A stretch of 64,000 bases of DNA from a virus. The stretch lies in UHGV virus genome UHGV-0038495; one strand, written 5' to 3'. The position numbers and the translations under genes are program-made. Position 1 is the first letter of the stretch; each line of letters begins with the position of its first letter. Of the stretch, positions 1-64,000 are shown piece after piece. Under the pieces are notes generated by a model. It searched no databases. It was given only the letters and a program-made list of their open reading frames with translations, and was not told the DNA's origin.

Positions 1-142
1 TTATTACATTATTACTTTTTCCAATTTTAGTAAATATCCACTCATCATTTTCGTTATACATATTAATTATGTATACTTTTCTTCATTGTTCCCCTCTTGT
101 AATTATATATTAACACAAGAGAGGAATAATGTCAAGCACTTT

Positions 143-616
143 TTACAGATTTTTTGATTCAGAAACAAAATATTTTACAGTTCCATATTTTTTCAATACT
201 TCTTTTACTTGCACGCTTTCCTCTTTCGTAGCGCAATAGAAATTGAAAATAATATATTTATTCACATCAATATAATTAAATGATAAATCTTTATTTTCAC
301 ATTCTTCTATAAGCGCGCCCGCCTCATTCCACTTGCATGTAGCTTCAACTTTCCATAGCTTTGTTTTTTCTGCGCGTTCTTCGCACCACTTAACAAGGAA
401 TACGCCCACGACATTACAAGCGGCGGTTACAGCGACTTTTTGCCACATCGGGAAGTCTGCTACAGTATATATTAAAACAATGTTATAATAGCCGTAATAG
501 ACCGCGGAACTAATAGAGGCTAACCACTTCCCACCATTTACGGTGAGGAGTGATTTTATAGTTGATGCGATAACGTTTATAATTGTTAAGATTGTAAATA
601 TAATTAATAGTTTCAT
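143..616 (-). CDS. Membrane protein with three N-terminal TM helices and a Cys-containing C-terminal cytoplasmic domain (holin-like or unknown)
   Basis: 157-aa ORF. Hydrophobic segments LLIIFTILTIINVIASTI, WLASISSAVYYGYYNIVLIYTV and VAVTAACNVVGVFLV, then a charged tail with CEERAE and FYCATKEE. Confidence 0.4.
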   Translation of the reverse strand: MKLLIIFTILTIINVIASTIKSLLTVNGGKWLASISSAVYYGYYNIVLIYTVADFPMWQKVAVTAACNVVGVFLVKWCEERAEKTKLWKVEATCKWNEAGALIEECENKDLSFNYIDVNKYIIFNFYCATKEESVQVKEVLKKYGTVKYFVSESKNL

Positions 617-623
617 TATCTGC

Positions 624-983
624 CTACTTTCTGTATTTGTTCCAATCTACTGAGATTAAACCTTTTGAAAGATTGAAAGTGTTCTTTTCTTCCTGTAAAA
701 GTTTTTCGATAATCTCAGAATATCCCCACGTGATTAATCCCTTATTCAAAGGAACGTTTTCAACAATGATTTTGATATTCGGCTGATATTCTACGTCAAC
801 AAGTGACGTTATATAATATGAATCAATAATTGATTCAAGAACTTGAATAAATTCTTCATAGGAAGTTGGCTTGTAGGTCGCGCTTTCCAGTAAATCATTA
901 AATCTAAAATATTTACTTGCGCCTACATATCTTTTTCCTTTTGTATCCTCTACATAAATTTCTGTCTGTGTTAGTTTATTCAT
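624..983 (-). CDS. Hypothetical protein
   Basis: 119-aa ORF tightly packed with the neighbouring minus-strand genes. No motif recognised. Confidence 0.4.
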   Translation of the reverse strand: MNKLTQTEIYVEDTKGKRYVGASKYFRFNDLLESATYKPTSYEEFIQVLESIIDSYYITSLVDVEYQPNIKIIVENVPLNKGLITWGYSEIIEKLLQEEKNTFNLSKGLISVDWNKYRK

Positions 984-1066
984 TTTTTTTGTTTTCCTCC
1001 TTTAACTGTCTTTATTATACTACAGGTCGCGCACAATGTCAATAAAAAAAGTGGTATTTCTACCAC

Positions 1067-1429
1067 TTATTTTTTACGTATTTTTGATACAACTATTTTG
1101 AAAGTATCTGCGCCAATATTTAACAACATTGTGTTTGTAGTCTTTTCAGGGCGCGTGATTGCGTCTGTACGGTCTTTCAGCGCGTCTGTAATAGCCTGCA
1201 TCAGACTTTCGCGCGTAGGGTCTATTTTTAGAGGTCTTTCAGCTTTTTTACCGTTTGGCGCGACTATCTTAACAGTTTTACGCATCTGCTTTTCAACTTT
1301 CTTTTGTTCGTCTGATAGTTCAAACAGTTTCGCGCCACGGTCAATTTCCTTGTCAGCCTCAATAATTTCCCGTGCCTCTTCTTCTGAAATGTCAAGGGTT
1401 TTCATTAACTTTTCAATTTCTTTGTTCAT
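1067..1429 (-). CDS. Cassette protein B, copy 1 (paralog of 4035..4421), unknown function
   Basis: 120 aa. Shares EIDRGAKLFELSDEQKKVEKQMRKTVKIVAPNGKK with 4035..4421 (EIDKGAKLFELTEEQKAVEKKMRKTVKAVAPNGKK). Confidence 0.5.
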   Translation of the reverse strand: MNKEIEKLMKTLDISEEEAREIIEADKEIDRGAKLFELSDEQKKVEKQMRKTVKIVAPNGKKAERPLKIDPTRESLMQAITDALKDRTDAITRPEKTTNTMLLNIGADTFKIVVSKIRKK

Positions 1430-1500
1430 TAATTCACCTCTTGTTTTTTAAAGGGTGAGCTTTTACACTCACCCCGGTTGTTTGACATTTTAATTATTAA

Positions 1501-1863
1501 TTACACAAGTTTAAAGGTCGTTGTCTTGCCATCTTTTTCACGGAATAATCTTCCATCTTCTACAGCAGGTTTGATTACAGAATTTAACTTCTGACTGGTA
1601 AGTATTCCCAGCTTGTCAAATTCAGCACGATGCGCAACTAATATTTCAGTTAGTGTATTTGGAGCGTCATTAAACAGGACAAGCACCTTTTCAAGTAATT
1701 CCGTGTTTTCTTCTGTTTTCTTCTTGCTTACACTCTTGCCCTTCTTATCAAGTGCAGTAAGAATATCCTTGAGCTTGTCAATAATTTCATCTGAAACTAT
1801 TTCCTTACCTTCGATAGCCTTAATAGTAATTTCCATAGCCTTTTTCTGTGTCATCTTTTCCAT
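1501..1863 (-). CDS. Cassette protein A, copy 1 (paralog of 4490..4864), unknown function
   Basis: 120 aa. C-terminus LGILTSQKLNSVIKPAVEDGRLFREKDGKTTTFKLV is nearly identical to that of 4490..4864. Confidence 0.5.
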   Translation of the reverse strand: MEKMTQKKAMEITIKAIEGKEIVSDEIIDKLKDILTALDKKGKSVSKKKTEENTELLEKVLVLFNDAPNTLTEILVAHRAEFDKLGILTSQKLNSVIKPAVEDGRLFREKDGKTTTFKLV

Positions 1864-2551
1864 TAATTTGTCCTTTTCTCTGTTTTACCGTCTTTCTCAG
1901 CTGACTTTGTTTTGCTCCCCTTTTGTACTTATATATTAACATAGGTTTAAGGGTTTGTCAATACCTTTTTTAAACTTTTTTGAAGAGGTTTATTTGTTTT
2001 CTTTCTCTCTTGTTTGTACTATAATAATAACAAATTTTTTGCTTTTTTGCAAGCGTTTTTGAAAAATTTTGTGTATTTTTTATGTATTTTGTATACTTTT
2101 TGTTAAATTTTTAACAATCTTTGGCGCTTTAACGCATTAAAATTGTATTTTTTTATGAGATTAAAGAACATGTATATAATTTTCAGATTGCATACAATCT
2201 TTTTGCATTAAAACATGTATACAATTTCGCTTCACAAGTGAATTATTGCATATGTCAATAGTTTCGGGTGAAATAATTGTCATGCTAATAGTTTGCTTGT
2301 CCAAGCAAATAATTCACAAGTGAAGTTTCAGTTAAATCCCTCGCTGTGACGACCGTGCCCTTTGGGCGTCACAGCGAGGGCCAGTGCTCCCAAGAACATG
2401 TGTTCGTAAACGCCTGTTCATGCTCCCGGTGCTCCCGAACATTCGTTCGTTCGTGCTCCCGCTTTAGTAGAGTAAAGTATTAAAGGACTAAAGTGATGCT
2501 CCCAACACTTTACCGCAATAGAGTGATAAAGTAGTGGGAGCATTTCACTTA
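1864..2551. repeat. Repeat-rich noncoding regulatory region, copy 1 of 3 paralogous regions
   Basis: No ORF. Contains AACATGTATACAA motifs, TTCACAAGTGAA motifs at 2232 and 2316, AATAGTTTCGGG at about 2258, five or more copies of TGCTCCC, TAAAGTG repeats and a GC-rich hairpin at 2339..2379. Confidence 0.6.
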
Positions 2552-2875
2552 TTAATAGTTTAAACCTGTAACGATATTCAGCATTGCGTCAATTTGTTCG
2601 TTGTCAAGACAATCATTGTAGAAACGAATATTTATTTCATTAATTAATATTGTAACTTTTATGTTATAAATTATATCTTTTAAATCGTGAACTTTTAAAA
2701 AGTTATTAGATAACATTATAATTGTTGTGTTGTCACTGTTGTCTATAACAAATAAATCATTGTTAATGATTTCAAAATTATAATCATTGTTACCTATTGC
2801 ATTTTCAACCGCTTGTGCTATTTCATAAATGTTTAAATGTTTATTTATTTCATTAATAATATTTATATTATTCAT
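2552..2875 (-). CDS. Small acidic hypothetical protein
   Basis: 107 aa, rich in D, E and N. Positioned in the early region. Confidence 0.4.
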   Translation of the reverse strand: MNNINIINEINKHLNIYEIAQAVENAIGNNDYNFEIINNDLFVIDNSDNTTIIMLSNNFLKVHDLKDIIYNIKVTILINEINIRFYNDCLDNEQIDAMLNIVTGLNY

Positions 2876-2892
2876 TATATTTATCTCCTGTA

Positions 2893-3234
2893 TTAATCTT
2901 CAAGATTTTCTATTGTTTTAGTTATTTCTTTAAACTTATCTTCTGAAATATTGTTATTGTCAAGGAATATTTCAAAATTACGAACTAACATTTTCGCACG
3001 AATAAAGCTCATTGCATCTTCTACATTGCCGAATGTATAATCGTTATCATATTCCCAAACTATTCTTATTACATCATTAATTGAATTAATACATAAAAAT
3101 TCGTTATCCCATTCATATGCATCAACAATTGATAGTTTTTTTTCTTCACTTTCAAATATTATATTGTAATCGTCTGTGATAATATCTATTATCTTATTAA
3201 ATAATTCTTTGAGATTTTTTCTATCTATATTCAT
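2893..3234 (-). CDS. Small acidic hypothetical protein
   Basis: 113 aa with many D/E residues (EWDNEFL, WEYDNDYTF). Confidence 0.4.
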   Translation of the reverse strand: MNIDRKNLKELFNKIIDIITDDYNIIFESEEKKLSIVDAYEWDNEFLCINSINDVIRIVWEYDNDYTFGNVEDAMSFIRAKMLVRNFEIFLDNNNISEDKFKEITKTIENLED

Positions 3235-3261
3235 ATACTTTTGTCTCCATTTCTTTTATAA

Positions 3262-3290
3262 GGCGGCTTTGCTGTAGCCGCCTTATTTTC
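3262..3290. terminator. Hairpin ggcggctttgctgtagccgcc followed by a T-rich tract (putative intrinsic terminator)
   Basis: Perfect 7-bp GC stem followed by ttattttc. Lies downstream of the minus-strand exonuclease gene, between it and the next gene. Confidence 0.35.
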
Positions 3291-3318
3291 ATTAGCAATA
3301 TTTTTCTCTTATATCTTA

Positions 3319-4026
3319 TTAAAGTTCACGACGCATCTTTTTATGTGTACTAAAGCACTTTGCTAATATTTCAGTCTCGATTAAAACGTCCTCTAAACCT
3401 GTGTGACATTCTACATACATTGGATTATTTTCCATATAACGTTTTACTGTTTCCGCCTTTACTTGCGCCCGTGGTGTTTTATGTTTTGTAATGTTGCCAT
3501 GCATAAAACAAAACTGCTGATATGTTGGGCGTTTATACAATGTATCCTGTGTCATTTTCATAATATCCCAAACAGGGTAATTCTTTAATATTGGCGGAGT
3601 CCAGTATTTACCACTCAAATAATTATTAGTTCTACAAATTGCGCCTACATCAAATCTTGCATTATAGGCACAAATTGCACGTATGCCCCAGTACTCTGCC
3701 CGTTCCTGTAAATGAAAAATTAATTCAGTCCAGTTACAAACTATATGGATACCATGTTCAATATCTTCTATATAATCCGCCCGCTTATCTGCAAAATAAC
3801 ATGAACGTATACGTTCAATTTCATCATAAAAAATATCTTTTACGATGTATGAGCCAGTTTCATATATGCGCCCTTTCTTATCTGTGATTGCATATCCCAA
3901 ATCATATACAAGCATGTTTGTACCTCTAACCGCCTGTATTGATTCGTCATATGTTGCGGTTTCCGTATCAACAACCATATAATACGTACAGCGGTTATCT
4001 TTTTTTAAAATTGGATTATAAAACAT
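3319..4026 (-). CDS. DEDDh-family 3'-5' exonuclease (DnaQ/RNase T-like)
   Basis: Motif I MVVDTETA (D-x-E), motif II YNARFD, motif III H-x4-D in ECHTGLEDVLIETE. 235 aa. Confidence 0.7.
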   Translation of the reverse strand: MFYNPILKKDNRCTYYMVVDTETATYDESIQAVRGTNMLVYDLGYAITDKKGRIYETGSYIVKDIFYDEIERIRSCYFADKRADYIEDIEHGIHIVCNWTELIFHLQERAEYWGIRAICAYNARFDVGAICRTNNYLSGKYWTPPILKNYPVWDIMKMTQDTLYKRPTYQQFCFMHGNITKHKTPRAQVKAETVKRYMENNPMYVECHTGLEDVLIETEILAKCFSTHKKMRREL

Positions 4027-4034
4027 TTAATTAT

Positions 4035-4421
4035 TTACCTTTTCTTTCTTTCTTTTGCAATAGTGACGGTAAAAGTGTCACCGAAAAATTCAAATTTAAT
4101 TTTGTTAGTTGTGCGTGGCGGTCGTTCGATATTCTCAATTGAGAATTTTTTATTGAATAACTCAATTATTGAAACTAACAATTTTTCCCTATTGTCATCA
4201 ATTTTCAACTCACGCTGAACCTTTTTCCCGTTTGGTGCTACAGCTTTTACAGTTTTACGCATCTTTTTTTCAACAGCTTTCTGTTCTTCTGTAAGTTCAA
4301 ATAACTTTGCGCCCTTGTCAATCTCTGCGTCTGATTGCAATATCTCAATCGCTTCTTCTTTTGACACGTCAAGCGATTGCATCAGATTAACAATCTGTTT
4401 TTCATCGTATTTACTTCTCAA
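4035..4421 (-). CDS. Cassette protein B, copy 2 (paralog of 1067..1429)
   Basis: 128 aa. Conserved block EIDKGAKLFELTEEQKAVEKKMRKTVKAVAPNGKK. Confidence 0.5.
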   Translation of the reverse strand: MRSKYDEKQIVNLMQSLDVSKEEAIEILQSDAEIDKGAKLFELTEEQKAVEKKMRKTVKAVAPNGKKVQRELKIDDNREKLLVSIIELFNKKFSIENIERPPRTTNKIKFEFFGDTFTVTIAKERKKR

Positions 4422-4489
4422 TGTGCTTGTATCCTTTTAATAGGTGGGAGCTTTACAGCTCCCGACCTTTAAAGTGATAACGATTAAAC

Positions 4490-4864
4490 TTACTTTACAA
4501 GTCTGAATGTCGTTGTCTTGCCGTCTTTCTCTCTGAAAATACGACCATCTTCTACGGCTGGACGGATAACGGCATTTAACTTCTGACTTGTTAAAATGCC
4601 CAGTTCGTCGAACTGTTCACGGTTGGCGGTCAACAGCTCTGTCAATGTATTCGGCGCGTCTGTGAATAATGGAAGCACTTTTTCAAGTAATTCCGCATTG
4701 GCATTGCTTGCACGCTTGCTTGTGGCGTTTGCTTTCTTTTCTAACGCCGTCTTGATATCAATTAACTTTTCAAGTACTTCATTAGTGATTTTTGATGTGT
4801 CACTATTTTTGATAGCGTCAATAGCAATATTGAGTGCTTTTACCTGTGTCATCTTGTTTGTCAT
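4490..4864 (-). CDS. Cassette protein A, copy 2 (paralog of 1501..1863)
   Basis: 124 aa. LGILTSQKLNAVIRPAVEDGRIFREKDGKTTTFRLVK. Confidence 0.5.
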   Translation of the reverse strand: MTNKMTQVKALNIAIDAIKNSDTSKITNEVLEKLIDIKTALEKKANATSKRASNANAELLEKVLPLFTDAPNTLTELLTANREQFDELGILTSQKLNAVIRPAVEDGRIFREKDGKTTTFRLVK

Positions 4865-5942
4865 AATTTACCATTCCTCTCGGTTTTATAGTCTTGTTAC
4901 CTGACTTTTAAACATTTTTAAATTCTATCAAGTTCCCTTGACACTTATTATTTTAAAGCATTTAAGTAAGATTGCCAAGCACTTTTTTTCATTCTTAAGA
5001 ACTTGTCTTCATCTCCCGATGTATTCCCGTTCTCAAGAACAATTATAGTATAGACTAATGCGGGCGTAATGTCAATCAAAAATAGTATGTATATTGTATA
5101 CATGAAAGTACGGGAGCATCTTCACTTGTGAATGATCTGCTGCGGCAATTGTTCGTATGGTCAAGGTTTTCGTGCTCCGATCATTGATCCAGTCAATAGT
5201 TCACTTGTTAAATGCTCCCGGAGCACGACAAACAACTGTTCTGCATATCAGTTCGTTTTTTGCTCCATCGGGAGCATTGTATTTTGTATGTTGCATATTG
5301 TATACACGACCGGACATACCGTTGACCCTGCCAATTATTGCGCTCTTCCACTTTAATGTACTAAAGCGAAATTTAAAACATGTATACAATTCTTAAATCG
5401 TATACAATCCGCATGATTGTATATATGTTTTAAATTTCGCTTTAGTACATTAACGCTTTAGCGTAGTAAAGCGCTGAAGAGGGAGTTTATAGTTTTCACT
5501 TTAGTACACTAAAGCGTTAGTGCTTTACTATGCTAAAGTGTTTGAAGAGGTCAATAGTTTCGGGCAGCAACTATTAACAAGTTCACTATGCACTTGTTAA
5601 TTTAAAAATTGATAATTCACTTGTTAAGTAAATGCCTCGCTGTGCCGGTCAAAGGACACAACCGGCACAGCGAGGCTCACGGACCACGCTTTAAAGTGCT
5701 AAAGTGGTAAAGCGCAATTATTTCAAATGAAATTATTAACATTATCAATTATTTCACACGCAATAGAAGAAGATACTAATAGTTTCATTTGAAATAATTG
5801 ACCGCGCGAACAGTTGAATTTTGCTGCGTCGCGCGATTGTATACATGTTTTCTTTGCTCTTGTTTGTATACATGTTTAAAAAAAGATTCACATTTTAATC
5901 TTTGCTCTTGTATGGAACTAATTAAAATGTGAATCTTTAAAT
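4865..5942. repeat. Repeat-rich noncoding regulatory region, copy 2 of 3
   Basis: No ORF of 60 aa or more apart from short overlapping artefacts. TTCACTTGT(G/T)AA motifs at 5127, 5200, 5592 and 5618; AACATGTATACAA at 5376 and 5833; GCTCC/GGGAGC inverted repeats at 5209 and 5263; TAAAGCG/TAAAGTG repeats; AATAGTTTCGGG at 5552; GC hairpin at 5634..5676. Confidence 0.6.
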
Positions 5943-6191
5943 TTATTCTAATGAATAACTACAAATATTTACTTCTTCATCAATATAACATTCTTTTTCT
6001 TCTTTAGGAATAAATCTTTCTAAAATCTGCATACAACAATGGTTTTCCATAAAATCCCAATCTGATTCATTATATTCCTCTTCGTCAGTTTCCCATAATT
6101 TTAAATATCTTAATTCTTCTTTTGTCAACTCTTCAAGCGGAATTGTTATTTTTTTTGTGATTGTATATTCTAATACTAATGGTTTTTTCAT
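5943..6191 (-). CDS. Small acidic Cys-containing hypothetical protein
   Basis: 82-aa ORF immediately downstream (minus sense) of regulatory region 2. Confidence 0.35.
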   Translation of the reverse strand: MKKPLVLEYTITKKITIPLEELTKEELRYLKLWETDEEEYNESDWDFMENHCCMQILERFIPKEEKECYIDEEVNICSYSLE

Positions 6192-6213
6192 TTTTTTTTA
6201 CTCCTTTATAAAT

Positions 6214-6402
6214 CTATTTTTTAGCAAACTTCATTAATTTATTTCTTAATTTTTCATATTTGATTAATTCCTTAAGATTATCTTGTGTTTCCTTGAACTC
6301 TTTAACTAAATCCATTTTATCTTTTTTAGTTGCTATTTTAATTAATAAGTTATAATATTTTATAACTATTTTTAGTATCAAAATATTTATTTTACTTTTC
6401 AT
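6214..6402 (-). CDS. Small lysine-rich hypothetical protein
   Basis: 62-aa ORF packed between flanking genes. Confidence 0.3.
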   Translation of the reverse strand: MKSKINILILKIVIKYYNLLIKIATKKDKMDLVKEFKETQDNLKELIKYEKLRNKLMKFAKK

Positions 6403-6469
6403 TTTTAAATTCCTCCTGTTTTATTTGATAATTAATTATATCGCATTATTAAAGACTTGTCAAGTTATT

Positions 6470-6715
6470 TTATAATAATAACCCCATTAACTCACAGATT
6501 ATTTTTTCAGGTTCTGTGGTTATTCCTGCATATAATATATGCTCTTTTACTGCGTGACTGTAATATGTTACAACCAACTTATTATTTTTATATGTTACGG
6601 TCATAACCGCAGGGTTGTTAATTCCCATAATAGTTATCCTGTCGGCGCCCTCATTTACAAGAGCGCCCATCTGTATAGCTGTGATATTTAAAATTTCCAT
6701 GTTCATTTTTTTCAC
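6470..6715 (-). CDS. Hypothetical protein
   Basis: 81-aa ORF. A ggagg-like RBS precedes the start on the minus strand. Confidence 0.35.
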   Translation of the reverse strand: MKKMNMEILNITAIQMGALVNEGADRITIMGINNPAVMTVTYKNNKLVVTYYSHAVKEHILYAGITTEPEKIICELMGLLL

Positions 6716-6768
6716 CTCCTTTTACTGAGCGGCGGTTTTGCTTGCCGCCCTTAACTATCTTTATTGTA

Positions 6769-7257
6769 CTATAGGTTTATATATTTGTCAATATATTTTT
6801 TCAATTTTTCTATTAAGTTTTTTTCGTCCTCTGCATGACCGCCTTTTACAATCCAGTTAGATCTGTTTTGTTTTTCATCGTCAAATAATATGTCATTTTC
6901 TGACAATTTACCTATTGCATCGGCTTTATCTGTTCCATAAGGAACAATTATATATTTATCTATTAAATGGTAATCTAAACCATTTTTGGCTAACCATCTG
7001 ATTTTGGCGTATCTTGTTTTTCTATTGTATTCTGTTGTTCCGTGTTTTGCCGTCCAACTAATAATATTTACACTGTTAATTATTGGATTCTGTAGTAATT
7101 CTTTTAATTGTTCCATATCCACCATAGGTTTGCAAAATTCATATGGTGCGATTGATTCAAGGGTTAAATGCCTTAACCAGTCTTTATATTCGTATAGGTT
7201 GGCAATAGTGCCGTCCATATCAAAGTAGATATTTAATTTTTTCATTTTTAAAACCAT
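6769..7257 (-). CDS. HAD-superfamily 5'(3')-deoxyribonucleotidase-like phosphatase
   Basis: Motif I IYFDMDGTIAN (DxDGT). Downstream LFDDEKQN resembles the HAD motif IV acidic pair. The size of 162 aa fits the NT5C-like family. Confidence 0.65.
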   Translation of the reverse strand: MVLKMKKLNIYFDMDGTIANLYEYKDWLRHLTLESIAPYEFCKPMVDMEQLKELLQNPIINSVNIISWTAKHGTTEYNRKTRYAKIRWLAKNGLDYHLIDKYIIVPYGTDKADAIGKLSENDILFDDEKQNRSNWIVKGGHAEDEKNLIEKLKKYIDKYINL

Positions 7258-7329
7258 CCTTTTTTATTTTATTTTAACATATAAAATTATAAAATGCAAT
7301 AGTGAAATTGAATCCAGTACATGTATACA

Positions 7330-7395
7330 ATTATCAATTTAAAAAATAAAAAACTCAATTTAAAAAATAAAATAATCAATTTAAAATAAAAACAA
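7330..7395. repeat. Three tandem roughly 21-bp AT-rich direct repeats (tcaatttaaaaaataaaa)
   Basis: Copies begin near 7334, 7355 and 7376. Confidence 0.5.
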
Positions 7396-7418
7396 ATGGT
7401 CTGAAAAAATCAGACCAC
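7384..7418 (-). terminator. Intrinsic terminator for minus-strand gene 7425..7649
   Basis: Hairpin tggtctga/tcagacca with a 7-nt loop, followed on the minus strand by a U-rich tract. Confidence 0.5.
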
Positions 7419-7424
7419 TATACT

Positions 7425-7649
7425 TTAAGATAAATAACAAGTTGTATAACAACTCATTATATAATTGAGGACAAAATCGATTTTATCGTCCTCAGTTGGA
7501 GCATAAACAGTTGCGTTTATGTTCTTAAAAGTGATATTATCACCGTTAAGGACAATGATTTGTTTTAATTCATCCAAATCATATAACACATATATGTTAC
7601 CATCTGTTGTGCTGAAGCCGTTTTCTTCTAATATCATTTTTGCTGTCAT
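7425..7649 (-). CDS. Hypothetical protein
   Basis: 74-aa ORF followed by a terminator. Confidence 0.35.
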   Translation of the reverse strand: MTAKMILEENGFSTTDGNIYVLYDLDELKQIIVLNGDNITFKNINATVYAPTEDDKIDFVLNYIMSCYTTCYLS

Positions 7650-7812
7650 TGCTATTTCTCCTCTTTATGTTTTCTTGATTTAATTTATACCTTATTATAA
7701 CGTTTATTTCTAATGCTGTCAATACATTTTACGAAAAATATTATATATTTTTTTAAAGTATTTTGTATGTTGTATACACAATAGAGCATAAAAAAATAAG
7801 CGGTTTAACCGC

Positions 7813-8133
7813 TTATTCCTGTAAAGTCCATCCGATAACAATGTCATCTGTCATATTGTCAGGCGTTTCATGGTCGCTTAGTTCGACCATATATGTCTTA
7901 CCATCCTCTAATGTGGGATTGTTTATATCCCATATTTCAGAGCCGTAAAATGAGCCGCCCAACTGAGGATGTCCTGGATTGTTTGTATAATATGTACATG
8001 TTTCTGTATATGTGTTTACCTTGCTTTCTGTTGCTTTAAAGGCATAGCCTAAACCGAATGCAATAGCAACAACTAATATTAAACTAATTAACTTTTTCAT
8101 TTTTTTTAAAAACCATCCTTTACTGTTTTTCAA
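7813..8133 (-). CDS. Secreted or membrane-anchored small protein
   Basis: N-terminal KKMKKLISLILVVAIAFGLGYAF is signal-peptide-like. 106 aa. Confidence 0.45.
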   Translation of the reverse strand: MKNSKGWFLKKMKKLISLILVVAIAFGLGYAFKATESKVNTYTETCTYYTNNPGHPQLGGSFYGSEIWDINNPTLEDGKTYMVELSDHETPDNMTDDIVIGWTLQE

Positions 8134-9171
8134 TTTGTTTTAACTTATGTATGCATATTACTATAGATTTATGCATTTGTCAATACGCTTTACGCATTTA
8201 ACTTTGTTTTTATTTCAGTACATTTTATTTTAAATATTTGTTCTACGCACGTATGTTCTTTAAATACTCGTTCTAAATATTAGTTCTGAATATACGTTCT
8301 ACATATCAGTTCTTTTTATCGCATACAGCATGAACGCCTGTTCTACATATTAGTTCTTCTATTGCTTGTAACTTGAATCCAAAATCTGAATATTTGTTCT
8401 TTTTTGCCACATACACATCCATTTCATTCTTTTTATTCTGAATATTTGTTCGCCAACAGGTCTTTTTGGCTTTTTAAATCATATATTCTGCATATCAGTT
8501 CTTTTATCTGTTCTCTTTTGTTCGATTAAAGAACATACAAGCTGAATATTTGTTCTTTTTAACCACATATTTGTTTTTTTAAGAACATTGCAATAGCGAA
8601 CACATGTACACTTTACTTGTGAACTAAACACCTGTTCTCAAACACCTCTGTTCTTTTATTTTCATTCGAGAACAGGTGTTTAGTTCACAAGTAAAGTTTT
8701 GAAGAGGTTATTGAAAAGTGAAACATTTGCGGCAGCAATAATGGAACTAACTAATAATTCATTTGTGTTTTTATGCAGAGGCTAATAGTTTCGGGGTGCA
8801 ATATTTCACTTTTGCTCTATGCACTTTTCAATTAATTTTTTAATAGTTCACAATTCAATTAAATGCCGAGCCAAGACGCAACAAGTGACCAAAAAGATGC
8901 AGCGTCTTGGCTCGGGCTTCAGCACTTCACTACACTAAAGTGGTAAAGTGCAACGATTTATAATTTTCTTGCTTTAACGCGTTAAAGTACTAAACCTATT
9001 CTTGCAGAGGGCAATTACTTTAATACACTAAAGCATTAAAGTATATTCTTGTGCAGGGCAATTACTTTACCCCCTTTAATGTATTAAAGTGAACACACGT
9101 TCATTGGTTAGAATCAACTAACTAACTTGTGAAACGAACGTATGTTTGCTTAAAATAAAAAAACAAGGGCG
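8134..9171. repeat. Repeat-rich noncoding regulatory region, copy 3 of 3
   Basis: Six or more iteron-like repeats ctg(a/c)atat(t/c)(t/a)gttct between 8275 and 8575; TTCACAAGT motifs; AATAGTTTCGGGG at 8783; TAAAGTG repeats; GC hairpin at 8865..8916. Confidence 0.6.
8611..8696. repeat. Large perfect inverted repeat with 29-bp arms
   Basis: ctttacttgtgaactaaacacctgttctc at 8611..8639 pairs with gagaacaggtgtttagttcacaagtaaag at 8668..8696. Confidence 0.7.
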
Positions 9172-9534
9172 TTACGCCCTTGTTTTTATTTCGTCAAGAT
9201 ATAGATTGGAGTTATCTATATCATAGGAGTCTATTGGTGTAGACTCCCACACACATATACCGTTCACATAAACGGTGCAATTGGGAGTGTTAGCATTGCG
9301 ACGGATAAAGTCTGCCATATCTGCTAACACCTGTCCAAGCGAATAGCCGCTTGATGCCTCCATATCTGGGATTAATTCGCATGTGGTCATCCACTCATAC
9401 ATAAATGAACCACTATCACGACTATATGTGTATACATAGTCGTAACCATAAGCGCCGCCGTTGCGACACTTACTGTTATTATATTCGCTATAGTCACTTA
9501 AAGCGACAACATTAATTCTATTGTTATTTTCCAT
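9172..9534 (-). CDS. Hypothetical protein
   Basis: 120-aa ORF. A terminator-like hairpin (caagggcgttacgcccttg) lies at its 3' end on the minus strand. Confidence 0.4.
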   Translation of the reverse strand: MENNNRINVVALSDYSEYNNSKCRNGGAYGYDYVYTYSRDSGSFMYEWMTTCELIPDMEASSGYSLGQVLADMADFIRRNANTPNCTVYVNGICVWESTPIDSYDIDNSNLYLDEIKTRA

Positions 9535-9548
9535 TTTTTTCCACCTCT

Positions 9549-9848
9549 TTATCTCAATTTATACCATTCAAGGACATCATTGTCATTGAATTTAACAATA
9601 TAATTTTCTCCGTCATGTAGCGGAGAATGCTTCGTAGGTGAATCAATCACCTGTTTGTTACTGGCGGTACAATGACCGCCTTTATAAATAAATACGCCTG
9701 TACCGGCGTTCTTAGAATCTTCCAAGAATGTTGCAACGGTGTAATTCTCACCGTCTTTTATATCGGTGAGAGTTGGCGTATGTGGTAGACAATAGCCTAC
9801 CACAATACCTATTAAACAAGCAGCTATAATGATTATGCGTTTTACCAT
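9549..9848 (-). CDS. Secreted protein or lipoprotein
   Basis: N-terminal MVKRIIIIAACLIGIVVGYC is a signal/lipobox-like segment. 99 aa. Confidence 0.45.
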   Translation of the reverse strand: MVKRIIIIAACLIGIVVGYCLPHTPTLTDIKDGENYTVATFLEDSKNAGTGVFIYKGGHCTASNKQVIDSPTKHSPLHDGENYIVKFNDNDVLEWYKLR

Positions 9849-9849
9849 A

Positions 9850-10404
9850 TTACGCCCACCCTTCTAAGAACTCACGAATTAATTTGTTCGGTGAACCAAC
9901 GGGATATTCACCGTAACCACCAAAATAGCGGTATTTGAAGCTCCCATCAGAGATTCTACGAATCTCCATAGTAGCCGCTATCTTGAATGTATCAACATTC
10001 ATAACGTGAATGTTGATATAGTCCGTACCATCAAATGACAGCGATACTTCAAAATCACTGTCATTTAATAAATATGCATACATATTAGCATATGCATAAA
10101 ACTTATTAAACATATGCAAATTACGTACAAGTTTCGCAATGCGTGTATAATCACACGCAAGAAACTGACGTTTCTTGTAATTAATGTTATCATATACATT
10201 AATTACATATAGACCGTCACGAGACTTGACAACAATGTCATACTCCCATGAAGCTATATACATAGCTTTATGGTCGATAGAAACATTACACGAATATTTG
10301 TGTGATGTTTCATCACTTGCTAATAAATTAGCAACTTTTATAAAATCCTTGCGATTATCATAAACATTCATTTCATCGATTAACATTTTAATTTCCTCCC
10401 ACAT
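9850..10404 (-). CDS. Hypothetical protein
   Basis: 184-aa ORF, the first gene of a minus-strand operon downstream of the 10405..11195 noncoding region. Confidence 0.45.
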   Translation of the reverse strand: MWEEIKMLIDEMNVYDNRKDFIKVANLLASDETSHKYSCNVSIDHKAMYIASWEYDIVVKSRDGLYVINVYDNINYKKRQFLACDYTRIAKLVRNLHMFNKFYAYANMYAYLLNDSDFEVSLSFDGTDYINIHVMNVDTFKIAATMEIRRISDGSFKYRYFGGYGEYPVGSPNKLIREFLEGWA

Positions 10405-11020
10405 TGTTTGATTGTTTATAAGTAAAATACATTTTGTGCGGTCTTATTTCACGCCGCCCCGACTTTAAAGCCTATTTCACGCGGTCGGGCGTTCCTTATT
10501 AAGTTGTCTACGGTAGTTATTTTACTACCGTTCAGGCTTATTGTCAAGCCTGTTTTTTTATTTTTTTTCTTGCGCTCGACCTTAACGCCGTTCGCACCAT
10601 TATAATAACAAACCTACAAACCAATGTCAAATATTTTTTTAGTTTTTTTTCAATTTTTTTCAGATCTGAATTTTTATTTGTTTGATGCAACTAATTAAAT
10701 ATAAAACTGATGCAATAGAAACCACATGAATATATCACATATAGGTCTGTAAGACTCAGAATTGCGTTTTAAGCAATTTTTTACGCTTATAGGTATAATG
10801 TATCAATAACACATAAAAAAACACTGTAAACGGCTTTTATACGTTTACAGTGTAGCAGGGTATATTTTAATTGTTTTATACAATAGTTGAACAGGTCAAC
10901 AATACATTTGTTATATTTTTATCAGTTAAAAACTGGATAGGGGCGGGTATATTACGGGTAAATCTTTAAATTGTGAAGCATATCGAGATTGCCTGGAAAA
11001 AAACTTTCTTAAAACTATTT

Positions 11021-11058
11021 TAAAATTAAAAGACGGAGTTGCCTTATAGGCAACTCCT
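11021..11058 (-). terminator. Intrinsic terminator for minus-strand operon 12003..11196
   Basis: Hairpin ggagttgcc/ggcaactcc followed on the minus strand by gtcttttaatttta. Confidence 0.45.
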
Positions 11059-11195
11059 CCAATCGCGAATAATCATTTCTCCTATATTCCTTCTATAATT
11101 TTCATTCTTAAAAATAAAATTTAATATTTATTTTTGATATTATTTCTTTTTTTAAATCTTCTACGTTCAAACTGGACCTCCTAAAATAAACTACT

Positions 11196-11399
11196 TTACT
11201 TGCCTAAAATTTTGTCTACACTTACATACCTATCACTTACAATATTCTGACACCCGCAATAAGGACAATCAAAAGCATCAAAAACAACTGATAACCCATC
11301 TTTACTTATCTCTCTAAGGTTTTTATTAGTAACCATATATTTATTTTCTTTAAGTAATTCAAATTCTTTTTTACATATTTTACATTTCATATATTCCAA
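11196..11399 (-). CDS. Zinc-ribbon protein
   Basis: CKICKK...CPYCGC, a pair of CxxC motifs. 67 aa. Overlaps the upstream gene by 20 nt. Confidence 0.5.
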   Translation of the reverse strand: MEYMKCKICKKEFELLKENKYMVTNKNLREISKDGLSVVFDAFDCPYCGCQNIVSDRYVSVDKILGK

Positions 11400-12003
11400 T
11401 CGTCTCCATTACCTTCTTGAAATAAGCAATCACGTACCTCCATTCCGGCAATCTATGAAATTCTCTTTGTCCTATCATTGTCTTTACCTGACCCATATTT
11501 GTTACAATCCCGGCGGTCAACTTTAATCCACTTGGCACATTATACAAAAGCGTCAAATAAGCATCTTCTTTCTCTTCCTTAGAAGCATCAGACTCCTTAA
11601 CTCTATTATACTCATCAACTAATCTTCTAACTTCTTCTTTCGTATTATCAGTAATCCACTCATTAAAAGGGTCATTCTCATCCACCAATTTTACGATCCT
11701 GTGCATAGTGCTTTGAGAACTGACTATATCCTGAAAGTGATACCTTTCCCATTCAACCCATGCCTTATTACTAAGCGTCAAATCAAACCCCAGTAAAATT
11801 CCATGCAGAAAATTATCATGCCCGCTTCCACGAGGCGCGCTTGCAAGCTTCTTTGTAATTTCCTTAATTTCATCCGTACATTTACTTACATCTGCCGCCA
11901 TAGGATACTTGGACGCGCGCACAGCATTACTCATATTATAAATGCATGCGTTGGTAATGATGCCATGCTCTTCAGGCGGTAAACTCTGATAATTATTTAT
12001 CAT
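11380..12003 (-). CDS. Hypothetical protein (possible HD-like His/Asp motif GSGHDNFLHG)
   Basis: 207-aa ORF translationally coupled to the Zn-ribbon gene. The motif assignment is speculative. Confidence 0.45.
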   Translation of the reverse strand: MINNYQSLPPEEHGIITNACIYNMSNAVRASKYPMAADVSKCTDEIKEITKKLASAPRGSGHDNFLHGILLGFDLTLSNKAWVEWERYHFQDIVSSQSTMHRIVKLVDENDPFNEWITDNTKEEVRRLVDEYNRVKESDASKEEKEDAYLTLLYNVPSGLKLTAGIVTNMGQVKTMIGQREFHRLPEWRYVIAYFKKVMETIGIYEM

Positions 12004-12203
12004 ACTCTTTCATTCCTTTCTATGTTTTAAAACAAGACGCGCCAGACTCTGACAAATTTTTATCAGAGTCTGCGCGCACCTTTTTCTTTGCTCTTGTATG
12101 TTAAAAATTAATATCTATTCATTTCTTGCGCTTTAATCATACAATAAGTTGGTAAAAATATAAATCCTAAAATTATTAATATTGCAAACATTCTCTTTCT
12201 CCT

Positions 12204-12494
12204 TTACCTTTCTTCTTTTGCTTCAAATGTTTCTTTTGCTATTGCATCTAAAAATTCTTTTGGTATTTCTATATTATATTCTTTAAAAATATCTGTTACA
12301 ATTTTATATTTATAAGATGGCGGATTCCGCTTAGAAGTTAAACATACATAATATTTACCTTCATGTTCTAAACTATAGAAGTCTAAATCCTCTCCCGCTC
12401 TTACATTTAATCTTTTTCTCATATTCTTAGGAATAGTTATTCTACCTAAATCATCAATCTTGCGGCTTGCGCTTTCATTTATTAAATTCATTTT
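12204..12494 (-). CDS. AbrB/MazE/SpoVT-family (swapped-hairpin) DNA-binding protein
   Basis: RKIDDLGRITIPKNMRKRLNVRAGEDLDF matches the AbrB N-domain signature. Start chosen at the internal Met MNLINES (RBS aaggaaagg). The ORF track offers 12572 as an alternative start. Confidence 0.65.
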   Translation of the reverse strand, partial: KMNLINESASRKIDDLGRITIPKNMRKRLNVRAGEDLDFYSLEHEGKYYVCLTSKRNPPSYKYKIVTDIFKEYNIEIPKEFLDAIAKETFEAKEER

Positions 12495-12751
12495 ATTTTT
12501 CCTTTCCTTTTGCAATAATTTTCTTAAGTGAATTGATATATTTATTATATCATAATTTTTTATATTTTCCAATTTTTCTTTGTGCTTTCTTTATATATTT
12601 ATTATATAATATTTTTTATAATTTTTATAATAGAGTTTTTGGTCTAGACCTCAACATAGTTTTTGCTTTTTTTTGTTTATAACAAAATTTTAGCATAAAT
12701 TTTTTGCATTGTCAAATTTGCTGCGGCGCATTTTTTTTTGGGCAAATACGC

Positions 12752-12780
12752 TTGACGAAAGATAAAAATTTTGGTATAAT
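12752..12780 (+). promoter_or_regulatory. Sigma-A/sigma-70 consensus promoter (TTGACG, 17 nt, TGgTATAAT) for the plus-strand module
   Basis: -35 ttgacg at 12752..12757; extended -10 tgg tataat at 12772..12780; 17-nt spacer; about 60 nt upstream of ATG 12840. Confidence 0.6.
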
Positions 12781-12839
12781 ATACTTGTGAATTGGTAAAA
12801 AGAAAAAATTATAATAAGCGGAAGGGTTTGAGAAACTAA

Positions 12840-13889
12840 ATGCTATTAGATAAAAAAATAACAGACCCAGAAGAGCGTTTACAAAAAGTAAATGAATTTC
12901 TGGCAGAAAATCCTAATCCATCTTCTCGAACACTAGAAACCCTCGCCGATTATTTAGTTTTTGCAATAGAAAAGAAAGAACGCTCCAAAGAAGTTACAAC
13001 TTCTAATCGCGCGACTACTATAGCAAAACGTGAAACTTCATTTGAGGGCTTGGTTTCTCAATTAGATGGCGGCGAAGATGGAATATATAATTTAACCTCA
13101 GATAATAAAAATGTGCTTTTAGCTCCTAAAATTACTATCACTAAGCGCGACATAGAAGAAAATAAAGATTTGCAACAGTTACGCGATACAATAAAATTTT
13201 GGGAAGATAGACTAAAAGAAACTTCTGAGGAAAGAAATAAATATGCGATAAAAAAAATGCTTATAGAAATGAGAAGAGACCAATACTTAATGAAAATGAG
13301 TAATAGACCTCCAATTATTCCTAAAGCAATTACAAAAACTAAGACGGTTATCTTTTTAAATGAAGAAATCTCAATAAATGAAGAAGGTGTCTTTAATATT
13401 GAAGGCTTTTCATTTTTAAGAAATGATGTGTGCGCGCAGATGCTTCAAAATTACTCGCGGTTGCACCAGGATTGCTCAGAAGAACTTAATGCTGATATGT
13501 GGTCCGCGGTACGAGACTTCGATGCCTTAAGCGAACGCGCGCTTTCAAAACTTCCTATTCTTTATGCTATTGCTATTGCTAAGATAGATGGAAAAACAAA
13601 TTCTCAAATACGAGAAAAGTTAATACAAGATTTCAAGGTAGAATATTCAGAAGAGTTTATTTCTTCGTTATGGTGTCGCAAAATACCTAATACAATAGCA
13701 GAGCAAGCGCAAGAAGAATGGCTTGAATGGTATTATACGGAAAAGGAAAAAGGTAAATATAAACGTTGTTCAAAATGTGGTCAAAATAAATTATCTATTC
13801 CTCGTTATTTTACTAGAAATAAAACAAGCAAGGATGGACTTTATAGTATTTGTAAAGAATGTCGAAATAAAAAGGTCAGACCTCTATAA
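12840..13889 (+). CDS. Hypothetical protein with C-terminal CxxC...CxxC zinc ribbon (possible packaging-associated DNA-binding protein)
   Basis: 349 aa. C-terminus CSKCGQNK...ICKECRNK. First gene of the plus-strand module. Confidence 0.5.
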   Translation: MLLDKKITDPEERLQKVNEFLAENPNPSSRTLETLADYLVFAIEKKERSKEVTTSNRATTIAKRETSFEGLVSQLDGGEDGIYNLTSDNKNVLLAPKITITKRDIEENKDLQQLRDTIKFWEDRLKETSEERNKYAIKKMLIEMRRDQYLMKMSNRPPIIPKAITKTKTVIFLNEEISINEEGVFNIEGFSFLRNDVCAQMLQNYSRLHQDCSEELNADMWSAVRDFDALSERALSKLPILYAIAIAKIDGKTNSQIREKLIQDFKVEYSEEFISSLWCRKIPNTIAEQAQEEWLEWYYTEKEKGKYKRCSKCGQNKLSIPRYFTRNKTSKDGLYSICKECRNKKVRPL

Positions 13890-13910
13890 TGTGGTCTGAC
13901 CTTTTTTTTA
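13874..13910 (+). terminator. Strong intrinsic terminator overlapping the stop codon of 12840..13889
   Basis: Perfect 9-bp stem ggtcagacc/ggtctgacc with a 10-nt loop containing the TAA stop, followed by T8. Confidence 0.7.
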
Positions 13911-13936
13911 TATAAAATAAAGGAGGTGTTATCTTT

Positions 13937-15133
13937 TTGGGAAGATCATCAACAAAAAGAAAAATTTACTGCGAAAAATGTAAATCTACATATGTTGAAG
14001 ATAGTTTTTATAAAAGTAATTTGGAAAAATATGCTAAAAACAATGGTTATATGAACATTTGTAAAAAGTGTATCACAATGAATGTAGATAACTGGGACGC
14101 AGATACTTATTTACCAATTTTACAAGAAGCGGACGTGCCTTATATACCGCGCGTCTGGAATAAGTTACTTAAAACCTACTGTCAAGACCCAGCTAAGGTT
14201 AATGGTATGACCGTTATAGGTAGATACTTGGGCGCAATGCGAATGGCGCAATATAAAAAATACAGATGGAATGATACTGAATATCTTATGAAGGTAGAAG
14301 ATAATGAAAAAGAAGTATCAATGCGTCAGCAGGGAAAGACCGAGAGCGAGATTCAAAAAACCTTAGAGGAGGACCGCGCGCCATTAGAAAAGCCAGAAAT
14401 TTTTAAAGAAGCTGAACGCAAGGTCGCAGCAGAAAGCGCAACTACTTTTTCTTCTTCTCTTGCATCTAATACACAGTCTGCGGAAGAACTAGGATTAACC
14501 GAAGATGATATTAATTATCTTTCTATTAAATGGGGTAGCTCATATTCTCCTGATGAGTGGGTTAAATTAGAGCAACTCTGGGTTGAAATGAATGAATCTT
14601 ATGATATACAAACAGCGGGCGAGCGCGATAGTTTAAAAATGATTTGCAAGACCTCACTCAAGGCTCATCAATTAATAGATCTTGGAGATGTGGACGGATT
14701 TCAAAAGCTTACACGCGTGTACGAAACCCTTATGAAGCAGAACAAATTTACTTCAAGCCAGCTTCGTGATGAATCTAAGGGAATTGATTGTCTTGGTAAG
14801 TTTGTTGCGCTTTGTGAACAAGAAGGAGGTTTTATTCCACAATATTATACCCCAGAGCCGCAAGACAGAGTAGATGAGACATTGGCAGATACCAAACGTT
14901 ACCTGCGTACTCTCGTACAAACTGAATCAAGTCTTGATATGTTGATTGAAAGCGCTATTAAAGCAATAGAAAAAGAAAATGAACATACAGAACAGGATGC
15001 TATTGATGAAATAATGAAGTTTGCAGATGAAGATCCAGAATACTCACCTTTAGAGGATTATCAGGAGCTGCGCGCATTTGAAGAGCAAGAGCTTGCCGCA
15101 GATATAGAAAGAGAGGAAGAAGATGGCGCTTAA
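13937..15133 (+). CDS. Acidic protein with N-terminal zinc ribbon (candidate small terminase subunit)
   Basis: TTG start after RBS aaaggaggtg. CEKCKS...ICKKC resembles the Zn module of the upstream gene. Very acidic C-terminus. Lies immediately upstream of, and overlapping, large terminase exon 1. Confidence 0.4.
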   Translation: MGRSSTKRKIYCEKCKSTYVEDSFYKSNLEKYAKNNGYMNICKKCITMNVDNWDADTYLPILQEADVPYIPRVWNKLLKTYCQDPAKVNGMTVIGRYLGAMRMAQYKKYRWNDTEYLMKVEDNEKEVSMRQQGKTESEIQKTLEEDRAPLEKPEIFKEAERKVAAESATTFSSSLASNTQSAEELGLTEDDINYLSIKWGSSYSPDEWVKLEQLWVEMNESYDIQTAGERDSLKMICKTSLKAHQLIDLGDVDGFQKLTRVYETLMKQNKFTSSQLRDESKGIDCLGKFVALCEQEGGFIPQYYTPEPQDRVDETLADTKRYLRTLVQTESSLDMLIESAIKAIEKENEHTEQDAIDEIMKFADEDPEYSPLEDYQELRAFEEQELAADIEREEEDGA

Positions 15134-15475
15134 TGACCTATTAAATCTTTCTCACTCTAAAGAAACTGTTAAAATGGGTATGTCTGAAGAACGTCTCAAG
15201 GATGCTGTTGCAGAAGGTAGAAAAATAATTTCATTTTTTAGGTGGTATCCAGACTTATTTGTAGATTGGCTTGCGAGTTTGAATCCAGATAATAAATTCC
15301 GGTTTTATTATTATCAGCGCGTATTCTTGCGCGCGGCTCTTAGGCATAAGTATGTGTACGCCGTCTACCCTCGTGCATATTCGAAGTCATTCCTCGCGGT
15401 ATTAGCCAAAATGGTGAAAGCCATACTTTATCCTAATTCACATTCATTTGTAACTTCTGGTGGTAAAGAGCGAAA
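15123..15475 (+). CDS. terL: Large terminase subunit, exon 1 (Walker A region). 3' boundary approximate
   Basis: KYVYAVYPRAYSKSFLAVLAKMV is a deviant P-loop. Exons 1 and 2 together align with T4 gp17 (GILAEKVDELCELIPAL versus GILAHKGSMSAEVLDRTKQAIELLP). The ORF runs into intron sequence and stops at 15503. Confidence 0.7.
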
Positions 15476-16490
15476 TAGCTTGCTCTGCATTATAGAAATA
15501 TAGTGATAAATTAATTTTTTGAAATGCTGGGACGTCCTAAAGTTCAATCGCTACAATATTTATTTTATATATCAAATAAATATGAAAGAGCTGAAAAGCA
15601 GAAATAAGGATTGAAATGAATTAAGCTGAAAAGCTAAGATTTAATAATGGATAATCAGCAGTTGTAAAGGAGATATATAATTATGAGAAAATTAACTTTA
15701 AAGGAATTTCAAGAACGTTTAAATGAAATACATCCAAAAGAAAAACTTGGTGCATTAAATTATAATGGTGGGCGTAAAAAGTGTGATGTTATTTGTTTAA
15801 CTTGTGGAACAATTTATAGTAAAACAGGTGAAAATTTTTTAAGTAAAACAACTAAAAGTATTTGTAAGCAATGTTTTCCTACGCAGCCTAACACCTTAAA
15901 AGAATATAAATTACCCGAAGAATATGAATATATAGAAAATTATAAAGGAATGCATAATAAAGTTTTAATTAGGCATAAAAAATGTGGTTTTATCTGGAAA
16001 ATTACTCCTAATAACATTAAACTTGGTAAAGGTTGCCCTAAATGCAATAAAAAAGTTTCTAAAGGAGAACAAAGAATTATAAAATGGTGTGAAGCAAATA
16101 ACATAAAATTTAATACACAAGTACCTTTAAAAATGGAAGGGCATAATTTAGTTTTAGATTTTTATTTACCCGAGTATGATTTGTATGTAGAATATAACGG
16201 AGAACAGCATTATCATCCAGTGGAACATTTTGGTGGAGAAGAAAAATTTAAGAAGCAAGTAGAATTAGACAAAATAAAAGTTAATTTTTTAAAGAATAAG
16301 TTATTAGTTATCTCATATTTAGATTTTGAAAATATAGAATCTATCCTTTATAATTCAACGACTATTCCAAAAGGAAGTACACCTAAGCAGGTGGAAGCGA
16401 AAAACATCTAAAAAGATGATGATATAGTCTCAACTCTATAGAAATATAGAGTCTTTTATAAGATATGTAAAGTAGCGTTTTACATAAAAG
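15476..16490 (+). mobile_element. Group I intron 1 in terL, with homing-endonuclease ORF in a peripheral loop. Boundaries approximate
   Basis: P element aatgctggga at about 15518; Q aatcagcag at about 15655; R caacgactat at about 16358; S gatgatatagtc at 16418..16430; P9 GAAA-tetraloop hairpin ctctatagaaatatagag; 3' hairpin tgtaaagtagcgttttaca. Confidence 0.6.
15683..16411 (+). CDS. Intron-encoded homing endonuclease: two zinc fingers plus Vsr/DUF559-like (EDxHD-type) PD-(D/E)xK nuclease domain
   Basis: CLTCG...CKQC and HKKCGF...CPKC fingers. LVLDFYLPEYDLYVEYNGEQHY...FGG matches the Vsr-like E-x-(D/N)-G-x-Q-H core, as in I-Bth0305I-type enzymes. Confidence 0.55.
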   Translation: MRKLTLKEFQERLNEIHPKEKLGALNYNGGRKKCDVICLTCGTIYSKTGENFLSKTTKSICKQCFPTQPNTLKEYKLPEEYEYIENYKGMHNKVLIRHKKCGFIWKITPNNIKLGKGCPKCNKKVSKGEQRIIKWCEANNIKFNTQVPLKMEGHNLVLDFYLPEYDLYVEYNGEQHYHPVEHFGGEEKFKKQVELDKIKVNFLKNKLLVISYLDFENIESILYNSTTIPKGSTPKQVEAKNI

Positions 16491-16685
16491 ATTTTTGAAG
16501 CATCTGGCATTTTAGCCGAGAAAGTTGATGAATTATGTGAATTAATACCAGCTCTTAAGAATGAGATCTATGAAGGAAGAGGCAAGGGTACAACAAAATC
16601 AAAAGATTATACCAAGATATTATTTAAGAATGGCTCGTATATAGATAATGTAGCTGCCCGTGAAACCTCGAGAGGTAAACGTAGG
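16491..16685 (+). CDS. terL: Large terminase subunit, exon 2. Boundaries approximate
   Basis: EASGILAEKVDELCELIPALKNEIYEGRG...FKNGSYIDNVAARETSRGK aligns with T4 gp17 [20 protein letters not shown]. The reading frame then degenerates into structured intron sequence. Confidence 0.55.
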
Positions 16686-17930
16686 ACCGATGGGACTATA
16701 GAAGAGGTAGAAAAAAATAACTGCCTGTATATATCTTTACTGCTAATCCGCAGGGTCGCTATCTACTAGCGGCTAACGGGGAAGGCTGACCGTTACACAT
16801 GTATGTCAAAACATGTTTAGGCGAAGTTAATCCCGTGGGAAAATACTAATAAATATAAGTGCAAAAGGAGAAATGATGATAGGCATATACAAAGTTACTA
16901 ATAAAATTAACAATAAAGTTTATATTGGTCAAAGTATTAATATAGAAAATCGTTTTCAACAGCATAAAAATAATTGTTCAAATGAAAATTTAAAGGATTA
17001 TAATACTAAGTTTTATAGAGCTTTAAGAAAATATGGAGTTGAAAATTTTACTTTTGAAGTATTAGAAGAATTAAGTAAAGAAGAATTAAATGAACGAGAA
17101 AAATATTGGGTATCTTTTTACAATTCTTTTAAAGAAGGATATAATAGTAATGGCGGTGGAGAAAAGGTTACAGAGAGCGGAGAATTACATCCAAATGCTA
17201 AAAACTCAAACGAAACTATTATAGCATTGAAAAAAGAAATAATAGAAGGTAAATTATCTCATGCGCAGCTGGGAGAAAAATATGGAATTAGTTCTTCAGA
17301 AGTTGGCTTAATTAATTTAGGTAAACGTTGGAGCTCAGTGGGTGATTTTACTTATCCATTAAGAAAAGACCCTATTGTAAGAAAAGGCTCTCAAAATGGA
17401 CATTCTGTTTTTTCTGACGAACAAGTAATGGATATAAGAAAAAGATATGTTAATGAAAGCGGAAGAAAAATTTATGAAGATTATAAAAGCATATGTTCTT
17501 ACACAGCTTTGGAAAGAGTTCTGTTAGGTAAGACGTATACATATCTTCCAATTTATAAAAAGAAAGAGCAGCGTTGGATAAATCCAAGTAATTAATTAAT
17601 TTTTTTATTTATTAGTATAATCCTGTATCGACTATTCCGGGTTAGACTGGAAGTAGGGCTATTATTGATACATAGCTAGGTTTTAGGAAACGAAGCCTAT
17701 GAAAACCGAAAAGGATATACTCTTAGGGAGTTGACACCTCCTAGAGTAAGATATAGTCAATACCAACAGAAATGTTGGGTAAATATGAGTAGGTGTAGAT
17801 GGTACGATCCTGAATGAAGTTATAATCCCTAGATGGTGGGGCCTAGTCGCGTGAGCGATTATGGAAAAATTGCGTGAACCTAAGACAAAAGGGTGTATTA
17901 TTAAAAATAATGCTAACGGAGAAGACATCA
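16686..17930 (+). mobile_element. Group I intron 2 in terL with GIY-YIG endonuclease ORF. Boundaries approximate
   Basis: R element atcgactattcc at about 17628; S gagtaagatatagtc at 17747..17761; P9 hairpin accaacagaaatgttggg with GAAA loop. Confidence 0.5.
16873..17595 (+). CDS. GIY-YIG homing endonuclease (intron-encoded)
   Basis: N-terminus IGIYKVTNKINNKVYIGQSINIENRFQQHKNN is the GIY-YIG motif. 240 aa. RBS aaaaggag. Confidence 0.8.
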   Translation: MMIGIYKVTNKINNKVYIGQSINIENRFQQHKNNCSNENLKDYNTKFYRALRKYGVENFTFEVLEELSKEELNEREKYWVSFYNSFKEGYNSNGGGEKVTESGELHPNAKNSNETIIALKKEIIEGKLSHAQLGEKYGISSSEVGLINLGKRWSSVGDFTYPLRKDPIVRKGSQNGHSVFSDEQVMDIRKRYVNESGRKIYEDYKSICSYTALERVLLGKTYTYLPIYKKKEQRWINPSN

Positions 17931-18035
17931 AGAACTCCGTGCCAAGTTTTAAATATATTTAAAGAAGGTGTAGAGATCATGGGTGATGAATGTAGCCCAG
18001 TAGGATGGATTTTGTCACCATCCGGAGCGCGCAAC
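17931..18035 (+). CDS. terL: Large terminase subunit, exon 3 (Walker B DE). Boundaries approximate
   Basis: Open frame encodes KEGVEIMGDECSPVGWILSPSGARNN, which aligns with T4 gp17 [30 protein letters not shown]. Confidence 0.45.
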
Positions 18036-19242
18036 AACTACTAGATAGTTGATGATATGATCCAATAGATGACCATGAACATTGATAGACTTGCAGGAGA
18101 TGGCAAGAGATATGAGAATGAAATGTTAAACAAGAGCCAAATTTACGTTAAATTTTTTGGGCAAAAGGTTACAAATTTATATGTTTTATTTTTATATATA
18201 TAGAAAGCATATTTTTATTTTTTAGACATAGGAGGTCTCTATATGTACTATATATATAAAATTGAAAATCAAGTTAATCACAAAATTTATATTGGTTTAA
18301 CCAATAACATTGCTCGTAGAAGAGCAAGACATTTTACAGATTTAAGATGTAATAAACATGATAACTCTTTTTTACAAAAAGAATTTAATATTTATGGAGA
18401 AGATAATTTTTCTTTTAATATTGAATTTGAAGGAGATGTAACTCCCGAGGAAATTGGTAAAAAAGAACAAGAATATATTAAAAAATATGATAGTTATAGA
18501 AATGGCTATAATCAAAATGAAGGTGGAAATTTTGGACCTAGTAATGGAGGTACTCATTTAACACAATCGGATATTTTTAATATATTATCTGCCTTAGAAT
18601 TTTGTTCTAAACCAGGAGGGGTTTTATCTGAAATGTATGATGTAAGCAGCACTACTATCTCTAGAATAAAAAAAGGAGTAAATCATAATCAATATAAAGA
18701 AGAATATGATAAGCTGCCCCTTGAAGAAAGACAGCGTATATACAAAATTTTTTGTGATAGCACCAACTTTTACAAAAACAAAATAAATACAACAATTATA
18801 AAAAGTAAGAGAAAATTAACAAAAGAACAAGTTTTTATGATTTTGGTTAATTTTGAATATAAAATTATTACACGGGTAAAAATGGCTGAAATAGTTGGTG
18901 TTTATAGCACTTATACATTAGATTGTATAAAAAAAGGATTAACTTATAAAGATTATGCATATGAATATGAACAATTAAGTAATGACCAAAAACAAGAAAT
19001 AGCGTCCTTATTGAGAAATCAATAAGAGTAAATTTTTGAATTGCTGGGAACTCCATATTGAAATGGACAATCAGCAGCTAAGTCTTTTATATTAATAAAA
19101 GAAAAGTCCAACGACTATAATAAGTACATGCAAGCGCATGGAAGCGGAAATCCCCTTTGTGAGGGTGAAGATATAGTCTATTCTATATAGTAATATATAG
19201 CAGTTCATAAGAGAACGTATGTAAAGTAGCGATTTACATAGA
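18036..19242 (+). mobile_element. Group I intron 3 in terL with GIY-YIG endonuclease ORF. Boundaries approximate
   Basis: P element aattgctgggaa at about 19035; Q aatcagcag at about 19068; R ccaacgactat at about 19098; S gaagatatagtc at 19167..19178; P9 hairpin ctatatagtaatatatag; 3' hairpin tgtaaagtagcgatttaca as in intron 1. Confidence 0.55.
18243..19025 (+). CDS. GIY-YIG homing endonuclease (intron-encoded)
   Basis: YYIYKIENQVNHKIYIGLTNNIARRRARH is the GIY-YIG motif. 260 aa. RBS ataggaggt. Confidence 0.8.
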   Translation: MYYIYKIENQVNHKIYIGLTNNIARRRARHFTDLRCNKHDNSFLQKEFNIYGEDNFSFNIEFEGDVTPEEIGKKEQEYIKKYDSYRNGYNQNEGGNFGPSNGGTHLTQSDIFNILSALEFCSKPGGVLSEMYDVSSTTISRIKKGVNHNQYKEEYDKLPLEERQRIYKIFCDSTNFYKNKINTTIIKSKRKLTKEQVFMILVNFEYKIITRVKMAEIVGVYSTYTLDCIKKGLTYKDYAYEYEQLSNDQKQEIASLLRNQ

Positions 19243-20310
19243 ATATTAAGAACAACAGCTGGGTACAAGAATGAATATCCATACAATAAACTCATACAGA
19301 TCTTGGTACGAAGTATCGTACAACCAGATAAGGCTATCGTACTTGGAGGTACATGGCGCTTGCCAGTTCTTGAGGGTCTTCAATCTAGAAACTTTGTTAA
19401 TGATTTAAAGGCAGATGCTACTTTTAATGAAGCTTCATTTGACCGAGAATATGAGAGTCTATGGGGTGGAACTGTAGAGGACGCGTTCTTTAATGCAGAC
19501 GCATTTGATAAAAATCGTATTATTAATACCGCAGAATCTGAAGCAAGCAAGAGAATAGGAAAAGGCGGCTATTATGTTATCTCAGTCGATGTAGGACGAT
19601 TGAATGATTTATCAGATATTACAATTATTAAAGTTAATCCACAAAACTCATTATCTTCATTAAAACAAATAGTAAATCTTTATTCATTAGAAAAAATGCA
19701 TTTTGAAGATCAGGCGATTCAGATAAAGCGTCTTTATTATAAGTATGGCGCGCGGCGCGTGATTATAGATGGAAATGGTTTGGGGCATGGACTTGTGGAC
19801 TATCTCGTAAAAAGTCAGGTGGATCCAAAGACTGGAGAGTATTTTCCGCCATTTGGTGTTTATAATGACCCAGACGGTAATTATAAGCGTTTTAAAACTG
19901 GCGATACAGAAGATAATGTTTTATATATAGTTAAAGCAAATGCGCCTTTTAATACAGAAATGTATACAATCCTACAGGCGCAATTAAATGCAGGTAAGAT
20001 TAAATTCTTAATTGACGAAAGAGTTAAAAAAGAAAAGCTTTTAGCAATGAATCAAACAAAGCGAATGTCACAAGAGGAAAGAGATACTTATTTACGTCCT
20101 TTTACTCTAACTTCTATATTGCGCGAACAGTTATTAAATCTCCGAGAAGAGACCGAAGGTGTTAATATCATACTCAAGCGCGCGAACAAAAATATAAAGA
20201 AAGATAAAGTTTCTTCCCTTGGATATGGGTTATTCTATATAAAGGTAGAAGAAGATGACCCAAGTAGACGCCGGCGCCACAATATTTCAGAATTTTTATT
20301 TATGAACTAA
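19243..20310 (+). CDS. terL: Large terminase subunit, exon 4 (ATPase motif III and RNase H-like nuclease domain). 5' boundary approximate
   Basis: ILRTTAGY aligns with T4 IIITTTPNG. YVISVDVGR and VIIDGNGLG are nuclease acidic motifs. The frame is open from about 19231; the ORF track starts at TTG 19303. Confidence 0.7.
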   Translation: MLRTTAGYKNEYPYNKLIQILVRSIVQPDKAIVLGGTWRLPVLEGLQSRNFVNDLKADATFNEASFDREYESLWGGTVEDAFFNADAFDKNRIINTAESEASKRIGKGGYYVISVDVGRLNDLSDITIIKVNPQNSLSSLKQIVNLYSLEKMHFEDQAIQIKRLYYKYGARRVIIDGNGLGHGLVDYLVKSQVDPKTGEYFPPFGVYNDPDGNYKRFKTGDTEDNVLYIVKANAPFNTEMYTILQAQLNAGKIKFLIDERVKKEKLLAMNQTKRMSQEERDTYLRPFTLTSILREQLLNLREETEGVNIILKRANKNIKKDKVSSLGYGLFYIKVEEDDPSRRRRHNISEFLFMN

Positions 20311-20446
20311 AAAAAATTCTCAAAATTTTGGTCATGTCTTTATAATCGCTTTGTAAGAGTTTTTATAGGTAATAGAAGAGTGAATTTCGATTTTATCTCT
20401 TCTTTACCTCTTGCATTAAGATTGGAGGTGATAGTATGTTGGCATC

Positions 20447-20802
20447 ATTTGGCGAAAGAAAAATCCATGAAATTCTTGAATCTAATGGTATCGTTTTTCA
20501 AGAAGAATATGTGATAGATGGATTATGTTCTGAAAATGGAACGCCACTTCGATTGTCGATTTGATTTTGCAATATTTGATGACGAAGGACATTTATGTTG
20601 TTTGATAGAATATCAAGGAAAACAGCATTATGAACCTTCACAAAAATTTGGTGGAAAACGAGGTTTTTACCAACAACAACATAACGATAATAAGAAAAGA
20701 AGGTTCTGCGCTTTAAATAAAATTAATTTAATTGAGATACCTTATACTGATGAAAATTTAATTTCCTATGATTATATCATGGAGCGCGCAGGACTATTTT
20801 AA
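20447..20802 (+). pseudogene. Free-standing Vsr/DUF559-like homing endonuclease, frameshifted
   Basis: Frame A (ATG 20447) encodes MLASFGERKIHEILESNGIVFQEEY..., resembling the region before the nuclease core of 15683..16411, and stops at 20575. Frame B (20518..20802) carries RFDFAIFDDEGHLCCLIEYQGKQHY...FGG. Confidence 0.55.
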
Positions 20803-20805
20803 GAG

Positions 20806-22437
20806 GTGCAAATAGTGAGACATAGACAAGAAGAAATTCGAGCTAAAGGTTTTGCTTTAACTGAACCAGAACCTACTGGCGCGCCCCTTGATTTTTCAAA
20901 ATTACGTGTTGGTGTCAAAACACTTGAAGATGCTATTGTAGATACAAATCCTTATAAGAGTTTAGGTTCAAGTAAAAAATATGCTGATAAGAATTTTATT
21001 CTTAAATCTTTGACTAATAAAGATTTTGAATCTCTTAGAAGAATTTCAAATTTATTTTTTGATAGTAGCGGTATCTATTCACACGCTTGTAAATATTTAG
21101 CAAGTTTGTATAGATATGATTGGTATTTAGTGCCTTATATAAACGATTCTGATAAAATTAATGAAGATAAGGTTCTAAAGGAATTTGCTAACTTATTAGA
21201 ATTTTTTGATAATTCTCATTTGAAGCTTCAGTGTAATGACTTGGCACTTAAAGTAATTAAAAATGGTTGTTATTATGGGTATATTCTTAAAGCTAATACC
21301 CATTTAAGTATTCAAGAGTTACCTATAGAGTATTGTAGAACTCGATATATGAGAAATTCAATTCCAGTGGTTGAATTTAATATGAGATATTTTGATGATA
21401 ATTTTACTGACATGCAGTATAGGCTGCGCGTTTTGAAAGCATTTCCAGAAGAATTCTCTAAAGCATATGTGATGTATAAGAATGGCAAGTTAAAACCTGA
21501 TTATAGTGGTGATACCTCTGGGTGGTATATGCTTGACCCAGATCTTGCTTTTAAGTTAAATCTTGGTGGCAGTGACATGCCTATTTTAGCCAATGCAATT
21601 CCGGCAATTATTAATTTAGCAGAGGCGCAAGATTTAGATAGAAAGAAAATGATGCAACGTCTTTTAAAGATTATTATTCAAAAATTACCAACTGATAAGA
21701 ATGGTGATTTAATATTTGACGTTGAAGAAGCAAGAGACTTACATAACAATGCAGTTACAATGTTAAGAAATTCAATAGGTGTTGACGTATTAACGACTTT
21801 TGCTGACACTGATGCAATAAATTTATCAGATTCTAATACTGCGACTACATCTGACGACTTGGCAAAGGTGGAGCGTGCAGTATATAATGAGTTCGGTTTT
21901 GCGAAAAATTTATTTAACTCAGATGGCAATATAGCACTTGAAAAGTCTACTTTAGTAGATGAAGCAACTATTCGCACTCTTGTATTAACTTTTCAAGCTT
22001 TCTTTGATAGAATTTTAAAACTTATATCAAGTAAAAATAAGAAATATCATTTTAACTTTAGGATGCTTGAAACAACACAATTTAATTACAAAGAACTGTC
22101 AAAATTATATAAGGACCAAGTACAAATTGGTTATTCTAAGATGTTGCCGCAAATTGCGCTTGGACATTCTCAGAGTGAAATTTTGGCAATGGCAACATTT
22201 GAAAATCAAGTTTTACATCTTTCTGATATTATGATACCACCAATGAGTAGTAACACTATGAGTGGTAAGGTAGAATCTCAAGAAATTAATGCGGCTACCA
22301 AGAAAAATACTTCCCAAACTACTACAAAGAAAACTACTAAAGTGGTAGATTCTGAGGAAAGTAAAGGCGGTCGTCCTGAACTTCCCGATGACCAAAAGTC
22401 AGAAAAGACTATACAAAATCGGGAAGGTATGAGTTAA
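20806..22437 (+). CDS. Portal protein (by position and size)
   Basis: 543 aa directly after terL. GTG start with RBS aagagg. Acidic C-terminal tail. Confidence 0.55.
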   Translation: MQIVRHRQEEIRAKGFALTEPEPTGAPLDFSKLRVGVKTLEDAIVDTNPYKSLGSSKKYADKNFILKSLTNKDFESLRRISNLFFDSSGIYSHACKYLASLYRYDWYLVPYINDSDKINEDKVLKEFANLLEFFDNSHLKLQCNDLALKVIKNGCYYGYILKANTHLSIQELPIEYCRTRYMRNSIPVVEFNMRYFDDNFTDMQYRLRVLKAFPEEFSKAYVMYKNGKLKPDYSGDTSGWYMLDPDLAFKLNLGGSDMPILANAIPAIINLAEAQDLDRKKMMQRLLKIIIQKLPTDKNGDLIFDVEEARDLHNNAVTMLRNSIGVDVLTTFADTDAINLSDSNTATTSDDLAKVERAVYNEFGFAKNLFNSDGNIALEKSTLVDEATIRTLVLTFQAFFDRILKLISSKNKKYHFNFRMLETTQFNYKELSKLYKDQVQIGYSKMLPQIALGHSQSEILAMATFENQVLHLSDIMIPPMSSNTMSGKVESQEINAATKKNTSQTTTKKTTKVVDSEESKGGRPELPDDQKSEKTIQNREGMS

Positions 22438-22449
22438 TAGGAGGATAAG

Positions 22450-23748
22450 ATGCATTTAAGCGTTCCAAAAGATGCTCAATGTGAATTTATCAATCTTGAG
22501 AGTACTCCAAATCCACTGATATCTAAGTGTCAGATTAAAGTTTGTTATGTTTCTGATAAACCTAATCGCAACCGTTCGGTAATTACTAAAGAAGTTGCGC
22601 GCAATGAACTGGCGCCCTCTCTTCGCGGTTGTCCTATTGTAGGAGTTTTTAACGAAACTAATGAAGATTATGAAGAACATAATAAAACTATTAAAATCTC
22701 AAATGGTAAATTTACAATTACAGAAGATACGAAGCCTTATGGCTTTGTTGATATAAATGCTCAGGTTTGGTTTCAGAAATTTATTGATGACAACCAAGTA
22801 GAGCGTGAATATTTAATGACTGAGGGTTATATTTGGACAGGTACATATCCAGAATCTCAAAGAGTTATAGAGCGTGGAAATAATCAGTCTATGGAACTGG
22901 ATGGCGCGACCATGGAAGGACAGTGGGAGAGAGATGCGAATGGAGAGCCGCAATTCTTTATTATAAATAAAGCTATCATTTCTAAACTCTGTATTTTGGG
23001 CGAGGATTTTGAACCATGTTTTGAAGGCGCTCAGATTAAGGCTTCATTCTCATTAGACGAAGGTTTCAAGAAAACTCTTTTCTCTATGGTAGATGAAGTA
23101 AAGAAAATTTTTGGAGAAGGAGGAAACCCAATGGATTCTGAAAAGGATAAGAAGCCGGCTGAAGAATTTAGCCAGATAGAAGATCCTACTCCAGCTGAAG
23201 AGTTTGTAGACCAACCTAAGGAAGAAAAACCTGAACCGGCGCAAGACTTTAAAGCGGAAGATAAGGAAGAAGAAAAACCTGAACCAAAAGAAGAAGAAAA
23301 GAAGGAAGAGTCTGAAAAGAAGGAAGAAGAACCTAAAGAAGAAGAGCCTAAGAAAAAGGAATATTCTTTAGATGAAATTCCAGAATATGTAGAACTTAAT
23401 AATAAGTTCTCTCAGCTTACTACCGATTTTTCTACTCTTGCGGAAGAGGTTAAAGAATTAAGAGATTTTAAGGCTAAGGCTGAAAAAGCTGAAAAACAGA
23501 AGATGATAGACCAATTCTATATGCTTTCTGATGAAGATAAAGCTGATGTAGTCTCTCATATAGATACCTATTCTCTTGAAGAAATAGAATCAAAATTATC
23601 AGTTATCTGTGTTCGTAATAGAGTAGATTTCTCTTTAGATAAAGAAGAAGAACCAGCAGATAAACTTACATATAGTCTTACAGAAGAATCAACTGATAAT
23701 GTTCCAGAGTGGATTAAAGCTGTAAGAGAAACAGAAAAGAATTTATAA
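22450..23748 (+). CDS. Scaffolding protein (possibly with an N-terminal protease-like domain)
   Basis: 432 aa. Long KE-rich low-complexity segment (EEKPEPKEEEKKEESEKKEEEPKEEEPKKKE) and predicted coiled coil. Lies between the portal and capsid genes. Confidence 0.5.
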   Translation: MHLSVPKDAQCEFINLESTPNPLISKCQIKVCYVSDKPNRNRSVITKEVARNELAPSLRGCPIVGVFNETNEDYEEHNKTIKISNGKFTITEDTKPYGFVDINAQVWFQKFIDDNQVEREYLMTEGYIWTGTYPESQRVIERGNNQSMELDGATMEGQWERDANGEPQFFIINKAIISKLCILGEDFEPCFEGAQIKASFSLDEGFKKTLFSMVDEVKKIFGEGGNPMDSEKDKKPAEEFSQIEDPTPAEEFVDQPKEEKPEPAQDFKAEDKEEEKPEPKEEEKKEESEKKEEEPKEEEPKKKEYSLDEIPEYVELNNKFSQLTTDFSTLAEEVKELRDFKAKAEKAEKQKMIDQFYMLSDEDKADVVSHIDTYSLEEIESKLSVICVRNRVDFSLDKEEEPADKLTYSLTEESTDNVPEWIKAVRETEKNL

Positions 23749-23763
23749 TAGGAGGAAGTTTTA

Positions 23764-24372
23764 ATGGCTACTATGGTAAGCAATGCTGACAAGACATTTA
23801 AAGTAACTGTCGGCAATACAAAGGGCGTAAGCTCAAGCCAGGCTGCTGGCGTATCATATGGTTATGCTCAGGTTGAGCCTAATCATCTTTCAGCTCAGAG
23901 AACTGGCGCAATTTATGCACAGCTCCCATGCAAGAGCGATATTGAAGTTCTTGAAAATGGTCAGTTTGTAAAGTATGATTATCCGGAAGGTGTTGTAGAC
24001 TTTACTGGTAAGGGCGAATGGATGCTCGTTTTTAATGAAGTAAAGGTATATTATGATAGAGATACAGACGCTGATTTTGCAATGAAGAAGTCTAATTATA
24101 TTGCAAGAGTCTATGGCGCTGATAATTCTTTTATGCCAGAAAATACTAATATGGTTCCGAGAGTATTTAAGACTGATATTGGTGATATTTTCACTACTAA
24201 TGCGGTTCAGAATAAGATTGAGGAACTTAAAAAGGGTGATACTCTTACAGTTGGCGAAGATGGTTTCCTTAAAAAGACAGAGGGCGCTTCTGAGGGTATG
24301 ATTTGGCAGGTTGCTAAGATTTATACTCTTAGTGATTTACAGCCGGCAGTTAAGGTTCAGAGAATTCAGTAA
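23764..24372 (+). CDS. Head protein (decoration or auxiliary capsid protein?)
   Basis: 202 aa between scaffold and major capsid protein. RBS taggagg. Confidence 0.35.
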   Translation: MATMVSNADKTFKVTVGNTKGVSSSQAAGVSYGYAQVEPNHLSAQRTGAIYAQLPCKSDIEVLENGQFVKYDYPEGVVDFTGKGEWMLVFNEVKVYYDRDTDADFAMKKSNYIARVYGADNSFMPENTNMVPRVFKTDIGDIFTTNAVQNKIEELKKGDTLTVGEDGFLKKTEGASEGMIWQVAKIYTLSDLQPAVKVQRIQ

Positions 24373-24391
24373 GGGAAAGGAGGAGATATAA

Positions 24392-25438
24392 ATGGCTATG
24401 GAATATAAAGATTTACTTGCCCTTATGAAGGCAACAGCAAAAGCAGCACCAAGCGCGCCTGTTAATTTTAGTTATGAAGGAAAGCCACAGACTTTCTCTT
24501 ATGAGGCTATGAACGAAACTCTGAGAAAGGAACTTAATGAGTATGTAGGTACTTATGCTCTTTATAGAGAAAATAAGAATATGCTCTTCTCGCTTATTGA
24601 AGAGACTATGGATGACCTGCTTCCTAAGAGAGTTCTTGAACAGTATGGTCAGTTTGCAGACGTTAGGACTTTCGCGCAAGGTACTAAGCCAATCTTTAAG
24701 CATAAGACTGGTAGAATGAGAGCTAAGCAGTTTATTACTAGAGTTGGACTCGCAGGTATCTATGAAGTATTCAAGCTTGGTCAGGAAAACTTTGAAGTAC
24801 AGACAAGTGCAATCGGCGGAGCTGCTCAAATAGGTCTGGAAGAGTTCCTTGACGGTAGAGTAGACTTCTCAGAACTTACTCAGATTGTAATGGACGGTAT
24901 GGATGAGCTTGTTTATAGAGAAATTGCTAAGGCTCTTACTTCTTCTATTGCACAACTTCCAGCTGCAAATAGAGTTTCAGCAACCGGTTTTGATGAAGTT
25001 GAATTTGATAGACTGATTGCTACTGCTTCAGCATATGGCGCTCCTGCAATTTATTGTACTTATGAATTCGCTGTTAAGATGATGCCATCTGCAACTACTT
25101 GGGTTTCAGATAATATGAGAGACGAAGTATGGAGAAATGGTTACTTTACTCGTTATAAGGGTAATATTCCAGTAATAATTCTTCCACAGTCTTTCGAGGA
25201 TGAAACTAATGCAACTAAGGTTATAGACCCAGGCTATTGTTGGATTATTCCAGGTGGCACTGATTCCAAGCCAGTTAAGGTTGCATTTGAGGGTAATACT
25301 ATTGTTGATGAATTTGCTCATTATGATAGATCAAGAGATATTCAGGTTTACAAGAAGGTTGGTGTTGTAGTAATGATGACTAACAACATCTGCTCTTATG
25401 TAGATACTGCACTTGCAGGTAAACTTGCAAACGAATAA
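24392..25438 (+). CDS. Major capsid protein (putative)
   Basis: 348 aa. Strong RBS aaaggaggag. Follows the scaffold gene and is followed by a GGAGGGG hairpin. Confidence 0.55.
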   Translation: MAMEYKDLLALMKATAKAAPSAPVNFSYEGKPQTFSYEAMNETLRKELNEYVGTYALYRENKNMLFSLIEETMDDLLPKRVLEQYGQFADVRTFAQGTKPIFKHKTGRMRAKQFITRVGLAGIYEVFKLGQENFEVQTSAIGGAAQIGLEEFLDGRVDFSELTQIVMDGMDELVYREIAKALTSSIAQLPAANRVSATGFDEVEFDRLIATASAYGAPAIYCTYEFAVKMMPSATTWVSDNMRDEVWRNGYFTRYKGNIPVIILPQSFEDETNATKVIDPGYCWIIPGGTDSKPVKVAFEGNTIVDEFAHYDRSRDIQVYKKVGVVVMMTNNICSYVDTALAGKLANE

Positions 25439-25448
25439 TATAGATTAG

Positions 25449-25480
25449 TTGGAGGGGTTATTCCCCTCCAATTTATAAAG
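25449..25480 (+). terminator. GGAGGGG...CCCCTCC hairpin after the capsid gene (attenuator or terminator)
   Basis: ttggaggggttattcccctccaa, a 9-bp GC-rich stem. Downstream tract is only moderately T-rich. Confidence 0.4.
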
Positions 25481-25499
25481 GAGATAAAGGAGTTAAGTT

Positions 25500-26051
25500 A
25501 TGGCAAAAGTAAAAAATCGTAGCAATGGAAAAGCTGTTTATACTATTCCAGAATTAGGCGATAAAAGAAATATAAGACGAGAATTTGCGCCACATGAAAT
25601 TAAAGAAATTCCAGCAGAAGAACTTGAAGCGCTGACTTATATCGGTGGTGGTGAGCAAATTTTAAAGAATTATTTACAGATTCTTGACAAAGAAGCAATA
25701 GCTAAGGTAAATTTAGAAGTTGAACCAGAATATGCTATGTCTGAGGAAGATGTTAAGAAACTTATGAGAGAAGGTACATTAGATGCTTTTAAGGATTGTC
25801 TTGATTTTGCTCCACAGGCAATTAAAGATATGATAAAAGATTATGCTGTTTCTCTTCCGTTAAATGATTCTGCTAAAAGAGATGCTATTAAAGAAATCTT
25901 AAAGTTTGATGTCGATAGAGCTATCTTAAATAAAAAAGCTTCAGAAGAAACAGATGCTCCAAAAGCAGAAGAAAAAACTCGTAGAGTTGAACCGGCAGCT
26001 TCTACTAACGGACGCAGAACTGCGGCACCAAAATACGAGATTATTGACTAA
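25500..26051 (+). CDS. Structural or morphogenesis protein
   Basis: 183 aa. RBS aaaggag. Position within the structural operon. Confidence 0.4.
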   Translation: MAKVKNRSNGKAVYTIPELGDKRNIRREFAPHEIKEIPAEELEALTYIGGGEQILKNYLQILDKEAIAKVNLEVEPEYAMSEEDVKKLMREGTLDAFKDCLDFAPQAIKDMIKDYAVSLPLNDSAKRDAIKEILKFDVDRAILNKKASEETDAPKAEEKTRRVEPAASTNGRRTAAPKYEIID

Positions 26052-26069
26052 TAGATAGAAAGGAGACAT

Positions 26070-26540
26070 ATGACTTCTTTCGATGTAATTTACGACCGTT
26101 TCCTTGGAAAAATCACTGATGACATGTATCAAGAGTGGACAAAAGAAGAAACGATAGAGGATTGCAGAAATATTTTAGCTGATGCAATTCCTTATTTTGA
26201 ATTTCCTCGATTCGCGATTTATGATTACAATGAAACTGGGTTCACCGCCGATTTAACCCAAGAGGAAATAAATATTCTTGCGATTTTAATGATGCGCGCT
26301 TGGGTTCAGCGTCAAATAACTAGCATTGAGAATACTCGTATGAAGTACTCGAACGCTGATTTTAAAATGACAAGTCAAGCGAACCATTTAGCTAAGTTAA
26401 TTTCCCTTAAAGATAATATTTCGACTGAAGAGCGCCATATGCAGCGTCTTTATAGGCGCCGCCGTAGAAAAGAAAAAGATGGTAGTATGGAATCAAATTG
26501 GTCAGTTCTTATAGAAAAGAGTGCGTTACGTGACGACTAA
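26070..26540 (+). CDS. Head-tail connector or head completion protein (putative)
   Basis: 156 aa. RBS aaaggag. Position after the capsid gene. Confidence 0.35.
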   Translation: MTSFDVIYDRFLGKITDDMYQEWTKEETIEDCRNILADAIPYFEFPRFAIYDYNETGFTADLTQEEINILAILMMRAWVQRQITSIENTRMKYSNADFKMTSQANHLAKLISLKDNISTEERHMQRLYRRRRRKEKDGSMESNWSVLIEKSALRDD

Positions 26541-26817
26541 ATATGGTTTTGATTGTGACCTTGACGAAAGCCGCAAGCGCATGACTAATCAAATATGGAA
26601 ATTGATTCCACTTTGGGAAGAAAATGCTGATTGGGAAAAACAATTAAATAGTGTAATTATTGAAATAGCAGGACTTAATGAAATTTTTAAAGGACAGGTA
26701 AACTTTCTCACACTTTTGTCTAAGCTAGAAGGAATGAGGATTATTAAACATTTTGAACCTTATAGACGCAATGTGTTTGAGAGTATTACAATGTTCAATG
26801 ACTTGTACCATGAATAA
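26521..26817 (+). CDS. Small structural protein
   Basis: 98 aa. Overlaps both neighbouring genes. Confidence 0.35.
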   Translation: MRYVTTKYGFDCDLDESRKRMTNQIWKLIPLWEENADWEKQLNSVIIEIAGLNEIFKGQVNFLTLLSKLEGMRIIKHFEPYRRNVFESITMFNDLYHE

Positions 26818-27745
26818 TTTAGATTTAATGAAGAAAAGGCTCGATTGGCAGGGCGGTGACCAAGAGCATAGAATGATACAAGATAAGTATAAAACATTCC
26901 TCAAGACTTTAAAATATAGTCATCAAGCTGAGGATGTTAGAAAAATGGGGGAAGACGTGCAGTGGCGCGCGCTTATAAACCCAGATAAAGAAAAAGAAGA
27001 TTATGATGATAAAATACTTTCTATAGATTTTGCTTCTAAATTTATGCCGGGAGATATATTTGAATGGCTTAATACAGATACAAAATGGATAGTATATTTA
27101 CCTCATTCTACTGAAGATTCTTTTTTTAAAGCGGAAATTAGACGTTGCAAATGGGAACTTTTTTGGGTAGATGGTAAAGAAAAAAAATCTTCATGGTGTT
27201 ATATCCAAGGTCCAGTAGAAACGAAGATTAATTATCTGCAAAAGTCAGGAATTAGTATAGATACACCTAACTGGTCTTTAGATATATTAATTCCAAACAA
27301 TTCAGATACTAAAAAATTTTTTAAGAGATATGCACGCTTTCTTTTTAATGATATGGCTTGGGAAATTCAAGTAGTTGATAGTATTAGTATCGAGGGTATA
27401 TTACAAATAACTGCCCTTGAATATTATAAAGATATTGATAAAGACAAACCCGATGAATCACTTGCGAATGCATTTGTGATAAAGCCTGCAAGAGAAGAAA
27501 AGTCTGGGGAACATATCATAGAGGGGGAAGGTGTCATTCGACCTAAAAAATCTTATGTATATGGCGCGGGTCTTACTGGCGGCGCGTGGTCAATTAAAGA
27601 GAAACGTCCTATTACTTTAGTTCCTCTTGCAGACCAACGTGTAAAATTAGTTTGGAATGATGTAGTAAGTGGCAATTTTACATTGGTGTATACAGTGGAA
27701 GGCGCAACTTATGAAAAAATGATTGTGGTAGAATCATTGTTTTAG
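26809..27745 (+). CDS. Structural protein
   Basis: ATGA overlap with the stop of the previous gene. The ORF track begins this ORF further upstream at 26753. Confidence 0.4.
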
Positions 27746-27765
27746 AGAAAAAGGAGTTTAAAGAT

Positions 27766-28317
27766 ATGAAAAGAGTACATTATGAAAAGCCTAACTCTAG
27801 TTTCTTATCTTTGGAAAAAGATTATCGTTTAATAATTAATAAACTTTTAGATAATGAGGATTTTAAAAAATTGCTTTATCGTACTGATAAAACATGTCTT
27901 TCTTCCTCTTGTCCAAATCTTTCAGAAGATGAAGTTTTAGATTTGATTACAAAGAAATATATTAAAATTGTACCGAAGGTTGAGGTTGACCCAGAACTAA
28001 AGGCGCAAGTTATTATTTCTTTTGATAATTTTATTCCGAGTGGAAATCCAAAGTTTAGGGATTGTGACATAATATTTGATATATTATGCAATTTTAAATT
28101 ATGGGAATTGACTGATTTTCAATTAAGACCTTATAAAATTGCGGGTATTATTGATTCTATGTTTAATAATCAAAAGTTGACTGGTATCGGAACTGTTCAA
28201 TTTGCTGGCGGGAGTCAGATAGTTGTTAGTGATGAAATTGCTGGATTGACTTTAATGTATTCTGTAACACATGGTAAAGATGACCAAGTAAAGGATATTA
28301 AAACTTTAAATGGTTAA
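27766..28317 (+). CDS. Tail completion or neck protein (putative)
   Basis: 183 aa. RBS aaaaggag. Confidence 0.35.
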   Translation: MKRVHYEKPNSSFLSLEKDYRLIINKLLDNEDFKKLLYRTDKTCLSSSCPNLSEDEVLDLITKKYIKIVPKVEVDPELKAQVIISFDNFIPSGNPKFRDCDIIFDILCNFKLWELTDFQLRPYKIAGIIDSMFNNQKLTGIGTVQFAGGSQIVVSDEIAGLTLMYSVTHGKDDQVKDIKTLNG

Positions 28318-29041
28318 ATTAAGTCATTTTACAGGTATAGATATACCTATTCCAGAATTAGGACTGGTTTTACATCAACCATCAATTACAGAATTATCAT
28401 ATCTTGGAACTGATGAAATTATTTTCTCTGTAATAAAATTTATCACATTAAAAAAAGAAAATTACTTTCAAAACTTACCGGCTTTTGCGGAAATTACTAA
28501 TTTTAAAATTTTCTCAACAATACTTCAAGAAAAGGAATCTAAAGAACTTAAAGATAATATTTTTTCACTGTTGTTTATTTTATTTCCTGATTATAAATTT
28601 ATGTTTTCACCCTCTGGCGGTTTAATTGCTAATAACGTGGAAACTAAACATTCTGTTCTTATAGATGATGCTAAATTTGAAATATTACAAGAAAAGTTAA
28701 GGGAAATTTTTCAGACCTATAAAATATTTGGTGCTGAGAAAATTTATAATCCTGCAAATAGAAAAGCCGCAGAAATAGCGGAAAAAATAAAAAGAGGTAA
28801 ACAAAAGATTGCGGCTCAAAAAGGTTCTTCTCAAGAATCTGTTTTGGCGCGTTATATTTCAATTCTGTCTGTAGGCTTACGTATTAATCCTCTGGAGATT
28901 TGTAAATGGACGTTACCTACTTTATATGAAGTTTTTGAAAGATTTAATCTAAATATGGCATGGAATATAGATCTTAAGATACGTTTAGCGGGTGGCTCTC
29001 CAGATCAGCCGGTAGACGATTGGATGAAAGATATTACATAA
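28310..29041 (+). CDS. Tail-associated protein (putative)
   Basis: 243 aa. Start overlaps the stop of the previous gene. Confidence 0.35.
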   Translation: MVKLSHFTGIDIPIPELGLVLHQPSITELSYLGTDEIIFSVIKFITLKKENYFQNLPAFAEITNFKIFSTILQEKESKELKDNIFSLLFILFPDYKFMFSPSGGLIANNVETKHSVLIDDAKFEILQEKLREIFQTYKIFGAEKIYNPANRKAAEIAEKIKRGKQKIAAQKGSSQESVLARYISILSVGLRINPLEICKWTLPTLYEVFERFNLNMAWNIDLKIRLAGGSPDQPVDDWMKDIT

Positions 29042-29070
29042 ATTAAAAAAATTTTTTAGGAGGTATATCT

Positions 29071-30042
29071 ATGCGTTTAGGCGTACGCGAATGCGTTGAT
29101 GTATGTTTTAAAGCTCTTGCGAATATAAAAATAGGCAATCACGTATTTAAAAAGGGCGAACCAGTTATTTATTTTGATACAGTAACTACTTCCGAGCTCA
29201 CAGGCGAGTCTACAACTACTTATGCTCAGGGTGGACGTGGTAACTCTAGATTAATCGCATGGGAAGGCGAAAAGAACGTAACCTTTACATTTACAGATGC
29301 TCTCATTAGCCCTGTGGGTATGGCTATCCTGACTGGTGCAAATTTAATCCAGGCTGATAATACTGAAGCTAACGCAGTATTTGGTCACGAAACAGTTGCA
29401 CTGATAGCTACGGAAGATGGTAAAGTAACACTTACTTCTAATGACCCTTCTATTTATGTTTCACAGGAAGGCGAAGTTGATAGACCTGTTTATATTATGC
29501 TGTTAGATGAAAATGGTGAAATGTCTGGTACAGCAGTTAAGATTGCAGGCACAAGTGTAACAGAAACAGGTACTGTAGTATCAAGCACTCTTATTAAGAA
29601 GGGTGATAGAATTATGATAGACTACTATCATAAGTATATGACAGATGCTATGAGAATAGAAATTACTCCAGACCAGTTTGCAGGTTATTTCTATATTGAG
29701 GGTTCAACTCTTTATAGAAGAGAACTTGATGGTGTAGACGTACCGGCAGAAATCATTATCCCTAAGGGTAAGGTTCAGACTTCATTTACGTTTACAATGT
29801 CTTCAAGTGGCGACCCAAGCACCTTCCAGTTTACGGTTGATGCATTCCCAGGTTATGTTAAGGGCGCAAGTCAGAAGACGCTTGCAGCACTCCAGATACT
29901 GGGCGCAGATGATAACTATGATGCTGAGGTTGGCGCAGAAACCGGTGAAGTAACTTATAAGAGATATCAGTACAATGAAAATACTGATGGATTCTATTTT
30001 GGTAGCGAAAAACTTACTGGTGACGACACAGAAATTGAATAA
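29071..30042 (+). CDS. Major tail (tube) protein (putative)
   Basis: 323 aa rich in T/S/V, suggesting beta structure. Strong RBS ttaggaggt. Followed by a strong terminator, as expected for a highly expressed structural gene. Confidence 0.45.
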   Translation: MRLGVRECVDVCFKALANIKIGNHVFKKGEPVIYFDTVTTSELTGESTTTYAQGGRGNSRLIAWEGEKNVTFTFTDALISPVGMAILTGANLIQADNTEANAVFGHETVALIATEDGKVTLTSNDPSIYVSQEGEVDRPVYIMLLDENGEMSGTAVKIAGTSVTETGTVVSSTLIKKGDRIMIDYYHKYMTDAMRIEITPDQFAGYFYIEGSTLYRRELDGVDVPAEIIIPKGKVQTSFTFTMSSSGDPSTFQFTVDAFPGYVKGASQKTLAALQILGADDNYDAEVGAETGEVTYKRYQYNENTDGFYFGSEKLTGDDTEIE

Positions 30043-30050
30043 TAAATTAA

Positions 30051-30076
30051 GGAGGGTTTATCCCTCCTTTTTTTTA
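30051..30076 (+). terminator. Intrinsic terminator after the major tail gene
   Basis: ggagggtttatccctcc followed by T9. Confidence 0.65.
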
Positions 30077-30095
30077 TAGGTGAAAGGAGTTTATT

Positions 30096-31577
30096 ATGGC
30101 TCAAGGTGGAATCGGGGATTATATACATTATCGAAATTATAGATATAGATATTATGGAATTGGAGCTCGAGAAAAAGGTATTTCCGCATCAAAAGCTCTT
30201 AGTGACCAAAAACAAAAATTAAAAATAAATAGCGGTTCATTGTCTTCAACAATAATAACAGAGATTGAAAAAACAATGACTTCAATTATGTATCCAAATG
30301 AAAAAGGTAGTAATTATACAAAAATTATAAATAATATAGAACAGGAAAGAATCCGACAAGAAGTAGAAGCTTTTGTTAAACAATGGGGAGAACATATCAC
30401 AACAGATTGGGGTAAAGGTGGAGAACCTTCTGGCACGAAAAAAGGCGGAAGTATTCAGAAACTAGGCCCAAGAAAAGATGATGATAAAGAACATCGCGTT
30501 TATGTTAAAACTATATATAAAAGAGTTAAGCAATTTAGAGAAGCAATAACGCAGCAAAAACGAAAAGGTATTATTTCTGAAGAAGAGTTATTAAAATTGA
30601 GAAAAGAAATAAATACTATTTCTAAAGAAATGACAGCTGCAGGTCTTACACTTTCACCAAAATCAAGTAAAGTAATTAGAAATACAAGTAAATCTTGGGA
30701 TTTTGTAAAACGTTTAAATGCTTTATTTACTGCTTTATCTTATCCCAAGGATAAAATTTTGGGAGAGATGCTTGAAATTGTTCAAAGAAGGACTTTAGAG
30801 GCAGTTTCAAATTTTGCGAATAAAACTGGTTCAGATTTAGTATATAAATGTTTAGATATAAAAGGGTCTGATAAAAAGAATATTATTGTAGAAAATAATC
30901 TTGGTTCTTTTGTTAATAAAGAAGCTTTTTTTAATAATACTAAAAATGTTGTACAATTATCTGAAAATACTACTTTAATTTCTAGTTTATCCTTGGGAAG
31001 CAAAACAGTAAAAGCAGATGTAACAATGATTATGATTGATGTAAATGGATTAGTCAATTTTTCTGGCTTTTCAGATAAAAACTATTATGGACCAAATCTT
31101 CATCTTGTAGAAAAAACACCTTTGTTAGATTTATTAATGGATCAAAATTCAGCCTTTGCGACGCATTATTTAAACATGGTAGCTAGAAATGAGACGGGCG
31201 GGGGTACTCCTTCAACTGTTAATTCAAGTTATATCCATGAAATCAAAAGAATTATTGCGATAAAGGCTTTGCAAGGTGTAATATCAAATTTACAAGGGTA
31301 TAGTGCAAATTATTTAGTATTAAATGATAGGCAGAATAAAAAAATTACAATAAAGAGTATAAATAAAATTATAAGCGATATTGAAGAAAAATCTTCCATT
31401 GAAAATTATTTTATAATTAGTCCAAATATAGAAGATATTGTATTACCAAATATGTTTGTTAAATCAACTTCTGGTAATCCTATATTGGGAGCGCGCGAGA
31501 GAATCGCAAATGTATTAGGTGAAGCAAGAAAGAAAAAAATTGTTGCTTCTATGAAAAAGAATGCTTTATATTTATAA
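30096..31577 (+). CDS. Tail protein of unknown role
   Basis: 493 aa. Position between the major tail protein and the chaperone/TMP genes. Confidence 0.35.
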   Translation: MAQGGIGDYIHYRNYRYRYYGIGAREKGISASKALSDQKQKLKINSGSLSSTIITEIEKTMTSIMYPNEKGSNYTKIINNIEQERIRQEVEAFVKQWGEHITTDWGKGGEPSGTKKGGSIQKLGPRKDDDKEHRVYVKTIYKRVKQFREAITQQKRKGIISEEELLKLRKEINTISKEMTAAGLTLSPKSSKVIRNTSKSWDFVKRLNALFTALSYPKDKILGEMLEIVQRRTLEAVSNFANKTGSDLVYKCLDIKGSDKKNIIVENNLGSFVNKEAFFNNTKNVVQLSENTTLISSLSLGSKTVKADVTMIMIDVNGLVNFSGFSDKNYYGPNLHLVEKTPLLDLLMDQNSAFATHYLNMVARNETGGGTPSTVNSSYIHEIKRIIAIKALQGVISNLQGYSANYLVLNDRQNKKITIKSINKIISDIEEKSSIENYFIISPNIEDIVLPNMFVKSTSGNPILGARERIANVLGEARKKKIVASMKKNALYL

Positions 31578-31583
31578 AAATTT

Positions 31584-31595
31584 TGATATAATATA
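31584..31595 (+). promoter_or_regulatory. Extended -10 promoter element TGATATAATATA (copy 1 of 3)
   Basis: Identical 12-mer upstream of the genes at 31622, 55559 and 57612, each about 25-30 nt before an RBS. Confidence 0.4.
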
Positions 31596-31621
31596 TTATA
31601 TATGAGATAAAGGAGGCTGTT

Positions 31622-32149
31622 ATGGCAAAAATCACTTTTACAAAACTTAATCTTCCTAAAATAAGTAAGGAAGAAAAAACAATAGAAATTAATGGCGCAC
31701 AGGTTGCTGTGAAACAGTTTTTATCGACTGAAGAAAAATTAAATTTAATAGAATCTATTTTAACCAAATCAGTAGATGAAGTATATGGCTATTTTAATCC
31801 TATTAGAATTGATTTTATAACAACTATAGAATTAATTAAAGCATATACTAATATTACTTTTACAGAGAAACAGATTGGAGATAATTTATTCAAGACCATG
31901 GATCTTTTAGATGCCGCCGGCGCAACTGATACAATTATTAGTGCGATTCCAAAAGAAGAGTATGATAGTATCATTAAGACTATTGAATCTTGTTCTATTG
32001 CAATAGAAAGATATAATTGTAGTCTTGCGGGTATGCTTAGCAGAATGCGCGCAGATAATGATGCTATCGCAATGGATGTAGATAAAATAACCGAGGGCTT
32101 AAGTCCAGAAAATCTTGAATACGTAAAGAAAATTATCGAAAATGCGTAA
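31622..32149 (+). CDS. Tail assembly chaperone (putative)
   Basis: 175 aa, predicted helical and acidic, immediately upstream of the TMP gene. Confidence 0.35.
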   Translation: MAKITFTKLNLPKISKEEKTIEINGAQVAVKQFLSTEEKLNLIESILTKSVDEVYGYFNPIRIDFITTIELIKAYTNITFTEKQIGDNLFKTMDLLDAAGATDTIISAIPKEEYDSIIKTIESCSIAIERYNCSLAGMLSRMRADNDAIAMDVDKITEGLSPENLEYVKKIIENA

Positions 32150-32266
32150 GGACATTTTACTAAAAAGCGCTGAATAAAATTTTTATTTAATATGGAAAGA
32201 TATATCCACCCGTTTTATGGGTGGATTTTTTTATAGATATTTTTAAGGAGAGAAAGGAGAATTACA

Positions 32267-35200
32267 TTGGCTAAAGCATTAAATTATAATTTGAATTTTA
32301 AAGCCAATACAAAAGAAGCGGAAACTGCATTAAAACAACTTCAGATGCAGTTAGAAAAGATTTCTTTAAAATCCTTTAAAATTGATTCTAAAGGATTTAA
32401 AGAAGCTCAAGCAGATGCACGAAAGTTACAACAGGCGCTTAATTTTTCAACTACTTCAACTGGTAAATTAGATTTAACTAAATTTAATTCCGAATTAAAG
32501 AAAAGTGGATTAACAGTAAATCAGCTTTCAAAACAAATGTTGTCGCTTGGTGTTGATGGCGAAAAAGCTTTCGCTTCTTTTGCAAAAACCATTTCTTCAA
32601 CTCAAACACCTATTCGTCAAACAAGTAAAATGCTTGATGAAATGTGGGTTACAATGAAGAATACTATGCGTTGGCAGTTTACTACTGCGGCACTGGGTGG
32701 TTTTACTGGAGCGATTTCTGATGCAGTATCTTACGCCCATCAGTTAGATAGCGCTTTAAGAGATATTAGAATAGTATCTGGAGAAAGTGCTGAGTCTATG
32801 GAACAATTTGCTGTAGATGCAAGTAAAGCGGCAAAGCGTTTAAGTTCTACGACCAAGGATTATGCAGAAGGAGCTTTGATTTATTATCAGCAAGGTCTGG
32901 ATCAAGAAGAGTCAAGAGCTAGAACCGAGACCACATTAAAGATGGCTAATGTTACTGGAGATAGCGCATCAGAGGTATCTTCTTACATGACCGCAATTTG
33001 GAATAACTATGCAAAAGGTTCAGAAAATCTTGAACACTTTACAGATGTTATGGCAGATTTAGGTGCACGTACAGCATCTAGCTCTTCAGAAATTGCTGAT
33101 GGCTTACAGCAGTTTGTATCTTTAGGACCAGTAATAGGACTTTCATTCGACAATGCAGCTGCTGCGCTGGCGGCAGTAAGTTCAAGCACTCGTGAATCTG
33201 CAGCCACTATTGGTAACTCATTTAAAACAATTTTTGCGAGATTACAAGGATTAAAACTTGGAGATACCTTAGATGATGGAACAGATTTGAATAAGTATTC
33301 TGAAGCTTTAGCAACTGCGGGTGTGCAGATTAAAGATTCTACTGGACAATTAAAAGATGCTGACACAATCCTTGACGAGCTTATGGATAAATGGGATGGT
33401 TTAGCCAAAGACCAACAAGTTGCAACTGCGCAGACAGTTGCTGGAGTTCACCAATATGCTAGATTTATGTCTTTGATGGAAGCTAAAGATGCTTATCGCC
33501 AAAACCTGCAATGGGCGCAGAATGCAGATGGTGCGGTAGATGAGCAAATGAAATATTATGAAGAATCTTGGACAGCTGCACAAGATCGTTTTAAAGACTC
33601 TTTAAATCAAGTATATAATCAATTAGATATAGAAGACGGTGCAAAAACTTTATATAACGTATTGGATAAAATTGCTAGCGGCGCGGCAGAAGCAATAGAT
33701 AATGTCGGTGGCATACAGCCAATTTTCTTTGCTCTTGCAAGTTTTTTAGGTGGAACTTTTTCTTCTCAAATAAGTAATACTTTTTCTCGTTTTAAACAAA
33801 ATATAATTACTACTATAACAAGTGAAGAACAATTAAAACAGGCTCATCAAGAGATGTTAAATGTTATTCAAGAAAAAAAGGATGGTATTGGAAGTGTAGC
33901 AATTCAAAAGGAAATAGAAGGTTATGAGCAATTAATTCAATTAAAACAAAAAGTAGCTAATGCTTCTAAAAACTTGTCTTCTGATGAAATTGCTTATAAT
34001 GATGCAGTTTTACAATCTGTTGAACAATTACTTTTAAAAGAAAAAGAGTTAAGAGAATTAAGAGTTGAGAAAGAAGATACCTACCAAGACCTTCCAGAAG
34101 ATACTTTTAATAATTTTGCAAAAACAGTTAAAGGTGGAAATATTCTTAGAGGAGAAAATGGTTTAGGCGGCGCTAACGAAGAGAGAGTTTCTGCTTTTTA
34201 TAATAGTAGAAATGTAGAAAATAATATAAATGCTTCAAATGAAACAAGAATTAGAGAATTAATTGATAATGTTTTACAGTTAGAAACAGCAAATGCGCAA
34301 GCCACTGCATCTTTTAAGAGAGTTGAAGAAGCAGGTAAAACTTTTAGCTCAGCAAATGAAAAAGATATTAATAAGGTTAGAGAAAGTTATGCTAAATTAT
34401 TACAAGATATAAAAGATGACTTTCCTTTATTAGTTAAAGAATTAAAAAAGGCAGATGTAGATATTGTAGATTCAATAGAAAGTATTACAGCTCAATCTTT
34501 AGAAGAAATTAAGAAAAATATTGAAGAAACAAAAAGAAATTTAAGTAACTTGCGTTCAAATGTTCAAAGGTCAGCTAATTTAGGTGGTCAAGCTTTAAGT
34601 GGTTTAAATATAAATCCTAAGAAATTGCGCGAAGCCGCAGAAGAACAAGTAAATATCATAAATCAACAGCGTGAAACTTCGGGAATGAGACAGAATTTAA
34701 ATGATTCAGTCATTGAAAAACCAGTTAAAAAAGATACTGTGAAACAAATATTAATGTTAAATAGTGCTTTAAGTCAGACTGCTTTTGCAATGATGTCCGT
34801 AAGAAGTATTTGGAAAGATTTAAAAGACCCAGATATTAGTGGTTGGGAAAAATTAACCAGTGTATTAATAAATATTGGTTTTATTACACCTACTATTATG
34901 TCTGGAATAAAAGGTATTAATACTATTATAGGTAAAAAAAATAGCTTAAAAAATATTAAAGTAGATGAAGATATAGTCAATAAATATAGTCAACAAGCGC
35001 AAGATTTACAAGAAAAAATAAATAGAAAAAATAAAATTAATATTTCTAAAGAGGGTGCGGAACAAGCCGCAGTAGCAGCAAATGAACATTATATTCAAAG
35101 TCTAGCGCGTTTATCAGATGCTAAAAAAGAAGCTGCTAGTATTGATAATGTTTTAGATAATGCGGAAAAAGCTCGTATTCAAAATGAACTTTCATTGGCA

Positions 35201-38200
35201 ACCGTAGAACATGAACAGGCAACTTTCTTAAAAGAAAAAACAGCTCTTAATAGAGAAGCATTACTTGCAGAGGAAGCTGAAATTGATGCTCAATTAGCAC
35301 AAGCCGTAGCCGCAGATAGTGTAACAGTATCTCGTACTGGAGAAATGCGTGCTACAACTGCAAGTATTGCAACTTCTAAGGTAAAGGAATTACAAAATGC
35401 AGGCGAAGCAGTTTCAGAAGAGTTGGTAAATGCCGCACTCTCGGAAGGTATTACATTACAAAACGTAGACATAGCTGTTAAATATAAAGGTGTTGCTGCG
35501 ACAGTTGCGGCGGCATTGGCTCAAGGTCAATTTGCCGTAGCTCTTAAAGCTGTAGGGGTAGCATTAAAGGGCATTATAACAGCGGCCGCGCCTTTCTTAC
35601 CTTTAATTGTTGCTATTGGTGGTGCCATTGCTATTTTCAAGGTAGTAAAAGATGCAATGAATGAAGCTACTGATAATGCGCAAGAACAAAGTGATAAACT
35701 ACAAGCTTTACAAGAAAATCTTTCTAATGTAAATCAAGAATATGAAGGTTTAAAAGAAGCGCAGTCTACTTATGATGAGGCTAAATCTGGGTTAGATGGA
35801 CTTGTTCAAGGTACTCAAGAATGGAATGAAGCCCTTGAAGAAGCTAATAATAAAATCTTAGAAATTTTAAATAATTATCCAGAACTCTGGGCCTATGCTT
35901 CAAGGGATGAAAATGGTTTAATTTCTATAGACGACGAGGGTTTTGAAGAACTAATAGAGAAAAAGCAAGAAGCTGCACGAAAAGCTGAAGCCGCAAAGGT
36001 TGTCCAGCAGCAGACCTCTACAAAAGCTGATAATGATTTGTTAGCCGAGCAAGCAGGCGCGAAATGGAATAATGAAATTAGAGATATTTATAGCCAATAT
36101 TCACAAGGACAAATAGATGAGTCACAAGTAAGAAGTCAAGTTGCTCAACAAGAATATGAAGATTTTAACAGAATAGAAGAAAAATTAAAAGGTATTAATA
36201 AAGAAAGTGCTGAATATAGAGAGATACTGGCTAATAATGGTTTGTCAGTTCAAGATTGGGAAGAAAAATTAACATCAGTAGATGAAAAAACAAAAACAAT
36301 AATCGAAAATGCTAATAAAGCAAAATCTAATAGTACTGGCGCAGATAATGCTATGGGTACTTATCTTTCTTCTCTTGTAGCAACTGATGAAGATTTCACG
36401 GAATATGGAAATCAAAAACAAATAACCGAGGCATTAGAAGCATCTTATCAGAAAAAAGTTAAAGAAATACGTAAAAATAATAGTGATAAAGATATTAGAG
36501 AAGCTTATGAACGTGAAACTACTTTAAAAGAAGGCGATAAAGGTTATCAAGATAATGTTGACGAACAAGCAAAAGTTTTAGCTGCTATTAAAATGACTAA
36601 AGAAGAAGCTCAAGAAGTTGTAGATCAAGTAAATAGTGATATGCAACAGCTTCAAAGTCAGGTTTGGGGAGAATCTGGTGGTGGCTTATTGGGTCAAATG
36701 CTTACTGGTAATGGTAGCGCTGAAGGATATACCTTAGAAGAAATAAGTAAATTAAAATCTCAACTTGATACATTAATGAGCCCAGAACAATGGGCAAATG
36801 CTAACGATGAAGATGTTATACGAAGCCTTTTTGGAGTAGATAGTGAAACTGCAAAAGAAATTATTTCAAGATATGGTACAGAAGCTATTGAAACATTTGT
36901 TAATGCTGTAAAGAATTTTGTAAAAGCAGATAAAAAAGATTTTGATCCAGTAGAACAAGCAGCAGATGGTAATGAAGAAATAAAAGATAGAGTAGATGAT
37001 ATAAAGAAAGCATATGATAAGTTACCGGAAGATGAGAAAAAAGTAGCATTAGAAGTTATTCCAAAAATGACAGAGGACGATGCTAAGAGTTTCATTAAGG
37101 ACTCAAAAGGATATATAAAGAAATATTCTAATGATTTAAAAGCAGAAGAAACATTTGCAAATATTACAAAAGAAATAGATGCTGCAAAAGACGCCGGCGA
37201 TACTTATAATTTTGATGCAACAGATGTAAAGAATTATGCTAAACAACTTCAAAATCTCGCACGCCAAAATAAAATTGCTAATAAAGAGCTTAAAGACAAT
37301 TACGATTTAGCATTGCAAGTCGCATATTCTTATCAAAAGATGAATGACGGTCTTGAAAAGATAAGAAGTAATTGGGACGATTGGAAAAATATATTTAAGA
37401 CTGTATCTCCAAATAATTCAGAATATCAGAAGACTTTAACTGACTACGCTGGACAAATGGAAAAAGTTTTAGGAATGCAGCTTAATGATCTTGAGAATAA
37501 AGATGGTGAAGCTATTAAATTAGACTTTTTAGTTGATACAGAATCTTTAAAATTAGCCGAACAAGCTTTAAATGGTGATGCAGATGCAGTTGATAGATTA
37601 AAAGCAAAAGCGCAAGAAAAAATCTTTTTTGAAGTATATGCAGATGAAATAGATGATTCTGGCATGAGAGATGATTTGGCGAAAATGGCTAATTTAATTA
37701 CTGGTTGGGTGTCAAATCATAATATTGAAGTTGGCGCAAGCATTGATAACTCTCAATTTAATAAAGCTCTTTATTCTATGGCTGCTGCAACAGGACAAAC
37801 AGTTGCAGATATTGCTAGAATGTTTGGATTTACTGTCGGTGGTAAATTAGATGGCTATGATACTATTCAAGTGAAAAGAACAAATCTACAATCTGTAATA
37901 GATGACGGTGGTATGGAAATTGATGCTGTATCTGGAGCTGCTTCAAAAACTGCTACAAAATTTCAAAAGGCAAAAGCCGCAGGTTATGCTACTGTAATGG
38001 TTCCTAGGTTATCTTTTGGAGTAACAAATTCTGCTGCGGGGACTACAGGTTCAGTTCCAAAAGGAGTAGGCACAACCGGTTCAAAGGGCGGTGGCTCCGG
38101 CAAATCCAAAGGCGGCGGTGGAGGTGGCTCTAGTAATAAATATGAGCCAGATAAGTTAGATGATGAATTTGATAAATACTATTATTATAAAAAATCAATA

Positions 38201-41047
38201 GAAGATTTAGGTAAAGCGTATGATAAATTATCTGCTGCGCGCGACCGTGCTTATGAGCCAAAAAAATACTATGATGATACTGCATCAATGAACGCTAATA
38301 TCGAAGCAAGAATTAGAGTATATGACAACTATATAAAAGTTCTTGACAATGACGTAAAATTCGATAAAAAATTCTTAACTGGTTTAGGCGCAAAATTTGA
38401 CTCTTGGGGCAATATGACTAATTATGAAGCTTTTATGAAAAATCGTATGGCTAATTATCAAATGCGATTAAACAAAGCTGGTAATGATGACGCCGCAAGT
38501 AAAATTAAAGACCAATGGGAAATTGAAAAAGGGCATGTAGAAGCTTGGCAAGAAAGACATGATACATTAACTGATGCCAGACAAGCAAGAGAAGAATTAA
38601 AAAATACCTTAATAGACAATAAACTTGATAGTTTCCAATTTGAATTAGATGTAAATACTGATAAAGCAGATGTTGCACTTGACCACATATCTTCAAGACT
38701 TTCACATTTAGACCATTATAAGCTTAATGTGTCATTACTTGTAGATGCGCAAGAGGATGAATTAGGTGAAATGCTCAATAAGCTTGAGTATCAGCGTCAT
38801 TATCTTAGACAATTAAATGTAGAAGCGGCTACAGATGGCATGAACAAGAATCTACAAGACGCGATTAATGAAGCTAAGAAAAATATAGATTCACTTGTAA
38901 CAGATATAGAAAATAAAGTTGATGATATTGGTAATGATATTCAAAAAATATTTGATGATTTAGACGATAGATTAGACAGTACAAAAAATAGAATAAGTAG
39001 TTTTAGTGATATTTTAAATAATATGAAAGATATTATTAATCTTTCTGGACAAAAATATACTAAAAATGAAACTTTTAAAGCATTACAATATTCAATACAA
39101 CAGACAAACAAGCAAAATGTAGAATTATTAAAAGGACAAGTAGATGCGCAAAAAGATATTGTTCAAAAACTAAAAAACGCACGGAAGGAGCTTGCCGATC
39201 AAGGAGCTGATGAAGCGGTCTTAAAGCAATGGGATGATAAGATTAAAGAAGCTGAAGAACAGTATACTTCATTAGGCGCTGAACTTACAAGTGCACTTCA
39301 AGACTCAATTTCTAATATTATGGATGCCGCGGTAGAGGCACTTGAAGATGCTATGAAGAAAGCTGAAATGAAATTATTTAATATTGGCGATTTAGAGATG
39401 GCAAAGAATTATTATGAAGAATATCAAGACCTTTCAGAAGAATATTTAGATAATACAGAAAAAACTTATGAATTAGGTAAATTAATGCGTCAAATAAATA
39501 ATTCTATCGCTGACAAGAATAATGTTGCTGGCGCGAAAGAATTAGCAGAACTGGCAGATGAAGTTACCAAGAAACAAGAGAAAGGTGTTAAATTAAGTCA
39601 ATACGATGTAGATTTATTAAATGCTAAGTATCAACTCACTCTTGCGCAAATAGCATTAGAAGAAGCTCAAAATAATAAAACCACTATGCGCCTTAGACGT
39701 GACGCATCTGGTAACTATAGTTATGTATATACCGCAGACGCAGATGCTATTTCAAATGCTGAACAAAATGTAGAAGATAAGCAGAAAAATCTTTATGACA
39801 TATCTAAAGATTATGAAGAAAAAATTGCAGCTTCTTGGTTTGATGTTTTACAACAGTATGAAGAAAGAGTGCAAGAACTTCAAGAAAAATATCAAGCAGG
39901 TATAATAACTCAAACAGAATTTAACAAGCAAAAGGAAGCATTAGATGATATTTATAAACAGAAAATAGAATATATTTATGGTGAACTGAATAAAGTATAT
40001 GAAAATTCTACTTTAACTTTTAAGGATAGCAACTTACAAAAGGCTACTTCTATGAATGAACTAGTGGATATCTACAATAAGTCGAATGAATTTATTAAAG
40101 ATATTTCTACAGATGCGACTCAAAATGCAAAAGACCAAGCGGATGCAGTTACAGATATTTTGGGTTCTGTGGGTATTGAAGTAGGTAAATTGGCTGATGC
40201 CTTTAATACTGCCAATACAGATATTAATAGCAGTGTTACTTCAATGGTTGCTTCAGCCAAAACTTCTTTAGCAGAATTTAATGCTTCGTTAGATACCAGT
40301 ATCCAAAAGATTAAAGAATATGCAGCTGCGGCAAGTGCTGCATTTGACAAAACTGGTGACGCATATGTTGCAACAGGTGATGTAACTGGTTTTACTGGCG
40401 ACTTATCTAAGCAATATATGAACGCGGTTGCCAAAGGTGATATGGAGCTAGCTAATCAACTCTTAGAGGCACGCAAGGGTAAAATGGCAGGTATGGATGC
40501 TAATACTTTATCAAGTCTAATTAATGATGAGCGGTTACAGAAATGGACAACATATTATAACAATCCAGATTCTGCATACTATGAAGCCGCACATGATATG
40601 CTTGATTATGTAAATAATGGGGGTAGTGCTTTACAATGGTGGTTAAAGGTTATGAATAAAATCACTCAAGACAACCCTTACAAAAAACCTTCTTCATTTG
40701 ATTCCGGCGGATACACTGGACCTTGGGGGTCTGAAGGCAAACTCGCGCTTTTACACGAGAAGGAATTAATACTTAATAAAACAGATACAGAAAATATTTT
40801 GGACGCAGTGAATATAATTCGTTCTATGAGTCAATCAATTACTTCTTCTCTTGTAAATGATTTAGTAGATTTGGTAGCTTCTTGGAATAGATTAACTACA
40901 AATGTAAATAGTTCTACAGAAAAAATTCCGCAAGTAATTACCATAGATGCTACATTCCCTAATGTTTCTGTTGCATCAGAAATAGAAGAAGCATTTAACG
41001 ATTTAGCAAACCAGGCAGCACAATTTGCAAGTATAAAAAGAGTTTAG
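32267..41047 (+). CDS. Tail tape measure protein (2926 aa)
   Basis: N-terminal region matches the TP901-family TMP core (MWVTMKNTMRWQFTTAALGGFTGAISDAVSYAHQLD...IGNSFKTIFARLQG). Also long coiled coils, hydrophobic segments and a Gly-rich linker (GGGSGKSKGGGGGGS). Confidence 0.85.
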   Translation: MAKALNYNLNFKANTKEAETALKQLQMQLEKISLKSFKIDSKGFKEAQADARKLQQALNFSTTSTGKLDLTKFNSELKKSGLTVNQLSKQMLSLGVDGEKAFASFAKTISSTQTPIRQTSKMLDEMWVTMKNTMRWQFTTAALGGFTGAISDAVSYAHQLDSALRDIRIVSGESAESMEQFAVDASKAAKRLSSTTKDYAEGALIYYQQGLDQEESRARTETTLKMANVTGDSASEVSSYMTAIWNNYAKGSENLEHFTDVMADLGARTASSSSEIADGLQQFVSLGPVIGLSFDNAAAALAAVSSSTRESAATIGNSFKTIFARLQGLKLGDTLDDGTDLNKYSEALATAGVQIKDSTGQLKDADTILDELMDKWDGLAKDQQVATAQTVAGVHQYARFMSLMEAKDAYRQNLQWAQNADGAVDEQMKYYEESWTAAQDRFKDSLNQVYNQLDIEDGAKTLYNVLDKIASGAAEAIDNVGGIQPIFFALASFLGGTFSSQISNTFSRFKQNIITTITSEEQLKQAHQEMLNVIQEKKDGIGSVAIQKEIEGYEQLIQLKQKVANASKNLSSDEIAYNDAVLQSVEQLLLKEKELRELRVEKEDTYQDLPEDTFNNFAKTVKGGNILRGENGLGGANEERVSAFYNSRNVENNINASNETRIRELIDNVLQLETANAQATASFKRVEEAGKTFSSANEKDINKVRESYAKLLQDIKDDFPLLVKELKKADVDIVDSIESITAQSLEEIKKNIEETKRNLSNLRSNVQRSANLGGQALSGLNINPKKLREAAEEQVNIINQQRETSGMRQNLNDSVIEKPVKKDTVKQILMLNSALSQTAFAMMSVRSIWKDLKDPDISGWEKLTSVLINIGFITPTIMSGIKGINTIIGKKNSLKNIKVDEDIVNKYSQQAQDLQEKINRKNKINISKEGAEQAAVAANEHYIQSLARLSDAKKEAASIDNVLDNAEKARIQNELSLATVEHEQATFLKEKTALNREALLAEEAEIDAQLAQAVAADSVTVSRTGEMRATTASIATSKVKELQNAGEAVSEELVNAALSEGITLQNVDIAVKYKGVAATVAAALAQGQFAVALKAVGVALKGIITAAAPFLPLIVAIGGAIAIFKVVKDAMNEATDNAQEQSDKLQALQENLSNVNQEYEGLKEAQSTYDEAKSGLDGLVQGTQEWNEALEEANNKILEILNNYPELWAYASRDENGLISIDDEGFEELIEKKQEAARKAEAAKVVQQQTSTKADNDLLAEQAGAKWNNEIRDIYSQYSQGQIDESQVRSQVAQQEYEDFNRIEEKLKGINKESAEYREILANNGLSVQDWEEKLTSVDEKTKTIIENANKAKSNSTGADNAMGTYLSSLVATDEDFTEYGNQKQITEALEASYQKKVKEIRKNNSDKDIREAYERETTLKEGDKGYQDNVDEQAKVLAAIKMTKEEAQEVVDQVNSDMQQLQSQVWGESGGGLLGQMLTGNGSAEGYTLEEISKLKSQLDTLMSPEQWANANDEDVIRSLFGVDSETAKEIISRYGTEAIETFVNAVKNFVKADKKDFDPVEQAADGNEEIKDRVDDIKKAYDKLPEDEKKVALEVIPKMTEDDAKSFIKDSKGYIKKYSNDLKAEETFANITKEIDAAKDAGDTYNFDATDVKNYAKQLQNLARQNKIANKELKDNYDLALQVAYSYQKMNDGLEKIRSNWDDWKNIFKTVSPNNSEYQKTLTDYAGQMEKVLGMQLNDLENKDGEAIKLDFLVDTESLKLAEQALNGDADAVDRLKAKAQEKIFFEVYADEIDDSGMRDDLAKMANLITGWVSNHNIEVGASIDNSQFNKALYSMAAATGQTVADIARMFGFTVGGKLDGYDTIQVKRTNLQSVIDDGGMEIDAVSGAASKTATKFQKAKAAGYATVMVPRLSFGVTNSAAGTTGSVPKGVGTTGSKGGGSGKSKGGGGGGSSNKYEPDKLDDEFDKYYYYKKSIEDLGKAYDKLSAARDRAYEPKKYYDDTASMNANIEARIRVYDNYIKVLDNDVKFDKKFLTGLGAKFDSWGNMTNYEAFMKNRMANYQMRLNKAGNDDAASKIKDQWEIEKGHVEAWQERHDTLTDARQAREELKNTLIDNKLDSFQFELDVNTDKADVALDHISSRLSHLDHYKLNVSLLVDAQEDELGEMLNKLEYQRHYLRQLNVEAATDGMNKNLQDAINEAKKNIDSLVTDIENKVDDIGNDIQKIFDDLDDRLDSTKNRISSFSDILNNMKDIINLSGQKYTKNETFKALQYSIQQTNKQNVELLKGQVDAQKDIVQKLKNARKELADQGADEAVLKQWDDKIKEAEEQYTSLGAELTSALQDSISNIMDAAVEALEDAMKKAEMKLFNIGDLEMAKNYYEEYQDLSEEYLDNTEKTYELGKLMRQINNSIADKNNVAGAKELAELADEVTKKQEKGVKLSQYDVDLLNAKYQLTLAQIALEEAQNNKTTMRLRRDASGNYSYVYTADADAISNAEQNVEDKQKNLYDISKDYEEKIAASWFDVLQQYEERVQELQEKYQAGIITQTEFNKQKEALDDIYKQKIEYIYGELNKVYENSTLTFKDSNLQKATSMNELVDIYNKSNEFIKDISTDATQNAKDQADAVTDILGSVGIEVGKLADAFNTANTDINSSVTSMVASAKTSLAEFNASLDTSIQKIKEYAAAASAAFDKTGDAYVATGDVTGFTGDLSKQYMNAVAKGDMELANQLLEARKGKMAGMDANTLSSLINDERLQKWTTYYNNPDSAYYEAAHDMLDYVNNGGSALQWWLKVMNKITQDNPYKKPSSFDSGGYTGPWGSEGKLALLHEKELILNKTDTENILDAVNIIRSMSQSITSSLVNDLVDLVASWNRLTTNVNSSTEKIPQVITIDATFPNVSVASEIEEAFNDLANQAAQFASIKRV

Positions 41048-41057
41048 TATAATATAA

Positions 41058-41078
41058 GAGGGGATTAATTCCCCTCTC
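41058..41078 (+). other. GC-rich hairpin after the TMP gene
   Basis: agaggggattaattcccctct with no clear T-tract. Same family as the hairpins at 25449, 30051 and 53112. Confidence 0.4.
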
Positions 41079-41104
41079 AATACTAAGGAGAGAAAGGAGA
41101 AAAT

Positions 41105-44100
41105 ATGGCACATATTACAAGTTTCGACAAACTTTTAGAAGCCATGTCTAAGATTGCAGATTCTAGTGATTCTAAATTAAAATATGATAAGACTGTAATT
41201 ATGGAAATAATTCAGCTTGTAGACGCTACTACTGGAGAATATGCGGTTAAATACCAGGGTAATACTCTTCAAGCCTTTGCCGCGGATTTAAAGGCAAAAT
41301 ATAGCAAAGGAAATTCTGTTTATGTAAAAATACCTGAAGGTGATTTTACTAATACGAAGATTATTGAAGGAAAAGTTAATAATAAAGATACCACTGAGCA
41401 AGAGCGCAATATAATAAGTAATACTATTATAGATGTAGAGCCTTCTTGGTTCGCGAAATCCACTTACGGAGTTTTACCTAAAGTAGATGGTCTTGTAGCT
41501 GGAGGGATGCTAATAGATGAAAAAGAGAATCCACAAGGAATTAAGTTTTGGAAACATGATGCCGAAAACGTGCATCATACTGATACAGATACTTTATTAA
41601 AAGTTTATAATAAAGAATTTGATAAATTTATTATAAAAGCATCTTTTATGACTAATTTTTTAGGCAATCATATTCAAGGTAATTATGGTTTAAAATTAAC
41701 TTTAAGATTAGTAAATATGAGTAAAGAAAAAGAAAAGGACCCAGAATATATTACCAAGGATTTTATTTTAGATACAACTTCTTTTACAGGAAATATTTAT
41801 GAGCTATCTTCTTACAGCCCGCAATACGCTGTTTTTCAGATTCCAAAAAATAGTTTTTTAGGTGTTGAATCTTTTACCTTTTTTCAAGAAGGTATGGAAG
41901 TAGATGTTTGGGCCAAACCAAATCCTAGCAATCCAACAGAAAATGAAAAACAACAAATAAGCACTCCGAATATATATGTTAAAAACATTTCAGTAAATTA
42001 TGTTCAAATTTTGGACTATACTCAAGATACATATTATGTTTTGATTGATACCCCAAAAGGCAATAACGTGAACACAAAAGTCTCAAAAATTACAGTAAGT
42101 CCGCGCCTTATATACAAGGGTGAAAACGTTATTTCTGATTCCTCTTGTGAAGTGTATTGGTATAAAGAGAACCCAGATGCGCTCGTAGGAACACCATTGT
42201 ACAGCGCGCAAGTAGGTTGTGGGTGGGAATTGATAAATGACGAAGCAAAAGTTTCTAAAAATATATTGACAATTTTTAAAAATGATGTTATAATAGAACA
42301 AAGATATAAGGTATTAATCTTATATGGTAAAAAGCAAAGTCCATTTACAGGAATTGTAACTATTTATAATAGTGAAAATGAATATTCTGATATTGAGCTT
42401 TTGCGCGATACTGTAAAAGATAAAGATTATTTATATATTAAGAATCAGGAATATAAAGGTAGTTGGTATAGAGAATTACCAAATGGTTCATATATAAATT
42501 TAGATGATAATTATAGTGCAAAAAAAGAAGAAAACGATATTATAGACATTACGGTGAATGTGAGTAGTAATGCAGATAAAAAAGTAAATAAAACTTTAAG
42601 GGGTTATAACAAAGTTAATATTACCGAGTTTTTATCATATCCTAGCTTTACTATCTATTGCAAAATATATGATAAAGATAAAAAATTCTTAGTAACTCGT
42701 CATTATGAAATTAATAATGTTGGTGAAGAAACTGATGTAACTGTTAGTTTTGAAGGTGAAAAGATTTATAGATATGACGCAAATGGCGATATTGCAATAG
42801 AAGAATCAGAAAAAGAGAAAACTATTGATGGTAAAATAGCATGGCGCGAAGGTGCTGGAACCGCATTTAAAGTTAAGTGGATTGATGGTTATGGTGAAGT
42901 TATTGGAACTACTGCTATTCAACCTAAAAATTCTATGATGGAAAATGTTTACGTTGATGGATATAACGTTTTGCATTACACTATTAGACCTAAATATTAT
43001 AACTATTATCAGAATAATACTTTAACTATGCAGATTATTACCATTGATGGAAAAACTTATAATTTCCCTTGTGATATATTGTTTGTTAAAGATGGTGAAC
43101 AAGGGACTAATGGTACTACTTATATTACTATGATTCGTCCTATAAAATTAACGACAGATAAGAAATATAAATTAGACACTGATTATAAAGTAATGATGCA
43201 AGGACAAAGCCAAGCTTTTAAAGCATATGTTTATAAAGATGGTAAACAGATAGAAAATAATAGTAATTATGAATTGCTTTTTGATTGGAGTGCTGAAGGT
43301 TTTGATTTACCAGAGATGCCCAAGGATAATAACAAGCCTTTAGGATATGGTCAAATTATCAATATAACTACTCCAACGAATGCCCCGAAATCAAAAGAAA
43401 TTACTAAATTAATTCCAGAGTTAGATCCTATGGGTAGACCTACCGGGGAAATGATTGAAGCTACTGAAAAAACCAATGAATATACTCCTAGGGGATATAT
43501 ACTTAAAGTTGCAGTTACGATACGAGATAAAAGTACTGAAGGTCAGCGTGCGACAAAAGTTTATTATAATTTTCCTTTAGCTGTTGTATTTGGAGCTAAA
43601 GATTTTGATTCAGTTTCTTTTAATACCAATATTCCTAATTTTGTTCAATATGAATCAGATGGTTCTATTGCATCTTATAAATACGAAGAATTATATGTTA
43701 CATATAATGGAAGTGAACAAATATTAAATGGTGAAATCTTAAGCTATGCTGAAGATACTATTAATATTACTCAAGTAGGCGGAAAATATTATTTACAACC
43801 TGTAAACAGTTATTATTATCAAACCGGTTCAGCTGGAATACAAATAAAATTACCTAATAATGAAGATGGTAGTGATAATGGCTATATAGTTTATTCTATA
43901 ATGATGTATAGAAATACTTTTGGTAATAATTATATTAATGGTTGGGATGGTACTCAGCTTAAATTAGATGAAAAAGGTAATTATTTACTTGCTGCTATGG
44001 TAGGTGCAGGACGTAAGAATAGTGATAATACTTTTACTGGTGTTGTTATGGGCACTATTAAAGATGGTGGGAAAGAAAAAGATGGATTGTTTGGATATAG

Positions 44101-44707
44101 CGGCGGGCAGCAAACTTTTTCTCTAGACGCTGAAACAGGTAATGCTACTTTCGGAAAAAATCAGCAGATACAAATTACTGCTGATGATGCAACTATTGCA
44201 GGAAGTTTGTCAGAAGAAAATTATATGATATTAAAATTAATGCCAACCAATGAAACTAATAAAGCTATTTTAATTCACGCAGATAATGAAGATAAATTTT
44301 ATGCAGATTATCAAGGTAATATTTTTTTAAAAGGGGAAATTAGTTCTGATAAAGGAAAGATTGGTGGTTGGATAATAGATGAATATGGATTGACATCTCC
44401 AGATGGTCTTCATAGACTTAAAACTAATTCAGGACTAACTACAACTGCTATAAGTATACTTACAGCGCCAAATACTTATGGTTCAATAGGTGCTTTTACC
44501 TTAAGCGATGGAACGACAGGTTTTGGAATGATTGGACCAGGTACTATTGCTTTTAGAGCAAAAAAAGGCAGTGGAGCATATCTTAAAGTTCAAGAAGATG
44601 GATATGTAAAATTAGGACCTTCAGTTACTTTGGGAACTTCTAGTGGTACTTTAACATGTAATGTACCTGCTAGTAGACAATCCGGAATTTATGCACAATT
44701 TGCATAA
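41105..44707 (+). CDS. Large distal tail or baseplate protein (1200 aa)
   Basis: First gene after the TMP gene. RBS aaggagag. Confidence 0.45.
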   Translation: MAHITSFDKLLEAMSKIADSSDSKLKYDKTVIMEIIQLVDATTGEYAVKYQGNTLQAFAADLKAKYSKGNSVYVKIPEGDFTNTKIIEGKVNNKDTTEQERNIISNTIIDVEPSWFAKSTYGVLPKVDGLVAGGMLIDEKENPQGIKFWKHDAENVHHTDTDTLLKVYNKEFDKFIIKASFMTNFLGNHIQGNYGLKLTLRLVNMSKEKEKDPEYITKDFILDTTSFTGNIYELSSYSPQYAVFQIPKNSFLGVESFTFFQEGMEVDVWAKPNPSNPTENEKQQISTPNIYVKNISVNYVQILDYTQDTYYVLIDTPKGNNVNTKVSKITVSPRLIYKGENVISDSSCEVYWYKENPDALVGTPLYSAQVGCGWELINDEAKVSKNILTIFKNDVIIEQRYKVLILYGKKQSPFTGIVTIYNSENEYSDIELLRDTVKDKDYLYIKNQEYKGSWYRELPNGSYINLDDNYSAKKEENDIIDITVNVSSNADKKVNKTLRGYNKVNITEFLSYPSFTIYCKIYDKDKKFLVTRHYEINNVGEETDVTVSFEGEKIYRYDANGDIAIEESEKEKTIDGKIAWREGAGTAFKVKWIDGYGEVIGTTAIQPKNSMMENVYVDGYNVLHYTIRPKYYNYYQNNTLTMQIITIDGKTYNFPCDILFVKDGEQGTNGTTYITMIRPIKLTTDKKYKLDTDYKVMMQGQSQAFKAYVYKDGKQIENNSNYELLFDWSAEGFDLPEMPKDNNKPLGYGQIINITTPTNAPKSKEITKLIPELDPMGRPTGEMIEATEKTNEYTPRGYILKVAVTIRDKSTEGQRATKVYYNFPLAVVFGAKDFDSVSFNTNIPNFVQYESDGSIASYKYEELYVTYNGSEQILNGEILSYAEDTINITQVGGKYYLQPVNSYYYQTGSAGIQIKLPNNEDGSDNGYIVYSIMMYRNTFGNNYINGWDGTQLKLDEKGNYLLAAMVGAGRKNSDNTFTGVVMGTIKDGGKEKDGLFGYSGGQQTFSLDAETGNATFGKNQQIQITADDATIAGSLSEENYMILKLMPTNETNKAILIHADNEDKFYADYQGNIFLKGEISSDKGKIGGWIIDEYGLTSPDGLHRLKTNSGLTTTAISILTAPNTYGSIGAFTLSDGTTGFGMIGPGTIAFRAKKGSGAYLKVQEDGYVKLGPSVTLGTSSGTLTCNVPASRQSGIYAQFA

Positions 44708-44733
44708 TTTTAAGAGATAAAGGAGAAAAAAAT

Positions 44734-45093
44734 ATGAAATTATCTTATGAAAAACTTATACCAATTAATGATACTTTACAGGCACTCAGAGACAAGAGTG
44801 CGGTAGACGTGAAAACATCTTTTAAAGTAGTTAGAAACCTTAGACTTCTTGAGCCAGAAATTAAAGAAATTTATGGTGCAAGAGAAAGGTTAATTAGAGA
44901 GAATGGTAAAGATGATGGTAATGGAAATATTTCTGTACCACCAGAAATGGTTGAAGATGTTCAAAGACAATTAAATGATTTAATTCATACAGAAATAGAA
45001 ATTAATTTAATGCCTTTTAAATTAGATGAATTACAGTCTTTTGAGATGACGGTAAATCAGCTTGATGCGCTTTACGAAATTATTGCTGAGTAA
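44734..45093 (+). CDS. Small baseplate-associated protein
   Basis: 119 aa. RBS aaaggag. Confidence 0.35.
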   Translation: MKLSYEKLIPINDTLQALRDKSAVDVKTSFKVVRNLRLLEPEIKEIYGARERLIRENGKDDGNGNISVPPEMVEDVQRQLNDLIHTEIEINLMPFKLDELQSFEMTVNQLDALYEIIAE

Positions 45094-45159
45094 GGGCATT
45101 TTTCTATCATCTACTGTAAACATTTTTTATAATAAGTGAGAAGAGATAAAGGAGGTTTT

Positions 45160-48100
45160 ATGGCAACATTATTTCCGCCGATTTTGGCGGCTTCACAACC
45201 AGCTTTTGTCTCTGCGAATTCGTTTAAAATATATTTTACAATGCCAGAGTTAGTATCTACCTCTAGTATAGGACACCTTCAGATAAAAATAACTTATCAA
45301 TCAAATGGTCGTTCTGTTGCAAATACAAGTAGATATCCTGATGGAATTATTTATAAGAGGGCAGATGAAATGGCGCTGCAAAAAGGTGAAATTAATATTT
45401 CATCAAAAGAAGATTTGGAAAATGGTAATAATCTAAAAACTGATACTTACTATAAGGTCCAAATCAGATTTGGTAGTGACAAAAATTTAACTTGGCTAGA
45501 CGAACAGTCAACTGTAAAATTTTTTGATTGGAAAACTCAACAAATAATTAATAATCAGACCACTTTTCAAGTTTTTGGAGAGTGGTCTACTATTATGGTT
45601 TTAAAATGTATTGACAAACCAACAATAGCAATAACGAGTGAGCAGACAAGCGGTTCTGGTGGCGTGCAGTTTGATAGTACTGTGCGCGCAATTGATACAA
45701 TAGTACCAAAATTTTCGGGTTATTATAGATGTACTTCTAATGAGCCTGTAGATAAATATAGATTCCAAGTATATACTGGGCAATCTATTGATGAAGCAGA
45801 TTTATTTGTAGATTCTGGGTGGCTACAACATGATAGTTCTAAGGAGAATCTTTTATTAGACTATAATTGGATACAACAACATAAAATAGAAGAAACCGAT
45901 GCTTCATATCAAGTGCTTAGTATTGATGAACACAGATTTAATCAGGCATTTGAGGAAGGCAAGCAATATACCTTAGTCTATTCTGTTATAACTAAAAATG
46001 GTTATGAAGGTTCTTCTAAGCCAGATTACTTTGAAGTAGTATTAAGTAGATTAAATAAAATTACTGGAATGTCTCTTACTGTATATGATTATTCAAATCC
46101 TATGACAAATGAAGAAGGATGTATGGTTTTAGAAATTGGTTTTGAAGGCGCAACTACTGGTAATTTTGTTATTATGCGAACAGATGAATTTTCTGATTAT
46201 AAATATTGGGAAGATTTGAATTATTTTGTTATATCTGATAATAAAACAACTTTATATAAAACAGATTATACAATAGAAAGTGGAATTAAGTATAAATATG
46301 CAATAGTAAAAGAAAACAGTGTTGGATATAGGTCTATACCTTTAATGGAAAAAGACGCGCCTGCGCGCTGGGTTAATTTCCAATATAATTATCTTTTAAG
46401 CGAAAAAGGTCATATTCGTTTAATGTATGATAATACTATTCAGTCTTTTAAAAAGAACGTTTCTCAAAATAAACAAGACACATTGGGTGGTAAATATCCT
46501 ACCATTACTAAAAATGGATATGCTTATTATACTGAATTTCAAGTTGAAGGACTTATTTCTGTAGAACAAGAAATAACTGATTATATTGATGCAAATGGAT
46601 TTAAATTTAAAGCAGGAGATTGCCTCGTAGGTGCTGATAAAATTTGCTTTAGTGCGTACAGTAAAGATAATTATTTTCACCGAGCAGATGGCTCGGACGA
46701 TTTTGATAGAATTGAGAATGAAGATGGAACTGTTAAAGAATGGAAGGGTGGAGTATTTACTTATCAAGTAAATAATTTGGAGAATATCAATAATTTAACT
46801 GATGATTATTATTTTGTTGAAAGAAAATATCGTGAAACTATTATTGATTTTTTAAATGATGGTAAATATAAATTATATAAATCTCCTACTGAGGGAAATA
46901 TTTTAGTAGTTCTTACAGATGTTTCTTTAACACCAAAAGAAGAAATAGGTAGATTAGTTTATTCATTTAGTGCGACTGCGACAGAGGTGGATGAACCTAG
47001 CTTAAAGAACTTAGACGAATTCGGCTTGATAGATATAGGCGAGTTTTATGAGCAAATTGGTGATGTACAATGTGTTTGTGGACAAATCAGTGGAATATTT
47101 ACTGAAAAAGAAAACATTTTCCAAGCTATTGTAAATGATGCCCATAGACAGATAGGTGATTCTGATTATGAATATCAGTTTAGAAATCTAAAAGCAATTT
47201 CATTTGACACTTATCCTCACTTAAATTTTGTAGAAGAAGCAAGCTCTTATGTTAATGAAATAAATAATTATAAATCAAAGTTGCAAACAGAAGAATTGAC
47301 AGAATACCAACAAGCGAAGATACAGAAACAAATAGACGCCTTACAAAAGAAAGTAGATGTCTTAAATAATTTGAACACAGAAATGAATAGAAATACTTAT
47401 TATCAGTCTTTAGCGGTAAAAATTGATGGTAATGAAATAAGAGTTCAACCAAATAGAATCTATAATCTAGATAATTTATATATGACTGATAGCCATGAAA
47501 TATATGCAATCCCTCATATCATTGGAAAAGATATATTTTATACTCCTATGGTTATTAATTATACTGCGCGCGTGATTACAACCGAAGCTCTAGCTCGTAC
47601 AGTTATTAAAAAAGACTCTCTTACTGTTTGGGGTCAGATTGGTGGTGTATTTGAAACTAATAAAACTATTCTTAATAACTATAATCCATTAAGAATAAAA
47701 ACAGATTGTAGGGTTTATAATGAGGAAAAACCATTAGATACTGCTAATAATAAGTATAATATGGAAAATAGTAAAAATTATTTAGTTATTCAGACCACAG
47801 ATATTTTTTCTGGAATTAAGCAGCTTTGTAAAGAGCAGGCTGAAAAAGCATATAATACTTCATTTAGTAATTACGATGAGGATAATGATACCTATAATGA
47901 TGGATATAGATATTATATTTTTGAGTATATATCTAAATTAGATATTGAAGCAGATGAAGGAACTGTTCTTTATATTAAAAATAAAAAAGGTGAGTATCCT
48001 ATTAGAATTGGTGCAACAGAAAGATATGTTATTACTGATTTGAGGTCAGATGATATACAGGGACTGCGGTTTGAGGAAAATTCAAAGAATTATGCTTTAA

Positions 48101-48162
48101 TTAATTATACTTGTAAAACAACTGTAACAACAATGGGTAATGCGTTGGCGATAGGGGGCTGA
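45160..48162 (+). CDS. Large tail/baseplate protein (about 1000 aa)
   Basis: Start taken at MATLFPP after RBS aaaggagg. The ORF track extends it upstream to 45136. Confidence 0.45.
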   Translation: MATLFPPILAASQPAFVSANSFKIYFTMPELVSTSSIGHLQIKITYQSNGRSVANTSRYPDGIIYKRADEMALQKGEINISSKEDLENGNNLKTDTYYKVQIRFGSDKNLTWLDEQSTVKFFDWKTQQIINNQTTFQVFGEWSTIMVLKCIDKPTIAITSEQTSGSGGVQFDSTVRAIDTIVPKFSGYYRCTSNEPVDKYRFQVYTGQSIDEADLFVDSGWLQHDSSKENLLLDYNWIQQHKIEETDASYQVLSIDEHRFNQAFEEGKQYTLVYSVITKNGYEGSSKPDYFEVVLSRLNKITGMSLTVYDYSNPMTNEEGCMVLEIGFEGATTGNFVIMRTDEFSDYKYWEDLNYFVISDNKTTLYKTDYTIESGIKYKYAIVKENSVGYRSIPLMEKDAPARWVNFQYNYLLSEKGHIRLMYDNTIQSFKKNVSQNKQDTLGGKYPTITKNGYAYYTEFQVEGLISVEQEITDYIDANGFKFKAGDCLVGADKICFSAYSKDNYFHRADGSDDFDRIENEDGTVKEWKGGVFTYQVNNLENINNLTDDYYFVERKYRETIIDFLNDGKYKLYKSPTEGNILVVLTDVSLTPKEEIGRLVYSFSATATEVDEPSLKNLDEFGLIDIGEFYEQIGDVQCVCGQISGIFTEKENIFQAIVNDAHRQIGDSDYEYQFRNLKAISFDTYPHLNFVEEASSYVNEINNYKSKLQTEELTEYQQAKIQKQIDALQKKVDVLNNLNTEMNRNTYYQSLAVKIDGNEIRVQPNRIYNLDNLYMTDSHEIYAIPHIIGKDIFYTPMVINYTARVITTEALARTVIKKDSLTVWGQIGGVFETNKTILNNYNPLRIKTDCRVYNEEKPLDTANNKYNMENSKNYLVIQTTDIFSGIKQLCKEQAEKAYNTSFSNYDEDNDTYNDGYRYYIFEYISKLDIEADEGTVLYIKNKKGEYPIRIGATERYVITDLRSDDIQGLRFEENSKNYALINYTCKTTVTTMGNALAIGG

Positions 48163-48166
48163 TAGT

Positions 48167-50164
48167 ATGTATGAATATCTTCAAGATAGAGACTTCCTCC
48201 TTAAGCTGGATCGCGCGAATATTAGAGAACATTGGTGTAAACTTACTTTGCTTTCTTTTGCAGAAGAACCAATTAAAGAAATCCAAGGTTTAATTTCCGG
48301 TGGTTCACTTAATGTTAATGGCAGCGCTGCAATTAGAAGAACTATTAGTTTGACTATGATAGCAAATGAAAAGACTAACGACCTTGAAAATATTGATAAC
48401 TTGATTAGTATTAATAAAAAGATAAAAGTAGAAGTTGGTTTAACGAATCCTTTTAAATCTTATCAGAAAAAATATGGGGATTTGATATGGTTTCCTTGTG
48501 GCGTTTTTGTAATATCTAGCGCGAATATGTCTAACTCTACTAGTGGTTGTTCAATATCTATTTCTGGGAAAGATAAGATGGTTCTTTTAGATGGCTCTGT
48601 TGGAGGCGCACTTCCAGCTTCAGTATCTTTTCACCAGATTGAAGTGGAAGATAATGAGGGCAAGATTTATTATGAATATCCAACTATAAGTCAAATTATT
48701 AGAGAAGCAGTCTTTCATTTTGGTGGAGAATCAGAAGAGAATATATATATTAATGATATAGAAGAAACTGCAAAACTTTTAATTAAATATAAAGGTTCTA
48801 GTCCAATGTATCTTAAAGATGACGGTAGCTATTTCTTTATAGGCGACACTCCGCCAGATAAAGATAGCGCCTGGACTATTTACTCTTCAGGTCAAGATGT
48901 TGGGTATAAGTCAACTCCTTTCACGTATCCGGGAGACTTAACTATGAATGCAGGTCAATCAATAACTAATGTCTTGGATAAAATTGTTAGTGCACTTGGT
49001 GGAAATTTTGAGTATTATTATGACGTATTTGGCAGATTCTTTTTTAAAGCTAAGAAAAATTATTTGAACACTTCTTATACTCCTATTAATGAATTAAATG
49101 GAGAACAGTATATAAACTTTTTTAGCGATAGTAAATATGCTTATTCTTTTAATGATTCTAAGACAGTAATTTCAGTTTCTAAGAACCCATCTTATGATAA
49201 CATTAAAAATGATTACATATGTTGGGGGCAAAAGAAAATTGATAGTTCTTTAACAATAGGAATAAGGTATCATTTGGTTATTGATAAAAAGCCATCTTTA
49301 AACTTATGTTTATTGGATATGTACAAACTCGTTAAAGATAAAAAAATTGTTAGATATGAGTTTGTAGAAAAGGGCGCGGCTGCGCCGTCATTGCCAGAAG
49401 GATTTAAAGATGCAACAGAAGAAGAAAAAGAGGGTTGGATAAAAGTATGTAGCGCTTGTGACTTAGAATGGGCGGATTGGCGCGAAGAACTTTATCGGCG
49501 CGCGTTGGTAAATTATCAAGACTCTAGTTATACGCGCAATACCTATGACGAAGAACTTTTAGCTGAATGGCGCAAACTTTATGACCCAGATAATAAGGAT
49601 TGGATAGAGACGACTGATAATAAGCGTAAGGGATGGAATCCGAACGTATATAATGATCCCGCATCTCTACAATATTGGCTTGACTTCATTGACTCTTCCG
49701 CTCCTATAGGTAGATATAGTGTATCTGAGATCGGGCGCCGCGCGAAGATTAATAATGTCAACACTATTTCTCTCTTGTATCAAACTGAAGTTCCAGATGT
49801 TATTTATGTACTAAATGATAGTAGTAATCAAGCAGAAATTAATGAAGCAAAGAAAAATTTTATATTATATGGACAAAAATATTGTTTATATACTCCACAA
49901 CAAGAAAATTATTTCTTAACATCTACTACAAGTGCAACTGCGTTTGAAAATATAAGAGAATCTCTTTATCAGAATTTGGTTTATAATACTTCAATTTCAA
50001 TTAACTGCGCGCCGATTTATTATTTAGAACCAAATATCTTGATAAAAGTTAGTGATAAATTAAGTAATATAGATGGGGATTATGTTATATCCCAGTTCAG
50101 TTTGCCTCTTGCATATAATGGAACTATGTCTATTACCGCACAAGAAGCGCTGATTAGAGTATAG
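48167..50164 (+). CDS. Baseplate protein (665 aa)
   Basis: Contiguous with the neighbouring tail genes. Function assigned by position only. Confidence 0.4.
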   Translation: MYEYLQDRDFLLKLDRANIREHWCKLTLLSFAEEPIKEIQGLISGGSLNVNGSAAIRRTISLTMIANEKTNDLENIDNLISINKKIKVEVGLTNPFKSYQKKYGDLIWFPCGVFVISSANMSNSTSGCSISISGKDKMVLLDGSVGGALPASVSFHQIEVEDNEGKIYYEYPTISQIIREAVFHFGGESEENIYINDIEETAKLLIKYKGSSPMYLKDDGSYFFIGDTPPDKDSAWTIYSSGQDVGYKSTPFTYPGDLTMNAGQSITNVLDKIVSALGGNFEYYYDVFGRFFFKAKKNYLNTSYTPINELNGEQYINFFSDSKYAYSFNDSKTVISVSKNPSYDNIKNDYICWGQKKIDSSLTIGIRYHLVIDKKPSLNLCLLDMYKLVKDKKIVRYEFVEKGAAAPSLPEGFKDATEEEKEGWIKVCSACDLEWADWREELYRRALVNYQDSSYTRNTYDEELLAEWRKLYDPDNKDWIETTDNKRKGWNPNVYNDPASLQYWLDFIDSSAPIGRYSVSEIGRRAKINNVNTISLLYQTEVPDVIYVLNDSSNQAEINEAKKNFILYGQKYCLYTPQQENYFLTSTTSATAFENIRESLYQNLVYNTSISINCAPIYYLEPNILIKVSDKLSNIDGDYVISQFSLPLAYNGTMSITAQEALIRV

Positions 50165-50178
50165 GAGGTAAAGGAATA

Positions 50179-50808
50179 ATGGCAGTACCAAATCAAATTG
50201 TGTACCGGCTAGAAGATTATAGGGTTGAAGGTGGTTATATAACAACGCCTTCAGGTATAAATATCCATAAAGAAATAGTTTCTCAAATGAAAATGGGTAA
50301 TTTTAGTAAGTTGGGGATACAGGCCCCACCGGGCACAAAATTTCAAATTAATGGAATCTCAATTATGATGGGAAGAACTGGTATATATGAATTGGATGAA
50401 GATGTTCAAGTAGCCACACTGGTTTTTGAGGAAGTACCTAATTATGAAAAAGATGATGAAAAAACTGGAATAGCTTTATCAGAAGGTATTTCGTTAATGA
50501 AAGAAGCCAAAGAGCTTTATAATACTTACATTATTAAAGATGCAGAAACTAATATTGAGAAATATCCTGGCAATATGGATGAAGATAAAAATTTTACAAC
50601 TCAATATTGGCTTGATTACCAAAAAGTTATGACTGGTGGAACACTTTCAAATGGAACTATAATTACAACTGGATATAATACATTAATAGAAAATGCAAGA
50701 AGTCAGCTGCTGCAAGGCGCGAATGGTATTTATGTTGCAAATGGAACGAAAGAACTTAATAATGTTATTATAGACTTTTTAACAGAGAAAGGAGGTAGTG
50801 GTAACTAA
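50179..50808 (+). CDS. Small baseplate or fiber-associated protein
   Basis: 209 aa. RBS taggaggt. Stop overlaps the next start (TAATG). Confidence 0.35.
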   Translation: MAVPNQIVYRLEDYRVEGGYITTPSGINIHKEIVSQMKMGNFSKLGIQAPPGTKFQINGISIMMGRTGIYELDEDVQVATLVFEEVPNYEKDDEKTGIALSEGISLMKEAKELYNTYIIKDAETNIEKYPGNMDEDKNFTTQYWLDYQKVMTGGTLSNGTIITTGYNTLIENARSQLLQGANGIYVANGTKELNNVIIDFLTEKGGSGN

Positions 50809-53105
50809 TGGATATGAGCTTTTATGGCGGCAAGCAAGGAAAAAGTTTTAGAATATCTAAGGTTTTTCAAAATAAAGCCGAATTAATTAGAGATTTAAAC
50901 GCTCGTTGGAATTCAAGTATTGGTATTAATGAATTAGTATTTATTAACTATGGAAATCCGGGGAATAAAGACATAGTGGTTCGCGCAGGAGAAATCATTG
51001 AAATAGATGGTCAAAAACTTCCACCTACACTAAAGGATTTAACTTTATTTGAAAAAAATAGATTTATAGATTTTAATTACGAATTTTCGGTTTATGATGA
51101 AGAGCAAGGACAGTATGTAACCAAAGCTGATGGTAAGCTATTTAATACTACTATTTGGCAAAAGATTTATAAAGATGATATTCCAATTAAGACAGATACT
51201 AAAATTGATCCAATTAAAGGGATAGATAGATATATGATTTCTGATGATTTTGGTGTTGGCTATGAACTTGTAGCTTGTTTAACCGGAAATACGCCAGAGA
51301 TTTCAGTAGAGAGTTCTTGGATTTATACAGACCAAGAGCCAAGGGCATATTTGAATAAAGAGAACTATGATGCTGAAAAACCTTTAATTCATTTTGATTT
51401 ACCTAAAGGAATAACTTTGCTTTATGGACCTGAATTAATAAATCGGAATACAACAGAGTTAAGACTTGATGTAACAGAAAAATTTGGAACTGGTGACTAT
51501 TATATAAATAATACAAATGGAAATACTTATTTATGTACTGCGGTTGGCGCGCAAACAAATGGGAAAAAAGTATATATAGTTAAATACATTGCAACATTAG
51601 CAAGAGAAGTTGATGAAGTTACTATTGAATCTGTAAATCCATACGTATCTGTTGATGGTTCTTGGAAACAGCAAAACGCGGGCGTTCAGAATACTATAAA
51701 TGACGAAACTTGGAATATAAAATTTACTCTACCAAAATTACCAACTCTTTCTACATCCGTAAGTGAATTATTGTCGCCAGCAAATCGACAGAGAATTACA
51801 GTGACTGGCGCGATAAAAGATGCAAATACTTATAATTTTGATTTCACTCTTGCAAAACCGTCCGTTTGGTTAAATGGCGCAGGCGTTCCAGGAAATGCAG
51901 CTGTTGGGGAAGATGGTGATTATTATTTAAACACTGAGACACAAGATGTTTCTTTTAAAAATAATGGTGCTTGGAATTTAGTAACTAACATTAAAGGTGC
52001 TCAAGGTATTCAAGGCATTAAGGGAGATAACGTTGCTATTGTAAATAGTTTTGATTTTGTTTATGATGCAACAGTTACGGGTTATATAAAAGTAGAAGGT
52101 GCAGAAAATACTTACAGAGGTAATTTAGATCCAAGTTCAACGGTGGATTTAGTAAAATTTGGTGAGATTGCCGTAGAAGTTAATGGTAATAAACAGCCAA
52201 AATCTTCTGATTTATTTAATCTTAATTATACCAATGCAAAAGGTGAAGAAAATGCATATTGGTTATTTAAATTAACCAATGATAGTAGTAATAATAAGTG
52301 GAGTTCTATGAGAGTTACTGGTAATGCGGGTTCTCTTGCAACTTTACTTATGAATGAATTTGATGCAGAAAATAGGTCTGATAAAACTTATACTACTGGA
52401 TATATTAATAATAAATTTACAGAAGAAGAAGCAAAAGTAGATGAAAAATTTAGTAACTTTACGATAGATAACATGATTACTACCGCGGCAGCTGTTGCTC
52501 CCAAAGGTGGAGAATTTACCTTTGATATAGGTGAAGGTGTTATTAAGGCAGACCAAAAAGTTGTTTTTAATGTTACTAAAGATGATGACACGGTATTTGA
52601 TGCCGCTTTTTCAAATATACAAAAACAAATAAATGATTTTAAGAACGCAACCATAGATATCGCGCACGGCGGAACTGGTGGTACAACCGTAGAGGAAGCG
52701 CGCATGAATCTTGGGGTGTATAGTAAGACAGAAATTTATAATAAGACTGAGATTGATAAAAAGGAAACTACTTTACAAGAAAGCATAAGTAGTGTTGAGG
52801 ATAAAGCAGCTAAAGCACAAGTCGCAGCAAAAAATGCAACAACTATAGCCTTGAACTTTACAATTCCTTTAAAGAGTTCTGGTACTGGAACTTGGACTAC
52901 GGTAGAAGGAAAAACGAGAGTTGTTTTAAACATAGAACATGGTTTTACAGATACTAATAAACAACCTATGGTTGTTTGCAAAGATAATGAAGATGAATCT
53001 TATCAGAAGATAGAAGAAATTACTTTTGATACTGGCAATATTTCTATTATTATGAGTGAAGAAAATAAAGTAGCGATTAATTTATTTGCTTTCTATCCAC
53101 AATAA
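50808..53105 (+). CDS. Tail fiber protein with short collagen-like segment
   Basis: GAQGIQGIKGDN is a run of G-X-Y triplets. HGGTGGTTVEEARMNLGVY resembles the GGTGA...AR.NLG motif common in phage tail fibers. 765 aa. Confidence 0.55.
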   Translation: MDMSFYGGKQGKSFRISKVFQNKAELIRDLNARWNSSIGINELVFINYGNPGNKDIVVRAGEIIEIDGQKLPPTLKDLTLFEKNRFIDFNYEFSVYDEEQGQYVTKADGKLFNTTIWQKIYKDDIPIKTDTKIDPIKGIDRYMISDDFGVGYELVACLTGNTPEISVESSWIYTDQEPRAYLNKENYDAEKPLIHFDLPKGITLLYGPELINRNTTELRLDVTEKFGTGDYYINNTNGNTYLCTAVGAQTNGKKVYIVKYIATLAREVDEVTIESVNPYVSVDGSWKQQNAGVQNTINDETWNIKFTLPKLPTLSTSVSELLSPANRQRITVTGAIKDANTYNFDFTLAKPSVWLNGAGVPGNAAVGEDGDYYLNTETQDVSFKNNGAWNLVTNIKGAQGIQGIKGDNVAIVNSFDFVYDATVTGYIKVEGAENTYRGNLDPSSTVDLVKFGEIAVEVNGNKQPKSSDLFNLNYTNAKGEENAYWLFKLTNDSSNNKWSSMRVTGNAGSLATLLMNEFDAENRSDKTYTTGYINNKFTEEEAKVDEKFSNFTIDNMITTAAAVAPKGGEFTFDIGEGVIKADQKVVFNVTKDDDTVFDAAFSNIQKQINDFKNATIDIAHGGTGGTTVEEARMNLGVYSKTEIYNKTEIDKKETTLQESISSVEDKAAKAQVAAKNATTIALNFTIPLKSSGTGTWTTVEGKTRVVLNIEHGFTDTNKQPMVVCKDNEDESYQKIEEITFDTGNISIIMSEENKVAINLFAFYPQ

Positions 53106-53150
53106 AAAAAATCCCCTCTACTGTATAATTGTAGAGGGGATTTTTTATTT
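53103..53150. terminator. Bidirectional intrinsic terminator between convergent genes
   Basis: A8, then perfect 10-bp stem tcccctctac/gtagagggga, then T6. Confidence 0.7.
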
Positions 53151-53681
53151 TATTCCTTCAAGATAAAATCTTATATTTAAATCTATATAATCGTCTATAT
53201 TAATTTGTCTTACTTCAGTATAAAATCTGCAATTAGAACAAGAACTAAGTGAATAAGTTTTGGTATTGTTTATAGGAGCGATATAATATTCTTGATTAGA
53301 CATATAAAGGAAAAAAGTACTATGTATATTTTTTGAAAAGGTGAAAGATTTTTTATATTCTGTTGTGTCTCCTTTTGTAGTAAATAAATGATAGATATAA
53401 AACTGTCCTATGTTATCAAACTCAAATGTAATATCCACCCAAACCTGTCCAGACTTATATCCAGCTATTTTAGTAGAGCAACTTCCATCATATATTCCAA
53501 GATTTATATAGTTATAATTTTTCATTTTTTCAATGGGTAAGACAAGTTCAGAAAAAAGACTCTTAGAATGACTCTGCAATGGATCCATATTAAGAGTTAT
53601 TGGGTCAGAAATAAAAAAAATTTCTTTTTTTAAACTTTCTTTACTATTATTTTGACCTAGTAAAATTCCTTTTGTTGCCAT
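53145..53681 (-). CDS. RBP-like paralog 1 (N-terminal MATKGILLGQ)
   Basis: Start placed at the internal Met (RBS caaggag), not the track's 53756. Shares the GILLGQ N-terminal motif with four other ORFs. Confidence 0.5.
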   Translation of the reverse strand: MATKGILLGQNNSKESLKKEIFFISDPITLNMDPLQSHSKSLFSELVLPIEKMKNYNYINLGIYDGSCSTKIAGYKSGQVWVDITFEFDNIGQFYIYHLFTTKGDTTEYKKSFTFSKNIHSTFFLYMSNQEYYIAPINNTKTYSLSSCSNCRFYTEVRQINIDDYIDLNIRFYLEGIK

Positions 53682-53734
53682 GATGTAATCTCCTTGTATT
53701 AGAAATATACACCATTTAAAAGATTTGTAATATT

Positions 53735-54205
53735 TTACAGTTTCATTATAAAACAAAGAGCATAATAAGGCGGCATATTGTTGTGGGAATTTCCTTTACC
53801 GACGGTAGAAGTAGTAGTATCACCAGACATACTACCAGCTTCTAAGCCTGGTAATGTTTTTGCAGAACCGGCATAGCGTGAGGCATATTCTAGGGATATT
53901 CCATTCGTTCCACTTCTATAATCACTATATTGAATTATATCGTGCGTATGATTACCAATATCATGGCTATGACTAGGCATTTGCGCAATAGTAAGAGTAA
54001 CTTCTTTTTCACCACCTGTTGCGCCTACAGTATAATTTTTACCTGCGCCTAATACAAATTTATCTCTTAGATCCGGAGTATTATTACTTCCATTACATAG
54101 CGCCCATCCATTTGGTATATTAGAACTAGAACCAGACCACATACAGATTAGACCCGTGGGGATTGAGCCACCATCGCCTTGACCTAATAAAATACCTGTA
54201 CTCAT
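53735..54205 (-). CDS. RBP-like paralog 2 with phage tail-collar domain
   Basis: MSTGILLGQGDGG... then IPNGWALCNGSN...TPDLRDKFVLGAG matches the tail-collar (MdpB-like) domain. 156 aa. Confidence 0.65.
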   Translation of the reverse strand: MSTGILLGQGDGGSIPTGLICMWSGSSSNIPNGWALCNGSNNTPDLRDKFVLGAGKNYTVGATGGEKEVTLTIAQMPSHSHDIGNHTHDIIQYSDYRSGTNGISLEYASRYAGSAKTLPGLEAGSMSGDTTTSTVGKGNSHNNMPPYYALCFIMKL

Positions 54206-54243
54206 AATAAAGACCTCCTTTATGAGTACAGAATTTTAATTTA

Positions 54244-54696
54244 TTAAAAAATTTTTATTGCTGAAACTATTAACTTGCCAGAATAGACACCTTTACTAGA
54301 AAATTCTAATTGAGAAGGCGAGTCTGTTCGTAAAGTTGTCACAAAATCTTCCCCATTTGCAATTTGGGCAATATAATAAGAACTGTTTTTTGTCCTTGAG
54401 CGAATTTGAAAAAGTTGCCTAAAATTTGTAACTTTAACATTTTTTTCTAAAGTCATTATAATTTTATTATTATATTCTGAATTACTTATTCTTAAATATC
54501 CATAATATTCACTCCCCTGTATAGCAGTTCCTTCTAAAAAAAAAGAAATAAAATCATAGTTATTTAAAATATCTTCCGTCCAGTCAATTCTACCAATATA
54601 AATAGAATCGCTAGATAAAGAAAATTCTGTAACAATATATTTTTCTATTGTGGAGAAACTATCACTTTTCCCAAGTAAAATGCCATTAACTGCCAT
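54244..54696 (-). CDS. RBP-like paralog 3 (MAVNGILLGK)
   Basis: 150 aa. Shares the conserved N-terminal motif, followed by a divergent body. Confidence 0.5.
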   Translation of the reverse strand: MAVNGILLGKSDSFSTIEKYIVTEFSLSSDSIYIGRIDWTEDILNNYDFISFFLEGTAIQGSEYYGYLRISNSEYNNKIIMTLEKNVKVTNFRQLFQIRSRTKNSSYYIAQIANGEDFVTTLRTDSPSQLEFSSKGVYSGKLIVSAIKIF

Positions 54697-54937
54697 AAAG
54701 ACCTCCTTGTCTATTTACAAGAAAATAAAATCAGTAAAATTTTTTGGACAAAAATGGTTCAAGTCGCTGAGTATATTTTTATAATATATAGAGATATAGA
54801 ATATCTTATGCCGGTAAGGGATAACTATATCTCTTACCAATTTTTTTATAATTTTTATAGTTTACAAATGAAAATTTACACTTTTTTACATTTCAAAAAA
54901 GTGTGGGTTTTTAAGACTGATAGAAAGGAGAATTATA

Positions 54938-55476
54938 TGAGTGTAAATGGAATTTTATTAGGACAGAATAATAAAAATGATAATGAAAATGATTTAAACT
55001 TTAAATTTTACAAAACTTTTTCTACATCAGGCAATAGTTGGTCTGACATTGATTTACCTAATGGTTATATATACAAAATTTTTATAAACAAACTTAATGA
55101 TTGGGGAAATAGATATGATTTTATGAACTTACAGATTCAAAATGATAGTACTAACCATTATTATTATTATCCTTCTTCCTTCTTAACAAGCTATAATCCA
55201 AGTCCATGGGGAGTTAACTCAAAAGAATCTTCCAGAAATAATACTTTTAATTTAATTGGAGAATCTCCATATAATAATACTGCAAGCGAAGCCCCTCTTT
55301 ATTTAACAATATGTGCTTTGCCAAGTAAGGGATGGTGTATTGTACAATATCTTAACTCATTAAAGAAATTCGTAGAATGGAAAGTAACTTCGAGTCTTTC
55401 GTTATCATATTATGACAGTTATCAAACCTCTGGAAGAACTATAGCTCAGATTTATCGAACACCTTTTAAGTTTTAA
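54938..55476 (+). CDS. RBP-like paralog 4 (MSVNGILLGQ)
   Basis: Start at ATG 54938 after RBS aaaggag. The track's upstream extension to 54754 lacks an RBS and covers the divergent promoter region. Confidence 0.5.
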
Positions 55477-55522
55477 ATTAATTATTTATTAATTTTATAC
55501 ATTTCTTAAATAATAAAAAGTA

Positions 55523-55531
55523 TGATATAAT
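55523..55531 (+). promoter_or_regulatory. Extended -10 promoter TGATATAAT(ATA), copy 2
   Basis: Same 12-mer as at 31584 and 57567. Confidence 0.4.
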
Positions 55532-55558
55532 ATAAACAAAAGAAAAGGAGATTAACTT

Positions 55559-56044
55559 ATGGCATTATTCAAATTAGTAGATGTTTTACCAAAAGAAAAA
55601 ACTAAAGGATATGTTTATTTACAGCGCGCAGGTGAGAAAAATGCAGTTATGTATGCAGATATATCAGAATCAGAAAGAGTTGGAGTTGCAGCAAACGCAA
55701 TAGTACAAAAGGATGAAATAATAGAAGCTGATGAAGTTGCAACTATTAATGATATCGCAGAATTGCGCGAACAGCTTAATGATCTTTTAATCCAGGTCTC
55801 TATGGGTGCGAAGATGTTCCCAATCACTTTGGAGAAAGGTAAATGGTCCGAAGTCGAGTCACGTTGGATATACGAGGAAGAAATTGCTAGCGTGAACGAT
55901 CCAGAATCTGTAGTAATACAGTGTACTGAAAATGAACGTGAATACAGTTTGATTATGGCTTGTAAGGTAGAAGAAGGAAAAATTCAATTTATAGCAGGAC
56001 ACCAACCGATAAATCCAATCTCAGTATTAGTAATTATAAAATAG
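55559..56044 (+). CDS. Hypothetical protein
   Basis: 161 aa. RBS aaaaggag. Confidence 0.4.
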   Translation: MALFKLVDVLPKEKTKGYVYLQRAGEKNAVMYADISESERVGVAANAIVQKDEIIEADEVATINDIAELREQLNDLLIQVSMGAKMFPITLEKGKWSEVESRWIYEEEIASVNDPESVVIQCTENEREYSLIMACKVEEGKIQFIAGHQPINPISVLVIIK

Positions 56045-56074
56045 AATCGCTTAAATGCGGTTCTATTTTTTTTT
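56044..56074 (+). terminator. Intrinsic terminator
   Basis: gaatcgc/gcggttc stem with one mismatch, followed by T9. Confidence 0.5.
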
Positions 56075-56089
56075 GCCTTTTTTGAGCTT

Positions 56090-56200
56090 GCTGTTTTGTC
56101 GAATGCAATAAGCTGAGCATAGCAATTTGTCGAATCCAGCGGGCTGAGCATAGCAATTTGTCGAAATTTGTAGAATTTTGTCGAAAATTACAGTTACGAA
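56090..56200. repeat. Iteron-like direct repeats TTTGTCGAA (four or five copies), including two 23-bp copies of gctgagcatagcaatttgtcgaa
   Basis: Copies at about 56095, 56127, 56158 and 56179, with a variant tttgtagaa at 56167. The 23-mers are at 56113 and 56142. Confidence 0.6.
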
Positions 56201-56280
56201 TATTCACAATCATCCTCTTATATTTTTTATAACTAATGAAGGGGTTTAAAGTATAATATAAATTCCAAGAAAGGAGAATT

Positions 56281-56703
56281 GTGTTGAACAACAATAATTA
56301 TTACCCCGGCGCACAAGGGATAAATATCCCACCTAGAGCGCCAATTTATAATGCTCCTCCGACAGGTTTGAAGGGTAGACCGGTATCCTCTATAGAAGAG
56401 GCACGAGCAATCGCCATAGACTTTGATGGTGTAATAAACTATTTCCCAGACTTAGCTAATAACCGCATTTACACTAAACAATTTCAAATGGACGGAACTG
56501 CGCCACTTAAAATGTATGTATTAAAAGAGATTCCTAACAACTTTGAATTCTCAGAAGGAGATTATATCACAAGAGAAGAATTCAATAACGTTATATCTAA
56601 GCTAACCGCGCTTTTGCAGCAAAATCAGCAAATTCCGCCTGTAGAAGAACCAACCCCTACGCCTGAACAACCTGCCGCGAAGCCTTTAGATATTAATTTT
56701 TAA
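56281..56703 (+). CDS. Hypothetical protein with Pro-rich C-terminus
   Basis: GTG/TTG start after aaaggag. 140 aa. Confidence 0.4.
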   Translation: MLNNNNYYPGAQGINIPPRAPIYNAPPTGLKGRPVSSIEEARAIAIDFDGVINYFPDLANNRIYTKQFQMDGTAPLKMYVLKEIPNNFEFSEGDYITREEFNNVISKLTALLQQNQQIPPVEEPTPTPEQPAAKPLDINF

Positions 56704-56715
56704 AGGAGGAAAAGA

Positions 56716-56967
56716 ATGAATAATATGCAGATGGACCCTAGACTAAAAGTTATAATGCAACTAAAAAACGGGGCGAATCCACAACAAATTGTAATGAGCA
56801 TGCTACAGCAAAGCGCGTCTCAGAATCCAATGGCTCAAAATTTCTTAGCTCTTGCAAACTCTCATAAAACAAACGATATGGAGCAAATTGTAAGAAATAT
56901 GTATCAAGCCAAAGGATTGGATTTTGACAAGGCAAGCTCAGAATTGAAAGAAATGCTCCGTAGATAG
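56716..56967 (+). CDS. Hypothetical Q/N/M-rich small protein
   Basis: 83 aa. RBS aaaggagg. Confidence 0.4.
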   Translation: MNNMQMDPRLKVIMQLKNGANPQQIVMSMLQQSASQNPMAQNFLALANSHKTNDMEQIVRNMYQAKGLDFDKASSELKEMLRR

Positions 56968-56976
56968 GAGAAATTT

Positions 56977-57504
56977 ATGTTTAACGGTAATACTAATGGT
57001 TATAGTTTAGCAGATATCGCTGCTGCTACTGGTGGTTATGGTAACAGAGATTCAGGCTGGGGCGGCGATGGCTGGTGGTTAATCCTTATCCTCATGTTCT
57101 GTTGGGGTGGCTTCGGTTATGGCGATGGCTTTGGTAGAGGTGGTTTTGGAGGAGGTACAGCAAATTCTCCAGCATTCCAAGGTGCGCTTACTAGAGCAGA
57201 CTTATGTGAAGAAAGTAACTTCAACAATTTATCTCGCGCAATAGAAAGTGGATTTAAGGGTTCTAATGAAGGTTTTGCGTCTGCGGCACTGGCTCGCGCG
57301 AATAACACTGCAGCTTTACAGAGTTCACTTTGTCAAGGTTTTAATACTGTTCAGAACACTATTACTAATGGTGATTATGATATCTTACAGTCTATTAATT
57401 CTAATACTGTTGCAAATATGCAGAATACAAATGCGATTACTGCACAGTTGAATAATATGGCAGCTCAACAGGCTAATTGCTGCTTAACTTCACAGGCAGC
57501 CTAA
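56977..57504 (+). CDS. Gly-rich membrane protein with N/Q/A-rich C-terminal region (paralogous to 58502..58882). 3' end may include intron-derived codons
   Basis: GGYGNRDSGWGGDGWWLILILMFCWGGFGYGDGFGRGGFGGG, then IESGFKGSNEGF...AAQQAN, similar to IAQGFSDLNYN...ASQQAQN of the downstream ORF. Confidence 0.45.
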   Translation: MFNGNTNGYSLADIAAATGGYGNRDSGWGGDGWWLILILMFCWGGFGYGDGFGRGGFGGGTANSPAFQGALTRADLCEESNFNNLSRAIESGFKGSNEGFASAALARANNTAALQSSLCQGFNTVQNTITNGDYDILQSINSNTVANMQNTNAITAQLNNMAAQQANCCLTSQAA

Positions 57505-57566
57505 ACGAGTAATTGTTTAGTTAACAATCCGGTGAATTGCTGGAAGGCTAAGTTTACAAAAAAATA

Positions 57567-57575
57567 TGATATAAT
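57567..57575 (+). promoter_or_regulatory. Extended -10 promoter TGATATAAT(ATA), copy 3
   Basis: Same 12-mer as at 31584 and 55523, about 37 nt upstream of ATG 57612. Confidence 0.4.
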
Positions 57576-57611
57576 ATATACATAAAAATATTTTAAAGGA
57601 GGCATAAACAA

Positions 57612-58355
57612 ATGTCTGAGAAAAAATTTTATGTATATAAATGGTTTAATACTTCTACAGGAGAAGTCTTTTATATCGGCAAAGGATGCGGAAAAAGATT
57701 TCAAGTTACAAAAAAAAGAAATCAAAAATTTCTTGATTACATATCAGAAAATCCTGTTAGTAGTGAAATCATAGAGTCTAATTTAACAGAGGAAGAAAGT
57801 TTTCAAAAAGAAAAAGAATGGTATGATTATTATAAATCTTTAAATCAATGTTCTTGTAATCTTATGGAACCTGGAACAGGAGGATTAAGTTTTGTATGGA
57901 CAGAAGAAATGAAAACTTACTGGTCTAAAAATAACCCTATGAAAAAAGAAGAACAACGTCAACGAATGAAAGAAAATAATCCTATGAAAAATCCAGAAAC
58001 CGCTTTAAAAAATGGTGCGGCTCACAAAAGAGCTGTTATTATTGGGGATAAAACTTTTGATAGTTTAAAAGAAGCAGGATTATTCTTTAATGTAAGTCCA
58101 GTGACAATTGGTAGTTGGTGTAAAAACGGAATTAGTTCAAAGGGAGAAAAATGCTCTTATGCAGATGGGAAAGGAGCTAAAAAATGCAAGAACAAAGGAA
58201 TTCCTGTTTTAATAGATGACGTTTATTATCCATCAATAGCGGACGCTGCAGCTCACTTAGATGTTTCCGCTTCTGCCATTAAATTAAGTTTAAAAAATAA
58301 TAAACCTACTAAAAATCATATTTGTAAATATGCTAATCAGCAGCCTAGCCAATGA
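57612..58355 (+). CDS. GIY-YIG homing endonuclease with NUMOD-like DNA-binding repeats
   Basis: FYVYKWFNTSTGEVFYIGKGCGKRF is the GIY-YIG motif. Repeated NNPMKK...NNPMKN motifs. Confidence 0.75.
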   Translation: MSEKKFYVYKWFNTSTGEVFYIGKGCGKRFQVTKKRNQKFLDYISENPVSSEIIESNLTEEESFQKEKEWYDYYKSLNQCSCNLMEPGTGGLSFVWTEEMKTYWSKNNPMKKEEQRQRMKENNPMKNPETALKNGAAHKRAVIIGDKTFDSLKEAGLFFNVSPVTIGSWCKNGISSKGEKCSYADGKGAKKCKNKGIPVLIDDVYYPSIADAAAHLDVSASAIKLSLKNNKPTKNHICKYANQQPSQ

Positions 58356-58501
58356 AAGTCAATAAAAGTAATTGGAAGGTTCAACGACTAATGGGTGAGC
58401 TATGACAAGCAATAAACCCAACACGAGTGCCGGACTCCTTTTATAAAAAGGATGAAGATATAGTCTGAACTATATGGAAACATATAGAAATAAGGAATAA
58501 A

Positions 58502-58882
58502 ATGCCTTATGATAACAATATTGGTGAAACTAAAACTCAGATAGCTCAAGGTTTCTCAGACCTTAACTACAATCTCGCGACCCAAGAGTGTCAGACTAGA
58601 CAGGCAGTAACAGATAGTGCAAGAGACATAATTGATAATCAGAATGCAAATACTCGCTCAATCCTTGACTTCTTAACTCAGGATAGACTGGCTTCATTAA
58701 CTGCTGAAAATCAGTCACTTAAATTTGCAGCTTCACAACAGGCTCAGAATGCTTACCTTGTACAGCAACTTGGCGCGAAACCTGCAGCACCAGCATATGT
58801 AGTACCAAATCCTTATACTGGTTCTTATAATTATAACTATGGTGGATGCGGCTGCAATTACAACACTGGCGCACTCGCATAA
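58502..58882 (+). CDS. N/Q/A-rich protein with C-terminal CGC motif. Either a paralog of 56977..57504 or exon 2 of the same gene
   Basis: 126 aa. The frame is open upstream to 58469, so an exon junction just before the ATG is possible. Confidence 0.4.
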   Translation: MPYDNNIGETKTQIAQGFSDLNYNLATQECQTRQAVTDSARDIIDNQNANTRSILDFLTQDRLASLTAENQSLKFAASQQAQNAYLVQQLGAKPAAPAYVVPNPYTGSYNYNYGGCGCNYNTGALA

Positions 58883-58896
58883 GAAAGGAGTAGTAT

Positions 58897-59316
58897 ATGG
58901 AAATAACTGCTAATGCTGTTCAAACAGTAGCTTCAAACGGAAACGTTTTATTCACAGCAACTGCGGTTCCGGGGTCATGTAGCATAATCCATAGGCAAGG
59001 CTCTGGGTTAGTTAATCTTAGAGGAGTGACACAGCAGTGTCGCTCCCGCTTTAGAATTTCATTTGGAGGAAATGTGGCACTTGCAACGGGCGCAACAGTT
59101 GGACCAATTACCTTAGCTCTTGCAATAGATGGAGAACCAGTTTCATCAACTTCAATGATAGTAACACCTGCCGCAGTTGGAGATTATTTTAATGTATTCT
59201 CAAGCATGTTTTTAAATGTTCCTCGCGGAGATAATTATTCTATAAGTATTAAAAATCTTAGTGGAGTAAACGTAGACATTCAAAATGCAAATTTAATTGT
59301 AGAAAGGGTGGCGTAA
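58897..59316 (+). CDS. BclA C-terminal-like (C1q/TNF-like jelly-roll) domain protein
   Basis: 139 aa ending NLIVERVA, comparable to the BclA C-terminal domain ending IIIEKVA. Alternating hydrophobic beta pattern throughout. Confidence 0.45.
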   Translation: MEITANAVQTVASNGNVLFTATAVPGSCSIIHRQGSGLVNLRGVTQQCRSRFRISFGGNVALATGATVGPITLALAIDGEPVSSTSMIVTPAAVGDYFNVFSSMFLNVPRGDNYSISIKNLSGVNVDIQNANLIVERVA

Positions 59317-59317
59317 T

Positions 59318-59896
59318 ATGGAAGGTTTAAAGACAATAAAAAAGACTTTAATCGCGGCGGTTCAGGGTCAGATCGGAGATCTTGGTAATGTAGACGCGCA
59401 TGAAATGGGCGAAGTCGTAGATATGATTAAAGACCTTGAAGAAGCTTGCTATTATCATACGATAGTAGAAGCAATGGAAGAGAAAGATGAGCATGGAAAA
59501 AGACGCTATTTTAGAGAACTTCCATATTATCCTAATCCAATGTATGATAGAGATAGATATGAACAAGACGAGCCTTATAGAATGTACTATCACGATGGGC
59601 GCGGAACCAGAATGAATTCTGGACGTTATTCCGAATATGATGACGCTATAGGTCCATATCGTGAGACTAAAGTACCGACTATGAAACGAGACTCGCGCGA
59701 AGGTAGAAGTGGTCTTTCAAGAAAAGGCTATATTGAAGCACGCGAAGGTCATTTAGACAAAGAAACAAAAATGAAAGAATTAGATAAGTATATGAATGAT
59801 TTAACTCAAGATATAGTGGAAATGATAAATGATTTATCACAAGAGGAAAAAGATTTATTAAGGAATAAGATGGCAGGTCTTGTGAATAGAATTTGA
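59318..59896 (+). CDS. Hypothetical charged protein
   Basis: 192 aa rich in R, E, D and Y. ATGG overlap with the previous stop. Confidence 0.4.
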   Translation: MEGLKTIKKTLIAAVQGQIGDLGNVDAHEMGEVVDMIKDLEEACYYHTIVEAMEEKDEHGKRRYFRELPYYPNPMYDRDRYEQDEPYRMYYHDGRGTRMNSGRYSEYDDAIGPYRETKVPTMKRDSREGRSGLSRKGYIEAREGHLDKETKMKELDKYMNDLTQDIVEMINDLSQEEKDLLRNKMAGLVNRI

Positions 59897-60201
59897 TAAA
59901 GATTAATAATGTTAAATGGGAGATATATCTTGTATCTCCCAATCATCCAGAAATGTGCCAGCCAGACGGAACTTGGACTATAGGCGCTTGTGACTGGCAA
60001 ACCAAGGGTATTTATATCGTAGATAACTTAGACGAAGCTTTGACATGGAAAGTTCTAGCTCATGAGATTACTCATGCTGCGATGTTTAGTTATAATATCG
60101 CTATGAGCGCAGAGCTAGAAGAGTTTATTGCCGATTTAATAGCCACGTATGGATTTGAAATCATAGCTCAAACTAATAAAATTTTCTCAAGAATTACATA
60201 A
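59893..60201 (+). CDS. Small HExxH zinc-metallopeptidase-like protein (ImmA/IrrE-like?)
   Basis: VLAHEITHAAMF carries an HExxH motif. 102 aa. Confidence 0.4.
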   Translation: MIKINNVKWEIYLVSPNHPEMCQPDGTWTIGACDWQTKGIYIVDNLDEALTWKVLAHEITHAAMFSYNIAMSAELEEFIADLIATYGFEIIAQTNKIFSRIT

Positions 60202-60248
60202 AAAAAATAAAGGGTAGTAACGTAAGTTACTACCCTTTTTCTTATTTT
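60201..60248. terminator. Bidirectional intrinsic terminator between convergent genes
   Basis: A7, then agggtagtaac gtaa gttactaccct as a perfect 11-bp stem, then T5cttatttt. Confidence 0.7.
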
Positions 60249-60625
60249 GTAAATATTTTTTCTTCTTTAACCGCAGCTTCGATTTTAGCATCTATATAAG
60301 CATCTAAATCTTTTATTGCGGCTTCCAGTATTTTTTGACCATTTTCGCCTAAAACATCCATAACTGCTTTCTTAGTTTTGTTAAAGGCAAACTTCTGCGC
60401 GCTCTCATCAAATTTACCTTGTTCCTTGAGTGCATCTACATAAGTCTGATTCGTAGCGGAAACCGCATCTTGAATAGCTCTTTCTAACAAGTCTATGTAG
60501 AAACTAGCTTTTTCATTCTTTGCCTCTTGTTTAGCCTTTGTAGCGAAATTATGCAAAAGACGAATGAGTACAATACCGAGAATCGCGCACAGCGCTTCAA
60601 TAATTTGGTATATATATTGTTCCAT
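60242..60625 (-). CDS. Holin, LL-H (phage_holin_6)-like
   Basis: Single N-terminal TM (IYQIIEALCAILGIVLIRLL), then a long charged helical tail ending KIEAAVKEE. 127 aa. Confidence 0.45.
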   Translation of the reverse strand: MEQYIYQIIEALCAILGIVLIRLLHNFATKAKQEAKNEKASFYIDLLERAIQDAVSATNQTYVDALKEQGKFDESAQKFAFNKTKKAVMDVLGENGQKILEAAIKDLDAYIDAKIEAAVKEEKIFTK

Positions 60626-60673
60626 GGAATTTATTCCTCCTTTATATAAGAAATAAAAAATCCATTAATAAGA

Positions 60674-61294
60674 TTATAATAATTTGTCCAAATCAGCACC
60701 ATATTTTTTTGGGTCTTTTAACATATTACGCAAAGTGCTATAACAGTAACCATCGGCAAACTGCAAAAGCGCAGTAATTGGATAGCCTTCTTTCCAAAGA
60801 TTATAAATCATTGGAAAGTTTTCTGGGAGTTTTTTAGTTGGACGCCCAAATGCTACTCCTTTTTCTTTCGCTATTGCAATACCCTCAGCTTGACGCTGTT
60901 TGATAAATTTGCGCTCTTGTTCAGCACTAAAAAATAAGACGTTTACTATAAGATTATTAATAAATATTCCCATTTCTCCAAGTTCATGATTAGTATTAAG
61001 AAAAGGTGTATCAATTACTTTTATTTGGATATGGCGTTTTTGAATTAGCTCTGACCACATTTGCAGCGCTTCCTCGTAATGGCGCGAGAGTCTGTCTAAA
61101 GATTTTATAACTAGAGTATCACCCTCTTTAATTACCTTCATGAGTTTTTGATAAGATGGACGGTTAAAATCTTTGCCTGAAGCCTTATCACTAAATACAT
61201 GATCTTCAGTCACTCCCGCATCAGATAGAGCTTTTAATTGCCTGTCTAATTTCTGTTCGTGACTACTTACTCTTGCATACCCATAGATTTCCAT
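60674..61294 (-). CDS. Small serine recombinase (Hin/Gin/resolvase family, likely DNA invertase)
   Basis: YGYARVSSHEQKLDRQ carries the catalytic Ser, and GDTLVIKSLDRLSR is also conserved. Small size with a C-terminal HTH segment. 206 aa. Confidence 0.8.
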   Translation of the reverse strand: MEIYGYARVSSHEQKLDRQLKALSDAGVTEDHVFSDKASGKDFNRPSYQKLMKVIKEGDTLVIKSLDRLSRHYEEALQMWSELIQKRHIQIKVIDTPFLNTNHELGEMGIFINNLIVNVLFFSAEQERKFIKQRQAEGIAIAKEKGVAFGRPTKKLPENFPMIYNLWKEGYPITALLQFADGYCYSTLRNMLKDPKKYGADLDKLL

Positions 61295-61409
61295 TGTAAC
61301 ACCTTTCTTTCATTAATCTTTTTATTTTATTATAACATGTTTTTTATTTAATTAAAATGGTAATAATTAACAATTTAATTAAAGTATCCTTTTTAAAATT
61401 AGATCAAAA

Positions 61410-62639
61410 CTATCCGGATATTAATTGTTTAATTGACAGAGAGACAACTTCATTTTCATTAATCTCTGTTGGTTTTTGAATAATTTCTGTTTTAAATAAA
61501 TAATTATCACTATAAGAATATTTTTCTGGTATTTTTAGAATTTTCCAAGGTCCATTTGCATTTTTAGAATAATATAAAAATTGCGCAGTAAGAAAACCTT
61601 TGTAATCATTTAAAATAATTAAACGTTGAATTATATTATCCGGTATTTCAGATAGCCCAATATTAGTTTTATTGGCTAATATTGAAATATTTTCTCCATA
61701 AACTATCTCGTTATCTTTTATACTAGCTAATAATCCATTGAAATTTAATATTCCAGAAATTAATGGGGTTTGATATTTTGTATAGGAACCATCTTTATCA
61801 TGTGTTATGGCTGCAGAATCCGCTGCATAAAACATGTTTTGACTCCAATCTTTTCTCATTCCAAAACTTCTAAATCCTTGAGAATCAGGCTCAAATTGTG
61901 CTCGAATATTAAAAGCGCTATCTGTCCACCAGTTATAAATATTCTTCTTACAATCATTTTCATTAAAAGAATCTGCGTATGGTATAAAAAAATGAATATT
62001 TACATAATCATCTCTTTTACGATAACAATAATGTATTCCATAGTCATTTTTTTCTATATTAACTTTTTGAATAGAAAAATTAGTTTCATCTCCAAAACAT
62101 AAAGGAGAATTGCTATCGGTTATTTGTGTATATTGATTCCAGTCTATTAAGTTTTCAGATTGAAAAATTTTAACACATACATACTCATTTCGAGAACTAT
62201 TCAAAGAGTCTTTATATGTACCTGCGATATAATATTTTCTATCTGTTCCACATAAAAAAGTGGCTTCATCTGGATAAAAAGTTGTTGAAGAACCTAATAT
62301 GTTAAAAGGATTAGCATATTGCCATGTTATAAGATCTTTTGAAAAAGCTACATGATGGTAGTAATAACGATACATTGCCCAAGTGTAATAATAATAATAA
62401 TAAATAATAAAAATTCCATTATCATAATGGATATTCTTTATAACGACACTGTCAAAAGTTTGGTTATTATCTGTTATATTATAAAGATTTTTTAACTCAA
62501 CTGTTAAATTTTTTATATCTTGTATATCTATCCCTTTAAGAAAAACAGTCGTTCCATTAAATATAACTTTTTCACAATCCACTCCATTGTAAACAACTTC
62601 TGTAATATTAGTTCCATTTACTTTTATACTCATTATCAT
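61410..62639 (-). CDS. RBP-like or tail-fiber-like protein (409 aa). N-terminus is homologous to the GILLGQ paralogs
   Basis: MSIKVNGT...VIFNGTTVFLKG resembles the N-terminal region of the GILLGQ family. Tyr-run YYYYYYTW. Body possibly a beta-propeller/carbohydrate-active fold. Confidence 0.45.
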   Translation of the reverse strand: MIMSIKVNGTNITEVVYNGVDCEKVIFNGTTVFLKGIDIQDIKNLTVELKNLYNITDNNQTFDSVVIKNIHYDNGIFIIYYYYYYTWAMYRYYYHHVAFSKDLITWQYANPFNILGSSTTFYPDEATFLCGTDRKYYIAGTYKDSLNSSRNEYVCVKIFQSENLIDWNQYTQITDSNSPLCFGDETNFSIQKVNIEKNDYGIHYCYRKRDDYVNIHFFIPYADSFNENDCKKNIYNWWTDSAFNIRAQFEPDSQGFRSFGMRKDWSQNMFYAADSAAITHDKDGSYTKYQTPLISGILNFNGLLASIKDNEIVYGENISILANKTNIGLSEIPDNIIQRLIILNDYKGFLTAQFLYYSKNANGPWKILKIPEKYSYSDNYLFKTEIIQKPTEINENEVVSLSIKQLISG

Positions 62640-62642
62640 TCT

Positions 62643-62730
62643 CCTTTAACGATTATTAAAGTTGTTCCATCTAAAGTAAAAGTAACAGTATCTTGCCCTA
62701 ACAAAATTCCATTTACAGCCATTTTTACAG
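62643..62730 (-). pseudogene. Truncated 28-codon copy of the conserved RBP N-terminus (MAVNGILLGQDTVTFTLDGTTLIIVKGE*)
   Basis: Begins with the same MAVNGILLGQ as 54244..54696 and stops after 28 codons. The 409-aa ORF then starts 4 nt downstream in another frame. Confidence 0.45.
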
Positions 62731-62821
62731 GCTCCTTTCTGTTTTATAATCGTACACAATTAAAAAGGCATAAAAAAAATGGGTAGACAATTAAGTCTAC
62801 CCAACAAGAAGGAAATGAAAA

Positions 62822-63004
62822 TTAAATAAGTTTATCTAAAGGAGTTTTTCTACACATATCAAGAAATTCCTTCTGTTCTGCATCATGTGGGAAATATTTA
62901 ATTCCCTGTTTCTGGCAAAACATATCAAGAGCAACTCCAATATCAACGCCTTGACTTACAGAAATATCTCTAATTTCTTTGCCATGAGCTAAATATTTGT
63001 TCAT
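62822..63004 (-). CDS. Small hypothetical protein (start at MNKYL)
   Basis: RBS gaggtg precedes the internal ATG. The track's 63139 start overlaps the upstream gene. Confidence 0.3.
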   Translation of the reverse strand: MNKYLAHGKEIRDISVSQGVDIGVALDMFCQKQGIKYFPHDAEQKEFLDMCRKTPLDKLI

Positions 63005-63020
63005 TACAATCACCTCTTTT

Positions 63021-63521
63021 TTAATCCATATTATAATACTTATGAGCAACAGCATTATGTAAATCATGTCCATCATCATTACCGCCAAGTCGCTCATAAG
63101 CTTCAAAATCAATTTGGTGCTGAAGCCATTCAGTTTCACTTATTTTATGAGTTGGTTCTAAGAGAGCTTTACATTGTCTCTTAAAATTATTGCCTTGAAC
63201 ACTTAGCAATCCCTCTTTCAGAATCTTTTGCTGTGCATCAGATGACTGAACGTCTTTGCGAACCTCGTTTATCTTCTGTTCCACTTTATCATCTAAAGCG
63301 GTAATGCGATTATTCGTTTCTATCAAACATTCATTCATCTTTTCAAAACGCTCATCTATCTTCTCAAGAATACCATCATAAAAAGCTTTTTGCTCTTCTG
63401 TTTTTTGATGTTGCTGTTCTGCGCGCCACAGTTTCCAATAGCGCCTACAAGCAAAAGATAAGCCAGATACGATTAAACCAAATACAACTTCAACCCAATA
63501 CTTTAAAATAAATTCAGGCAT
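63021..63521 (-). CDS. N-terminal TM plus coiled-coil protein (lysis-associated?)
   Basis: VVFGLIVSGLSFA is a TM helix, followed by helical repeats rich in Q, K and E. 166 aa. Confidence 0.35.
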   Translation of the reverse strand: MPEFILKYWVEVVFGLIVSGLSFACRRYWKLWRAEQQHQKTEEQKAFYDGILEKIDERFEKMNECLIETNNRITALDDKVEQKINEVRKDVQSSDAQQKILKEGLLSVQGNNFKRQCKALLEPTHKISETEWLQHQIDFEAYERLGGNDDGHDLHNAVAHKYYNMD

Positions 63522-63591
63522 AGTTAATATCTTCCTTTCATAGATTATAAAAAATCTATTAAAGGGATTATATTAATTTGTCCAAATAGTT

Positions 63592-64000
63592 TTACCATGC
63601 GCACTGGTTTGCTGCGGTTTGCGCGATGAAGTAACTGTCTGCGATTCCTATTGCATCTGCAATATCATCATTTACTTCAATATTGTATTTACCTTTTACA
63701 TACTCAATATCTTTCTTTTTAAGTTCAGCTCGCTTAATTCCTCTGCCTGTTTTAATGCCAATTTTACTACGCCAAGAGGAAGGTTGAATAAATTCATATT
63801 TTATCTCAGGATTTGTTTGATAAATAGAATCTATAAGCGCGAACTGCGTATAAGTTAATAATTTTTGAGTATGAAGGTTTAAATTGTCGAGTCTTACTTC
63901 CTCAGCAATTACTTTTTGAATAGACGGATGCGCGCCCAATATTTCACTGAGCGCGTTTCTCATTTCTGTTATTCTTACTATTGCATCTTTTTTAGAAGAA
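63592..64000 (-). CDS. RuvC-like Holliday junction resolvase, C-terminal part (gene continues beyond window edge)
   Basis: EVNDDIADAIGIADSYF matches the RuvC C-terminal catalytic Asp motif. The frame remains open to position 64000. Confidence 0.5.
   Translation of the reverse strand, partial: SSKKDAIVRITEMRNALSEILGAHPSIQKVIAEEVRLDNLNLHTQKLLTYTQFALIDSIYQTNPEIKYEFIQPSSWRSKIGIKTGRGIKRAELKKKDIEYVKGKYNIEVNDDIADAIGIADSYFIAQTAANQCAW

Follow-up and report, generated by a model that had tools for sequence, protein, structure and literature searches.

Whole-gene cassettes of an uncultured human gut phage are very probably shuffled by inversion at degenerate sites in their 5'UTRs

Does a small serine recombinase encoded beside a set of genes with a common start form part of a DNA inversion system in a gut phage, and at which nucleotides would such a system cross over? 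Host-range switching by programmed DNA inversion is a textbook mechanism. To our knowledge, such switches come almost entirely from the Proteobacteria phages Mu, P1, p15B and e14, plus one bifidobacterial case that uses a tyrosine recombinase. The locus studied here lies in a phage genome of ~140-142 kb from the human gut, which belongs to an uncultured lineage present in many metagenomes, including Hadza- and Nepal-labelled samples. We analysed a stretch of 64,000 nucleotides of this genome, referred to as the window (features in Table 1). The hosts are probably clostridia; no tRNAs for host inference were found. A megablast search of positions 52.5-64 kb against GenBank phages returned fragments of group I introns only and no relatives, and scans of IMG/VR with the recombinase, the 409-aa protein discussed below and the 5'UTR motif returned only two related contigs. 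Nothing reached the Rfam gathering score in 52-64 kb.

The common start is a short peptide. An earlier note on this DNA had listed five gene starts of the type M-x-x-GILLGQ, and all five are present, at 53681(-), 54205(-), 54696(-), 54937(+) and 62722(-), the last two a few bases away from the 54938 and 62730 given there. Fifteen related loci hold 63 starts of this type, corresponding to 41 distinct proteins, which is not chance. Each cassette has its own ribosome-binding site and encodes a decapeptide shared at the N-terminus (M-x2-3-G-I-L-L-G/N-Q/K), then a linker of low complexity and a body that varies greatly. Among the heads in the window, the "18-bp word" that encodes GILLGQ shows 64-82% identity over 34-39 nt, with differences at synonymous positions (GGA/GGT/GGC, TTA/TTG, CTA/TTA/CTT and CAA/CAG/AAA). 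It is thus the peptide that is conserved, and not a DNA site. Homology to tail fibres was detectable only for the 156-aa cassette, whose product matches the C-terminal positions 383-545 of the 545-position profile of PHROG 1800 "tail collar fiber protein" (E = 4e-28) and has weak Pfam matches to Collar and Gp10_C. We infer that the cassettes encode alternative receptor-binding proteins, which would dock via the shared decapeptide.

Table 1. Features of the inversion locus in the window, ordered by position
Feature	Position	Strand	Description
Cassette gene, 178 aa	53145..53681	minus	ORF; MATKGILLGQ
Site a	53696..53723	minus	Core 53710-53709; upstream of 178-aa gene
Cassette gene, 156 aa	53735..54205	minus	MSTGILLGQ; body of tail-collar, fibre-tip type domain
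Site b	54214..54242	minus	Core 54229-54228; upstream of 156-aa gene
Cassette gene, 150 aa	54244..54696	minus	ORF; MAVNGILLGK
Site Y	54705..54730	minus	TTTTATTTTCTT-GT-AAATAGACAAGG; core 54718-54717; upstream of 150-aa gene
s1, 188-bp invertible segment	54717..54904		Bounded by sites Y and Z
Site X	54865..54891	minus	Site-like element inside s1, AAAAAAGT-GT-AAATTTTCA; 24 bp from Z, inverted
Site Z	54889..54917	plus	CATTTCAAAAAAGT-GT-GGGTTTTTAAGAC; core 54903-54904; 34 nt upstream of ATG 54937
Cassette gene, 179 aa	54937..55476	plus	MSVNGILLGQ; now joined to Z end of s1
Junction B	55486..55516	minus	T-GT 55501-55499; between 3' end of 179-aa cassette and block
5.9-kb unit	55510..61378		Seven plus-strand genes, holin, recombinase; opposite orientation relative to flanks in related genomes
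Serine recombinase, 206 aa	60674..61294	minus	Inferred invertase of the system; PF00239, PHROG 125
Extended -10 promoter-like element	61328..61339	minus	CATGTTATAATA; for recombinase gene; between site P and recombinase ATG
Site P	61369..61398	plus	Recombinase-proximal crossover position; GT 61384-61385; non-canonical, A not T before GT
407-aa cassette gene	61410..62633	minus	ORF; own ribosome-binding site, partial head copy
28-codon head remnant	62636..62722	minus	ORF; MAVNGILLGQ... then stop, MAVNGILLGQDTVTFTLDGTTLIIVKGE
Site E	62741..62771	minus	ATGCCTTTTTAATTGT-GT-ACGATTATAAAAC; core GT 62755-62754; 33 nt upstream of remnant ATG
Terminator-like hairpin	62773..62802	minus	GGGTAGAC..GTCTACCC then T8; read from sequence; conserved in L010, L027 and L033

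The recombinase reported by the earlier note is encoded where expected, and it has a small serine recombinase's size (about 180-210 aa), C-terminal part and catalytic domain with the Ser nucleophile and Arg/Asp residues. Pfam Resolvase PF00239 matches residues 3-147 (E = 3e-30), and R8, S10, D36, R45, D67, R68 and R71 align with gamma-delta resolvase in an alignment that reaches residue 174. Two finer assignments of the note stood in part. It had given the protein a C-terminal HTH: PHROG and PDB alignments do extend into the C-terminal domain, but no Pfam HTH model scored. It had also called the enzyme Hin/Gin-like, and the best phage family is indeed PHROG 125 "DNA invertase" (E = 1e-48, residues 1-196), whereas a PDB search ranked Bin3/Sin (2.6e-28), gamma-delta (1.8e-26) and Tn3 (1.2e-24) ahead of Gin (8.5e-18). 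Judged by these matches, the enzyme appears closer to Sin, gamma-delta and Tn3, resolvases of solved structure, than to Gin. No NCBIfam family scored above cutoff for the recombinase or the cassettes. The extended -10 motif TRTGNTATAATA, of the type found ahead of the recombinase gene, is enriched in the window (21 matches versus 10.2 expected). The window enzyme is 98% identical to P0122, whose genomes show rearrangements, and to P0001, whose 90%-identity cluster includes both P0122 and P0124.

Comparison of related genomes showed that the locus rearranges. Between contigs of at least 99% identity whose recombinases are identical or 98% identical, many clean reciprocal inversions and deletions were seen. 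Ten loci with an identical recombinase (P0122) have sequences that are 99-100% identical and yet occur in at least seven gene orders. In the P0124 lineage (L037 versus L038), three cassettes are permuted over three slots and the large unit is inverted. The window itself differs from L016, to which it is 99.86% identical, by an indel of two cassettes. The units that rearrange are the 188-bp s1, cassettes of one and two genes, and a block of 6-8.7 kb that includes the recombinase gene. Junctions, combinatorial re-pairing, inversions and deletions were all observed, and the multi-site inversion among these relatives upholds the earlier proposal that the GILLGQ genes are shuffled. Eight contigs of the window's own strain, mostly long, share one gene arrangement and contain no inversion; an s1 flip, which leaves the neighbouring genes unchanged, could be checked in three of the eight. 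Crossover sites are also frequent end points of contigs from the P0001, P0002 and P0122 lineages.

All junctions mapped between contigs that are at least 99% identical fall on an invariant T-GT, and none falls in the GILLGQ-coding word, which the earlier note had taken to be the crossover site. In the window this T-GT core lies 22-34 nt upstream of the cassette start codon, and in relatives up to ~41 nt upstream. The complete site is a degenerate dyad of ~22-24 bp with the left half TT-N3-AA-N3-T, the core GT and the right half R-N3-TT-N2-AA. In position matrices, the left half is marked by T-10 (20/21), T-9 (18/21), A-5 (18/21) and T-1 (21/21), followed by GT, and the right half by R+1 (15/15), T+6 (12/15), R+9 (15/15) and A+10 (14/15), which puts the axis of the dyad midway through GT. 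The sites observed in 26 loci are made up of 21 left and 25 right halves, paired in 42 ways. In one reciprocal exchange, CATTTCAAAAAAGT and TTAATTTTATTATATT trade GT-ACTCATAAAGG and GT-GGGTTTTTAAG, and the partners share T-GT only. Inversion by exchange of a 2-bp core between inverted sites was thus found in genomes of relatives, with a recombinase 98% identical to that of the window.

The sites of the window take part in the same pattern. The left half of site Z, which is end 1 of s1, occurs with eight different right halves across relatives, and Z is the sole canonical plus-oriented site in the window. In L010, L037 and L038, a left half identical to that of site E adjoins three other cassettes, and the left half of site a is joined to a 382/383-aa cassette in L030 and L036. 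The two-cassette difference from L016 maps to a 13-nt interval around the GT of site b. Positions 54938 and 62730, proposed earlier as recombination partners, correspond to sites Z and E, and the equivalents of these sites do recombine in two close lineages. The hairpin beyond site E is a putative insulator of slot E against the upstream early genes. The crossover sites could not be found from this window alone: the motifs AAAAGTGTR and AAAAGTGTACNNTT (2 mismatches) are not above chance there.

Two junctions deviate from the canonical form. At site P, all relatives share the sequence through "aacaatt" and diverge beyond it; the P0122 and P0124 lineages have AACAATTAAAA(A)TATT-GT joined to differing cassettes, and the window reads AACAATTTAATTAAA-GT-ATCC. 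A breakpoint beside the recombinase directly after "aataattaacaat" was ruled out by exact string search. Junction B is displaced by 6 nt from the canonical block-side site of relatives, and its function is therefore uncertain. We rejected P (in the window and L010) and B as canonical products, as they resemble two joined left halves or have AGT or AT in place of TGT.

The smallest and the largest rearranging units were both traced to related genomes. Segment s1 is 95.7% identical to positions 8093-8280 of L027, which are inverted in L028, L029, L031, L032 and L034 with exact reciprocal junctions. Relative to the window, L027 has both s1 and 55510-61378 inverted; the alignments are direct in the fibre and early-gene flanks, and the L027 end point falls at 55510. 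Among the genomes with an identical recombinase, both orientations of the large unit are represented (L027 versus L033 and L037 versus L038). Inside s1, a weak scan placed a terminator-like hairpin at 54813-54838, followed by a promoter-like TTACCA-16-TATAGT at 54834-54861, pointing out of the Z end. This segment lacks the extended -10 motif that is enriched in the window, no standard promoter was pinned down in it, and a search for a late-promoter motif common to s1 and the intergenic regions of the structural genes gave no clear result. If s1 supplies a promoter, as we suggest, the expressed cassette would be the one attached to the AAAAAAGT end.

The gene next to the recombinase had been described as a 409-aa fiber-like gene whose N-terminus is a divergent copy of the GILLGQ module. 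This ORF spans 61410..62639 (-), and the ATG at 62633, with AAAGGAG 7 nt upstream, is a better start that gives 407 aa. The start of the gene shares ATGAGT and GTAAATGGAA with a head, separated by a 6-nt insertion (MS-IK-VNG), and does not contain ILLGQ; it is at most a partial head copy. The claim of a fibre-like product found no support, as neither Pfam, PHROG nor NCBIfam gave a match, and a database search for homologues returned only the protein itself, which makes it an orphan. Its AlphaFold model had a pLDDT of 34 and was unusable. The preceding 28-codon ORF, which overlaps the following ATG as ATGA, is identical in L016. In other relatives, the s3 deletion fused site E with a quasi-site within a gene, and a 22-codon head remnant stayed behind. 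This quasi-site uses the right half GT-AAATTTTCA that is also present in site X. By analogy with this product of site-specific deletion, the 28-codon ORF is plausibly a recombination scar, in keeping with the earlier suggestion of a recombination junction. We rejected a programmed frameshift from the 28-codon into the 407-aa ORF, given that there is no slippery sequence, that the first frame has three stops and that the second ATG has a strong ribosome-binding site ahead of it. Inversion of the cassette at 61.4-62.7 kb is doubtful in the window strain, because site P reads AGT and the eight contigs of the strain have one orientation. The AGT at site P also suggests that the 407-aa cassette is locked in this strain.

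Taken together, the locus is very probably one arm of a multi-site inversion system that shuffles whole cassettes at T-GT sites in their 5'UTRs. It is very unlikely that the GILLGQ-coding word itself is the crossover, with a constant start spliced to alternative bodies as in Gin, Cin and Min systems. The word does occur in both orientations, homology between more distant strains often stops just past it, and L030 carries a hybrid gene in which the head from one cassette precedes the body of a second (MSTNGILL/NIKD...), evidence of some exchange at the end of the head word too. However, junctions between near-identical genomes all lie at T-GT, 22-41 nt ahead of the ATG; copies of the word differ at wobble positions; and the position matrix puts the dyad on the 5'UTR sites, a dyad core in the word itself having been judged by eye only. 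The L030 hybrid and the distant swaps fit homologous exchange over the ~70 nt of homology in 5'UTR plus head. Could homologous recombination, or mosaicism of co-circulating strains, then account for everything, or misassembly of metagenomes at repeats? The repeats of 5'UTR plus head (60-75 nt at 96-100% identity) could both mislead assemblers and promote homologous recombination, and cassette bodies are wholly different between strains that are 93-95% identical. We nevertheless regard an explanation that dispenses with programmed recombination as very unlikely. Many junction partners share 3 nt only, for instance where the two ends of s1 meet the right halves ACTCAT and GGGTTT, and this is too little for homologous recombination or a k-mer misjoin. 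In addition, the exchanges are reciprocal and hit the same nucleotide again in independent lineages, samples and assemblers, and segment inversions recur in a distant family of different sequence.

The identity of the catalyst is a separate matter. Exchange that needs only 2-3 shared bases is a trait of serine and not of tyrosine recombinases, and the exchanges seen here, with only 2-3 shared bases, fit the former. From its adjacency and this reaction chemistry, the neighbouring recombinase probably catalyses the inversions. Alternatively, the inversions could be real and driven by another recombinase, encoded by the host or in another part of the phage genome, with the 206-aa protein acting as a resolvase, for example in multimer resolution. 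This is very unlikely, even though the best matches of the protein among solved structures are the resolvases named above and resolvase-like deletions between direct sites are seen as well. The recombinase gene lies ~90 nt from a crossover site in every genome of the W family, and in two distant families that share little else there it lies 2.3-2.5 kb from a small invertible segment. A 2-bp core chemistry also requires a serine recombinase, and tblastn detected no second one within the 64-kb window, the part of the ~142-kb genome that this search covered.

Under the favoured reading of multi-site inversion at 5'UTR sites, the recombinase would act on degenerate dyad sites, one in the 5'UTR of each cassette. 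Recombination between inverted sites would re-pair upstream slots with cassettes, each a complete gene or small operon. The slots would comprise the two s1 ends, places inside operons, and the sides towards the recombinase, the block and the early genes. By the same reaction, the large block could flip together with the recombinase's own gene, and recombination between direct sites or quasi-sites could delete cassettes and leave head remnants such as the 28-codon ORF. Because the crossover is in the 5'UTR, no constant N-terminus is spliced to variable C-termini, and complete genes are moved. A wider reading is that a single invertase runs a "gene-slot machine", in which one short promoter segment joins, via the degenerate 5'UTR sites, any of ~5-9 complete receptor-binding-protein genes kept in silent slots, the decapeptide plugs all these proteins into the virion, the invertase flips its own gene, and in related phages it toggles expression between a retroelement-diversified receptor-binding protein and a fixed one. 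We put this forward tentatively, at slightly less than an even chance. If true, it would be the first serine-invertase shuffling of receptor-binding proteins in phages of Gram-positive gut anaerobes, and its host-range switch would follow a different logic from the exon splicing of Mu, P1 and p15B.

How does this system compare with known ones? In Min (plasmid-prophage p15B), Gin (Mu), Cin (P1) and Pin (e14), a small serine recombinase of a phage likewise adjoins invertible DNA, the short sites form imperfect dyads around a 2-bp core, and tail fibres or host range are the targets; Min also resembles the present system in having several crossover sites in both orientations and many isomers (PMC6109161). 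Gin, Cin and Min cross over inside coding sequence and place C-terminal segments on a constant N-terminal exon. Here, in contrast, crossover is in the 5'UTR and whole genes move, each cassette having its own ribosome-binding site, ATG and head; unlike in Gin, Hin, Cin and Min, it does not lie inside fibre-coding sequence. The design thus differs from the Mu and P1 switches in its whole-gene cassettes, its 10-residue N-terminal adaptor and a recombinase inside the invertible unit. Compared with Min, Gin, Cin and Pin, the sites are also spread over two clusters, and ~8 other genes lie with the recombinase inside that unit. By sequence, the enzyme appears nearer to resolvases than to Gin, and the probable host is a clostridial, Gram-positive one without Fis, a factor that binds the recombinational enhancer within or near the recombinase gene in Gin-, Hin-, Cin- and Min-type systems and is not expected in clostridia. 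Site Z, TCAAAAAAGT-GT-GGGTTTTTAAGA, appears to resemble the hix sequence, TTATCAAAAACC-AA-GGTTTTTGATAA. The architecture is like that of hix, gix and cix (outer TT/AA, inner A and T tracts, 2-bp core), but compared with these 26-bp sites, the core is GT instead of AA and the half-sites are far more degenerate.

Promoter invertons and shufflons offer further parallels. As in Hin/hix of Salmonella and the Mpi invertons of Bacteroides, a short intergenic segment between inverted sites occurs in both orientations, 188 bp long here and 175 bp in the ortholog family described below, and it is flipped by a serine recombinase, plausibly with a promoter. Unlike in Hin and Mpi, s1 is only one of at least seven interacting sites and its ends can join many cassettes, so it is no single-operon toggle. 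The Rin shufflon of Bifidobacterium prophages, also in a Gram-positive gut host, uses a tyrosine recombinase and an 11-bp asymmetric repeat (PMC6109161). Rin and the pilV shufflon of R64 likewise shuffle receptor-binding variants in multiple segments and were found by genome comparison (for Rin, PMC6109161). However, Rci of R64, like Rin, is a tyrosine recombinase, and these two shufflons place C-terminal coding segments on a constant N-terminal gene, whereas whole-gene cassettes move here. In the strict sense of a tyrosine recombinase acting on asymmetric repeats, this locus is not a shufflon; the enzyme is a serine recombinase, and 2-3 shared bases suffice.

The crossover sites explain why assemblies of these phages fragment at the locus, and with exact sites and junctions given, the system can be tested with existing reads. 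With sites of ~24 degenerate bp, an enzyme of 206 aa and a decapeptide adaptor, it also suggests a compact, portable scheme for host-range engineering.

Distant orthologs link such inversion switches with diversity-generating retroelements. In gut phages these retroelements also diversify receptor-binding proteins, but by mutagenic retrohoming instead of recombination. No retroelement was found in the examined part of the window. In L022-L024, a 175-bp segment that is flanked by 12-bp inverted repeats (AAAAGTACACTT/AAGTGTACTTTT) and occurs in both orientations (L022 versus L023/L024) lies 2.3 kb away from a syntenic recombinase ortholog (54% identity). The genes that adjoin this segment start with MKAILQGQ and MPKVILVEQGG, and the repeat architecture recurs in L018. 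The L018 and L022 relatives carry, directly next to the invertible segment, a retroelement consisting of a reverse transcriptase, an accessory gene and a target gene, and the target protein begins with an N-terminal head of the same kind.

Every reading frame reported in the earlier note is present in the window: the 206-aa recombinase, the neighbouring 407- or 409-aa gene, the 28-codon ORF and five starts of the form M-x2-3-GILLG(Q/K), the shared N-terminal peptide that we call the head. In the recombinase, the catalytic domain is of the resolvase type and intact; the best phage-family match of the protein is "DNA invertase". The same note had proposed the GILLGQ-coding word as the crossover site, but the five head sequences are only 64-82% identical as DNA and differ mainly at synonymous positions. 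This pattern points to selection on the head peptide, not to a crossover site in the word.

We found the crossover sites by comparing related loci. Among relatives whose recombinases are 79-98% identical, the common sequence ends ~90 nt upstream of the start codon of the recombinase gene. Past this point the relatives diverge into different cassettes, some in the opposite direction, and many contigs terminate there. The most decisive comparisons came from loci in the recombinase's 90%-identity cluster. The variant P0122, 98% identical to the window recombinase, is encoded identically at ten loci whose DNA is 99-100% identical, yet these loci show at least seven gene orders, with the segments listed in the table inverted or missing. 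Assemblies of this lineage are broken up: in 43 of its 62 index blocks, every contig is <20 kb. In a second lineage, P0124, three cassettes are permuted over three slots, the upstream positions to which a cassette is joined, and the large unit is also inverted.

Sites and segments of the recombination system, in window coordinates or as lengths at the P0122 loci
Feature	Position	Length	Strand or orientation	Remark
Recombinase	60674-61294	206 aa	minus	
407/409-aa gene	61410..62633 or 62639		minus	
28-codon ORF	62636..62722		minus	
Site a	core 53709-10		minus	canonical
Site b	core 54228-9		minus	canonical
Site Y	core 54717-8		minus	canonical
Site Z	core 54903-4		plus	canonical
Site E	core 62754-5		minus	canonical
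Element X	54878-9			internal
s1, window	54717-54904			95.7% identical to segment flipping in relatives
s1, P0122 loci		188 bp	both orientations	
One-gene segment, P0122 loci		543 bp	both orientations	
Two-gene segment, P0122 loci		1.65 kb	both orientations	
Large unit, P0122 loci		8.7 kb	both orientations	recombinase, holin and seven other genes
Two-gene segment, P0122 loci		2.2 kb	present or absent	

The junctions are exact and reciprocal. At the invertible segment s1, for instance, the left halves CATTTCAAAAAAGT and TTAATTTTATTATATT exchange between GT-ACTCATAAAGG and GT-GGGTTTTTAAG, and the partners have only T-GT in common. Since only three bases are shared, neither homologous recombination nor k-mer misassembly can account for the exchanges. 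A tyrosine recombinase does not fit either, as these enzymes require a longer identical overlap. Exchange at three shared bases is the signature of a serine recombinase. A scan of all loci yielded 42 left/right combinations from 21 left halves and 25 right halves. At one locus (L030, 9851-9913), a 124-aa cassette bears the 5'UTR and head of a 339-aa cassette (MSTNGILL|NIKD...); the apparent crossover lies at the end of the head word, where local identity is only ~3 nt, so some exchange occurs at heads too.

When the sites were aligned on GT, the left side had T at -10 (20/21), T at -9 (18/21), A at -5 (18/21) and T at -1 (21/21), and the right side a purine at +1 (15/15), T at +6 (12/15), a purine at +9 (15/15) and A at +10 (14/15). 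Left and right mirror each other around the middle of GT, which makes each site a degenerate dyad spanning ~22-24 bp around a 2-bp core. In general architecture this appears similar to the hix and gix sites, but the present sites differ from them in sequence and are much looser. The right half of the site forms the cassette 5'UTR; in the window, the core precedes the ATG by 22-34 nt. Recombination does not require the head, because the exchange point lies upstream of the ribosome-binding site. A perfect 10-bp inverted repeat, CTGTACTCAT ... ATGAGTACAG, surrounds the Shine-Dalgarno sequence at 54205-54232 and is also tied to MSTGILL/MSTEGILL heads in L016, L027 and L037; pairing is thus predicted between the start-codon region and the right half of the recombination site, and it could make a translational hairpin.

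Relative to the related locus L027, 55510-61378 and s1 are in the opposite orientation in the window. Two cassettes of L016 are absent, with a crossover interval of 13 nt around the GT core. In L016 (17114-19127, against window 54185-54253), these 373-aa and 291-aa cassettes lie between the 150-aa and 156-aa genes and are flanked by a 69-nt direct repeat. The pair 54938/62730, singled out in the earlier note as inversion partners, corresponds to sites Z and E, and exchange between their counterparts is seen in each of the two close lineages. Site P, next to the recombinase, reads AAA-GT where T-GT is expected (AT in L010), and junction B is offset by 6 nt. All eight contigs of the window's strain have one gene arrangement and are mostly long, in contrast to the fragmented P0122 lineage. 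We infer that this strain can no longer move the 407-aa cassette, but that recombination at s1 and between Z and a, b or E may still occur. The IMG/VR relative L010 likewise combines an inward-facing cassette with a non-canonical site P core; its recombinase ORF (10001-10603) stops early, at 200 aa (...DPKKIWC*).

Relatives lost 2.2 kb when site E recombined with ..ACTT-GT-AAATTTTCA, a quasi-site within a 390-aa gene; a 22-codon ORF, MAVNGILLGQNNNNNDIENLHN*, was left behind. The 28-codon ORF of the window, an intact head plus 18 codons, is plausibly the same kind of remnant. Frameshifting from it into the 407-aa gene is unlikely, because three stops follow and the downstream gene has its own ribosome-binding site. 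That gene starts with a partial head copy, ATGAGT-ATAAAA-GTAAATGGAA.

The cassettes may encode alternative receptor-binding proteins. In the 156-aa cassette, the head and a Gly-rich linker lead straight into a domain of the tail-collar, fibre-tip type; other cassettes share this head-linker-body layout and are orphans or have Asp-box-like motifs. The head would serve to dock these proteins in a shared socket of the tail. In s1, a terminator-like hairpin is followed by a weak promoter-like element directed out of the AAAAAAGT end, which is the most promiscuous slot, and the early-side slot sits after a terminator-like hairpin. For these reasons we favour a model in which one slot would be expressed and the others would be silent storage. 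The extended -10 motif usual in this phage was not found in s1. This motif, TRTGNTATAATA, has 21 window matches (<=1 mismatch) against 10.2 expected, a count reached in 0 of 100 shuffles; examples at 55521, 57565, 61328(-), 12543(-) and 31582 include likely promoters of the block, a homing endonuclease and the recombinase. Two tandem 31-nt repeats (56095-56156, 84% identical, TTTGTCGAAT..GCTGAGCATAGCAA), with more TTTGTCGAAA copies, lie upstream of a 140-aa gene at 56281 and may be an operator or iteron-like array.

The reaction and biological target match Gin, Cin, Pin and especially Min, and the small segment is reminiscent of the Hin and Mpi invertons. The nearest Gram-positive precedent, the Rin shufflon, uses a tyrosine recombinase (PMC6109161). 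The present system differs in several respects. Crossover takes place in the 5'UTR and moves whole genes, which share a decapeptide where a constant exon would otherwise stand. The sites are highly degenerate and form two clusters, one on each side of a unit to which the recombinase itself belongs, and the host is probably clostridial. A full-text literature search found no such system described.

The arrangement extends to distant orthologues. After a syntenic ortholog (54% identity) comes the same holin-like gene, and 2.3 kb from the ortholog is a 175-bp segment that genomes with 99.4-99.97% identity carry in opposite orientations, the segment itself being 100% identical. Its flanking 12-bp repeats, AAAAGTACACTT/AAGTGTACTTTT, hold the same GT core, and its neighbours are a 480-aa gene (MKAILQGQ start) and a diversity-generating retroelement target (MPKVILVEQGG start). 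The repeats are arranged in the same way in a second distant family (52% identity), so the association of the recombinase with a small invertible segment and "ILxGQ"-headed genes is old. In these phages (L018-L024, recombinases 52-54% identical; e.g. L022 1-3455), the retroelement adjoining the segment comprises a reverse transcriptase, a 154-164-aa accessory gene and a 585-602-aa target with Big_3/DUF6273. Inversion there may select between retroelement-diversified and fixed proteins.

The window comes from a large phage genome. It matches a stretch of a 94.7-kb Logan contig at 100% identity and a 142-kb contig labelled Hadza/Nepal (L016) at 99.86%. Plus-strand structural genes occupy ~12.8-53.1 kb, ending with a 765-aa fibre-like gene, and the minus-strand early block 60.2-64 kb and 1-12.5 kb. 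One contig whose recombinase is 99% identical to the window's was assigned to the bin of an uncultured Clostridium MAG, and strong Shine-Dalgarno sequences across the window likewise fit a Gram-positive host.

In the P0122 lineage, nrdD (anaerobic ribonucleotide reductase) is split into 414 aa and 287 aa by a GIY-YIG ORF (L028, L029, L033, L035; e.g. L033 852-4160); the window's strain (L012) has an uninterrupted nrdD of 704 aa. A 1,039-bp insertion (57485-58523) divides a 288-aa gene, uninterrupted in L009, L010 and L027, into 56977..57504 and 58502..58882. It encodes a 247-aa ORF (57612..58355) starting with a putative GIY-YIG-like motif, has a group I intron match (RF00028, 58253-58487) whose 48.6 bits just miss the gathering score of 50, and by megablast matches an annotated Staphylococcus phage intron and unannotated Bacillus phage stretches. 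Within 15500-20310, long "intergenic" stretches hold two ORFs for GIY-YIG homing endonucleases (16873..17595 and 18243..19025) and another group I intron (RF00028, 18986-19200, 101.9 bits). More than one intron probably interrupts a gene close to where the plus-strand block begins.
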